A stretch of 64,000 nucleotides of DNA from Callorhinchus milii (GCF_018977255.1 NW_024704755.1:5890001-5954000), one strand, 5' to 3'; positions 1 to 64,000 are shown, numbered from the stretch's first letter. The notes: generated by a model not told the origin, from the sequence alone. A program made the numbers and translations.

Positions 1-15
1 ACAGATAGAGAGAAG

Positions 16-3000
16 ATGTGGATCTCGGTCTTTCTTTTCTGCCTTTTTACTCTCACTTCTGCAGATGAGTTCAATGTACGGGCAAAGGAACTAATGAAAA
101 AACATCCACTCATAGACGGGTGAGTATCTATAAAAGTCACAAAACTGAACAATTTCTAGATTTGCACCATATATGGATTTAAGTGCAATTATGGATCAAG
201 ATAGTTGCTTTCTTTTAGCTATCAGTGATATTTACAGAAATTGTAATCTCCGTGTTAAAGCTGTTTTTGTGTATAAACTTGCACTAAGCACTCGGTGTCC
301 CAACAAAATGCAATGAACAATGCTAATGTTTCCTACAGCAACTGCACTTATATAAATAATAATTCTTGCATTTGATATATCGCCTTATCCCATTTCTTTT
401 ATGGGTGATTGACGTCTTTATATTAGAATTAATAGATACCAAAATACCACAATTTGTTTTTTGACATTTGAGCCCTTCTTTTCAGACACAATGATTTACC
501 CTGGCAACTTCTAAAACGTTTCCACAATCAGTTGAACAAAGTGGATCTGAACACATTCAATGAAACCCACACCAATATCCCTAAGCTGAAGCTTGGCCAT
601 GTTGGAGGACAGGTATGGTGTTTGTTTAGTCATCGATTGATTGAAGTATTTCGCTAACATACTCCTGCAAGAACATAAAGTAGCAATGAATGAGAAAGGC
701 CATCTAGGCCATGAAGCTGACTGCATCCAATGGATCATTCACAATTTACTCACAATAATTATATTCTAATATAACTGATGTAATCTTACGAAGGGACTTT
801 CAGGAGCAAAACATGGAGAAAAATGTTGCATTCCTCCTGAGCCCCAAAAGATCAAGGTTACCTTTAACTTGTTTGATTGATTAACAAGAACAAATTGAAC
901 TAATTGTCTGAAGTGGACTTTTGTGTGTCCCACTCTTCTAGTTTTGGGCAGCGTTCACACCATGTGACACCCAGTACAAAGATGCTGTGAGGCAGACCTT
1001 AGATCAGATTGATGTCATCCACAGAATGTGCAAGAAATACCCTGAGACATTCACTTTTGCTGAAACGAGCGCCGGTGAGTTCATAATAATAATAATAATG
1101 ATGATGATAATAGTAATAATAATAATAATAATCCTTGCATTTGATTTAGCGCCTTATCACGTTGTCCAGACATCTTAAAGGGCTTCACAGAATATACCGT
1201 AAAGTGAATCGACTATATTTTGTGAGCGAAACGCGGTAGCCAATTGCGCACATGGCAGTTGTGGAATGAGTTATCCATTCCCAGCATTTTCCATCATTAT
1301 TTATCTTGAAAGATTGGCCAACCAAACAACAACAACAAGATTCCATTTATAAAGCGCCTTTCACGTCAGGAGGACGTCCCAAGGCCCTGCACAGTTGGGT
1401 CATGACCCGAGCAGGGGGGAAATGGTCAGGGTGAGGGGAGGGAAGGGAGGGAGCGAGGAGGGGGGAAATGGTCAGGGTGAGGGGAGGGAAGGGAGGGAGC
1501 GAGGAGGGGGAAGAGAGTCGAGAGGGGAGCTGAAGGCACGATCAAACATCGTACCAACAGGGATCCAAACGTTAAAAATAGAGGAGAATCGAAACAAAAA
1601 TCTCTCAAAATCTGTCAGGAGGAAATCAACGTGATTTGTGACATCGCTTTGAATTCAAGTGAAAAAATCACTGATAACCTAAATCTCTTTCTTTCTGATC
1701 AGATATAAGGACAGCTTTCAAAAATAAAAAAGTGGCCAGTTTAATTGGTGTTGAAGGCGGACACTCGATAGACAGCAGCATGGCTACACTACGCCTCTTC
1801 TATTCACTAGGAGTGCGTTACATGACCCTTACACACAGCTGCAACACACCTTGGTAAGGAATAAATATTGCCATCATTTTCTCTCCTGTTAAAAAGATGG
1901 TCACTATTTGATATACGTGTTTCATCTAGTTTAACCCCATCACGTACAGTGTTCTGTTATGCCATGACATGGTAGCAGCACTTGTGTTCTTGAGGTGCCA
2001 GCTTACAGCTTTCTCATCAGATTTTTCTCAGTTCATTTCATGTTAGTACTTCAAAGCAGAGTAATACATGGTAACAACCTGATCACAGTACAAACACAGT
2101 GCTTTTAGTCTGTTTTACATTATTATATCACACGATATACTGGAAAGTGGAATGACTGTGTATTTTGTTGGCCAAACATGACAGCCAATTGCGCACACCA
2201 GGTTAACTCCAGATTAAACCATGTGAATTTACGGTCTGTGACCAAAGAAATATTTTGTAAAATCCTTTCAGGGCGGACTGCTGGAAGGTGAATACTGGAG
2301 CTGTGGAAGCCGAGAATAATGGACTGTCAGATTTCGGGAAGGTTAGTGAGTGCAGTGCATTTCATTACAAACATCCTCATAAATCTGAATAGATGACTGG
2401 CTCCTTTCAACCTTTCCAGTCACAATAATGTTGGTTCACATTATTCATGCAAAGCAGATTGAGAATGAGATTGAAAGGCCTGTGTCCTCATGTAAAACTG
2501 CTAGAGGAGCCATTCTCATTGCCAATACTCGACAACATCAACAGTGTGTTGAGACTCATGTTGAAACACCACTGCACAACAAGTTCAGTCTTATTTCCCA
2601 AGTTCCTGAGGTAACTCGGTTACTGAGAAATCCCATTGAGAAATACTGCAAATTAGATCCACTGAAGCTAAGAGATCACAGCATTGACAAAGCCAGGATG
2701 AACTCACCTCAGTGATGATGCATGAGTAAGTGTTAAATCAGATGCTGTTGGTTCTTTTCAACCTGCTAATATCGCTCTCCTTTATTGAACGTAAGAAAAT
2801 CATCAAAGAGATGAACCATCTGGGAATGATCGTGGATTTAGCCCATGTTTCTGTCAAGACGATGTCTGATGCGCTGGAGGTTTCAGAGGCCCCTATAATC
2901 TTTAGCCATTCATCTGCCTACGCCCTGTGTAAGCACGAACGCAATGTGCCGGATAATATTCTGAAGATTGTGGTAAGAATCTCAATAATCGTAAATTTCT

Positions 3001-6000
3001 CTAAATCGGAATTTTGTAGTAAAGTTTACTGATCTCAGTACAGTACAAACTTAGCTCAATGACCCATATTTGCCCACTAAATGCAAAATAGGCACGAGGT
3101 GTTAAACTTGACATGGGGCTTGAACCCCACAACCTTGGAGGCCATAGTGTTACTAACTGAACCAGGCTGCCATCAGGTTCAATCCCTGTGCCATTCTGTT
3201 CCTCCCGCCCCCCCCGCCCTGCATGTTAAGGTGCATGTTAAAAAAGTCCCATCAAGACAGGATGTTAGTCTTCACCTGGCAGTACTGATGCTGGGCCCAG
3301 CACTGTGAGGAGGTTTCAGTGGAGTAAATGTCAAAGGATGTATATGGTAATGGTTTTTGGTAACTTCCGATACCATTACGCAATTTGCAGCTTCTGGGTA
3401 CAGAGTGGTTGAAAATCCAGTTGTGGCTTTGAAAAGGGAATTGGATAGGTACTTGAAGAGGAAACATTTGCAGGGCTATGGGGTAAGAGCGGGGGAGGGG
3501 ACGAGTTGGATAGCCTTTTCAAAGAGTCGGCACAGGCACGATGGGTCGAAAGGCCTCCTTCTGTGCTGTAAGATTCTATGATTCTATGGTGAAAGCAGAG
3601 GCCTGTACAACAAGCTGTCTGTGGAAAGACAGATTCTCTAAATATCACGGCACAATGACAACCATTCAGATGAAAATCAATGTTTCAAGCGATATTTAGT
3701 AAATGCTTCTAGAATATGAAAACACGCCGTGTGTCCAGGACTTCAATTCTCTGCATATACCAGGTCTTTCAGCTCATTGACCCGCTGTATTGATGCATTT
3801 ATTTGACAGAAAGAGAAGAAAGGTGTCGTCATGGTGAACTTCTACAATACGTATGTGACCTGTAGTGACAATGCTAATCTGTCAGACGTAGCAGGTCAGT
3901 ATATGCAGTGTTTGACATACTCTTCATTCTTAAACCTTCAACTCGAAGGTGACAATCGATCAATCAATGATTGTGATAAACCAAATTTGTCCAGGAGACC
4001 ATGTTTTCAGCTTCTCTATTGATTAGTTGCTCCTGCACCAAGCCTGCCACTTCCGTGACAGTGCATTCATTTTCGATGAAATCACTGTTACTGTTTGCAT
4101 TTTGTCCACAGAGACGCAAATGTTTTGCAGATGTAGTTTCCTGTGTGATAACAACTATGCACCCACCAGTGTCAGCAGAGTATTTTAGAGTGGAAGGGGA
4201 AGAAGTGGAGGGTTGGAAAGCGGAAGAAGAGAAGAGTGTCAAGTTATGAACTTTTTTTAATTACTGAAAAGGCGCTGCAAAGTTGCTAGATAGCCAAATC
4301 TCATTTGGAGGAAGCAGATTACAATGAGATAAGACTTAAGTGACTTCAAGTTAGGGGAACAACTCAAAAGCAGCAAGACTCATTAAAAAAAATCCATGAG
4401 GCACAGTGGTAGATCTAATGCTGCAACCTGTATTCCTGGCAATTAGCTTAGCTTGATCCTGTTCACACCCACGGATACAGAGATAAGAAAGAGGGATAAA
4501 TAGCTTGGAGGTCCATCAAGCAAGTTCCCATGAGGATCCCTCAACCCACACAGTGTCCACCAGCACATCTCTCCATCTGCTGCCACTCACCTTGCTTAAC
4601 AGAGTCTGATCTCTTGAAATAATGTAGGCCTTTTATTCAGCCTGACACCCACAGTACCCTCTGTACCTATAGGGGAAAGGCGAGGCTTTCAGAATGAAAT
4701 GTTACTTTCAGCAGTTGTTTAGATTGCTTCAATACCACTTTGCAGGGCTATTTTGTGTCCCCAACCCTCCATGAGTTAGAGAACCTGAAGTTGAAAGATT
4801 GAGGTCAAACATGAGTTGCAAGAAATATCGACAAAGGAACACAATAGAATGGGGTTAATTCTAAGCATTCAGAGACGCTCCCCTGTGTGGAGGGTGCTAT
4901 ATAAGTGCAAGAAGTTGTTGTTGTTAATTATCATGGTGACATTGTCTGTTCAGGAAATGTATTATAATTGAACTCATGAACTCAAGTGAATTATCCCACA
5001 GCTTTGAATATCACGGTTAGAGTTAGAGTAAGATTTAAAAACTTTTCAAATTGTTTCTGCAGATCATTTTGATTACATCAAGAACGTTGCTGGTTACGAG
5101 GCCGTGGGGTTTGGTGGAGATTACGATGGTGTCAACAGGTCATTTTGAAAAATCCAGCTCATTTGCGATTGTTATTCAGTGCTACTCCTGGCTCGGAGTC
5201 AGGCTGAGACTCTAACCTGCGTGAAGGGCGGTATATAAGTGCAACTTTTTATTGTTGTACTAATTCACTGTCAATTATCAATAATAATAATATTAATCCT
5301 TGCATTTGATATAGCGCCTTATCACGTCTTTGAGATGTCTCAAAAGGCTTCATGGAATATATCATAAAGTGGATTGATTGTGTATTTTGTGAGCGAGACA
5401 CATGAATTGTTTAGTTAATTGAAAATGTACAGTATAAATGGGGGACTTAGAAAAGCAAACAGAAGCTTACTTAATAATAGTTAATAAACAATACACTCAC
5501 CCACATCATAAACTGGTACAGCTGTACTTAAGGATCTTCATGGAGGAACAAAATGTTCCGACTTGATACTTCACTTAGGTCAATGCTTACGGTTGCCTTT
5601 CACCGATTGCAGATTACCTACAGGGTTGGAGGACGTGTCCTTCTACCCGGATCTGGTGGCTGAGCTGCTGAGGAGAAACTGGACTGACATGGAGGTGCAA
5701 GCGGCTCTGGGAGAAAACCTCCTCCGGGTCTTTGAGGCCGTTGAAAATGTGAGGGCCACATGCTTTAAACCTTTACCCCCTGGGATTCTCATATTTTTGG
5801 AAACTGTTCTTTTTAAATTCAGGTGACTGCTAGTGTGTGTAAACTAGAATTAAACCAGCACTTGTTAATTTAGTAACAAGTGCTGGTTTACCCTGGTTTA
5901 TCCCGATTTGCTTAACCCCCAATCCACCACCCGCTGCCTCCGCTCGACTGGCTCCGGCCTCCTCTTTGTCCCTCGTGCCGTCCCTTCCACCATCGGTGGC

Positions 6001-7860
6001 CGCGCCTTCTGGAACTCCCTCCCTCAATCCCTCCGCTTTGCCCCCTCATTCCCCACCTTCAAATCCCTCCTAAAGAGCTTCCATTTTGATCGTGCTTACG
6101 GTCGCCTAACCCCCCCCCCCCTCCCTATCTCCCTGGCTGGTTGTCAGACTGCCACTGTGAAGCGCTCCGGGACGTTACCCCACGTGAAGGGCGCTATATA
6201 ACTGCAAGTTGTTGTTGTTGTAGTAGACCCCCCGATACAAGGCAGCCCATAAAATTCCAAGCTGCTTTACGACATCAAAAGTGGCCTAAATGTCATCATT
6301 TTCAGGTTGTGATGCCATCAATTACACGACTGAGGTGATGTATGCAACCTTTCACGTTAGTCTCGAAACATTTCAGAGTTATGGGGAAAAAGCAGGTAAA
6401 TGGGCCTGAAAGAGCCAGCACAGAAGTGATGGGGAGAATGACATTCTTCTGTGCTGTAAATCTACAATACGTTTCTATGGTTCATGGGATATATTGTAAA
6501 ATGGAGTGACTATATTTTTTGGCTGAACGGGTTTAATGTCCAGACAATATGCTGAAGCAATTTAAAAAGTTATTAGGAAATAGAACTGGCACAGTAAAAT
6601 ATAAATCTACAGACATTTTAAGGCTGATTAGAATACACTAAGCACAGTGTGTCCACACCTGGTATAGAAAAGAATAGTAAGGTTAATCCCCAATGCAAAG
6701 GAGCTATGAAGTTTATGCAATAATAACAAATTGAATCTTTAACCATCTATATTAGATTTTGTTTATCTTGTTTACATTTTCTATTGCTCTGTTAGGAGCT
6801 TTAATGTCTGTGTTCCAATGCCATCACTTAATCTCTTCGGTAAACTTTCCTGTGAGAAATGTGTATGCTATTGTTGGTGAATCTTTTATCTTTTATTTCC
6901 AGCACAGTACATGAAAAACCTACGGGAGACACTCTCCCCCCAGTCCCAGACTACACCTTACAATGTTAAAAACAACCTTTATTGTTGGCAATCTTGTAGC
7001 AACCTTTGGAGGAAATATCCAATCAAAGTCCAATTTGCCTATCTAAGTGGGTGATAAAATGGCACTGTTCAAAAAAAGGAGGAAGATTATTTTCGTATCC
7101 TGGTCAACAATCCTCCAGATAAAATTTTATTATTCACTTCCTGGTCTATAAACTAACTTTAATGCTATATAATTTAGCAACTGAGCACCCAACCAAATAA
7201 ATATAATAAATAGAAAAGTCACGGTTGAATTAGATAAGCATCAGCTGCAATAAAGTATAGCAACTCTTTCAGAAAACAAATGGCAGTGACTAAGATATGA
7301 ACCTAGATAAAAATGTGGAACTTCACCTTCACATTGATAATAACAGATATCACACGGTTGTTAACTAAAGATAACAAGAACTGGAGTCAGGTTTGCACTT
7401 TTATGCTCCAAATAAAGGGAACATTTTCCTTTTTTCTCTTGTCCCTTTTGAAGAGAACAATTAATACCCTACCCCCCCCCCCCCCCTCCCCCTCATCTGG
7501 ACTTTTGCTGTTAATTTATTGAGAAAAATTATTGGTTTTAACATAATCTATCGTAAAAAATGCTGAATTTTGCAGAACCTTCGGCTTTGGGGGGAGGGGA
7601 TAAACATGGCCTCTTGTTAAGCTGGATCACACATTGCTCTCAATCGCAAGCAGTGTGGTTTTAGTTAGCTGAACTCCAGCAGGGTAGAAATGGCAGCAAT
7701 TCAACAGTGAAATTGAAGCAAGTTGGGTTGTACAGGAGGGACTGAAACCTTTCTCTTTTGTGTTGTTTAGGTTAGAAACGAGCTGTTGGTTGATGACACC
7801 CCCATTTCTTATGACAAGGTTCAGAATCCATGTAGAACTTCTTACGGCTATTCAAACTGA
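16..7860 (+). CDS. DPEP1: Dipeptidase 1 (renal/membrane dipeptidase, peptidase family M19), 10 coding exons, ~382 aa to the first stop
   Basis: GT-AG exons with consistent phases: 16-119 ([23 protein letters not shown], signal peptide), 486-612 (HNDLPWQ..HTNIPKL..VGGQ), 942-1074 ([25 protein letters not shown]), 1703-1853 ([28 protein letters not shown]), 2272-2341, 2796-2972 ([18 protein letters not shown]), 3810-3894 (VMVNFYN), 5063-5138 (GFGGDYDGV), 5613-5748 ([19 protein letters not shown]), 7771-7860 (..[10 protein letters not shown]). Metal-binding HND and EGGH motifs of M19 dipeptidases are intact. Confidence 0.95.
1085..1255 (-). mobile_element. SINE 3' fragment (same family as 61164-61490)
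   Basis: (AAT)n CCTTGCATTTGATTTAGCGCCTTATCACG..GGGCTTCACAGAATATA..GCCAATTGCGCAC is the reverse complement of the SINE tail and core. Confidence 0.8.
1325..1550 (-). mobile_element. L2-type LINE 3' end fragment with an internal ~46-bp tandem duplication
   Basis: (AAC)n tail and AAAGCGCCTTTCACGTC..GGACGTCCCAAG; GAAGGCACGATCAAA matches the reverse of the L2 end near 6085; GGGGGAAATGGTCAGGGTGAGGGGAGGGAAGGGAGGGAGCGAGGA occurs twice. Confidence 0.6.
3390..3588 (+). mobile_element. CR1-type LINE 3' end
   Basis: ORF2 terminus [12 protein letters not shown] and 3' UTR GGCACAGGCACGATGGGTCGAAAGGCCTCCTTCTGTGCTGTAAG ending in (ATTCTATG)2. Confidence 0.8.
5281..5402 (-). mobile_element. SINE 3' fragment
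   Basis: ATAATAAT..CCTTGCATTTGATATAGCGCCTTATCACGTCTTTGAGATGTCTCAAAAGGCTTCA. Confidence 0.8.
5905..6221 (+). mobile_element. L2-clade LINE 3' fragment (ORF2 C-terminus plus tail)
   Basis: Translation [37 protein letters not shown] resembles the typical L2 ORF2 end; tail TGTGAAGCGCTCCGGGACG..GGCGCTATATAACTGCAAG(TTG)n. Confidence 0.8.
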
Positions 7861-7935
7861 TCCAATACCGGAATATCACTAAGTCTTCTGCCTGCATCTG
7901 TCGCTCTAGCTGCACTATGCTATCTGTTAGTGTAA
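7861..7935 (+). other. In-frame extension after the DPEP1 TGA encoding a GPI-anchor-signal-like peptide
   Basis: After TGA at 7858-7860 the same frame reads SNTGISLSLLPASVALAALCYLLV then TAA (7933-7935): small residues, spacer, hydrophobic tail, at the position of the GPI signal in mammalian DPEP1. Confidence 0.75.
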
Positions 7936-8325
7936 GGGTCAACAAACCACTTACTGTACGACAGTTAACATCAATATCTACAAGGGGCAGTGCTGTTGTT
8001 GTATCACTGAAACAACCATCACCTACGATAAGGAAATCCCAATTGAAAGAAAACATGATCGGGAGTACAGTGAACTTGTTTAGTATGTGTGTTATTGAAT
8101 TCTTATAATTCAACCCAAAGTTATCTCGAGACATTTTTATTAATGGTTTGTTTTTCAAATGTCAAGCACTTGAAATCACATAATTCAACAATTCAATCAG
8201 TACTATGAAATTAGCATTATAAAATATGTTATGTCTTGACTGAATACATTCTATATGATGTTCGTTAACCTCTCTCTCATCAATATAGTCTGTATTCTGT
8301 GTTGTGAAACTAAGAATTATGACAC

Positions 8326-8348
8326 AATAAAACATATTTTCAAATAAA
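8326..8348 (+). terminator. Candidate DPEP1 polyadenylation signals
   Basis: Two AATAAA hexamers (8326-8331, 8343-8348) about 400 nt after the last coding segment. Confidence 0.5.
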
Positions 8349-11131
8349 ACCAAGTTTTTTCAGTGTAGCACGAGGACAAACTTACAGTGCAGTCACTCAG
8401 AAAATTGTGTTACTTTAACTTACTAATGCTTTCTTCCAATTTAATATTATTATTATTATTATTAATAATCTGTAAGGCATAGTCTTAAATGTATTTCCTT
8501 TCACAAATGGCAAACTAATTATTTGATGTTTGATTTTTAAAAAATCTCTTAGTAGCAACTACTATCAGACACTGGGGGAAAAAAGGCAAAGTTAAAGCAA
8601 TTAAGGTTTATTCAGTAGAATGACCCAGTTAGTTATTCATTTCCCATTTTTGAAATGGTACTGGAAATTAAGACAACTTTTAACATTTGATATTTGAAAG
8701 TGATGATTTATTCAAATGTGAATCAGATAGATTTCTTTTATGATATAATATTTTGGGATGCAGTATATGAGCAGTTTGAAATATGATGTATAGTGAGTGT
8801 AGTATGGCTCAGAAGAATCAGGCAACTTTGCTTCGAAGGTTCCTAAAGCTTTCCACTCTGTTGCAGACGAATCCATAGAGAATTAATCAATATCAACATC
8901 CCTCCATTATTGTGACTATCAGGATGGTAGAATGCAAGCTAGATTGACATGGTCTTTTTGCGTCTAGCAATTCATACGTTCCCATGTTCAAACTAAATGT
9001 TTAGTTTCCTCTTGGAAAAGTCAACAGTAAACCAGGACTCCAAATGTCCCAGAATGGGATTTGGAGCCTGCAACTGCATCAAGTCCTTTTTCTGATTCAG
9101 GTGTAATTTCCTTGTTTGGTTGGCAGTTGTTCTCCTTTCTCCTTTCCAGCTAGTGGTGATTGCAGTCTAAACACCAGTATTGTGGTCGTATGAACTATCT
9201 ACCTCTCACACGAAGTGGAAAATAGGTCAAGTGGAAGTTCAGTAAATCTTATTAACAAAAACTTGTATCTAACTATTTACAGGAAACTCAAGCTTTAGGA
9301 ACCTTGTTTTGTATTCAGTGTTTCCAGTTCCTGTGGTTACCATCCTAATAGTCGCATGCTATAATGGAGAGATGTTGTAATATTAATCAATATACTGACA
9401 CATCATTCCCATTAGTACCAAAAATCTAATTTCCAATCTATGACCTTTTATAAAATTTGGGTGGCTTTCCTGACATTGGACCGTTCTGCTGACCTAAATA
9501 TGAATATGTGAAGCTATACAGATTCAATACAAGATAATCTTAAAATCTTCAATGTTTTGCATTTACACAAAAGCAAACCGATAGTAGCGTGGAAACAGGT
9601 TCATCATTTCCTTTGACTGCATTTTGTTGTTTTCCGCTTATAAATAAACATTGCGGTGAACTGTTTCATAAGCAGAGAACAAAGTGTGGTGAACAAGAAA
9701 TTATTCATCATGAGACGGATATTCCTGAAATTCCTGCTAACTGGTATTTCAGGGTTTGATGACCTCTACATACATTAAAGTTAATATAAACCAAAGTCCC
9801 AGTGCGAGGCTTGGATCCCTGTGAAGCGCTTTGAAATGTTTTCTGACATTAAAGCTGCTATAGTTGTCTAGTTGGCGCTGAACCCACACCTCTGACTGAA
9901 GTGTTACCAACTAAGCTAAAATAACACCTAATATTTTGTCTGAACTTGTGCCGAATATAGCATTTAATTCTACCTGGGCTTTATGTTCTTACCAATGAAT
10001 TTCCCACAAATACTTCTATAGACAATCCCATAATACATGAGGAAAGTTGTTTACTGCTCAGTATCAAATTCCACTTGATGTTTGCACTCCCAAATAAATG
10101 AGTCACCTAAAATTTCCCCAAGGCTGAAAATTTGGGTGACTTTTCTGACATTGGACCACAATAACTTCCAAGTAATCAAGATGGAATTCCCATCTACTTT
10201 CCCATGAAACTCCACACTCAGGTAGGTCAAGGGACTTTTACACTTTGTGAAAATATATTTTCCTACTGCAGAAAGCAGAATTGTCTGTTCAATCTCGCCA
10301 TGAAGCAACACTCTGGCGTTATTTTTCTACGAGCGACAATGTGATTAAAAACTTAAATATCTGCAATATTGGGAGCCAATCTATATTAAACTCCAACCGA
10401 GTCTGTTTCTGGAAGCTGATTTGTCCATTAAGTGACAGAAAGCCCCAAGTAATGTACCACAACTTTTTATTCCCAAATTTGAATTTGGGGCTATTTTGAA
10501 GCTGCTGATTAAATATTTCTGAGCAAAGTAATAAAATAATTGGATCATTTTCGCTAAATTGTGGGATCTTTACCTGATGGTTCTTCCCTTTTTTAGCTGT
10601 TTGGGAGTTTCTATCCGACAGCCTATTTTCATCTAATCCGTAGTCACAATACAATTTCATTTTTGGCAGTGATTTGGAGGCCTCACGTGGCCAAGCGTTG
10701 TATTACAGTAACACTATCTTACCTTTGTAAATAACATTATACTTTAACATTGTGCATAGCTAGGATTTGAAAATAAGACCATTCTTTGTGTTTTACACAA
10801 TATATAGCTAATTATTTTTCTGCCAAACAAATCGATCAAGGCTACTTTTGTATCGATAGCTAATTTTAAGATCATTCATAGATACGGTTTGGGTTGAGAG
10901 CCCAATTGAGTTGCTGCAAGGATGTTACACTAAATGTGAAGTTTCATTTTAATGGAAACACTGCAAGATATATTCCAAGTACCTGATCCCCAACATCAGA
11001 CCGTGCCTCATATATTATAGAGAATTAAAAATCAAAGTTACAAATTCTAATCTCTAAAACAATCTCAGGTGTAAAAATCTAATTACATCCATTTTTGAGT
11101 TTTGAAGTACAAGGGAAAGAACGTAGGAGGA

Positions 11132-11250
11132 ATAATAATAATCTTTGCACTTGATGTAGTGCCTTACAGTGTCTTTGAGCTGTCTCAAAAGTACTTCACA
11201 GAATATACTGTAAAGTGTAGTGACTGTATTTTGTGGGCGAAATGCGGTTT
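11132..11250 (-). mobile_element. SINE 3' fragment (duplicated at about 23934-24050)
   Basis: ATAATAATAATCTTTGCACTTGATGTAGTGCCTT..CTTCACAGAATATACTGTAAAGTG..TTTTGTGGGCGAAA. Confidence 0.75.
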
Positions 11251-12069
11251 TTGATCATTGTACACTGGGAGTTGAGGAATCCTGTAAACCCAGTTTATCT
11301 CGGCTTTTTTAAATCCGTTATGAGGTGAACAAAATAACCATGGCAGATCAGAAACTGCGTTTTTATATAGAAAATCGAATGTCATCTACTTTGAAGATGA
11401 ATACAAGCATACAACTGTGGATACAATCATATTGTAACAGATACAATACATTAGCAGGACTAACTGCAATGGTGGCAGAAAAAAAACTGTCATGCAGTAA
11501 ATTTTTTCAAATATTTTCTGCAAGTTAACGAGAAATCATACACTTTCCAATTAATGTATGTAAAATTCCCAAAATTCAAAAATCACACTGGATACAAGGT
11601 GAAATAGGTGTCAGAGATAGCCAGAGCTGGTTCCATGTAATCTTCAGCTAAAATAGTACTTTTAAACAATTACATTTAATACCTTAAATTTTAGTTATCA
11701 AAAATCATACCTCGTCCAAAAGTGTTCATTTCAATTCAATTTTGAGCCAAAATTAAGAAGGCACAACAGATATAAATATAAAACAATGGTCTGAATCACT
11801 ACGAACGTTCTGAAATGTGCTCTCTGATACAACTTTTGAGATCTTTAAAATATTGACTGCCTTGAAATACCAGCTTGAAAAAGCGATACAAGTTTGGAAA
11901 ACGATCTTGAATAACATTTCAGATGTTTTCATTTCTTACTGAAAGCAACCTTGAGCCTTCCCACAATCCGCTGCGGTGGAGCAGCAGTAAGTTGCTGAAT
12001 TATCTTCCCCTTCCATAGAGAATCTGACGTGTGAGAAATAGTTCTTTTTGTAGCTAATAAGACGATAAG

Positions 12070-14456
12070 TTATGTTAATGTATCCTCATGTCGTAAATAT
12101 TCGCCAATATCAGCCTGGTGAAATACAACGACTGCCATTGGGTCTAATTTCCGACAGTCTTGAGTTGATTTTGCAGCAACTCCAAAGCCCTGGAGAAAAT
12201 TAAGAAGATTTTTAAATTATGTAAATTGTACCAATGAACATTAATGGCATATTCTCAACATAGTCCTGAAAACCACATTGCCTATTTTGAAGGAAGGTCA
12301 TTTGTGAACAATAAGAGTCTGCAGTAATAAGAGTTACCAGTCTGCAAGTTATACTCAAATGATTACTCAGGTGTTTATATTACCTTTGCTTACAAATACA
12401 CAGGCAATAATCCTTAGCATATTCTTTTTCTGTTTGTTTTAATGTTTGTTCAGAGTAAAAATGATCCTATCCTCTTGCTTACCAATGGAACGTCAGCCAT
12501 GGAATAAACCACAACACCTTGATACTGAGCCGTGTTCTCCGTAATTCGGCCCAGACCAGATTTCAAAACGTGGTTTCCATACAGGAACGATTGTTCAGAT
12601 CCAGGCTTCACCCATACTTTGTACTGAAATTAAAACAAACACATTGTGCATTTTAGCAATGAGGACTGCGTGTGTGTCATTTAAGAAACCGTCTTGTCTC
12701 ATATTTTCATTTATTAACCATTTCTAAACTACATAAATTTACATTGACTTTTTGCTGCTACTCAATTGTCGGAACGTAGAGACACCTACCTTAGCATAGG
12801 GAGCAAGGTAGTCGAGAGCCGTTACATGCAATCGAAATTTTGATGTTTTGGTGAATTTCCCAAAGCATGTTCCTAATGAAACAAGTTTATTTCGAGGTAT
12901 ACTTGTTGCCAGTTTCAGGATGGTCTCACTGTGGAAAAAAAACCTCAACAAATCAGGTAGGGAGCAAAACCTTCCCACCTAAAGTAGAAAGCATTGCACA
13001 AATAAACTGCTATGAAGGGAAATCAAACTATTACATAAATCTGAACTCAGAACAACTGAATATGAACAAATTCTATCATCCCTTGTCACATACAGGATTC
13101 TTTAAAGTGAAGGTTTTCCCCCCCAGTCAGACCAAGTAACGTCAGGTCTCACTTCTTACCTGACGTAATAAATACGATCGTTGTGTAAACGGAAGCAGTA
13201 GGTTCCGTCAGGACGATCCACTAGCAGCTTAATATTCTCTCCAATGCTGAAGAAAAAAGTTTTGAAACAGTTAAAGTGCAAAATTACATATAGAATTAAT
13301 GAAATCAACCGTGAGCAAATCCGCAGATACAAAATAAACATACCCCCACATTGGAATTTTGAGCTCAATTAAATTATAGTGCAGTACTCCGGGAATTTTG
13401 GAAGTGTCGTCCTTTGAATGAGATATTAAACCAAAATCTTGTATCCATGGATGACAAAGATCGTTTACTTTAATCAGACGGAGTAACCCACCTGTAAGCC
13501 GCCCGTATACAGAAATTTCCTTGTGCCTGGAATGAAATGTGCACACTTTTTTTGGGGGGGATGCACCCTTATTACTTAAAATCTAAGAGTATGAGTCGTG
13601 TATCGGTGAGAACGAAACTCTGGGTTTCCCCAGAGTATTACGCTGTTACATAATAAATAATCCTTGTTTTTAACCGCAGCACCTTATCACGCGGAGACGT
13701 CTCAAAACGCTTCACAGGATATACCTGTACCGTAAAATTCTACTGATCAGCCAGACTGGCCGGTCTATCAACACCCGCGTCCTGGAGTACCCCGGGGCCG
13801 TCTGGCTCGGGGGAATGGACCACCACAGCGGGTACGCTGCCCAGCGTGTGCGCCTTGCCGCCTGCCAGCCCACGCATCCTTCGCCTACGTCCTCCCGAGG
13901 AGGTCAGTCGCACGCCGGTCACTGAACTCCGAGGTGGTTCCGTGGGGCCCCCTCGCCAGCGCGAATCGCTGACAAATCCGCACCGGCTACACATCTGACA
14001 GCGCGGTCGCCCCTTTCGCAAAAGCTTTTTTTTTCGGGGGGGGGGGGGGGCGGGGGAGAGGGAGGAGGAGAAACTTTAGGACTTTACATTCGCAGGTGAT
14101 GTGGATTATTCCCTGGACCCCCCCCCATTTTTATTCTGTTTTCTCTTAACCCTGTACAGCACCAGCCTGACCCCACGCCGTGAGAGGGGGGGGGGCAATG
14201 ACCACCATGACACGGGAGGGAGAGAGAGAGAGAGAGACCTGACAGATCCAAAGCTTTCACGCTCGGGCCCAGGGCCCCACGCGAGGCCCCGGTGTCCCCC
14301 CCCCCACCCTCTCCCTCTCTCCCTCTCCCTGTCCTCGGGCCCTCCTCCAGTTCCTCACTCCCCGGTCTCGGGGCGGGGGGTCGGTCGGTCGGACACTCAC
14401 TATCTTGAGAGCTTCTCGAACAGGAGCCGCGTTTCTTCCTCCGTCAGCGGCCGCAT
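12070..14456 (-). CDS. NIP7: 60S ribosome subunit biogenesis protein NIP7 homolog, copy 1 (intact, 180 aa)
   Basis: Exons 14456-14401 ([19 protein letters not shown]), 13246-13160 ([28 protein letters not shown]), 12928-12790 ([29 protein letters not shown]), 12623-12483 ([31 protein letters not shown]), 12189-12070 ([37 protein letters not shown]). All GT-AG with compatible phases. Confidence 0.96.
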
Positions 14457-17150
14457 CCTCCTCCCCGGCACGTGGTGCGCTTCCCCCCTCAGCCGCCTGT
14501 CCGCCCCGACCGCCTGTCCGCCCCGACCGGAAACGGAACTCTGTGTCTGTGGTCGTTCCGTCCGGGCGGAAATCCGCGTCTCCCCGGCAACCAACCAACC
14601 AACCAACCGCCCGCCCGCCCGCCCGCGGCTCCCGGTCACAGTCGAGCGCAGCGTTTTTAAACCCATCGTTTGTAAATTAACGGCCGCTCAGCGGCGGCCA
14701 CCGAGACTCTCTCTCTCCTTTCCTTCCTCCCTCCCTCCCTCCCTCGCATCCCGTTCCCTCCCTCCCTCCCTCCTCTGCTTTCCTTCCCTCTCTCCCTCCC
14801 CCTCGGTTGAAGATGAGTGGAATCAGTGGAGAAATGAGGCAAAGGTGACACAGCAGAGCCCTGAGCCCCGGGTGTGTGTGGGGGGGAAGAGAAGTGGGGC
14901 TATGATTTTGTTACCCGCCAGTTAGCCCCGGGTTACTGACTGTGTGTGGGGGGGGGGGCTGTGTGTGTGTGTTGGGGGGCTGTGTGTGTGTGTGTTGGGG
15001 GGCTGTGTGTGTGTGTGTTTGGGGGGGCTGTGTGTGTGTTGGGGGGGCTGTGTGTGTGTGTGTTGGGGGGGGGGGCTGTGTGTGTGTGTTGGGGGGGCTG
15101 TGTGTGTGTGTGTTGGGGGGGCTGTGTGTGTGTTGGGGGGGCTGTGTGTGTGTGTGTTGGGGGGGGGGGGGGGGGCTGTGTGTGTGTTGTGGTTGGGGGG
15201 GCTGTGTGTGTTGGGGGGGCTGTGTGTGTTGGGGGGCTGTGTGTGTTGGGGGGGTGTGTGTGTTGGGNNNNNNNNNNNNNNNNNNNNNNNNNNNNNNNNN
15301 NNNNNNNNNNNNNNNNNNNNNNNNNNNNNNNNNNNNNNNNNNNNNNNNNNNNNNNNNNNNNNNNNNNNNNNNNNNNNNNNNNNNNNNNNNNNNNNNNNNN
15401 NNNNNNNNNNNNNNNNNNNNNNTGTGTGTGTTGGGGGGGGCTGTGTGTGTGTTGGGGGGGGGCTGTGTGTGTGTTGGGGGGGGGGGGGGGGCTGTGTGTG
15501 TGTTGGGGGGGCTGTGTGTNNNNNNNNNNNNNNNNNNNNNNNNNNNNNNNNNNNNNNNNNNNNNNNNNNNNNNNNNNNNNNNNNNNNNNNNNNNNNNNNN
15601 NNNNNNNNNNNNNNNNNNNNNNNNNNNNNNNNNNNNNNNNNNNNNNNNNNNNNNNNNNNNNNNNNNNNNNNNNNNNNNNNNNNNNNNNNNNNNNNNNNNN
15701 NNNNNNNNNNNNNNNNNNNNNNNNNNNNNNNNNNNNNNNNNNNNNNNNNNNNNNNNNNNNNNNNNNNNNNNNNNNNNNNNNNNNNNNNNNNNNNNNNNNN
15801 NNNNNNNNNNNNNNNNNNNNNNNNNNNNNNNNNNNNNNNNNNNNNNNNNNNNNNNNNNNNNNNNNNNNNNNNNNNNNNNNNNNNNNNNNNNNNNNNNNNN
15901 NNNNNNNNNNNNNNNNNNNNNNNNNNNNNNNNNNGGGGTGCCGGGTGACAGCCGGAACCTTTCTCCTGGGTCCGTGGCGCCGCGTTTCCCGCTGGTCCGG
16001 GTCCCCGGGCTCCGGCTTCCGGTTGTTTACTCTCCGTTCGGTCTCCGGGGCCTCAGTCGGACAGTCGGTGGTTGTTGAGGGGGGAAAAAAAAAGCCGCGA
16101 AACTAAATGTATGTTATAAACACAATAACATCGTATCAATAAAAAAAAATGTGTTAACATTCCTTTATTTTACAATAATTTCGTTATTTTTTTAAAAAAA
16201 TTAAATAACATCCCCTCCCCCCACACACCCCCCACCCCTCACACCCCTCCCCCCCCCCCACACCCCCCCCCACATCACACACACTCCCCCCCACACCCCC
16301 TCACACACACACACTCAACATGAAACGGAACAAACGGGGCCGCTTCGTGTCGGTGGCGATGGCCAAGAAGATGGAGAAGCTGTCGGAGGGGCAGCGGCAG
16401 CGGTGGGTCCGGGACCAGCAGCCCCGGCCTGAGGGCGAGGCGGCGGCGGCGGCGGCCACACGAGCGGATTGTCGCGGGCCGGAGACAGGTCAGTGTCCCG
16501 GTCTGGCCTCCCCCCCTCTCCCCCCCCTCCCCCTCCCCCCCCCCCCCTCCCTCTCCCTCTCCCTCTCCCCTCCTCCAGATCACAACAATAATATATTTTA
16601 AAATGCAAAAGGGATTAAACGACGGCTTAAGGAAGGCTTCATCGCACAGTCCCCGGCGCTCCGGCTCGTGACAGGAGACCGAGAATCCGGGGAGGGAGGG
16701 AGGGAGGGCGGCTTTACACTCGGGCTCCAGCCCTCGGCACCTGTTCGGCTGCTCCGAGACCTCGGGCTCACTCCCTCCCTCACTCTCTCCCTCCCTCACT
16801 CGATCCCGGTTTGATCCCCATCCCGATCCGCTCGCAAAGTCAGTGTGGGGGGGGGAGGGGGGGCGCTTCGGACCCGTCGTTCGCTCGGGGCCGTCTTCCC
16901 CCGCCGACGAGTCGCGACTTCTGCCAAAACTTTGCACACTCCATAAAAAGCTGACGGCAGCGCCGGGGGCCGCCACAGAGGGGAGGGAGGGAGGGAGGGA
17001 GGGAGCCATCCCACTCAGCTCCTGCCCACCCCGCGAGGTAACGAGCCCTCGCTGGACATAGCAGAGCTCTATCGGCGACGGGGGCTGTGTAAGTTCCGAC
17101 TGTGATTAAACTCCCAACAGTACCCCCCCCCCCCCCCCCCACACACAGTG
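13740..17150. promoter_or_regulatory. CpG island / probable bidirectional promoter of NIP7 and ZNF276 (copy 1)
   Basis: GC- and CpG-rich interval spanning the divergent first coding exons (NIP7 ATG 14456, ZNF276 ATG 16320). ETS/GABP-type CCGGAA/TTCCGG motifs near 14527 and 16011-16022, and GC boxes. Interrupted by a G/GT minisatellite and N gaps. Confidence 0.65.
14940..15934. repeat. Compound G-run/(GT)n minisatellite (unit about GGGGGGGCTGTGTGTGTGTT), with assembly gaps
   Basis: Visible tandem units; N runs at 15268-15422 and 15520-15934. Confidence 0.9.
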
Positions 17151-17304
17151 ATGGCTAAAAGTAATTTTAAAAAAAATGACCCTCAACAAACTCACGCATG
17201 AACTGCAATAGGGCATACGATCGCTTCCATCAATCTGATGGGTTTGTTGGCGACTGACTTTGTTGGCGACTGACTGCTGGATTTATTGTTTGTAAAATAA
17301 CCCG

Positions 17305-17430
17305 CGGTGGGGGGGTGGTGGGGGGGGGGGTGGTGGGGGGGGTGGAGGGGGTGGGGGGGGGGGGGGGGGTGGGGGGGGGTGGAGGAGGGGGGGGGGGGGT
17401 GGAGGGGTGGGGGGGGGGGGGGGGGGGTGG
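17305..17430. repeat. G-rich low-complexity tract (G runs separated by T/A) in ZNF276 intron 1; repeated at about 29972-30126
   Basis: Directly visible poly-G/GGT runs. Confidence 0.85.
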
Positions 17431-19535
17431 TGTGAGCAGAGAGAAGTCGAGACAGTTTGATGATGAAGAAGCTGCAATGTACTTTTTTGTGTGGTGCACG
17501 TGAGAAGCTTCGGTCTGGCAGATTGTACGAGAGAGGTTACAACGATAGTGTTCCAGTACGTGGTCTTCCCGGATGTTCCAGGAACTCCACGTACTTGAAG
17601 GACTCAACCGGCCGCTGACCCCCCCCACCCCCCCCCCCCCGTTCCCCCCTTTTTTGAAGATGCATAACCAACTTAAATTAACTTTCCGTTAATGGCCACT
17701 ATTCGAACAAAAGCCGGAGAAGCACAGGAAGGACCGAGATTTGGTGGAGTGGCGCAATATCAAAGGTTTACACTTGCACTTACACTTGGAAGTGCAGGTC
17801 CAAGTTGTCCAATAGACAGGCGTTGGGGAGATGCAGCTATTGCAATGGTTATGGTCATGTCAGACAGTCTAGTCCTTGATCCCCTTAACATTCAACAAGT
17901 ATTTGCAACAGATCAGCTCCGAGTGCCAAGAGGCACCAGTGATATTCGCTTGTCTTACATCAATAGATTCTGTGATTTCCTGAAGGAAATCAGATGAACT
18001 ACTGAACCGTAACTTGGAAAATCTGAAGAATCAGTGACTGAGTCTCCTTATCTATGATCCCAGAGTTTATTTGTAGGACATCCAGCAGCTTGATGAGAAC
18101 TCCATCGCCAGTGAAATCAAAGTCTTTAAATATCTAACCTCACAAGAATGCTTCCCACATAGAGAATTTTGATGTAGAGCTAATATCCAGCAATCAGTGG
18201 TGCACCACCCTAATACAGCAATGTGCTGTAGCACCAAAATCCTTTTCGCATCTTTTAAATACTGTATGTAAGGGAAGAAATAATACTATTTTGATTTGTA
18301 AAACTAATTGCTAGTTTCAATATTTTAGTGAGTACCCCAGAAATGGATTTCTTTCAAAGTGCCTTTCCTAAATGTCAGCAATTTTAATACACACGATGAA
18401 CTAACTTCCTTAAATATTAGTTCTCAGCATAATTTACATAAAATAACAAATGGTAAATTTTTAAACAAAATTTCCTCCCCCTTTTCTATCAGCTGCACCT
18501 ATTGTTGTGACCACCAGCTATTGCCGCCTCTGCCATGGCAAGTTTTCCTCCAGGAGTTTGCGGAATGTCTTTGCAAAGGTTCCTCTGATTGACACAAATC
18601 CAGAGAGGCAGCGAAGAGCACAACAAACTTTCTGTGCCGATTTCCAGAGGCTGGTTGGCATTGTGGTAAGGCAGGATCCCACCTTGCCCCAGTTTATCTG
18701 CAGAACTGTCACGCTCAGTTTTTAAATGCCGGAGTATCCTGCGAAATTTCATTCAACGAGTGAATTCTTCTCCCGTGGCTCCCGTACAGCGAGGACAATA
18801 GGCGGGCAGGTACCTGAAGACCAGATGATTAATGTGTGTGTTATTTAATGTGTGTGTTATTTAATGTCACTAATGTACATAGTTAATTTATAACGTGTGC
18901 AGTACTCTACACCTGAGTGTCTGTTATACACAAGTATAACTTGAAAAGAAAATGTGAAAAGTATATTCAGCTATTATTTAGCATCTCCAGTCCAGTATTG
19001 GTCGGCTGAAGAAGGCACTGTGTCTCTATCTTAGTCTTGTTTTTATTTATTGTCTTGTTACACCACATTAGCCTTACACTCATTTGGGGTGAAGGAACTT
19101 GTACTTTCTTTGATATCGTTTCCCACTTGTGTCTTGATTGATAGCTTAGGTCTTCACAGTCAGGCGGGTGGATGGGTGGGATAATTAATTGGGTAAATAG
19201 AAAGCATTGAAAGCTTCACTAAATATAATTGTATGTTTTGACCACATTTCAAAAAATGCATAAAGGTAAGAGGCTTTTTTAAATTTTTTTTAGTATTTTG
19301 TGATAGGTTTCTTTACTCCTTAGAAAGATCAGCAGATGATAGATAAGTTACTATTTTTTTCATCGTCAACTGTAACTGAACAAAGAGCAACATTGATGTT
19401 AATTGTCGAGCATTCCATATAAATGCCCTTTTTATTAGCTACTGGATCAAGGCATAATTTGCCCCACAGCAAATAGAATTTAACTCACTGTTGTTTCACA
19501 TTTTGAATAAATGGGAGTTTTTGTGTTGTACAATC

Positions 19536-19648
19536 ATAATAATAATCCTTGCATTTCATATAGCGCTTTCCACTTCGGCGGGGACATTGCAAAGCATTTC
19601 ATAGGATATACTGTAAAGGTGTAGCAATTGTATTTTGTAGGCGAACAT
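19536..19648 (-). mobile_element. SINE 3' fragment (duplicated at about 32236-32348)
   Basis: ATAATAATAATCCTTGCATTTCATATAGCGCTTT..GGATATACTGTAAAG. Confidence 0.7.
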
Positions 19649-22600
19649 ACAAGAAGGGCATGTAGTTTATAAGTGACAGTAAATTTTACATTTTCAACCT
19701 CAGTTGAATGTAATGATTTTTTTCTTTGTAGGTTTTTTGCAGCCACTGAATGTCATTCACACCATCACTTTCACAGCCTCCATTAGGTGATTCAATTCCT
19801 GGTAAGTGAACCAGAGCGCAGTGCACAATTAGCTGGGTGTTTCACCTATATTAGTCGAGAAATGAAGTGTAGAACGAATTGGAAATTGCTGATAATATTT
19901 TCTGTTTGCATAGTACCAGGCATCATAATGACTCATTTTTGAATGTTCAGTTATTGTTTACGATTTATAGGAAAATGCAAAAATAATTATGTAGCACAAA
20001 TGTTTACTAAACATAGGAGGTTTCATTTATTTTGAAACGCGCTGCTTCAATCTACAGTACTGGATGTGGTACAGATTGTTTTATTTGCTTCTGATTTTTT
20101 TTAGATATCAAACATATGCTAAATGATAGACTCTTAAGTGCAAGCCCACAATGTCTGCAGATTCTAGTCACTTGGGCTCACCATCATGGCAGTAGCTGCA
20201 AATCCACACCGAGCCTTCAGAGCGTCTTATCTGCAGAGTATCGTGGAGTGGTTGGAGCTGTGTGGGGCTGCCAGGAGGGGCACAGTTATATCCTGGACAC
20301 ACATTTAAATCACAGTGTTTCACTTAGTGAAGAGCACTGCCCACGCAAAGAGAATAATGATCCAGTGAAAGAGGAAATTGTGGAGAGCACATCATCACGC
20401 CTGTCTTCCCAGAATGGATCGGGCCCCGAAAATGGCGAGGGCAGGTCTATCTCGAAGCCTCAGCCAGTCCCAGTGTCACTTTGGTCGTTAGACTGCCAGC
20501 CTTGTACACACAGTGGGGTTGGTTCACAGCCAGCAGACACAGACAATTCAGGCCAATCGTCATTGAACAAGGACATGTTTTTACGATCACAGCCTGTTGG
20601 TGTTGAATGCTCTTGGGAAACACTTCACTTGCAGGATGCTACTCGGGTTTTAAAATCAAAAGGTAAGAGCTTTATTTAAATGCTAGTTTTCAAGTTTTAT
20701 TTAAATGCACTAAAATAACTAAACTTGCAGTAAAATGCAAGTTTTAGTTCAAAAGCTGAAACGTAACTGGAGCAATGACACAAACCAGCAGCTGGTACAT
20801 TATTTTGAAGTCTGTTAATGAGATGATGTGAAAACAGTGTAATAAACGCACTTGTTGGGAACTCCTCCTACTTGCTTTGATAATAACTATTACTGTATTA
20901 GAACGTGTTAAGCCTTGCCTCCCGCATAACCAAAATTATCCATTGCCTCTGAAAGACAAATTCCTGTCAGAGGTGAAGAGATCCTATTAAAAGGTTAAGT
21001 CTGCACTGACATTTATGCAGAAGTTAACTGCATGTCAGAGTGGTTTATTTTTATTACTCTTTAAAGATGCAGTGTCACTGTTTGTACCTCTTATGCCAAC
21101 ATCAGAGAAGTGATTTGCCTCAGGAATGGCCTTGCAGATTGAATGCTACAAGCAGGTTTTTTGTTTTTAGAGTTGATTTCTGATTCTGATTTTAGAGTTA
21201 ATTTTATCTGATGAAAGGATCAAGTACTGCGATACTTGGTGTTAATGGCTTGGTAATCGTGCTTAACGTAGCCACGAAAACTTGTTCCGCTTTGTTTCTT
21301 GCTCTACCCTAACTGTTGTAACAATTTTTTTTACTTTCGTCACCAATAGGTCAAATGAGCTGCAACAAAGCATCGTGTTCCATTATGGTTGATGCCGCTG
21401 ATGGGTTAGAGTCCAGTGATCTCTCTGATAGGTAGGAGTCATTACTGCCAGCGGTGTTCTACTGAGACAATGTACAACGTTCAGTTGAAAGTTTCGCTTG
21501 GAACTCAGATCTTTCATGCTCCGTGATTGCAAGAACTCTAAGAGCTCTAGCTNNNNNNNNNNNNNNNNNNNNNNNNNNNNNNTTGAGGGTGTTGTGGGTT
21601 ACCGTCATCAAGTTATTTCGCGTCACGCCCATGCGGGTTAGATCGTGTGTACGAAGCTTTCCACTCTGTTGCAGACGAATCCATAAAGAATTAATCAATA
21701 TCAACATCCCTCCATTATTGTGACTATCAGGATGGTAGAATGCAAGCTAGATTGACATGGTCTTTTTGCGTCTAGCAATTCATACGTTCCCATGTTCAAA
21801 CTAAATGTTTAGTTTCCTCTTGGAAAAGTCAACAGTAAACCAGGACTCCAAATGTCCCAGAATGGGATTTGGAGCCTGCAACTGCATCAAGTCCTTTTTC
21901 TATTCAGGTGTAATTTCCTTGTTTGGTTGGCAGTTGTTCCCTTTCTCCTTTCCAGCTAGTGGTGATTGCAGTCTAAACACCAGTATTGTGGTCGTATGAA
22001 CTATCTACCTCTCACACGAAGTGGAAAATAGGTCAAGTGGAAGTTCAGTAAATCTTATTAACAAAAACTTGTATCTAACTATTTACAGGAAACTCAAGCT
22101 TTAGGAACCTTGTTTTGTATTCAGTGTTTCCAGTTCCTGTGGTTACCATCCTAATAGTCGCATGCTATAATGGAGAGATGTTGTAATATTAATCAATATA
22201 CTGACACATCATTCCATTAGTACCAAAAATCTAATTTCCAATCTATGACCTTTTATAAAATTTGGGTGGCTTTCCTGACATTGGACCGTTCTGCTGACCT
22301 AAATATGAATATGTGAAGCTATACAGATTCAATACAAGATAATCTTAAAATCTTCAATGTTTTGCATTTACACAAAAGCAAACCGATAGTAGCGTGGAAA
22401 CAGGTTCATCATTTCCTTTGACTGCATTTTGTTGTTTTCCGCTTATAAATAAACATTGCGGTGAACTGTTTCATAAGCAGAGAACAAAGTGTGGTGAACA
22501 AGAAATTATTCATCATGAGACGGATATTCCTGAAATTCCTGCTAACTGGTATTTCAGGGTTTGATGACCTCTACATACATTAAAGTTAATATAAACCAAA

Positions 22601-24868
22601 GTCCCAGTGCGAGGCTTGGATCCCTGTGAAGCGCTTTGAAATGTTTTCTGACATTAAAGCTGCTATAGTTGTCTAGTTGGCGCTGAACCCACACCTCTGA
22701 CTGAAGTGTTACCAACTAAGCTAAAATAACACCTAATATTTTGTCTGAACTTGTGCCGAATATAGCATTTAATTCTACCTGGGCTTTATGTTCTTACCAA
22801 GAATTTCCCACAAATACTTCTATAGACAATCCCATAATACATGAGGAAAGTTGTTTACTGCTCAGTATCAAATTCCACTTGATGTTTGCACTCCCAAATA
22901 AATGAGTCACCTAAAATTTCCCCAAGGCTGAAAATTTGGGTGACTTTTCTGACATTGGACCACAATAACTTCCAAGTAATCAAGATGGAATTCCCATCTA
23001 CTTTCCCATGAAACTCCACACTCAGGTAGGTCAAGGGACTTTTACACTATGTGAAAATATATTTTCCTACTGCAGAAAGCAGAATTGTCTGTTCAATCTC
23101 GCCATGAAGCAACACTCTGGCGTTATTTTTCTACGAGCGACAATGTGATTAAAAACTTAAATATCTGCATATTGGGAGCCAATCTATATTAAACTCCAAC
23201 CGAGTCTGTTTCTGGAAGCTGATTTGTCCATTAAGTGACAGAAAGCCCCAAGTAATGTACCACAACTTTTTATTCCCCAAATTTGAATTTGGGGCTATTT
23301 TGAAGCTGCTGATTAATATTTCTGAGCAAAGTAATAAAATAATTGGATCATTTTCGCTAAATTGTGGGATCTTTACCTGATGGTTCTTCCCTTTTTTAGC
23401 TGTTTGGAGTTTCTATCCGACAGCCTATTTTCATCTAATCCGTAGTCACAATACAATTTCATTTTTGGGCAGTGATTTGGAGGCCTCACGTGGCCAAGCG
23501 TTGTATTACAGTAACACTATCTTACTTTGTAAATAACATTATACTTTAACATTGTGCATAGCTAGGATTTGAAAATAAGACCATTCTTTGTGTTTTACAC
23601 AATATATAGCTAATTATTTTTCTGCCAAACAAATCGATCAAGGCTACTTTTGTATCGATAGCTAATTTTTAAGATCATTCATAGATACGGTTTGGGTTGA
23701 GAGCCCAATTGAGTTGCTGCAAGGATGTTACACTAAATGTGAAGTTTCATTTTAATGGAAACACTGCAAGATATATTCCAAGTACCTGATCCCCAACATC
23801 AGACCGTGCCTCATATATTATAGAGAATTAAAAATCAAAGTTACAAATTCTAATCTCTAAAACAATCTCAGGTGTAAAAATCTAATTACATCCATTTTTG
23901 AGTTTGAAGTACAAGGGAAAGAACGTAGGAGGAATAATAATAATCTTTGCACTTGATGTAGTGCCTTACAGTGTCTTTGAGCTGTCTCAAAAGTACTTCA
24001 CAGAATATACTGTAAAGTGTAGTGACTGTATTTTGTGGGCGAAATGCGGTTTTTGATCATTGTACACTGGGAGTTGAGGAATCCTGTAAACCCAGTTTAT
24101 CTCGGCTTTTTTTAAATCCGTTATGAGGTGAACAAAATAACCATGGCAGATCAGAAACTGCGTTTTTATATAGAAAATCGAATGTCATCTACTTTGAAGA
24201 TGAATACAAGCATACAACTGTGGATACAATCATATTGTAACAGATACAATACATTAGCAGGACTAACTGCAATGGTGGCAGAAAAAAAACTGTCATGCAG
24301 TAAATTTTTTCAAATATTTTCTGCAAGTTAACTGAAATCATACACTTTCCAATTAATGTATGTAAATTCCCAAAATTCAAAATCACACTGGATACAAGGT
24401 GAAATAGGTGTCAGAGATAGCCAGAGCTGTTCCATGTAATCTTCAGCTAAAATAGTACTTTTAAACAATTACATTTAATACCTTAAATTTTAGTTATCAA
24501 AAATCATACCTCGTCCAAAAGTGTTCATTTCAATTCAATTTTGAGCCAAAATTAAGAAGGCACAACAGATATAAATATAAAACAATGGTCTGAATCACTA
24601 CGAACGTTCTGAAATGTGCTCTCTGATACAACTTTTGAGATCTTTAAAATATTGACTGCCTTGAAATACCAGCTTGAAAAAGCGATACAAGTTTGGAAAC
24701 GATCTTGAATAACATTTCAGATGTTTTCATTTCTTACTGAAAGCAACCTTGAGCCTTCCCACAATCCGCTGCGGTGGAGCAGCCAGTAAGTTGCTGAATT
24801 ATCTTCCCCTTCCATAGAGAATCTGACGTGTGAGAAATAGTTCTTTTTGTAGCTAATAAGACGATAAG

Positions 24869-27265
24869 TTATGTTAATGTATCCTCATGTCGTAAATATT
24901 CGCCAATATCAGCCTGGTGAAATACAACGACTGCCATTGGGTCTAATTTCCGACAGTCTTGAGTTGATTTTGCAGCAACTCCAAAGCCCTGGAGAAAATT
25001 AAGAAGATTTTTAAATTATGTAAATCGTACCAATGAACATTAATGGCATATTCTCAACATAGTCCTGAAAACCACATTGCCTATTTTGAAGGAAGGTCAT
25101 TTGTGAACAGACAATAAGAGTCTGCAGTAATAAGAGTTACCAGTCTGCAAGTTATACTCAAATGATTACTCAGGTGTTTATATTACCTTTGCTTACAAAT
25201 ACACAGGCAATAATCCTTAGCATATTCTTTTTCTGTTTATTTTAATGTTTGTTCAGAGTAAAAATGATCCTATCCTCTTGCTTACCAATGGAACGTCAGC
25301 CATGGAATAAACCACAACACCTTGATACTGAGCCGTGTTCTCCGTAATTCGGCCCAGACCAGATTTCAAAACGTGGTTTCCATACAGGAACGATTGTTCA
25401 GATCCAGGCTTCACCCATACTTTGTACTGAAATTAAAACAAACACATTGTGCATTTTAGCAATGAGGACTGCGTGTGTGTCATTTAAGAAACCGTCTTGT
25501 CTCATATTTTCATTTATTAACCATTTCTAACTACATAATTTACATTGACTTTTTGCTGCTACTCAATTGTCGGAACGTAGAGACACCTACCTTAGCATAG
25601 GGAGCAAGGTAGTCGAGAGCCGTTACATGCAATCGAAATTTTGATGTTTTGGTGAATTTCCCAAAGCATGTTCCTAATGAAACAAGTTTATTTCGAGGTA
25701 TACTTGTTGCCAGTTTCAGGATGGTCTCACTGTGGAAAAAAAACCTCAACAAATCAGGTAGGGAGCAAAACCTTCCCACCTAAAGTAGAAAGCATTGCAC
25801 AAATAAACTGCTATGAAGGGAAATCAAACTATTACATAAATCTGAACTCAGAACAACTGAATATGAACAAATTCTATCATCCCTTGTCACATACAGGATT
25901 CTTTAAAGTGAAGGTTTTCCCCCCCAGTCAGACCAAGTAACGTCAGGTCTCACTTCTTACCTGACGTAATAAATACGATCGTTGTGTAAACGGAAGCAGT
26001 AGGTTCCGTCAGGACGATCCACTAGCAGCTTAATATTCTCTCCAATGCTGAAGAAAAAAGTTTTGAAACAGTTAAAGTGCAAAATGACATATAGAATGAA
26101 TGAAATCAACCGTGAGCAAATCCGCAGATAAAAAATAAACATACCCCCACATTGAAATTTTGAGCTCAATTAAATTATAGTGCAGTACTCCGGGAATTTT
26201 GGAAGTGTCGTCCTTTGAATGAGATATTAAACCAAAATCTTGTATCCATGGATGACAAAGATCGTTTACTTTAATCAGACGGAGTAACCCACCTGTAAGC
26301 CGCCCGTATACAGAAATTTCCTTGTGCCTGGAATGAAATGTGCACACTTTTTTGGGGGGATGCACCCTTATTACTTAAAATTCTAAGAGTATGAGTCGTG
26401 TATCGGTGAGAAACGAAACTCTGGGTTTCCCCAGAGTATTACGCTGTTACATAATAAATAATCCTTGTTTTTAACCGCAGCACCTTATCACGCGGAGACG
26501 TCTCAAAACGCTTCACAGGATATACCTGTACCGTAAAATTCTACTGATCAGCCAGACTGGCCGGTCTATCAACACCCGCGTCCTGGAGTACCGCTGGGGC
26601 CGTCTGGCTCGGGGAATGGACCACCACAGCGGGGTACGCTGCCCAGCGTGTGCGCCTTGCGCCTGCCAGCCCACGCATCCTTCGCCTACGTCCTCCCGAG
26701 GAGGTCAGTCGCACGCCGGTCACTGAACTCCGAGGTGGTTCCGTGGGGCCCCCTCGCCAGCGCGAATCGCTGACAAATCCGCACCGGCTACACATCTGAC
26801 AGCGCGGTCGCCCCTTTCGCAAAAGCTTTTTTTTTTTCGGGGGGGGGGGGGGGCGGGGGAGAGGGAGGAGGAGAAACTTTAGGACTTTACATTTGCAGGT
26901 GATGTGGATTATTCCCTGGACCCCCCCCCATTTTTTATTCTGTTTCTTCTTAACCCTGTACAGCACCAGCCTGACCCCACGCCGTGAGAGGGGGGGGGGC
27001 AATGACCACCATGACACGGGAGGGAGAGAGAGAGAGAGAGACCTGACAGATCCAAAGCTTTCAACGCTCGGGCCCAGGGCCCCACGCGAGGCCCCGGTGT
27101 CCCCCCCCCCCCACCCTCTCCCTCTCTCCCTCTCCCTGTCCTCGGGCCTCCTCCAGTTCCTCACTCCCCGGTCTCGGGGCGGGGGGTCGGTCGGTCGGTC
27201 GGACACTCACTATCTTGAGAGCTTCTCGAACAGGAGCCGCGTTTCTTCCTCCGTCAGCGCCGCAT
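24869..27265 (-). CDS. NIP7: NIP7 copy 2 (1-bp deletion in exon 1 as assembled)
   Basis: Exons 27265-27211 (55 nt instead of 56; plus strand CAGCGCCGCAT vs CAGCGGCCGCAT in copy 1), 26047-25961, 25729-25591, 25426-25286, 24988-24869. Exons 2-5 match copy 1. Confidence 0.8.
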
Positions 27266-29810
27266 CCTCCTCCCCGGCACGTGGTGCGCTTCCCCCCCTC
27301 AGCCGCCTGTCCGCCCCGACCGCCTGTCCGCCCGACCGGAAACGGAACTCTGTGTCTGTGGTCGTTCCGTCCGGGCGGAAATCCGCGTCTCCCCGGCAAC
27401 CAACCAACCAACCGCCCGCCCCGCCCGCCCGCGGCTCCCGTCACAGTCGAGCGCAGCGTTTTTAAACCCATCGTTTGTAAATTAACGGCCGCTCAGCGGC
27501 GGCCACCGAGACTCTCTCTCTCTCTCTCTCTCCCTTCCTTCCTCCCTCCCTCCCTCGCATCCCGTTCCCTCCCTCCCTCCCTCCCTCCTCTGCTTTCCTT
27601 CCCTCTCTCCCTCCCCTCGGTTGAAGATGAGTGGAATCAGTGGAGAAATGAGGCAAAGGTGACACAGCAGAGCCCTGAGCCCCGGGTGTGTGTGGGGGGG
27701 GAAGAGAAGTGGGAGCTATGATTTGTTACCCGCCAGTTAGCCCCGGGTTACTGACTGTGTGTGGGGGGGGGCTGTGTGTGTGTTGGGGGCTGTGTGTGTG
27801 CGTGTTGGGGGGCTGTGTGTGGGGGGCTGTGTGTGTTGGGGGCTATGNNNNNNNNNNNNNNNNNNNNNNNNNNNNNNNNNNNNNNNNNNNNNNNNNNNNN
27901 NNNNNNNNNNNNNNNNNNNNNNNNNNNNNNNNNNNNNNNNNNNNNNNNNNNNNNNNNNNNNNNNNNNNNNNNNNNNNNNNNNNNNNNNNNNNGGGGGGCT
28001 GTGTGTTGGGGGGCTGTGTGTGTTGGGGGGCTGTGTGTGTGTTTGGGGGCTGTGTGTGTTTGGGGGCTGTGTGTGTGTTTGGGGGCTGTGTGTGTGTTGG
28101 GGGGCTGTGTGTGTGTTGGGGGGCTGTGTGTGTGTTGGGGGGGGGCTGTGTGTGTTGGGGGGCTGTGTGTGTTGGGGGCTGTGTGTGTGTTGGGGGGGGC
28201 TGTGTGTGTTGGGGGGGGCTGTGTGTGTGTTGGGGGGGCTGTGTGTGTGTTGGGGGGGCTGTGTGTGTGTCGGGGGGGGGGGCTGTGTGTGTGTTGGGGG
28301 GGGGCTGTGTGTGTGTTGGGGGGGGGGCTGTGTGTGTGTGGGGGGGGGGCTGTGTGTGTGTTGGGGGGGGGCTGTGTGTGTGTTGGGGGGTGGCTGTGTG
28401 TGTGTTGGGGGGGGCTGTTTGTGTGTTGGGGGGGGCTGTGTGTGTGTTGGGGGGGGGCTGTGTGTGTGTTGGGGGGGGGGCTGTGTGTGTGTTGGGGGGG
28501 CGGCTGTGTATGTGTTGGGGGGTGTCTGTGTGTGTGTTGGGGGGGGGGGGCTGTGTGTGTGTTAGGGGGGCTGTGTGTCGGTGGGGCTCTGTGTGTGTGT
28601 GTGTGTGTGTGTGTTTGGTGTCGGGGGAGGGGGGGGGTGCGGGGTGACAGCCGGAACCTTTCTCCTGGGTCCGTGGCGCCGCGTTTCCCGCTGGTCCGGT
28701 CCCCGGGCTCCGGCTTCCGGTTGTTTACTCTCCGTTCGGTCTCCGGGGCCTCAGTCGGACAGTCGGTGGTTGTTGAGGGGGAAAAAAAAAGCCGCGAAAC
28801 TAAATGTATGTTATAAACCAATAACATCGTATCAATAAAAAAAATGTGTTAACATTCCTTTATTTTACAATAATTTCGTTATTTTTTTTAAAAAAATTAA
28901 ATAACATCCCCTCCCCCCACACACCCCCTCACACACACACTCCCCCCCACACCCCCAACACACACACACACTCCCCCCCACACCCCCTCACACACACACA
29001 CTCAACATGAACGGAACAAACGGGGCCGCTTCGTGTCGGTGGCGATGGCCAGAAGATGGAGAAGCTGTCGGAGGGGCAGCGGCAGCGGTGGGTCCGGGAC
29101 CAGCAGCCGCGGCCTGAGGGCGAGGCGGCGGCGGCGGCCACACGAGCGGATTGTCGCGGGCCGGAGACAGGTCAGTGTCCCGGTCTGGCCTCCCCCCCCC
29201 CCCTCCCTCCCTCTCCCCTTCTCCCTCCAGATCACAACAATAATATATTTTAAAATGCAAAAGGGATTAAACGACGGCTTAAGGAAGGCTTCATCGCACA
29301 GCCCCCGGCGCTCCGGCTCGTGACAGGAGACCGAGAATCCGGGGAGGGAGGGAGGGAGGGAGGGCGGCTTTACACTCGGGCTCCAGCCCTCGGCACCTGT
29401 TCGGCTGCTCCGAGACCTCGGGCTCACTCCCTCCCTCACTCCCTCCCTCACTCTCTCCCTCCCTCACTCGATCCCGGTTTGATCCCCATCCCGATCCGCT
29501 CGCAAAGTCAGTGTGGGGGGGAGTGGGGGGGCGCTTCGGACCCGTCGTTCGCTCGGGCCGTCTTCCCCGCCGACGAGTCGCGACTTCTGCCAAAACTTTG
29601 CACACTCCATAAAAGCTGACGGCAGCGCCGGGGCCGCCACAGAGGGGAAGGGAGGGAGGGAGGGAGGGAGCCATCCCACTCAGCTCCTGCCCACCCCGCG
29701 AGGTAACGAGCCCTCGCTGGACATAGCAGAGCTCTATCGGCGACGGAGGCTGTGTAAGTTCCGACTGTGGTTAAACTCCCAACAGTACCCCCCCCCCCCC
29801 CACACACACA
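26540..29810. promoter_or_regulatory. CpG island / probable bidirectional NIP7-ZNF276 promoter (copy 2)
   Basis: Duplicate of 13740-17150. Confidence 0.6.
27755..28620. repeat. Compound G-run/(GT)n minisatellite, copy 2
   Basis: Many visible GGGGG(G)nCTGTGTGTGTGTT units; N gap at 27848-27991. Confidence 0.9.
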
Positions 29811-32800
29811 CAGTGATGGCTAAGAGTAATTTTTTAAAAAAATGACCCTCAACAAACTCACGCATGAACTGCAATAGGGCATACGATCGGCTTCCATCAA
29901 TCTGATGGGTTTGTTGGCGACTGACTTTGTTGGCGACTGACTGCTGATTTATTGTTTTGTAAAATAACCCGCGGTGGGGGGTGGTGGGGGGGGGTGGTGG
30001 GGGGGGGGTGGTGGGGGGGGTGGAGGGGGTGGGGGGGGGGGGGTGGAGGGGGGTGGGGGGGGGGGGGGGTGGAGGAGGTGGTGGGGGGGGGGTGGAGGGG
30101 GGTGGAGGAGGTGGGGGGGGGGGGGTGTGAGCAGAGAGAAGTCGAGACAGTTTGATGATGAAGAAGCTGCAATGTACTTTTTTGTGTGGTGCACGTGAGA
30201 AGCTTCGGTCTGGCAGATTGTACGAGAGAGGTTACAACGATAGTGTTCCAGTACGTGGTCTTCCCGGATGTTCCAGGAACTCCACGTACTTGAAGGACTC
30301 AACCGGCCGCTGACCCCCCCACCCCCCCCCCCCCCGTTCCCCCCTTTTTTGAAGATGCATAACCAACTTAAATTAACTTTCCGTTAATGGCCACTATTCG
30401 AACAAAAGCCGGAGAAGCACAGGAAGGACCGAGATTTGGTGGAGTGGCGCAATATCAAAGGTTTACACTTGCACTTACACTTGGAAGTGCAGGTCCAAGT
30501 TGTCCAATAGACAGGCGTTTGGGAGATGCAGCTATTGCAATGGTTATGGTCATGTCAGACAGTCTAGTCCTTGATCCCCTTAACATTCAACAAGTATTTG
30601 CAACAGATCAGCTCCGAAGTGCCAAGAGGCACCAGTGATATTCGCTTGTCTTACATCAATAGATTCTGTGATTTCCTGAAGGAAATCAGATGAACTACTG
30701 AACCGTAACTTGGAAAATCTGAAGAATCAGTGACTGAGTCTCCTTATCTATGATCCCAGAGTTTATTTGTAGGACATCCAGCAGCTTGATGAGAACTCCA
30801 TCGCCAGTGAAATCAAAGTCTTTAAATATCTAACCTCACAAGAATGCTTCCCACATAGAGAATTTTGATGTAGAGCTAATATCCAGCAACTCAGTGGTGC
30901 ACCACCCTAATACAGCAATGTGCTGTAGCACCAAAATCCTTTTCGCATCTTTTAAATACTGTATCTAAGGGAAGAAATAATACTATTTTGATTTGTAAAA
31001 CTAATTGCTAGTTTCAATATTTTAGCGAGTACCCCAGAAATGGATTTCTTTCAAAGTGCCTTTCCTAAATGTCAGCAATTTAATACACACGATGAACTAA
31101 CTTCCTTAAATATTAGTTCTCAGCATAATTTACATAAAATAACAAATGGTAAATTTTTAAACAAAATTTCCTCCCCCTTTTCTATCAGCTGCACCTATTG
31201 TTGTGACCACCAGCTATTGCCGCCTCTGCCATGGCAAGTTTTCCTCCAGGAGTTTGCGGAATGTCTTTGCAAAGGTTCCTCTGATTGACACAAATCCAGA
31301 GAGGCAGCGAAGAGCACAACAAACTTTCTGTGCCGATTTCCAGAGGCTGGTTGGCATTGTGGTAAGGCAGGATCCCACCTTGCCCCAGTTTATCTGCAGA
31401 AACTGTCACGCTCAGTTTTATAAATGCCGGAGTATCCTGCGAAATTTCATTCAACGAGTGAATTCTTCTCCCGTGGCTCCCGTACAGCGAGGACAAGAGG
31501 CGGGCAGGTACCTGAAGACCAGATGATTAATGTGTGTGTTATTTAATGTGTGTGTTATTTAATGTCACTAATGTACATAGTTAATTTATAACGTGTGCAG
31601 TACTCTACACCTGAGTGTCTGTTATACACAAGTATAACTTGAAAAGAAAATGTTGAAAAGTATATTCAGCTATTATTTAGCATCTCCAGTCCAGTATTGG
31701 TCGGCTGAAGAAGGCACTGTGTCTCTATCTTAGTCTTGTTTTTATTTATTGTCTTGTTACACCACATTAGCCTTACACTCATTTGGGGTGAAGGAACTTG
31801 TACTTTCTTTGATATCGTTTCCCACTTGTGTCTTGATTGATAGCTTAGGTCTTCACAGTCAGACGGGTGGATGGGTGGGATAATTAATTGGGTAAATAGA
31901 AAGCATTGAAAGCTTCACTAAATATAATTGTATGTTTTGACCACATTTCAAAAAATGCATAAAGGTAAGAGGCTTTTTTAAATTTTTTTTAGTATTTTGT
32001 GATAGGTTTCTTTACTCCTTAGAAAGATCAGCAGATGATAGATAAGTTACTATTTTTTTTCATCGTCAACTGTAACTGAACAAAGAGCAACATTGATGTT
32101 AATTGTCAGAGCATTCCATATAAATGCCCTTTTTATTAGCTACTGGATCAAGGCATAATTTGCCCACAGCAAATAGGAATTTAACTCACTGTTGTTTCAC
32201 ATTTTGAATAAATGGGAGTTTTTGTGTTGTACAATCATAAATAATAATCCTTGCATTTCATATAGCGCTTTCCACTTCGGGGGGACATTGCAAAGCATTT
32301 CATAGGATATACTGTAAAGTGTAGCAATTGTATTTTGTAGGCGAACATACAAGAAGGGCATGTAGTTTATAAGTGCAGTAAATTTTACATTTTCAACCTC
32401 AGTTGAATGTAATGATTTTTTTTCTATTGTAGGTTTTTTGCAGCCACTGAAATGTCATTCACACCATCACTTTCACAGCCTCCATTAGGTGATTCAATTC
32501 CTGGTAAGTGAACCAGAGCGCAGTGCACAATTAGCTGGGTGTTTCACCTATATTAGTCGAGAAATGAAGTGTAGAACGAATTGGAAATTGCTGATAATAT
32601 TTTCTGTTTGCATAGTACCAGGCATCATAATGACTCATTTTTGAATGTTCAGTTATTGTTTACGATTTATAGGAAAATGCAAAAATAATTATGTAGCACA
32701 AATGTTTACTAAACATAGGAGGTTTCATTTATTTTGAAACGCGCTGCTTCAATCTACAGTACTGGATGTGGTACAGATTGTTTTATTTGCTTCTGATTTT

Positions 32801-35800
32801 TTTTAGATATCAAACATATGCTAAATGATAGACTCTTAAGTGCAAGCCCACAATGTCTGCAGATTCTAGTCACTTGGGCTCACCATCATGGCAGTAGCTG
32901 CAAATCCACACCGAGCCTTCAGAGCGTCTTATCTGCAGAGTATCGTGGAGTGGTTGGAGCTGTGTGGGGCTGCCAGGAGGGGCACAGTTATATCCTGGAC
33001 ACACATTTAAATCACAGTGTTTCACTTAGTGAAGAGCACTGCCCACGCAAAGAGAATAATGATCCAGTGAAAGAGGAAATTGTGGAGAGCACATCATCAC
33101 GCCTGTCTTCCCAGAATGGATCGGGCCCCGAAAATGGCGAGGGCAGGTCTATCTCGAAGCCTCAGCCAGTCCCAGTGTCACTTTGGTCGTTAGACTGCCA
33201 GCCTTGTACACACAGTGGGGTTGGTTCACAGCCAGCAGACACAGACAATTCAGGCCAATCGTCATTGAACAAGGACATGTTTTTACGATCACAGCCTGTT
33301 GGTGTTGAATGCTCTTGGGAAACACTTCACTTGCAGGATGCTACTCGGGTTTTAAAAGCAAAAGGTAAGAGCTTTATTTAAATGCTAGTTTTCAAGTTTT
33401 ATTTAAATGCACTAAAATAACTAAACTTGCAGTAAAATGAAAAGCTGAAACGTAACTGGAGCAATGACACAAACCAGCAGCTGGTACATTATTTTGAAGT
33501 CTGTTAATGAGATGATGTGAAAACAGTGTAATAAACGCACTTGTTGGGAACTCCTCCTACTTGCTGTTGATATAACTATATACTGTATTAGAACGTGTTA
33601 AGCCTTGCCTCCCGCATAACCAAAATTATCCATTGCCTCTGAAAGACAAATTCCTGTCAGAGGTGAAGAGATCCTATTAAAAGGTTAAGTCTGCACTGAC
33701 ATTTATGCAGAAGTTAACTGCATGTCAGAGTGGTTTATTTTTATTACTCTTTAAAGATGCAGTGTCACTGTTTGTACCTCTTATGCCAACATCAGAGAAG
33801 TGACTTGCCTCAGGAATGGCCTTGCAGATTGAATGCTACAAGCAGGTTTTTTGTTTTTAGAGTTGATTTCTGATTCTGATTTTAGAGTTAATTTTATCTG
33901 ATGAAAGGATCAAGTACTGCGATACTTGGTGTTAATGGCTTGGTAATCGTGCTTAATGTAGCCACGAAAACTTGTTCCGCTTTGTTTCTTGCTCTACCCT
34001 AACTGTTGTAACAATTTTTTTTACTTTCGTCACCAATAGGTCAAATGAGCTGCAACAAAGCATCGTGTTCCATTATGGTTGATGCCGCTGATGGGTTAGA
34101 GTCCAGTGATCTCTCTGATAGGTAGGAGTCATTACTGCCAGCGGTGTTTCTACTGAGACAATGTACAACGTTCAGTTGAAAGTTTCGCTTGGAACTCAGA
34201 TCTTCATGCTCCGTGATTGCAAGAACTCTAAGAGCTCTAGCTAATGTTTAATTTGTGATGTTGCTTCATATAATATAATTCAGATTTGCTGAACAGCCAG
34301 CAGCAGCCTTTAAAAGGTTTAACAATTAAGACTGTTGTAAATTGCCGAGTGATCCAGCAATTCAAGCGTGAGAATGGAAAGGGAATTCAAAGGCTTCAAT
34401 TGGAACTATATCTTTTACCTCTTCCTATTAATTTTGTTCTTTGTAGATATCTGTCAAGTGAAGAAGACCAAGGGGAACAAATGAAGAGTGGCTCCTCAGA
34501 TGAGTCCTTTCAGCCGCACTGGGAGAAGAAGTGAGTCCTCGACAAGCTAAACTGCAAAACCTTCACCTTTTATAGGCCAAACTTAACTTAGATTTGCACT
34601 AAGTACTTCCCAAGTGGCATTCGTATATTAATATATGGATTTGTTTGAACTTCTGTTTTGCTTCTTCGGTGTGTGTCATTCTCTGATTGCTAGTTAAGGA
34701 GAATACACAACTGTTTGAAAATTACTGAAGTGGATTGAAAAGGCTCCTTGTACAAACTACAACAGTGAAATCACTGGTGCACGAAACTAAATTTTCAACT
34801 CAGCCATGAATGTGATTTAATCTCGTCTCCCATCAGTTAGTCCAGAGAGCAGCTTTTTAAAAAAACTTTAGGAGCATAACGACAGTGAGATGACTGTCCC
34901 TGTGAAGGCTTAGCATTGAAAATCACGATTATTGTTAGGACTTTGAGCACAGAAAATATGCTTTCATACCTCCTGGGATTTGTGTATGTGTTTGTGGAAG
35001 GGGAGGGTACTGGTGAATGGGCAGATTTTTGTTGAAAATACAATTCGAATATCGGGTACAATGTAAGGTATAGATAAGTAGATAAGATTGATTTAGTTTG
35101 ATTTAAGCACGTGTTCTTAGGCAAACACAGCAGTCAATTTACACACAGCGATGTCCCACAAACGGCCACGAACAGAATGTCAAGTTGTTCTTTGGGAGAT
35201 TGTTGCCCAGGACACTGGGAGAATCTCCTCTGTTTGAGTTGCATCTTGGGATTGTTAATGTCCATCTGGACCAGCATCTAATAAAGAACGTTGTTACACT
35301 GGCAAACGAGGCTGCTAATCTGTATCAACAATGTCCCAATAACAATGAGGGAAAATAAAATTTGAGGAAGGCAGAGAAAAGGGAAACATTTTTTTAAAAT
35401 CTGGAAAATAAAGGATAAGAGGGAGGTGGTTTGTACAGAGGGTTAGAAGCCTAGGTTAGGCACTGTCTATCCCACTGTATGTTTGTTTTTCTTTCTGTGG
35501 GTCTTTGAATGGTAACATGTAGATAGAGAGATAGTTAATTATTCACATAATTCTGCAGACATTACCCTGATGGTTCGACATCAACAGTTCTTCAGTACGT
35601 GGACAGTTTCCAACTCAGTTTGAAACAGGTGCAAACGAAAAGCTGAACAATAATGTATGTTCTTTTCTTTCAGTAAGATACCCAATAAAAAATGTGATCG
35701 TAAAGAAGTCAAGAAACCAACAGGGCAAAAGCGAGGCCGCAAACCTAAACTGAATTCTGAAAGGTACTTACATTTCTTCTGGATAGGAAAGAGGGCTGGC

Positions 35801-37719
35801 TGATATCCTGTGCCTTTATCGGTTCCTTAGTTTCATGTGATTGTGATTTGTAGGAACCACAGATTTATCATTTGAATCTTATAGTGTAATTTTGGAAGTC
35901 AATTTTATAATCCAGGTATCCTTATAGATACATTAAACTGAACTGATTGATACACCAGAATGAATAATTTGGAGGTGAACGTGTGCTTTTTTCAGGGAAG
36001 ATCTGCCCACCATGTACAGATGTCAGTACAAGGGTTGTTGTGCAGTTTACAGAGGAGCTGATGGACTGAAGGTAAAACCACACTTGAAACTAGATAACAC
36101 TTGGAATTGATGCCACATGATTTTATAACACTGTTTCAGATCAGTTTTAAAACTTTCTTGGAGTTATTTGGTAGTTGCTAGGTGGTCCTGAACTCTAGAA
36201 GGTACATTGGGTTAATTTCAAGTGTTATTTTTGTGCTGAGCTTGTTTCTGTTAATCTGGTTTGTTTTAATACAAAAACTTCCCTTGGAGTTTTGTTTTCT
36301 TCTGATATTTACTGGATAGATCTGAAGCCTGTATGCTTTCGCGCTCTGAGATGCTACCGGGTGAAAGGTGCTATATAAAAGCAAGTTGTTGTTGTAAGTC
36401 TTTTATTGGTGTGTTGGGTCACTCTTTCAGCCATCCATTCTGCTAAACAGCGGTAGACAGATTGTGTACAAAGCTCAGGCATAGTAATAATCGACTGTTC
36501 AAAGCTATGGCTTGGCTTCTATATGGATGGATTATATTTGTAACTGAAATGGTCATCTTTACATACGTTTGGCCTGTCAAAAGATAGTAGCAAAGTATTT
36601 CGAGTTCAGTAACTAGGACCAGAGAAGCTGGGAATGACTTGCTGTTAAACGATAATGAAGATGTGATGGTTGCTGAATTCCACATTTTCTGCTGAGTAAA
36701 CCAATTTTTTCAATTTTAGAAACACATAAAAGAACATCACGAAGAGGTGCGTGAACGACCCTGCCCGCACCCAGGGTGCAACAAGGTGTTTCTGATCGAT
36801 CGTTACCTACAACGTCACGTGAAGCTCATTCACACAGGTATAAGAATTTATATTGATCGGTTCCCTGGTTCTTCTGGTCTGGTAATTCAGTATATCGGCT
36901 AAGTTAGAAAGATGCCTATTCATGTATTGTATTACTCCTTCATTACTTGTTCTTGAAGGCAAGCAGGGATGTATTTAGCCAAGTGCAGTGCCCAGAGTAG
37001 ATCTGCTTTCAGGTTTGTACTAAAACACAATTTTGTTGTCCTTACAGAGGAGAGGAATTACATCTGTGATGAGTGTGGACAAACATTCAAACAGCGAAAG
37101 CATCTTTCAGTTCATCAAATGCGCCACTCAGGAGCAAAACCTCTACAGTAAGTATTGGAACTCTGAATATATTTTTAAAAATGCAGTTATAAAAATGACC
37201 ATGCATTAGTAAAGATGTTATCAATCTGGGCAAAGCCTGGCACAATGGTGTGTGTATCGCAGGTTTTGATTATTTTAATGATTTCTCAAAACATTAACCA
37301 TCTTATTCAGAAACGTGACTTTTGCCATCGTGAGGAATTTCCAACTTGAATTGTCGCACTCGACGTCAATGGGACTGCGAGAGTGACAGGTTATCAATGG
37401 CATCTAATAATATTTCATTTGGAGGGTATAATCTGGATTGTCTGTTTCCCCCACACCTCCCCTTTACAGGTGTGAAATTTGTGGTTTCCAGTGCAGACAA
37501 AGAGCATCCCTGAAGTACCACATGACGAAGCACAAGGCAGAGGCTGAACTTGATTTTGCCTGTGACCAGTGTGGGAAGCGGTTTGAAAAGGCGCACAATC
37601 TGAACGTTCACATGTCTATGGTTCACCCTTTGACCCAGAACACAGATAAAAACAAACCAACTGAGACTGCTGAAAAAGAATTAACGAACAAGACATTCAC
37701 TGACCAGGATCCCAGTTAG
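29007..37719 (+). CDS. ZNF276: Zinc finger protein 276 (ZAD/zf-AD plus five C2H2 fingers), ~638 aa; exon 1 has 1-bp deletions in this copy
   Basis: Exons 29007-29170, 31189-31507 (YCRLCHGKFSSRSLR..DFQRLVG..RQDPTL..ICRNCHAQFYKC, ZAD), 32433-32503, 32807-33364, 34040-34121, 34447-34530, 35674-35763, 35996-36071 (EDLPTMYRCQYKGC.AVYRGADG), 36720-36837 (HIKEHHEEVRERPCPHPGCNKVF), 37048-37147 (YICDECGQTFKQRKHL), 37470-37719 (CEICGFQCRQRASLKYHMTKH..CDQCGKRFEKAHNLNVHMSMVH). Phases are consistent if the intact exon 1 of copy 1 is used. Confidence 0.94.
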
Positions 37720-38766
37720 TGAACAGTTACCTGCTAGCAAAGGACCCATGTACACAGTAAGATATGGAATATTTACACCTCATGGTTTTTCAGTGTCAGC
37801 AGGACCTGCGTTGGAACAGATTGACCTTTTACTTATTTGAACAACAGGGAACCCAGATTCAACAACAAAAAAAACTCATCAAACGGCATCAATTTCCTTT
37901 CAAATGTAACTACATGTACCTAACAAACTTAGGTGTCTAAGTGCCAAGCTCTACTTGCTGTTTATAGCTTTGAAATGTAGATTTGGATAACCAATAATTG
38001 TTAACTTGCAGATAAGAGATTTGGATGAGTTGTCTGAGGACGTTGCTTATAATTACACTGATTTAAAACAGATTTGCAACTGAATGAGTATCGTGCTTAA
38101 TGAGAGTACTGGAAGAGGGTTTGATTGATTTCCCACTGATTGCCTTCCATTTCACTTCTGTTAGCCAGTGAGCACAATTCTGGCTTGAATGTAGATAGTT
38201 TGTGTAGTTCATTGAATACCCAGACCTCAAAAAGGGAACTGATTTTACACAATGAGCTTTCAGCCCCTTAGCTAGATTATTGAATAACTCTTTAAGTATG
38301 AAATCAATGTGATGGTTGCTGAGGTTGGACAGAAATGTTATCACCGACAGATAAGTTACGCAGAATGCTATCATCAAATTGGCATTCTAGCACTAAATAC
38401 ATTTAAATATAATTTTACTAACTATTGCCTCATTTATTCACTTATTTAAATAATGTTTAATGTAATCCTGCTAAGAGCCCACTTTGGTGCTGGCAGTAAA
38501 CAGATTCTGGAGAGTGAAGCAACAATAACAACTTGAATTTAGATAGCGCCCTTCATGCAGAGTAGTGTCTCAGTGCGTTGGCAGATGTAAGCATCAATCG
38601 TGAAAGTACTAAAACAAATTGAGGTGCCTTCGCTGTGAACATGCAGTGCAAGAGCAGGGCAAGATTCACATTCACTTAATATGACTTTCTTTGGAGCATT
38701 TTTTCAGCTGACAATACAATTTTTTCTGAAGGGCTACCTGATTTTGCTATGGATCAACAGAATATA

Positions 38767-38910
38767 GTGTGTGTGTGTGTATATATATATAGATATATAT
38801 GTAGTGTGTGTGTATATATATATATATATAGATATATATAGTGTATGTGTATACATTTTGTGTGTATTTTTTATATATTTATACATTTTATATATATACA
38901 CACAACATAC
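38767..38910. repeat. (TG)n/(TA)n compound microsatellite downstream of the ZNF276 stop
   Basis: Visible GTGTGT/ATATAT runs. Confidence 0.85.
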
Positions 38911-40425
38911 ATAAGAAATCAAAGCGCCAAACAAATCTAAGGGAAATAATGAAGCTGGGTAAAAATTTTTATGCAAGGTAGATGAAAGTTAACGAAACGT
39001 AACAGCTTGCGCAATAACTTTCAAATTATCCCTTCTTCAGGAAATGTGCTGTTCAGTACAGTTTACAGTGCAGTAACGGTTTGTATTGTGCAACCTACAT
39101 TCTTTGTGTTTGTATTATATATATAGACTCACACACACATATGTAAATAGATTGGAATTTGCTTTTCTAAGTAATTTCTATACGTCTAATGTACTGAGCC
39201 ACAATTCCGTCAGTTTAAACTGAAGGAATAGTTTGTCTATCATTTGGTACTAAATGAGTATAATTTAATGCAAAGTCATGTTTTAAATGTTGACGAATGT
39301 TGTAGAAAGTCTTTAAGACTTATCAAATGAACTGTACAGAATGGTTTATATAAAAAAAGTTTTTAATTAACAGACTAATTTGTAATATATTTGGAAAGTT
39401 CAGTGAGCAATACAGTACATGGTGATTGTCTATTGTAGCACCAGGTATTGATATTTTTTCCAGACTACAGTAGATTATTTCTAAAGATGAGATGGGAAGC
39501 AGCTCTAGACACCATCAAGGTTCAGAACTGCTTTCTACATAATAGGATTGTACACAGATCTTTCAAGGGCTGTTCCAGTCAATTTTGAAGTTCCGGTTGG
39601 TTTATTTGATGACTTGACTATCTGGATACATGTAATCAGAAGTCATACAGTACAATTTTGTTCATATTTGTACTCAGCATCTGGTACAATCATGTTTTGC
39701 ATCCTGACTAGACACACTAAAACTTGTTTTTAATGACAGTCAAGTCCACCTATGAATTTCTCAACTAATAACTAAAGGTCAAAATTCAACTTTAGGTTGG
39801 TTTGTTTTGAACATACGTCGATAGCGCAAGATCCAAACAATCAAAATAATAGTAAGGATGACATGAAACCGTACCTTTTACTGACAAACTCCAATAAATC
39901 CATTCATAGTTTTTCATTTGATTAAAATTGATTATATTGTTCCTTGTTGCATGAAGTTTCTTAAAATGTTATGCGTTACTGCAGTTTTAACATCTATCTA
40001 CACAAGGAACTGAACCAAACAACATTTTTTGATTAATATCAGAGCCAGTTTAGAGTATCCTATAGTCATCCCCTCTACCTCAATTTCACTTCCAGTGAAA
40101 ACTAGGTTGTGGTCATGAAAATACTTTACTGGATATATTTTTTTTAAACTCACTTAATGACAGTTCTGCAGAATGTGCACCACAACTTTTACTATTGGTA
40201 CCTTGTCCTTCAAGTCCAAGTTATTCAGCAGACTGTGGTCATTGAAGTTGGTTGTAGCTTTAAGTTTTGTAGGGATAAGATGGCTGGTTTTGAAACACTG
40301 CGTATTGGCAAAGCAGTTAAGCACCTTTAATTGAATTATGTGTTGATGCTGAAATCAATCTTGTTGCACGCTAAGTATTTTGAACTGCAAATTTATGGCA
40401 CTTTTCAAAATGAGATCACTATTTT

Positions 40426-40431
40426 AATAAA
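40426..40431 (+). terminator. Candidate distal polyadenylation signal of ZNF276
   Basis: AATAAA followed about 25 nt later by a GT-rich stretch, 260 nt before the FANCA stop codon. Confidence 0.35.
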
Positions 40432-40693
40432 GTTCCTTTAAGAAAATGCTGCAGTGCTTGCTTGTGTGCTTAGTTAAAGTGAGGGACAAAAGTTCCTGGG
40501 CTGGATTCCTTTTGTCATTAAAAAGATATGTTTTGAGAGCGCCTCGCGAGTGTGTAAGAACCTGAGGTACTGGATTTTAATATGTTAGTGTTACAGCAAG
40601 TGATACAGGCGGCACTATCCAGGTTCTACCAACACCAAAAATAGTTCCAAAAAAAATTCATAATCTGTTAAACTTGACCCAATTCTATTTTTT

Positions 40694-43600
40694 TTATAGC
40701 AAATCAGGCTCCGAGTACTGTTCATCACTTTTGCCGACCTGCAGATTGTGGTCAAGTTTGGCTTTCACCTCCGGGTCAATGTCCTTACAAACTTCCTGTA
40801 GCTAAAGACACAATTATACAAAATTTTTAATATGTAGATGGTACAAAATGCTAGATATTTTCCCTTATATTCAACAAATACTATAACATAAACACATAAA
40901 AATATGCCATCTATTATCAAAAAGAGACAATACTCCACCACAAATATTTCTCGCTCTTCAAAATGGAATTGTGGAATCTTTGGCATACAGACCAGAAACT
41001 ATTTAATGCATTAAACAATAAACTATTTAATGGATTACAGGCTCAAGTCCAAGTGTGGGGCACAGACCCATACACTGATTCCAGAGGCAAGAATATTACA
41101 CTCTTAGCCAAACACCCAGATTACATTACTTCACTATGTTGTTAATGCCAGATTGATTAAATTAGATGTCTCTGGCTCTCTCTATAAAAAGTGTTGAAGA
41201 TTAAACAAATTGTTTCATCATTATATGGAGACTTAATACTGGATTTCTATTGTATGATTTAGATGTCTATTTCAATAGCCATTTATCTTATTTTTCCTCT
41301 CTTCACCCCCCACCCCCATAAAATAATGCTTACTTGTTTGCGTTCTGAGTTTGTCTGTCTAGGACAGCATGGAATTGTACGAAGGAGGAAGTGTCGTCCG
41401 TGAGTTATTAATCCCAGAAGGTCAGGCTGAGAAAAGAGAAGTAAAATGGATTGCGACTCTTGTTCTCTTCAGGACAAGTAGACATTTTAAAGCTTGAACA
41501 CTGCCGTACGCAATTGGCTGCTGCGTTTCTCCCACAAATTATAGTCGATTCGCTTTACAGTACATTCCATGAAGTGTTTTGAGACGTCTTGAAGATGTGA
41601 TAAGGCACTATATCAAATGCGAGGATTATTATTGTGGGCACAGAATATAGAATGAAATGTTGTATAAGCTGGAAGCAAATACTATGCACGCAAGGTAAAT
41701 GTGGTCAGCTGGTCAGAAGGAGAGGATTGTCTCTGTTATCAGTGGCCTGAAGCTGTGCAGTAAGTACATTTACCTGCTCAGGGGTTTGTACTGCACAGTA
41801 ATCAAAGGCTGGGACGACACCTTCTCCATCAAGATAGAGCTGGCCCATTGCTGCGTACATCGTGACAGCGATCAACAGGAACCCTGGGCGCTTGATAACC
41901 GAGGAAAGCAACGTGGAGCCCAGATCAAGAACCAACCTGTTGTGGAAATAATGGACAGTTATGAAACTTTTTTGGGGAAAAAAAAGGACTCTAAATATGG
42001 TATACAGAAAACAACAACTTGCACTTATATAGCGCCCTCCACACAGGCTAGCATCTCAGGGCAATTACAGTCATTTTTAATGTGTGAAATAGGAACACTC
42101 AGTCTGTACACAAGATGGCCTTACAGTTACAGGAGCCTGATCACCCCTTTCTTTGAGTAAATCAGAATCTTTTCTTGAGGGATCAATAATGGGCATCAAT
42201 GTTTCATTTCAATAGTTAAGTCTTAGATCAGACTTTTAAGCACTTAGCAATCCATCCAGTGCTCCAAATCTACAGGGGTTTCAGAGTAAAAATTCACTTT
42301 GGTAAACTTTAATATCATCTGTGAAGTGATTGCACTTAAATCAGGCTGCTTGGAGCTGCAGAACTTGTAATTCACTTAAGAATCTGTGGTTCTGTGTGTG
42401 TGTGTGTGTGTGTGTATATATAACACAAGCTAAGTCAGTCCACCAGGAATTGAAAGCAATTTACGGAAGAAAGTCAGAATAGGTTTCAAAGTTATACCTG
42501 TAGAATGCAAGCGGAAGTAATCGAATCTGCACGTCCGAGATCATGCTGTGTAGGATCTGATGAGGCCCACAATCTGTCAGAGGAAAAGATCCCGTGAGAA
42601 ACGTCACTCAAGTCATCTCGTGGGATATTGTTCATTACAACTTTTTGTCACGACTCGGTGCCTCTGGCTCCCCCCAGTCACCGGGATGAAACAGAAAAGT
42701 AAAATTATTATTGATCAAGTTTCAAGGTTCCAATACAATCTACTTGTTACCATCTGAAAAGCAATTCCATCACTGCACGTAATGTGTTTCGGCAGGTCTC
42801 CCTCACACTGCTAGTTCGGATTCTGTGAATACAAGATGTGACTGACGCAAGGTACTAAGGATTTTAAGGGAAACTGCATTAAACGTTCTCTCTTCATCTA
42901 ATCAATTGGCAGAACAAGTTCAAAGGGCAGACTGGCCTCTTGTTCCTAATATTTAAAAAAATCCATAACTCTTCTTCTGCTTCATTACAGGGGTAAGCTC
43001 TCTGGGATGAGTGAAAGGCGCTATATAAATATAAGTTGTTGTTGAATGTGTGATGACAGGAGCAGGAGAAATTTACAGGTAAATAAGGAATAGAATGACC
43101 TACCTTTGTCTGTCACCAGGAATACATGAAGCCAGGGTTTGTCCTGCTCCTCTAAGGCTCTCACCACATCAGCACACGTTTTTACTGCAACAGTTAAATC
43201 TAAGGATTCCTTTTAAAACAAGAAACGTTATCAGATGCTTAAACGAATAGTTTCAAAGCAAATTACAGACCAGCCATCTCAAGGGGTTTCTGTTTCTTAT
43301 TGATTTATATTCATAAGCAAAAAGCACACAATGAAGAAACGGACTCCAATATGCAGTCCATATCCCTGTTTATACAGTATTACAAAACCAGAAACAGACC
43401 CATTAACGCAACACCAGTTTATCACGCACACGACTGGGAGTAAATTGTAATCAAGATCGCTGACAGCAGTCTGGAATAAAATAATGAATACAAGTTGGTC
43501 AGATATGCCTTCGCTTTGAGTTCCTCCCGCACTGTAACCCCCTGAAACCTAACCGAGTGGCCAGACAGATTTTTCTGGTATGCAATGCAATGTGTTTACC

Positions 43601-46600
43601 TTTGGCAGCAGGGTGGATGAGATGAGATCCATCAGACTGAGAAACAACACGGAAACCTGGAGCTGAAATAAAAAGGATCCAACTGTACAGGTAAGAGAGT
43701 ACCTGGTTTTAGTGCTTCTATCCCGGGTTACAAACTGCATTTTGTAGTGTTGCACCTTTCTCAGAATCCAGTACAGCGACTCATTTACTCTAACACCACA
43801 AGCAATATTAAGACTTAAGTAAAAAATGTCATTTTAAAATGAACATTTAAAAATTAGAAAACACCGGTTTTCTTTCTAACATACAGAGTGTTAAAGGTTA
43901 ATATTTCTTGGCTTGCAAAGGGCTGACAGATCTTGGATGTCATTAAAGAAATGTATCACATAAATAATAATAATAATAATCCTTACATTTTGTATAGCAC
44001 CTTTCACATTGGGAGAACATTTCAAATACTTTAAGGTGGACTGACTGTGTGTCGTGGGTGACAATTTGCGCACAGTATTGTCCTTCAGAGAGCCGTGAAG
44101 TGAAGGATCAAAGGAAGAAAGTATTTGTTCTGATGTTTGGTTTACCTGTTCGTTTTCTGCACATATCTTTCTCATCACAGTCTCGAGGCCCCAGAGTCTA
44201 TTCTCCCTTCGGAATGTGAAATATAAAAAGGCACCCAGTATCCAGGGAGCATCAGATGGGGGATCGTCAACTGTACCTGAGAGTAATCTGCAAGATTTAA
44301 AACCAAATCATCACATGAATCTCGTATCAATGTGCTGTAATTCAACCTGCAACTGCAGCTTGTACATCCAGACTCACTGAGGTGACTTCTCTAAACGGCT
44401 GTTATTGTGAAGCAGTTTTTTTTTTAATTCCTAAGTTATTAAAATCGCTACACACACTGATACAGCACAAAAACAGGCCACTTGGCCCAACTAGTCCCTG
44501 TTAATGTTTGTACTCCTCACAAGCCCCCACCCCTCCTGTTCCCCTCACCCATACCTCTCTTTTCCTTTCTCCCTTAGTTATGCTTATTTTTTTCTTCATC
44601 CACAGCTTCAGGCAGTAAATTTCACATACTCATCACCTTCTGCGTGAAGAAGTTCCTCCTGAACGGTCCTATTAGATCAACTACTTGCGAGCTACCTTAT
44701 GCAGTTTTTAAAGCCCTCTAGTATTTGGACACACCAACAAGTGGAAACAGTCCATCAACATCCATTCAAATACACGGAAATGTATCCGCTAAAATATGTC
44801 TGAGTCAGAGGCTCCCGTATATCAGTATATCAGGTCTTTCTTGCCTCTCACCTGTTGGCCCAGCAATGATCCTCTGCCAACCTCTGCAGTTCTCTGGGAA
44901 GTGAAGCCTCACTGAACCTCTTCCACTGTGTAACGAGGACCGGCTCTAGTCTTGGCCACCACCACTTCAAGATACAAGAGACTGGCATCAGCAGCGTTAA
45001 CAGTAAGGCTAGACTAAGCAGTTTTATCTTCCAAGCAAGGGAGGTGACCAAAGTCGCAGTCCAAGGGGTAGGTCTTAAGGTGGGATTTAAAGGTAGATAC
45101 GAGCTACAAGCTTCAAAAGGAAGAAAAGATTGATCTCAGGGGGCGGGTGAAGGAGGTGGTGAACATCTATTTACTGTTGGACACCATCATGAATCAGTGA
45201 CGCCGCTGAGAACTGTGGGGTGGTGGATAGTGGTAATATTACTACGTGTAGAGCTGTGCTTACCGCTGCAGACAACAGGAGCAGGGGGCAGCGTGCTCTG
45301 CACTCATTCAGGAAAGCAGCAAGGACATGATCTGCTTCTTCACAGTCAGCACAAGCACTAAGCAAACCCTGAAACAGAGAGAACCTCCTGCATGTTAATT
45401 CCATTGTAATCCACACTGATGTTACTTTAAGAGTGCAAACTTGCCATCATTTCCCTCCTGGTTCCATTTCAAGCTGTGTTATGTGTAGGTATACTGTACA
45501 CGATATATTATAAAATATTTAAATGCAATAAACAACTGCTTCAGGGATACTTGTTTTGGAGATACAGCTGACATTTCACCCTACAAAGCCAAGTCTCTGT
45601 AAAATCTAACCTGCAAGTGTGCGAGGGTTATTATTGATTATTGTTTTTAAACAAATTTTAATTACAAGAGCAGTAGTTCTAGCAAAGCACTCTTTCCCAC
45701 TTCTCCATCTGCCTTCAGGTTTATTGATTACAGATTTCCGCATAGGGCTAAGACATCAATGATCAGAACTGGACTTTCTTACTCTGAAGAAGTGTGCGGT
45801 ACTGTCATAAAGGATCACACCGTCTTTACAGTAGCCATTCCTCTGCAAACAAATGAAACAAAGTGTTAAAAATTAACATCCTTCAACGATTACAAAGTGT
45901 TCACGAAAACCACATTCACTGCCGCCAAGTTATGGGATCTGAAAAAAAACTCAGCGGGGCAGCAATAATTAGGTTCACCAACTTTGAAACAGGTTTATAT
46001 GAATACAACAACAACAAGATTATATTTGTTTAGTGCCTTTCACGTCGGGAGGATGTCCCAAGGCACTACCCAAGAATAGCATTGAGTGCTGAGAACGAAA
46101 TAGCTCTGGGGCTTTTATTGAAATCAGAAAGCAAGTGAGTCTTTCTTTCAATATCTGCAAGAATCTTTAATATCACTAAAGACAGCATCACTGTCATCTG
46201 CCTGAACGGGATTACAGCACAGAACAGTTTAACATGGCACTTGGGGCTCACAAAATCCCTGCGCATGTATGTCAGCAGCAATTTGATGAGCAGGAAATTG
46301 GCCATTTTTGTTTTTAGTGTGCGGAAAGCCAGACACACGGCCTCAAGAAACTTGTGATCTAAGCAGTTTTGTGATCATAAGGAACGTGCTCTAATGGGGA
46401 TCTACTGTATTCTTTGTAACATTTTCATCGATTGTCACCAGCTGTGACTTGGTAGTTCAGTAGGCGTTTTATTCTCTCAGGTCAAAGTCTGTGTGTATTA
46501 ATAGTACAAGTTTCTAACACGATTGATTAGACTTCAGTGTGATTCCCATCAGCAGACTTACCAGCTCTTTATTTGTGAAGTGAAAGAACTCCTCACATTC

Positions 46601-49600
46601 CACAGTGACCGTCAGTCTCTCCTCCCGAGTCCGAAACAGCGCACTGGGAGGAAGTGCTACGAGAATCCTGATTTCAAATTCACAGAGAAAACAAAAAAAT
46701 CAGGACAAAAACATAGACAACGTGGAAAGGGGCGAGAGAGTAAAGAGCAACACAGGGACTATACTACTTTATAATTGTAAATTAGCAGCAAGCAACACGC
46801 AGTCAATAGATAATGTGGGTGGCATAAGTCATGTCATGGTGGGTTCAGATAAAGCTGCAGGATTGCATATAAATATAGTGCACCAGGCGTGCAATCAGCA
46901 AATCTTCAGATTGATTTATCCCAGAAAATATTATTCAGATTTTTATGGTACATTATTGGTGCGATAACAAAATACGCTTTGTCCGTACAGTATAAATGCT
47001 GTGCGGTGATTTTGTCTATCTCCCAAGAACGCTGGGATTGTAGAATGTATGTGCTTTCTTTCCACTCTCACCTTACGAATATCTGTAATTCCAGCTCGTG
47101 TTCTAACTGCTTTCTCAACTCCGTGTTCCCCAGACTCGCTGCTCGCTCCCCAAAAATATCCAGCAGAAAGTGGCCGCTCTCCCGCCTGGCACTTTTATTC
47201 ACTTTCCTCGCTCGAACTTGCTCCAGCTCAAACACCATCTCCTGTAACCAGGCACAAACTAACATAAAGCAGAGATAGATCGATCCTAACATTTAGGTGA
47301 ACTAAATATTAAACTATAGATGGACTGAAAGGGTCTAGGTGCGGGCAGACAAACGTACGTTCAAGCCGTTTGACTGATGTGGCCTCACATCGATGAGCTG
47401 CAATGGAAATATAATGCTGCAGAAATGTAAAGTTCACATGTGAAGTCAATATTGTGTCAGACATTTTGTGACAAAGTAATGCAATACATAAGCACTAGGC
47501 TGTAGATACAATCAGCAGTATTTATTGAGTCCTTCATGCAAAGCTTTGATTAACACGAATTAGGCTAACATTCACCTAGAAAACACGGTCACTACACTTT
47601 ACAGTAAATCCTGTGAAGCGCTTTGCTCCGTTCACCTGATGGAAAAGACGATGAATCTAAGGCAAGGATTATTATTTATTATTCACCTGTAGGCGGCAAA
47701 GAATGTCCACATAGCATGAAGTCCGGAGTGAGGCAGGGCGTGAGCGATCGGACTGGTGACAGCATTGCAGCTTAACTCTACAGGTGGACAAATTTAAATC
47801 AGCAAAACACAATATATCCTATTTCCAAGCCACCACAAAAATAAACATAACCACATTGGACGGGGTTTAGGTCGGGTGATGTACGAGCTAAAGTGAACTA
47901 CAGCTCTGCTATCTTTATCCTGAATCAGCGTGTCCCTGACAGTTTAAATGGGGAGGGGACAGAGGAAAAGGGGCCTGGCAGTATCTGCCTATATTGTGAT
48001 GTGATTATTTTAGCAGGTTCTCAGACGTTTACCTTTTACTGAAATCCATTAAGGTATTGATGATGGTCCTACACATTGTCTCCAAATCCCCACCACATCC
48101 TCCTGCTGAACATGGAGACGGGAGGTAATGTTGGTAACAGACCCAGTGTTGATAGTCTTGTCTGTAATTGAAGGAAAGCACAATAAATCATTTGTAAACT
48201 AGAATGAATCCCATTGTAACGTGTGGCTGGTACCAACACATGGAATACCAGAATGCCAAGGGACATCCAGGGTCAACTTTCCATTGCAATATAAATAAAT
48301 AACAATACTTGCATTTAATACATCTTGTAAAACCATCAAAACATCTTAAAAGCGCTGCACAGGATCTTTACTGTGAAGTGTAGTCACTGAGTACTCTGCA
48401 GGTAAACACTGTTGGAAATATCCCGGAGGTGAAGTGTCCATTTTAGCAAGTAATAATTCACCCCAAACAATTACCAAATAAAGTGAGTGAACACTTATCA
48501 AAGGCTTTATTGTAGTGAAGGCTGGAGGCTAAAAGCCCACATGAAATGGGGAGCAGGACTTCAGAAGAGTGAATATTTGGGGGGTTAATGAAAAGAGTTC
48601 CAGGAACATAATTTATCTGTTGTTTTTACTACATGTTTGATAATGTTTTACCCACATGATTATTACAGATGGTTCGGAGCATGGAATTCACAGGACATTA
48701 GATATCAGAATTCAAGATTAGCTTAGCAAAGAATGCAAAAAAGTGATGATAAAAAGGACTAGGCTCCTGGGGAAGGTGCGGTTTACGAATCGGCAGAATT
48801 CAAAAAGTGGATTAGTGTAAAGGTAATTATAAATCACACCAAATTATCACACCATGTAATTATCCTGTTCTTGTCGACAGTGTTAAACCTAGGCTGAAAT
48901 CCAGTACAGGACATACTGGGGGGGGAAAAAAAGCACATAGCGGAATTTACATTAGAGCCAGCTCAGATATTTACCTGTCTATGTCAGACAGTACATCCTC
49001 ATGTGGTTGCATATCCAACTCAGCCATCAACCAATCACGGAACGTTAACTAGAAATGGAGAGGTGATAAGTGACTCCTTGAGCGGGCAGCTTTTGAGATG
49101 AATGATGAGTGTGGAATACAATGTACACATACGAACATGTTGCCAGGGCACTCAAGTGTAATAAGACCATTCAATTCAAGAACAATTACAAATCCATAGC
49201 ATTGCCAACCTCAGATTGCAACACAGCTTTATAGCGGCGAACTGCCCGGTAACATTTGCAGTTAGTTGTCTTCCTCAAGGTGTCACTGTGCAGAATAAGT
49301 ACAGAAACTGCTGCATAAAACAACTGCAACCACTAGCAGCACTGTACATCATCAGGTTAAAACATCACAACCTGATTTCAACACAGAGGGGTAGACTAAA
49401 GCTATGTTAAAATTAATCAACTTGAAAGCTCAACATGTTAAATTACCTGAAAGTCCTTCACTCTTGTTAGCTCCTTGAATTGACTGTGTTTAAACGCTGA
49501 AAGGGCAGCGGAAGTCCAATTTAAATCAGGAGAAGTCAGGTTAGGCCACATAGATTCCGTCACTTCTCCCTGTTCTGCTCGAGACGCCGGAATTAGTCGC

Positions 49601-52600
49601 GGAAGCACATACAGAAACTGCAAGAGAACAGTAAACAACTCGCTGGTCAGTAGGACCAAAAATACTCTGTACAGAATAAGACTTTTAATAATATCAGAAA
49701 CGAGCAGAAATGTTCCACAGGTCTGGCCCATCAAATCCTTCCTTTCCCTGGATAGGATTAATTACACTTTGCCAAACTCTTTACCTTTTGAACAAACCCA
49801 GAAGGAACAGCCTGCTTCACAATGTCAACAGTAGATGGTGACGAGAGGCAGAGTCCGTAAGCAACAGCTGCTGTACAAAACCTGCCAGAGAAAGGAGTTT
49901 CATCATAAGGTGGGGTTTGAAACTAGAACTATAAAATCTGCTGTGTGAGTTACATCTTAACTCAGGTCACTAAACAGCAGTTAGTAGTTCCAATAGTTGC
50001 TGTGCAGAAAAACAAACTTTTGGGAAGGAAAATTGTGGGAAAGGCTCACAAGATTAGTTTGAAGCTGGGTTTTACAGCATCTATTTCATTATAACAGGAA
50101 TGAGAGGATCTGTCTTTTTTTTAAATATAACATTTGATACATACTGATTTTTTGTGCCTAGTCTTTTCAAGGCAAACATGTCTGTGCACCACTTCGCCCA
50201 CAAAACACAGTCGATCCACTTTACAATATATTCTGTGATGTACTTTGATATGTTTCAAAGATGTGATAAGGTGCTATATCAATCTTCTTATTATTAAAAA
50301 ATTGTTCAGGCCATTACCTCATACAGAATGTCAAAGATTGTCCAGTTGTGCAGCTGAGAAACTGGGTCAGGTGTTTGCTGAAGAAAACCCCCGCTTTGAC
50401 ACCTGATTTTTCTTCCTGGTCCATCGAATCCACCAGTGGCAGGAAGCTTTGCGAGATGTGCACGTGGACTGCGAAAGCAGCCAGTCCCAATATGTGGCTG
50501 TCACTTAGAGAAGGACCCTATTAAAAAAGTACAAACAATACCTTTAACTGTATATGGATCATCTATGGTCCGTGTGGATGATTAGGGTTCTGGTGTCAGT
50601 AAATGGACACTTGTTTGTGGGCAGTAACACAAATGCTGCTGAATATCTATTCTCGTCTTGTTTTGCCCACAAAATACACAGTCAATTCACTTTACAGAGA
50701 CGTCTCGACGATGTGATAAGGCGCTATATCAAATGCAAGGATTTTTATTATCTGTCCTATGAACAGTAACACCTGCTGACAGTACGATCCAGTTCATGTG
50801 ACTTGCTGAGCATCTCACTGACACCGTGTGGCTGTCTACTTGCACACAGCTCAGACACGGTAAGTGACGTGCTAGTCTCTCACCTGGTGGCTGATCAGGT
50901 GCAGGACTCGGGTAAGAACTGCGCGTAGAACTCTCCTGTGGCCGCACAGCGTTCTCACAAACAGAGATGCCCATTCTCCCTGCCTGCAAACAGAGCCCGC
51001 CAGAGAGGATCAGAAACTCCGCAAAGGTAAACCGATCGACATAATAAATAATAGTTCTTAGAAAGTACACACTCGTTCAACCAGAGGAATACAGCCACAC
51101 GAGAGGTGTTACTCTTTATGTCCTTATTACCATTCAACTACTAGAGGAGGCCTACCTACCTGTGCGGCGGGTTGAAGTGCGATGCTGTAAGAAGCGTTTG
51201 ACAAAAGCTCTTCAGGAGGAGATCCCTGACCTGTGGGAATAGAGGAGGTGAGATACAGAGGATGACTCATCTACCCTCTTTATACTAAGCTTTCCTGGTT
51301 TCTGTTAAATAAAGGCGTCAGTTCTAATAACTGGGAGAACTGTTAAAGAAGGGTCCTTGTCCTCACACGTTCAGTACATCAAAAATAGTTAGTTTTATAA
51401 TCTTACTATTACAGTGATCAACCCCAGAGGTGAACATGATCCTGGAGCAGGTTTTTGGGGAAATCCAAATGGTGTATAAGAACGCAACCCATCCTCACTT
51501 GTCACAAGTGCACAGATGTTATTTCGCTTGAAATGCCGCACTTATAACAGCGCGTGCCTACACACAGTGGGTTTCGGTTCGAAACAAAACCTGTACATTC
51601 AATCAAATGCAGCACCAAATGCACACACGCAGCAGGCACGAGCTTTGACTGCAAAAGCAAGTTAGACAACTGCATTAACCTAACATTTGCTCCGCGCTCG
51701 GGGACACCCACCGCGAACTCCAGAGGCTCCGCGTTTGTTGCTGCAGCATTTAGTCGGAGAGGTTGATCTGCTCCAGCGCACTCATCGCCGTCCTCTATCA
51801 TTGCTCCCAGTTGTGCAGAGATTACAGCAATCTGAGCAGGAACAGCTGGAAAAACAAATCACCCCCGTGTCTCGCCAGAGACAACGTTAATGCGCTGAGC
51901 ACGCCTTGCAATCAAACTGACCCATAATCTAGATTGATATCTCTCTCTCTCAAGCTGCCACGCTATGATCATTGTTGACCTACAATAAGCAATGCAGCTC
52001 TGATTCGGCTTCGTACAAAACATTTGTTTTATAAAACGCAAAGTTCAAAAATAAGATTTTTTGAAAGTGAAAGAGAGTAGAGGTTTACCAGGAACTTAGG
52101 AATCATAGAATCCTACAGCACAGAAGGAGGCCATTCAGCCCATCGCGCCTGTCCTGGCTCTTTGAAAGAACTATCCAGCTCGTCCCACTCTCCCCACACC
52201 CCCCCTCCCCACCCCTCTTTCCCCACAGCTTCGCAATTTTTTTCTTTTCAAGTAAATATCCAATTCCCCATTTGAAAGTTATTTATTGAATCTGCTTCCA
52301 CCCGCCTTTCAGGTGGTTAATTCTTGTCGATTAGAAGCGTGTGCTCTCTCAGGCTAGCCACAAGCAGTGCCTCTCTGTCAGGACAACAGCACTACCTACC
52401 ATCATTGCCTGGATTCATAACCAGGTTCCTGAGCTCTTCCAGAGCAGTATTCAACACTTCAATTGGCTCCTTCGGGACCTCCATCTCCTCAGTTACAGAA
52501 ACTCCTGCCATTTACAGAGCAAAACAACACATCAACTTCTCGGTTTTAAAATATAATAAAAACAAAAACTTTGCATTTGATATAGCGCCTAATCACGTCT

Positions 52601-55600
52601 TCGAGACGTCTCATAAGTAAATGAAAGACAAAAAAAAAATTGTTTTAGTGTAAATAAAGAAAACACAATGGAAGGACAAAGGGTTTTATTTCTGACCTTC
52701 AAGCCACTGCTGTTTCTCCTCTTCACATGCATGAATGTAGCTGGTGTACATGTTAGCTGGGATCTTATCTGCTCTGCAAAAAATATATCCCTGGACTATC
52801 AGACTCATCTTAAACTCGCAGGATGAATACAAAAACCAAGCAGAATTGCCACTAAGAAGCACATTTCATGTTAAACAAGGAGACAATAACTTTGTAGTTC
52901 ATCAATCCTTTCAGTAACTGATCTAACACGTCTGTAACATCTACAACGAAACTGTAGTACAATTTCACGAGAGGCTGAATTATCATGTCCTTAAGTCCCA
53001 TCTTAAAACACTTTTTCATCAAATAATCTCTACAGGGATCTCGAGCGGATTGTTATTGATTGACCCAGGAGAAGACAGAATGGATGGCTGGCTGCAGTCA
53101 CCTGCTTCCAAGAACCTTACTGATACTCCTGAAAGTCAAATCAATCTAGACCAGCATGTTCAATACAACTTCCAAGACCTCCAGCCCCAGCCCTCCCAGG
53201 GATCTGTAAATCTGCCTCTGAGATTGCATCCCTTTGGCACCTGAATCCCTTACGACATAGATTAGATAAATGTAAATTCCTTCAGTTCCATCAACAATAA
53301 ACTTCAACCGAAACCCAAGCCTCGCATCCCCAACGTTTACTTCGCCCACCTTCATCCATCCAAATGGAGACGGTATTTTGTGCTAAAATTTGGGCACATT
53401 TTTGTTCTGTGGGATGATTGAAACCACACACAACTATTCCCATCCAAATCCCTTACAATAGGCGACAGAACAGAAGGTTCAGATTCGCTATGTTTCCCCC
53501 ATCCCCTGCTTTTCAACATCATAATTTCTGACTCTTCAATGTGGTCACTTACTTTTTCAGAGACTCTATGAAACCCATGCGCAAATCTGGTAATTGAGGC
53601 AACTGTAAATTAGAATACACAATCAGTCATAACAGATTAACATCGGACTGAAGGATAACTTTGATATTGCTCAAGTGCAAATAAGACAATAGAAAAGGTA
53701 CAAACCACACGTGGGGTAAGCAGAGCAGGTAGAAATCGGGACATGTAATATGGTCTTCGGAAAATACTGAAAGGGTGGTGGGGGTTGGGAGAGAAAGGTT
53801 AAAATTTGTTTTCATTGCAAATTGGAACATTACATTTGTCTACTGCAAAATTCTCGTTTACTCATTCAACAATCTACTGAACAAAGACAGATTTAAAATA
53901 CCAATGTTTTAAGGAATAACCTGAAATATGTTCGTTGTGCAGCAGGGAACTGGGAAACTTTCAAACTAAGATTTACCTAACTCAGTACAATTTGAAGTCA
54001 AGCTTATCCCCATTTTTAAATCAAATCACGTACATTCTGATGGGTTTCTTTATAAGCGTCAACATTTCAGCAGTAAATCATAAATCGGTAAAAAAAACAA
54101 GCATCAAACTATCAACATTGCTTAAAAAACCCCAGAGGAACATGCAGTAAGTACCTGGCCTCCATTATGCCGGCTGGGATCTTTCTACTGTTTTCAAACA
54201 GAACCAGAGCTTTCTCAACATCCCGCAGAGCTTGGAACTGCGGCTATGAATAAAGATTTAAATTCATCAGTTTGTTCCCCCAACAACAATAACAGCTTAC
54301 ATTTATATAGTGCCCTTCATGTGGGGTAGCACCTTTGTCGCATTTCAACTACACAAATATCATCTCGGAATGATTCATATCTACTTAGCAAGAAATCCAT
54401 TCCTTCCTGTGAGTATTCTAGAAGGATGAGCGAGATCAAATGGGCCGAAGGGCTTTCATCCAAACCAATCTTGTGACCTTGTGAATAATTTCACTGTCGG
54501 GTGTGTTGAGTTCACTACACAGCAATGACAAGTGAGAAGCTACACTGAATAATTAGGAATCAGTCTTTAAAAAACACCAGCCTTCCACAGACGTTAAAGG
54601 GTTGGATATGAGTTCTGCAACAGGCAATTTTCAGGAAATAATTTAATCATGGATTTAGCCACCGAGAAACCTGCAGAAATATGCAGGATGTCAAACACGG
54701 CAGAGACACAAGTTAGATGTAAGTTCTGGTAAATGTCGGTTCCTCTCCTGTGTATGTGGGATATTTTTCTGGGTATATTTCAGATTTAAACTGCCAATCC
54801 TCACCTGGTGACCAATTTCTGTACTAACCTCAGGTGGTCCTTGAGCAGCTGAGGGATCTTCGTACAGACCCATCTCCTCCACTGACTCCTAAAGCCAAAA
54901 AAGTGAGGATCTCAGATACAACACAGCCACAAGCAAAGCATCTGGGGAATGGATATTTTACTCTCAAGGTGACATTAATGCCAACCGTAAACAGGGAGGC
55001 AGTTTCCTGTTAATTTCTGCGCCCTAATAAAATGTGTTTTTACTAACCATATGGCTATTTAGCAATACTGTATTTTCATCAGACACTTTAAATATCTTAA
55101 TTATGTGTGTGCCTCCCTTCCCCCACCCCTTTTAAAAACAAAATTGAGGCATTTTGCATTATATCCATAAATAACAGGGGATTTTATCACTTTTCAGAGT
55201 GTATATTGGGTCAACATTTACAGAAAAGTACTTAATGAATGCTACTATGATTTTCTTTCTTAAAATGTGTCATAAGACAAAATTTCCGTACAAATGCCAA
55301 ACACAAACTGCATCTGCCGGCCGATTTGAAAACAAGCCAAGTTTGCGCTGTGCGTTTGCTGAGATGATGGACGGTTCACAGAGGCTGGGGAATATATTCA
55401 ACAGCAATTTACACGTGCATAGCATCTTTCATGTCGGTAGGACGTCTCAAAGCACTGGCTTCACACAGCTGACTGGCAGCGTTCCCACTGACCTGAAGAT
55501 CTAAAAGTCGCGTTTTCGCCAGAGAGATGTATTCCATCAGCAGCAATCGGTATTTTGGCCCCACATATGGTGGATACAACATGTGAATCTGGACACGAGA

Positions 55601-58600
55601 GAGAGAGAACGAGAGAGAGAAGGAGAGCTCACACATAGTCCTTCGACCACAAGAGAGTGCTATTGCAAAGAGGAAACGTTTCCGTGGTTTCACACAACCC
55701 AAAAAATGTCATTGCTTTTCTAGCTGTTTTTACAGCAAAGAAAATTAGAAGGATTGCAAAACATATGCCACATTAAATGTAATGATGGGGGTCTCTAACC
55801 CACAGGGGCGTGAGCTACCGACTGAGCTCCACTGACACACTGCGGTGGCAACCCACTGAAGTGACCCCAGGCACCTGCCAATCATGGACAGTAATCATCC
55901 TACCTTTAGGTACGGTGCCGGTTCAAAGGGGACCAGGTCTGTCAGGAACTTCAACAGGAAAACTAGAGCTTTCTTGCTGCCGCCGTGATAACTGCTCGGA
56001 GACCCGAAGGAAATCTAAAGAGGGGGAAAAGATTAAAGATTTTTGGCGGGGGGTGGGGGTTTAGCCGGGTGTCTGGCACGCTTAGAATCCCATCAAACTT
56101 GCTTAGGACTATCCAAATCCAAAAAGTCTTTAGTTTACAGGAAGGATAAGAGAACAGGAATAAATTTAGGAATTGGGTTTTTGTTTCTAGATCTTCAATA
56201 GGCAGGTGCTTTATTATTTTTGATTCCTAGTTTTTTTTTCTCTCTCTCATCTCGTGCAGATGCTGGTGAACATCTGCCTGGTCAGTGACCTAACCTTAAA
56301 TGCCAGCCACGTGAGGACAGGCTGCTGCGGGGAATTCAAACGAGCGATGCTCCTCTTAGGTTAGAGTTAAGTCACAGATCACTGCTCTGTACCAGGCTGT
56401 GCTGCTTCTTTACTTGGGAGCGATCAAGGTTGACACTGGGTGGCTCAGAAGTTCCGGGGTGCAGCTTCGAGTCCCTCTCACCCGGATTTCAGCTCATAGA
56501 ATGAATCTCCAGTGTCTAAAATCCAGCCAAATAATCCCTGCTTCATTGTGAAGTGGGTTAAATTGCTGCCCGAAATAAATGCGTAGCTCTCTTTCTAACA
56601 AGCACTCGGGCTGCAGATTTCACAATCAGACACAGCAGAGAGCGAGAGAGAGGATTAAAAGCAGAGGTGTTCTCACGAGCAGCATTTAGTGCTCCCTGGC
56701 TGCTACACACAGAATTTGGCAAAAAGGACCATTTTAATTCAGTGAAAGTCAGTGCAAACACAGGTCCCCAAGCCTGGTCCAGCACAATAATGTCCTACTT
56801 TCTGTAAGCTTTACCTGCGGCTATTTACCTCCCTCAGCAATTAACTCACAGGCAAAGTTGTGCAACACAAATTGTACCCAGTGTATTGAAAGACCTGCTT
56901 GCATCATTCTTTTCTTCCTGTAGATTTATCAGCTTGCTCACTGAATAACACTGTACTACATCACACAATAAGGCAGCCTGTCGGCCTGAGTTTTCCACTG
57001 CCCTTCATCTTATAGCTGCTCGAACGATCCTGCCAGAGCATCTCCCTAAGGCTAAAATCAATTCTTAGCAGCTTTTCACCACTTACAAGCCGGGCTGAAT
57101 CACATCACATTGTAAAGCTTTAGTCCCTCGAGGTGTGCAGGGAAACTGGCAAGGCAGACACAGTCGAATATTAAGTTTGCCATCATCCGCAAATCTGGAT
57201 ACTGATTTTCATCTAAAAGTTCCATTCTTTCATACTTAGTACAGTCAGGAGCGATACTTATTGCCCGATAGAGTGAGCTTACCTTGAACCATTCAGAGTA
57301 AGATATAAACACAGCCGGTCCCTCCAGTGATGCCTGGCGAGCCAGCAGGAAGGCAGTGATAATACTCTCCAACTCATAGCTCTCAAAGGCATTTATCAGC
57401 AACTTCGCCAACAGTCCTGCAAAGACACAACAAGCCACCTGCCATGGGTCAAAATGGATACAGTTGAGTGCTTGGACACAGCCACCCATTAAACAGATGG
57501 TTCAAATTGTTGAAGTCGTGCAATGCTGTACTCGTTCGCTCTTGCACAGAGCGAAAGTGTCCTGGTGAAGGCCGCTAGGTAAATGCAAGATGTTGTTGTT
57601 TCATACCTTTCAGATGCTGTTGGGTGTCTGGCTGACAGACCAACAGTGTAGAAACACAGGACAGCACGTTCTGCCAGTTAACCTCGTGGGTCTCCAAAAC
57701 TTGTCGCAAGTGAGCAGTCAGCTCCTCTGGGCCGAACAGTACAAACAGCTGCACAGAGAGAGAAAAGAGGCACAAACGATTAAAAGGCAACAGCACACGA
57801 ACAAACACAATAAAAGTTTAAGAAAATAATCCAAAGGCCACCAAAGTGTTCCCTCCGCTGCCGGGCGTGTTAGGTTACAGTAATGCGCTTTGGAGGAAAA
57901 CAAATAGAGACAGCTCCAGAGATCTTAGACATAGGATAATTGAAATTGTGAAATGCAGCGGAACAATGAAACTTGCTGGTGGCTGAAGCTCTGCCAAGTT
58001 TCAAAGCACTGGACGTTGAGAAGCGCTCAACGAATTGCTGCCGTGCGCAATTGGCTGCCGCGTTTCGCCCACAAAATATACGGTCAATTCACTTTCAAGT
58101 ATATTCTGTGAAGAGCTTCGAGACGTCTCGAAGACGTGATAAGGCGCTGTATCAAATGCAAGGATTATTATTATAATAATGTTACTTCCTGTGAGCTACT
58201 CATGCGCAGGAAGTGCCGCTGATGTCACTTCCATTTCAAAGTGATGTCAGCGATGATCCTGAAGTCAACCATTTCTTTGTGCTTTGCTGTAACTGAGATG
58301 TTGGACCCAGACCACCACATTATAATGGAGGTGTTCTTTATTTGAAAGACACCATATTTTGAGCAAATCTATTAACGAAGCAGTAATAAGCACTGACATC
58401 CTGTGCTCCACCCTCAAACCTCAGGGCTGCACTGATATGATGCAGCGCTTCATTGAATTAATGACCCATTACCTTTCTGTATAGAGTTGTCAGATGAGGC
58501 CACGTCTTGGCAAAGCACCAGTCTCTCTGCATGCGAATGGCATCTGATGCTATAAAAAAAAACAGATTTTTTTCCCCACCGGTGGTTCAGTAACATTTCG

Positions 58601-61600
58601 TCCATTTAAAGCAAATGTTCAAAGCACAAGAAGTGCTAGAACTAAATCTGTAATCACTGCTCAAAGACCACTGCTAGATAATGGCTAATGCTGTATAAAT
58701 CTACTCCACAGATAACAAATGGGAAGTACCATCCCAGACAGTGCTATGAGCCACAGATTTGAGATTCTACTGCCCGAGTTATTTATACATTCTAATTTAA
58801 GAAGGAGCCAGAATGGCAGTCTGGTCCCTGTACCAATGAGCTCCTGACCCAGACTTGGGAGGGAGGAAACCTGCCTGGGGTTTCTTTGCCTTCTCAGTCA
58901 AGCAAAGAACAGCATCACTTTCAACCGTAGAGAGGGGTCTACTTGCAGAAGCTGCGTAGCAGAGCAGGGGGAGTTAATCAAAAGAAACACGGGAGAGTGG
59001 GGGTGGGGGGACGGGGAATCTGCTTTGGCTAGAATGTAAGAGCCCAGTTTGAACTGCAGCATTTCCCCACAATATGAATTGCTTAGTCCAAGTCTGTTTC
59101 ATGCAACTACATGCAGGAATTGAATTGTTTGGGATCATGTTTGTACCTTCAAGCACAGGATTGTAGGTAAGAGCTTGCGTCAGAGTGTGACAGAAGAACT
59201 GTTTCAGTCTCTCCAGAGAAACGGTACCGTGGTATAGCCCCGTGTCAAACACACCCAGCCTGCAACAAGGAACCAGGGACATTTCAAAGGTAAATTCTAA
59301 TCATTAACTTTTACGTTAAGAATTTGTGAAAAAATATAAACATATTTTTCATTTCATATGTTGATGCTTTCTGCTTCAACCACAGAACAGCTGAAAAGGT
59401 ACGTACCAGAAATGAGTTGCTTTCTGATGAGAAGAGTCATCTTTTCTCTGCTGACACACATCATTCAACATCCCTGGTACAGAGAAAGGACATTTCAGCA
59501 GCAAATCTTTCCAAACATGCAATGCACCGACACAAAACCAGCGACCAGACACGTACAATACGCAAAGCCAGGGAAGTGAGATCTCAGGGGAATGTTGAAA
59601 ATATAGAAAACAATAAATACTTCATAATAAAAGAAATATAAGATTATTTTACTTCTATTTTCTCTCCATGTATATAAGGCAAGACATTCCTCTCGCCTTT
59701 AAAGATGGCGAATTCAACAACTTATACTGAACATAAGCTTCTACAGTAAACAGCAGAGTAAGATACTGAGTGTGGTACTTACATGAGAGCATTCTGTCCA
59801 GAATAGTAAAACACACCTAGCAGTAAGGAAAACAGTGAGATATCAGTAAAGTGGCATTATTCTGATATTACAAATAAATTTCAAGAGTACTTGAAATTAA
59901 TTTGAGGTTAGGTTTGAGATGCAAGCATTAAGAACATCCCCAGCAAAATGACAAGGAGAAGAAACTAAACTTTAAAGCATTGTCATCTAAATAATAGCTA
60001 CACAAATGCTTTGGCCAAGTGGAGCCTTTCTTTCTTTGAATCGACTTACAGAATCTATAGTCGGGCTCCCCTTTTGTTTTCTGAGCATGTCAGAGAAACC
60101 TCAACACTGTAATTACATCATTCCTTTCTTTAGTTCAGAGACAATGGCTTGTGGAATGTTTTAGAGCAGTAACAACACATTTGTGCAACCTCTTGAATCA
60201 GTGAAACTTATGGGCTTTAGCGTTCCGAGACACTAACCTGCCTGAAGGGCACTATATAACAATACAAAATTACATTTGTATAGAGCCTTTCATTATATAA
60301 ATGCAACTTGTTATATCTTACGCACTTATCTAGAAGGTCATGTGTGACACAGCGTTGAACATATGCTATTATTTAGATGACAATGCTTTAAAGTTTAGTT
60401 TCTTTTCAGGGCTTTCCCAATGGGGTTTTAGCCTTAGTATCACTCGTCATCATGTGTTTGCCTGCAGTGTCACCCCACGCTGTGGTTTCGTGTAGCTGGC
60501 ACTTCCTGACCTGTGGAAACTGAGGACTCTTAGACTCTGCAAAGCTCGATTCCTGAAATCCATTCCTCACCAACACCGTCACAATGTCTGAAAGGAAATA
60601 ACATTACCCAAAGAATTAAAAACAGACACGCAGTGAAACTCCTTCACTTGACGAGGAAGTTACTGTCAAAAGACACTCAGTAGAGATCAGTAATCTGATT
60701 ATCTGAGGAAAGTCTGATGTTAATCAACACTTGGACTGAACCTCAGATCTTCCAGGGGGGAATTGGAATGTTATTGGAATATTATATACTCACGGCCACA
60801 GGGTCACTTGCCTGTGTTGTAGTTATTTCTTAAGCGTTTCACAAAAAATAACCGTTTGTTATGATGGATACTATGATGCTACAACTATAGTTATTTTCAT
60901 ACAGGTAAAAAAATTATAGGTAGTGTTTTTTAATCCAGTGGAAAAAAGTGAATAAGGTATTCATATCATATCAACTTTCTGCAGTCAAAGCAGCCAATGT
61001 TTAACTGCATCAACAAACGGCACATGGCCTTGAACAGGGAGTCACCACTTTGACAGTTTTGGGTCCACATAACAGCAGAGCAAGGACATGAATCTTTAGA
61101 GCAAATGGCAGCTTCCCAAATCTGCAATCCTGAAATCTTAAAGTGTTCAAAGGTGTTTCTATAGGTCCTGTAGTTCAGTGGTTAAAGCACTCGCCTCGCA
61201 AGCGAGAGACCTTGGTTGGATTCCCGGCAGGGTGAAACCTTGGGCAAGTTTCCTTACTCCACACGCCTGATAATAATCCCTCAAGACAAAAAACAATAAT
61301 AAAATCAGTCATTTCAATCCACGACTGTTTTGTGGGACACTGCTGTGTGCAATTGGCTGCCGGGTTTCACCCACAAATATACAGTCAATTCACATTACAG
61401 CATATTCTGTGAAGCGCTTTGAGACGTCTCAAAGACATGAAAAGCGCTATATCAAATGTAAGGATTATTATTATTTTATGATTATTATTATAGGTTAGCT
61501 CACAGCAGATGTCTAGCTGGCATCAGGCCATAGGAGTTAGTGCTTCTGGGAAGATGCCACACAACGTTAAGACTCCTGACTGGGCAGAACGGATATAAGT

Positions 61601-63351
61601 TTCAGCAGGAGATAGCAAGCAGGGCGAGACACAATCAAGTAATCAGGCAAATGACTGAAATGTCTTCCCACTGTACCAAGCTGACTCGGCTTTGTTTATA
61701 TACATACACAAGTGAATTTTGTGCCTGTAGCAAAAAAAACCCTGGATTTTCCTTGCAAAATAGGGTTGTTCCCCACTGCGTTACAACATTATTGAGTGGC
61801 TTTTCCCCAGTCCCTACCTGACAGTATCTGCCTCTGGATATTACTGTTCTGTTGTTGATCTTCAGTCCCAAGACAAAGGTCACAGAGATCTTTGAAAAGC
61901 CAGTGTACCACAGCGGCAGCATCAGGGTTACTGTTCACAGAATAGAAAGTCAGCTCTTGCCTCCAGTCAGCTCAGCAGCATTGCTTTTCAACATCAGATA
62001 TTGATCTTAAAACCTCTCCTAATTATTTAAGTGTACATTCCTCTCTATAATTTCTTTTATTATTGTAACACTACACGATGCCCTGCTAGTTTCCACAATC
62101 TCTACACGCAGGTTAGGTTCGATAGTGTATTATTTTTGTAAAAATGTCTTACTTGGCGACGGTCTGTAAGGTTGGGGGTGAGGGGGAGTGGGGGGAAAGA
62201 GGGCAAAGGGAATAAAAAACAATCAGCAGAGGGAGGGTGGGGTGAGGTAAGGATCGAAACCGAGCTGAAGCTGGTTTATAACGAAGAGAGGAAAGGCCTA
62301 GGTGGAAGAGGATGAATAATGAGACAATAAGGCAAAGCAAACTGGTGCCAAAAAACATAGCGGAATCTCTTGTTTATGCCCACAAGCAAGCAGTGTATCA
62401 ATGTTGCATTAGTACCTGGCTATTCATTCACCCGGTTTCCCAGGCCTGTTGTATCATTGATTTTCCTTTTACCTCTATAATTACTCTATATTCCCATATA
62501 TCAGCTCACATTTCTCTTTGTACAGAATCGACCTCAAGACGCCCTGCATTTCCTGGATTATGACAATCTGAGCTGCACAACACTATCGCCCAACAGTAAC
62601 AGCAGCTTTCAGTAAGGACATTAGCTGTGTCTCCAGCTGAAATACCTCTGTACCAGCTCTTCAAGGCTCACAATGTTTTCCTTCTGCAAACGCCAGACTA
62701 TCTCCAGTATTGGTTGTTCCTACACAGAAGAAATAAAGATCAGAGGCTTTCTGTCAGCAACGGAGAAGCTGTCATATCAGTCAAGAACTCTCTTCTTGCT
62801 AATTTTTGCACAGCACAAAGCAACTACCTATCATCATCACTCCTTTCAGCCAACCGTACGAAGCTCTTCCACCCTTAGCTGATCACATTATACAACCCAG
62901 AGCTATGAACATCAGAATGTATCAGGAACATGATTTACATTCAAAATAAGCAAAGATAGATATAGAGCTTTGTTGATTCTTCTGAATGATGCGCGTAAAA
63001 AGAAAATACATTTCTGAAATGAGCATCACCCTAAATAAACAAGACTTTTATCATCTGGAAAACTTTTGAGAATTCTGCAAACCACTTGCTAAGGGCTGGT
63101 GGTGTTGGGGGGGGGGGGGGGGGGGAGAGTAAGGTGTTAAATGCATTATTGACTGATGGAATTATGTACGTTATAGAATTCCAGATAGGGGAACCAACAG
63201 ACTTATCCTTCATATACGCCCATTGAACCCCAATAATGCTAAACCCCATTCTCACCTTCGCTTTACAAATCTCTTGACTGAACTGTAGTCGGCTGAACAT
63301 ATTGGAGGATTGCAGGTCTTGCATGGTCTGAAGTAAACAGGTGAACTTACT
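40694..63351 (-). CDS. FANCA: Fanconi anemia complementation group A protein, 39 exons (equivalent to human exons 5-43); 5' exons are outside the window
   Basis: GT-AG exons on the minus strand: 63351-63256, 62719-62646, 61930-61818, 60587-60511, 59816-59783, 59473-59407, 59259-59147, 58549-58473, 57748-57607 ([20 protein letters not shown]), 57416-57283 ([20 protein letters not shown]), 56014-55904 ([13 protein letters not shown]), 55588-55493, 54888-54829, 54243-54155, 53766-53706 ([17 protein letters not shown]), 53602-53553, 52773-52697 (ADKIP), 52504-52400, 51845-51712, 51230-51160, 50983-50884, 50517-50318, 49881-49785, 49617-49447, 49048-48975, 48161-48033 (GGCGGDL), 47777-47687, 47241-47072, 46667-46562, 45842-45783, 45368-45264, 44964-44852 ([15 protein letters not shown]), 44287-44146, 43662-43600, 43209-43104, 42573-42498 (RLLPLAFY), 41936-41774, 41426-41334, 40801-40694 (DIDPEV..SEPDLL*). 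Confidence 0.95.
41500..41634 (+). mobile_element. SINE 3' half
   Basis: CTGCCGTACGCAATTGGCTGCTGCGTTTC..GAGACGTCTTGAAGATGTGATAAGGCACTATATCAAATGCGAGGATTATTATT. Confidence 0.8.
42393..42420. repeat. (TG)n microsatellite
   Basis: Visible TG run followed by TATATA. Confidence 0.85.
50655..50751 (+). mobile_element. SINE 3' fragment
   Basis: GCCCACAAAATACACAGTCAATTCACTTTACAG..GTGATAAGGCGCTATATCAAATGCAAGGA. Similar fragments lie at about 13652-13735, 43970-44075, 47580-47680, 48295-48410, 50185-50295 and 52565-52612. Confidence 0.75.
52100..52315 (-). mobile_element. CR1-type LINE 3' end (same family as 3390-3588)
   Basis: GAATCATAGAATCCTACAGCACAGAAGGAGGCCATTCAGCCCATCGCGCCTGT..CTCTTTGAAAGAACTATCCA is the reverse complement of the CR1 tail. 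Confidence 0.8.
58036..58180 (+). mobile_element. SINE 3' half, well preserved
   Basis: TGCCGTGCGCAATTGGCTGCCGCGTTTCGCCCACAAAATATACGGTCAATTCAC..GAGACGTCTCGAAGACGTGATAAGGCGCTGTATCAAATGCAAGGATTATTATT. Confidence 0.85.
59959..60404. repeat. Perfect 40-bp inverted repeat pair in a FANCA intron
   Basis: AAGAAACTAAACTTTAAAGCATTGTCATCTAAATAATAGC (59959-59998) is the exact reverse complement of 60365-60404. Confidence 0.9.
61164..61490 (+). mobile_element. Near full-length tRNA-derived SINE (tRNA-Ala-like head, Deu-like core, L2-type 3' tail with ATT repeats)
   Basis: Head GGTCCTGTAGTTCAGTGGTTAAAGCACTCGCCTCGCAAGCGAGAGACCTTGGTTGGATTCCCGG with A-box, B-box-like element and a CTCGC/GCGAG anticodon stem around CGC. 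Core TGTGGGACACTGCTGTGTGCAATTGGCTGCC. Tail TGTGAAGCGCTTTGAGACGTC..GCGCTATATCAAATG..GGATTATTATT. Confidence 0.85.
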
Positions 63352-63585
63352 CTGGAACAACATGAATGTGGTCAGTGCTCCAAACAAACATAGAAAAGAA
63401 GCACTTCCCATTTTATTACGTTACATCTGCTGCATAATATCCATCTGATTTCTTCTTTATTATGATGGGTGATGACCATAGTTTCCTAGATCACTCAGCA
63501 AAGTACTTTAACTAATATTGTAAGACAGTGGCAATATCAGAGGTACAGCGCCAGTTGTGTTAATTTAAAGTAAAATGTTTTTCAG

Positions 63586-64000
63586 GTCTTGGCCTGGCTC
63601 AGTTGATAGCTTGGAGTCAAAAGGATGTGGGCTTAAGAACCTCGTGAGTACCTAGAGTTTACAGCACCTTGGGACTTCCTTCTGACGTGAAAGGCATTAT
63701 ACAAATGTAATTTGTTGTTGTTGACACATCAATACTGGAGACAGCTGTACTGCCGAAAATGCTGTCCTTCAGATGAGACGTTAAACTGAGATCCTGTCTG
63801 TCTATTCAAGCGGGCATTAAAGGCACTGTTCAAAAAGAGAAGAAAGTTTCTCCCAGTGTCTTGACCAACATTTACCATACAAATTTGGTCATTCACTTAA
63901 TGGCTATTTATGGATATGGGCTGTCACGTTTACCTAAAAAATACACAGTTGTTACACTTTATTGTACAGAATAAATTCTGTAAGTGCTTTGAGATGTTTT
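63586..64000 (+). mobile_element. Degenerate SINE-derived fragments (tRNA-like head, Deu-SINE-like body)
   Basis: TGGCTCAGTTGATAGC A-box-like head; GCTGTCCTTCAGATGAGACGTTAAAC..GGCACTGTTCAAAA body; L2-like tail GTAAGTGCTTTGAGATG. Confidence 0.5.

Follow-up and report, generated by a model that had tools for sequence, protein, structure and literature searches.

The DPEP1 gene of the elephant shark, Callorhinchus milii, carries an in-frame TGA at codon 383 of its last exon, immediately ahead of 24 open codons with a hydrophobic end. This arrangement probably stems from a nonsense change specific to the lineage, either fixed or common, which likely gives a secreted enzyme and leaves the tail as a relic. 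A sequence-only reading of the window (the whole stretch of 64,000 nucleotides analysed, GCF_018977255.1 NW_024704755.1:5890001-5954000) had proposed a readthrough switch between secreted and membrane-anchored forms. Its observation is confirmed and its interpretation partly supported, and the recent nonsense change that it offered as an alternative fits best.

The DPEP1 gene and its predicted product

The gene at the start of the window is C. milii DPEP1 (Table 1). It has 10 coding exons with GT..AG at every intron, and the joined frame of 408 codons contains one internal stop (TGA, codon 383), giving a product of 382 aa if the TGA terminates and 407 aa if it is decoded. These are the lengths given in the sequence-only reading, and the last exon at 7771-7935, with its translation and its two stops, also reads exactly as had been claimed. 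The assignment to DPEP1 is borne out by identity of the 382-aa product with RefSeq XP_007887533.1 (dipeptidase 1, Callorhinchus milii), by a PF01244 (peptidase M19) match at residues 26-349 (E 8.4e-124) and by a sister position to 15 elasmobranch DPEP1 proteins (support 95/89, in a tree built without paralogues); the best protein matches carry the name dipeptidase 1. FANCA exons (PF15865) are present in the same window at 57103-59300 on the minus strand, the two genes being neighbours on human chromosome 16 as well.

Table 1. Features of C. milii DPEP1, in window coordinates
Feature	Position	Strand	Basis
Coding exon 1: ATG, predicted signal peptide, mature-domain start	16-119	+	identical to XP_007887533.1
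Coding exon 2: HND motif, His36/Asp38	486-612	+	joined frame, 1ITQ alignment
Coding exon 3	942-1074	+	run X5 contig piece on 940-1044
Coding exon 4: Glu139, His166	1703-1853	+	joined frame, alignment
Coding exon 5	2272-2341	+	joined frame
Coding exon 6: His212, His233, Arg244	2796-2972	+	run X5 contig piece on 2793-2959
Coding exon 7	3810-3894	+	joined frame
Coding exon 8: Asp302	5063-5138	+	joined frame, alignment
Coding exon 9	5613-5748	+	joined frame
Terminal exon, translated part: residues 354-382, dimer Cys374 in CRTxYGY	7771-7857	+	X5 contig piece starts exactly at 7771
In-frame TGA, codon 383, context AAC-TGA-TCC	7858-7860	+	translation, run contigs, elasmobranch alignment
Stranded ancestral GPI signal, 24 codons, hydrophobic end	7861-7932	+	homology
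Predicted omega Asn385, omega+2 Gly387	7864-7866 (Asn385)	+	predicted from alignment
Second stop TAA, where elasmobranch DPEP1 proteins end	7933-7935	+	translation, alignment
Two AATAAA hexamers (8326, 8343), likely poly(A) signals	8326-8348	+	sequence

All eight active-site positions (His36, Asp38, Glu139, His166, His212, His233, Arg244 and Asp302) align with 1ITQ, and the metal ligands and catalytic residues of human DPEP1 are His20, Asp22, Glu125, His152, His198, His219, Arg230 and Asp288. The dimer cysteine, Cys374, is invariant in 16/16 chondrichthyans; that of the human enzyme is Cys361. The alignment to 1ITQ extends over residues 19-381 (E 1.7e-159), with Asn382 falling on the final residue of the 369-aa chain. 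The domain branch of C. milii is not long (0.22, compared with about 0.16-0.38 from the same node to the elasmobranch tips). Because it lies in the last exon, the TGA would not set off nonsense-mediated decay of the junction-dependent kind. Soluble human and pig DPEP1 constructs comprise residues 17-385, and the pig construct was crystallised as a dimer (PMC12578638). Given the aligned catalytic motifs and cysteine, the match to the soluble constructs, the unexceptional branch and the escape from decay, termination is predicted to yield an active dimer that is secreted, in agreement with the soluble enzyme, retaining its catalytic residues and dimer cysteine, that had been proposed.

The 24-codon tail is, by homology, a true ancestral GPI signal, as had been suggested from its hydrophobic character. 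It aligns with the C-termini of 15/15 elasmobranch orthologues at 8-15 identities in 24, the closest being that of Heptranchias (15/24). Its mean alignment score of 42.6 compares with 7.0 +/- 4.1 for shuffled tails, none of 1000 of which reached 42.6. Such segments are rare by chance: 6 of the 6417 stop-to-stop segments in the window are 18-35 aa long, carry no charge and have a hydropathy of at least 2.0 across the last 18 residues. Asn385, Gly387 and Pro394 (read-through numbering) are invariant in 16/16 chondrichthyans. GPI-signal rules allow an omega at Asn385 with Gly at omega+2, and the chondrichthyan omega is more likely to be this invariant Asn of N-x-G, two codons past the stop, judging from the alignment. 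The earlier statement that the TGA falls at the anchoring point holds in that the stop lies just before the GPI signal, which the TGA separates from the enzyme, and is refined in that the predicted omega lies two codons later.

Other features of the locus may be recorded here. Residue 175, in exon 5, is Cys in C. milii (W-A-D-C-W) versus Asn in the orthologues displayed, and constitutes an additional cysteine in the extracellular domain. A C to G difference at 5085 in run X2 is an apparent Asn to Lys variant, Lys being the residue of most elasmobranchs, and codon 1711-1713 shows an apparent amino-acid variant, Thr126 in the genome and Ala in UniProt V9KQQ2. The automatic gene models A0A4W3J9B4 and A0A4W3JDJ8, with ends at 6300-6340 and 8388-8480, disagree with the true last exon and look like annotation artefacts; the hydrophobic end of A0A4W3JDJ8 derives partly from a simple repeat past the poly(A) signals. 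Starting 0.5 kb past those signals, and leaving the last exon of DPEP1 outside the duplicated unit, is a tandem duplication of ~12.7 kb (8846-21552 and 21654-34242, 97-98.6% identity, with 30 N at the junction, 21553-21582), which is either real or two haplotypes assembled side by side. Both copies contain a 194-codon open frame on the plus strand (20095-20679 and 32797-33381), the two versions unlike at a single residue, which had no match in a Pfam search and is probably an exon of a neighbouring gene.

Authenticity and distribution of the stop

The TGA at codon 383 appears to be genuine, and an assembly error is very unlikely. A contig from run X8 spans 7688-7973, including intron sequence, with 0 differences from the assembly, and runs X1-X4 contain 58/58 sampled words of 7771-8340 (share 1.00), the chance that none of these words covers the TGA codon being about 3%. 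X1-X4 are four sample labels from one study, and possibly fewer than four animals. With 10 differences in 7261 aligned bases, run X2 represents a haplotype other than that of the assembly, and it still has every sampled exon word. V9KQQ2, presumably derived from a cDNA, is unlike the genome at residue 126 and yet has the same last residue, Asn382. A single codon breaking an otherwise perfect frame might point to the single base error considered in the sequence-only reading, in a normal GPI-anchored gene. With X8 matching exactly, every sampled word present in each of X1-X4 and V9KQQ2, from a second allele, ending alike, an error of sequencing or assembly is scarcely credible.

Run X5 behaves like spliced RNA, since its pieces lie on exons and several purely intronic bins have zero depth. 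Its 378-nt contig, the sole RNA-like contig over the last exon, lies on 7771-8054, from the first base of the exon onward, unspliced and with one difference somewhere within. The run contigs (Logan) were aligned over 8.5 kb at 80% likeness; they omit variants and are evidence of presence only, never of absence, and the TGA may therefore be common rather than fixed. Run X6, labelled organism B, matches the 3' UTR only (8078-8333, 2 differences in 256 bases), short of the stop, and represents either a very close relative or a mislabel. The 382-aa protein stands in RefSeq and UniProt uncommented, and one automatic model splices past the stop.

Among the jawed vertebrates scored, the stop appears from the alignments to be lineage-specific. 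All 15 elasmobranch orthologues among the matches listed are open past the stop column, none having a stop, and the TGA conserved across sharks and rays for which the sequence-only reading had proposed an alignment is thus found in none of them. The stop column itself holds Gln in 12/15 elasmobranchs and a gap in 3/15, making the suggested TCA or TGC an unlikely ancestor. More widely, 153/153 non-Callorhinchus matches with the C-terminal Cys motif extend for at least 20 residues, among the matches listed (229 proteins, of which 153 were scored and 76, without the Cys motif, were left unscored). No holocephalan other than C. milii covered the codon in 120 listed of 368, or of 214, protein matches, and a search among shorter proteins gave no candidate. 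A 50%-cluster search returned 34 matches, of which the three short ones inspected have two teleost-like C-termini and one bamboo-shark-like C-terminus; the other 31 are long, multi-stretch matches at 26-40% identity. A genome of Chimaera phantasma, ~187 million years from C. milii, has been published (PMC12952989).

Origin of the stop and competing explanations

The preferred explanation, a nonsense change in the lineage, would involve a series of steps. Within the chimaera lineage an ancestral Gln codon would have become TGA in two changes, the simplest plausible route being CAA to CGA followed by CpG deamination to TGA. The need for two changes from Gln counts against this explanation, and the less simple path CAA to TAA to TGA would imply an older stop. 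Ribosomes would mostly halt at residue 382, the signal peptide would direct the protein to the ER and Cys374 would build the dimer. With the hydrophobic tail absent, no GPI would be added and the dimer would be secreted, while a basal UGA-U leak, likely well under 1%, might incidentally leave a little of the enzyme anchored. The loss of the anchor may be buffered by two paralogues whose own hydrophobic tails are open; their presence may have made an anchored DPEP1 less necessary.

These two further dipeptidase genes are located near 11.37 Mb and near 7.01 Mb of the same contig, and the candidate last exon of each terminates with a hydrophobic tail that is open. In the gene at C14:11.366-11.382 Mb, which has such a tail, the GVEGGH motif reads GIEGGF; contig C198, probably a haplotig, repeats this gene at 98.8-100% (loci L012-L014 and L021-L022). 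In the third gene, at C14:7.017-7.023 Mb (loci L015-L020), the candidate GPI-like last exon was chosen by eye from acceptor-led frames, and a profile of DPEP1 last exons failed to recover it. A lone copy of exon 6 of this gene, with the same translation, is present on contig C13:17.42 Mb.

The state of the tail bears on the age of the stop. It shows no sign of decay, with its invariant Asn, Gly and Pro and its ancestral end position, and is conserved like the translated part of the same exon: mean identity to elasmobranchs is 45% for the tail and 48.5% for the translated part, the corresponding figures between sharks and rays being 59% and 65%. An undecayed tail that ends at its ancestral position is what would be expected of a selected extension, and counts against a relic. 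However, intact tails are expected to last long without selection. Neutral evolution was simulated 600 times per level, transition, CpG and indel rates being assumed. At 0.01, 0.05, 0.1 and 0.2 substitutions per site the tail was still GPI-like in 88%, 52%, 29% and 8% of the simulations, respectively, and survival in about half of the simulations at 0.05 means that tail integrity says little about selection. Assuming 1e-9 per year, a distance of 0.05 corresponds to 50 million years; with the epaulette-shark rate (7e-10 per generation, PMC10587355) and assumed generation times it exceeds 350 million years, so that dating of the stop by mutation rate is weak. The intact tail implies that the stop is either much younger than the ~400-million-year elasmobranch split or under selection.

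A perfect tail is also compatible with a very young change, and the TGA could be a common polymorphism, some animals having a sense codon and GPI-anchored DPEP1. The presence-only nature of the Logan contigs leaves room for such a segregating allele, as do the single difference in X5 and the origin of X1-X4 in one study. Yet all records readable at the codon, namely the assembly, V9KQQ2, X8 and (judged from shared words) X1-X4, show the stop or end there, X2 with its different haplotype included. The likelihood of the run data is 0.12 if five animals are represented and 0.28 if two at a TGA frequency of 0.5, and 0.00002 and 0.004, respectively, at a frequency of 0.1. A rare private allele is unlikely, and a common segregating one is also rather unlikely. 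Restoration of the anchored form in RNA, by alternative splicing, A-to-I editing of UGA to UGG or selenocysteine, would be consistent with the single X5 difference, and model A0A4W3JDJ8 does splice out before the stop onto a downstream hydrophobic frame. That model, however, requires a GC donor at 7847 that departs from the consensus, and its acceptor, at 8387, lies past both AATAAA hexamers. The alternative terminal exon considered in the sequence-only reading is unlikely. Just four GT/GC..AG pairs drop the stop in frame, all with donors judged poor by eye; three delete the dimer-cysteine codon and three, overlapping with these, hit the omega region, none sparing both. In addition, X5 is unspliced across 7771-8054 and the last exon has no second copy in the genome. 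The best duplex of the TGA region with intron 9 or the 3' UTR, as would serve editing, is weaker than 16/17 control windows. An Rfam search of 7700-9500 (E<=10) found no SECIS among its matches, of which there were six weak ones, and a loose SECIS-like pattern at 8205 has a weak fold and belongs to a pattern rarer than chance (2 matches, 6.8 expected). Bypass of the stop in RNA is thus highly improbable.

If Trp, Cys or Arg were inserted at the UGA often enough to be useful, a minor 407-aa precursor, GPI-anchored at Asn385, would arise beside a major secreted form, with the tail under selection. The conserved tail is in keeping with this. The stop codon is moreover UGA, the one most prone to leak, and a pyrimidine follows at +4; termination before U at that position is relatively poor, less markedly so than at UGA-C (PMC5829715). 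An inserted residue would occupy a variable linker position, two before the predicted omega, and any residue should therefore be tolerated there, and a stop-then-GPI layout functions when engineered (PMC6590230). Against decoding, the context is UGA-UCCA, with no CUAG motif, as the sequence-only reading had recognised together with the lack of a SECIS, and most contexts fail in <0.2% of events, UGA-C being the exception (PMC5829715). Basal readthrough is commonly <0.1% according to a preprint (10.1101/2021.04.18.440353). Five folds around the stop were no stabler than shuffles (z -0.16 to +1.48; -0.16 for 7861-7960 and 0.21 for 7861-8000), in a test of pseudoknot-free folds; the folding and SECIS checks proposed for the region past the TGA thus revealed no unusual structure. 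The stop is also missing from 15/15 elasmobranchs. For programmed readthrough no positive sign was found, the proposed switch is not supported, and DPEP1 of C. milii is not shown to be a UGA-CUAG readthrough gene or a selenoprotein. Useful decoding of the UGA is accordingly distinctly unlikely, and the nonsense change remains the preferred explanation.

Comparison with known systems and significance

Mammalian DPEP1 (renal or membrane dipeptidase, M19; PDB 1ITQ, 9H0B) has the same domain, catalytic motifs and dimer cysteine, and the predicted natural product of C. milii corresponds to its recombinant soluble ectodomain (17-385; PMC12578638). In contrast to the mammalian gene, the annotated C. 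milii frame stops ahead of the GPI signal. A parallel case is human FOLR3, a secreted folate receptor without a GPI signal. CEACAMs offer a further likeness, in that a point mutation to a stop alters protein attachment in a lineage-specific manner: GPI-linked CEACAMs arose via stops in transmembrane exons (PMC2832619) and secreted horse CEACAMs via nonsense mutations (PMC13212111). The C. milii change differs in going from GPI-anchored to secreted, and in affecting a conserved enzyme, through an orthologue present in single copy, instead of an expanding receptor family.

The UGA-CUAG genes AQP4, MAPK10, OPRK1 and OPRL1 resemble DPEP1 in having a UGA followed by an open, conserved extension. 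In PMC4132726, four confirmed genes have UGA-CUAG conserved across vertebrates and deletion of the motif nearly abolishes readthrough, whereas DPEP1 lacks CUAG and its stop is absent from the 15 elasmobranchs. The C. milii extension would be an ancestral, obligatory C-terminus, and that of the UGA-CUAG genes is an add-on (PMC4132726). Engineered CHO display/secretion cassettes have the same layout of secreted protein, stop and in-frame GPI signal; these artificial constructs depend on amber suppression or on stops designed to leak (PMC6590230), and a comparable suppression rate is not indicated for the C. milii stop.

No natural stop/readthrough switch with a GPI anchor was found in the literature searched, in which subscription journals are scarce; as these mostly lie outside the search, absence from print is not established. 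The layout came up there solely in engineered form. Callorhinchus and dipeptidase literature yielded no paper on DPEP1 of C. milii by title or abstract. Two candidate papers were set aside, PMC10199209, which deals with transcriptional readthrough and has no bearing on the stop/GPI question, and PMC10707392, which deals with another dipeptidase and has none on the DPEP1 stop.

A natural vertebrate switch, in which leakiness at one UGA governs how much enzyme is secreted and how much GPI-anchored, and in which chimaeras share the stop and selection keeps the tail, is decidedly doubtful; a stop shared across chimaeras with a preserved tail would nevertheless represent a natural, readthrough-controlled choice between secretion and anchoring. 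If the preferred reading, a lineage-specific nonsense change, is true, a much-used reference species would be derived at DPEP1, and caution would be due. In the elephant shark DPEP1 would then naturally lack the GPI anchor that ties it to the membrane in the other jawed vertebrates scored, and the species would provide a route to asking what purpose this anchor serves.
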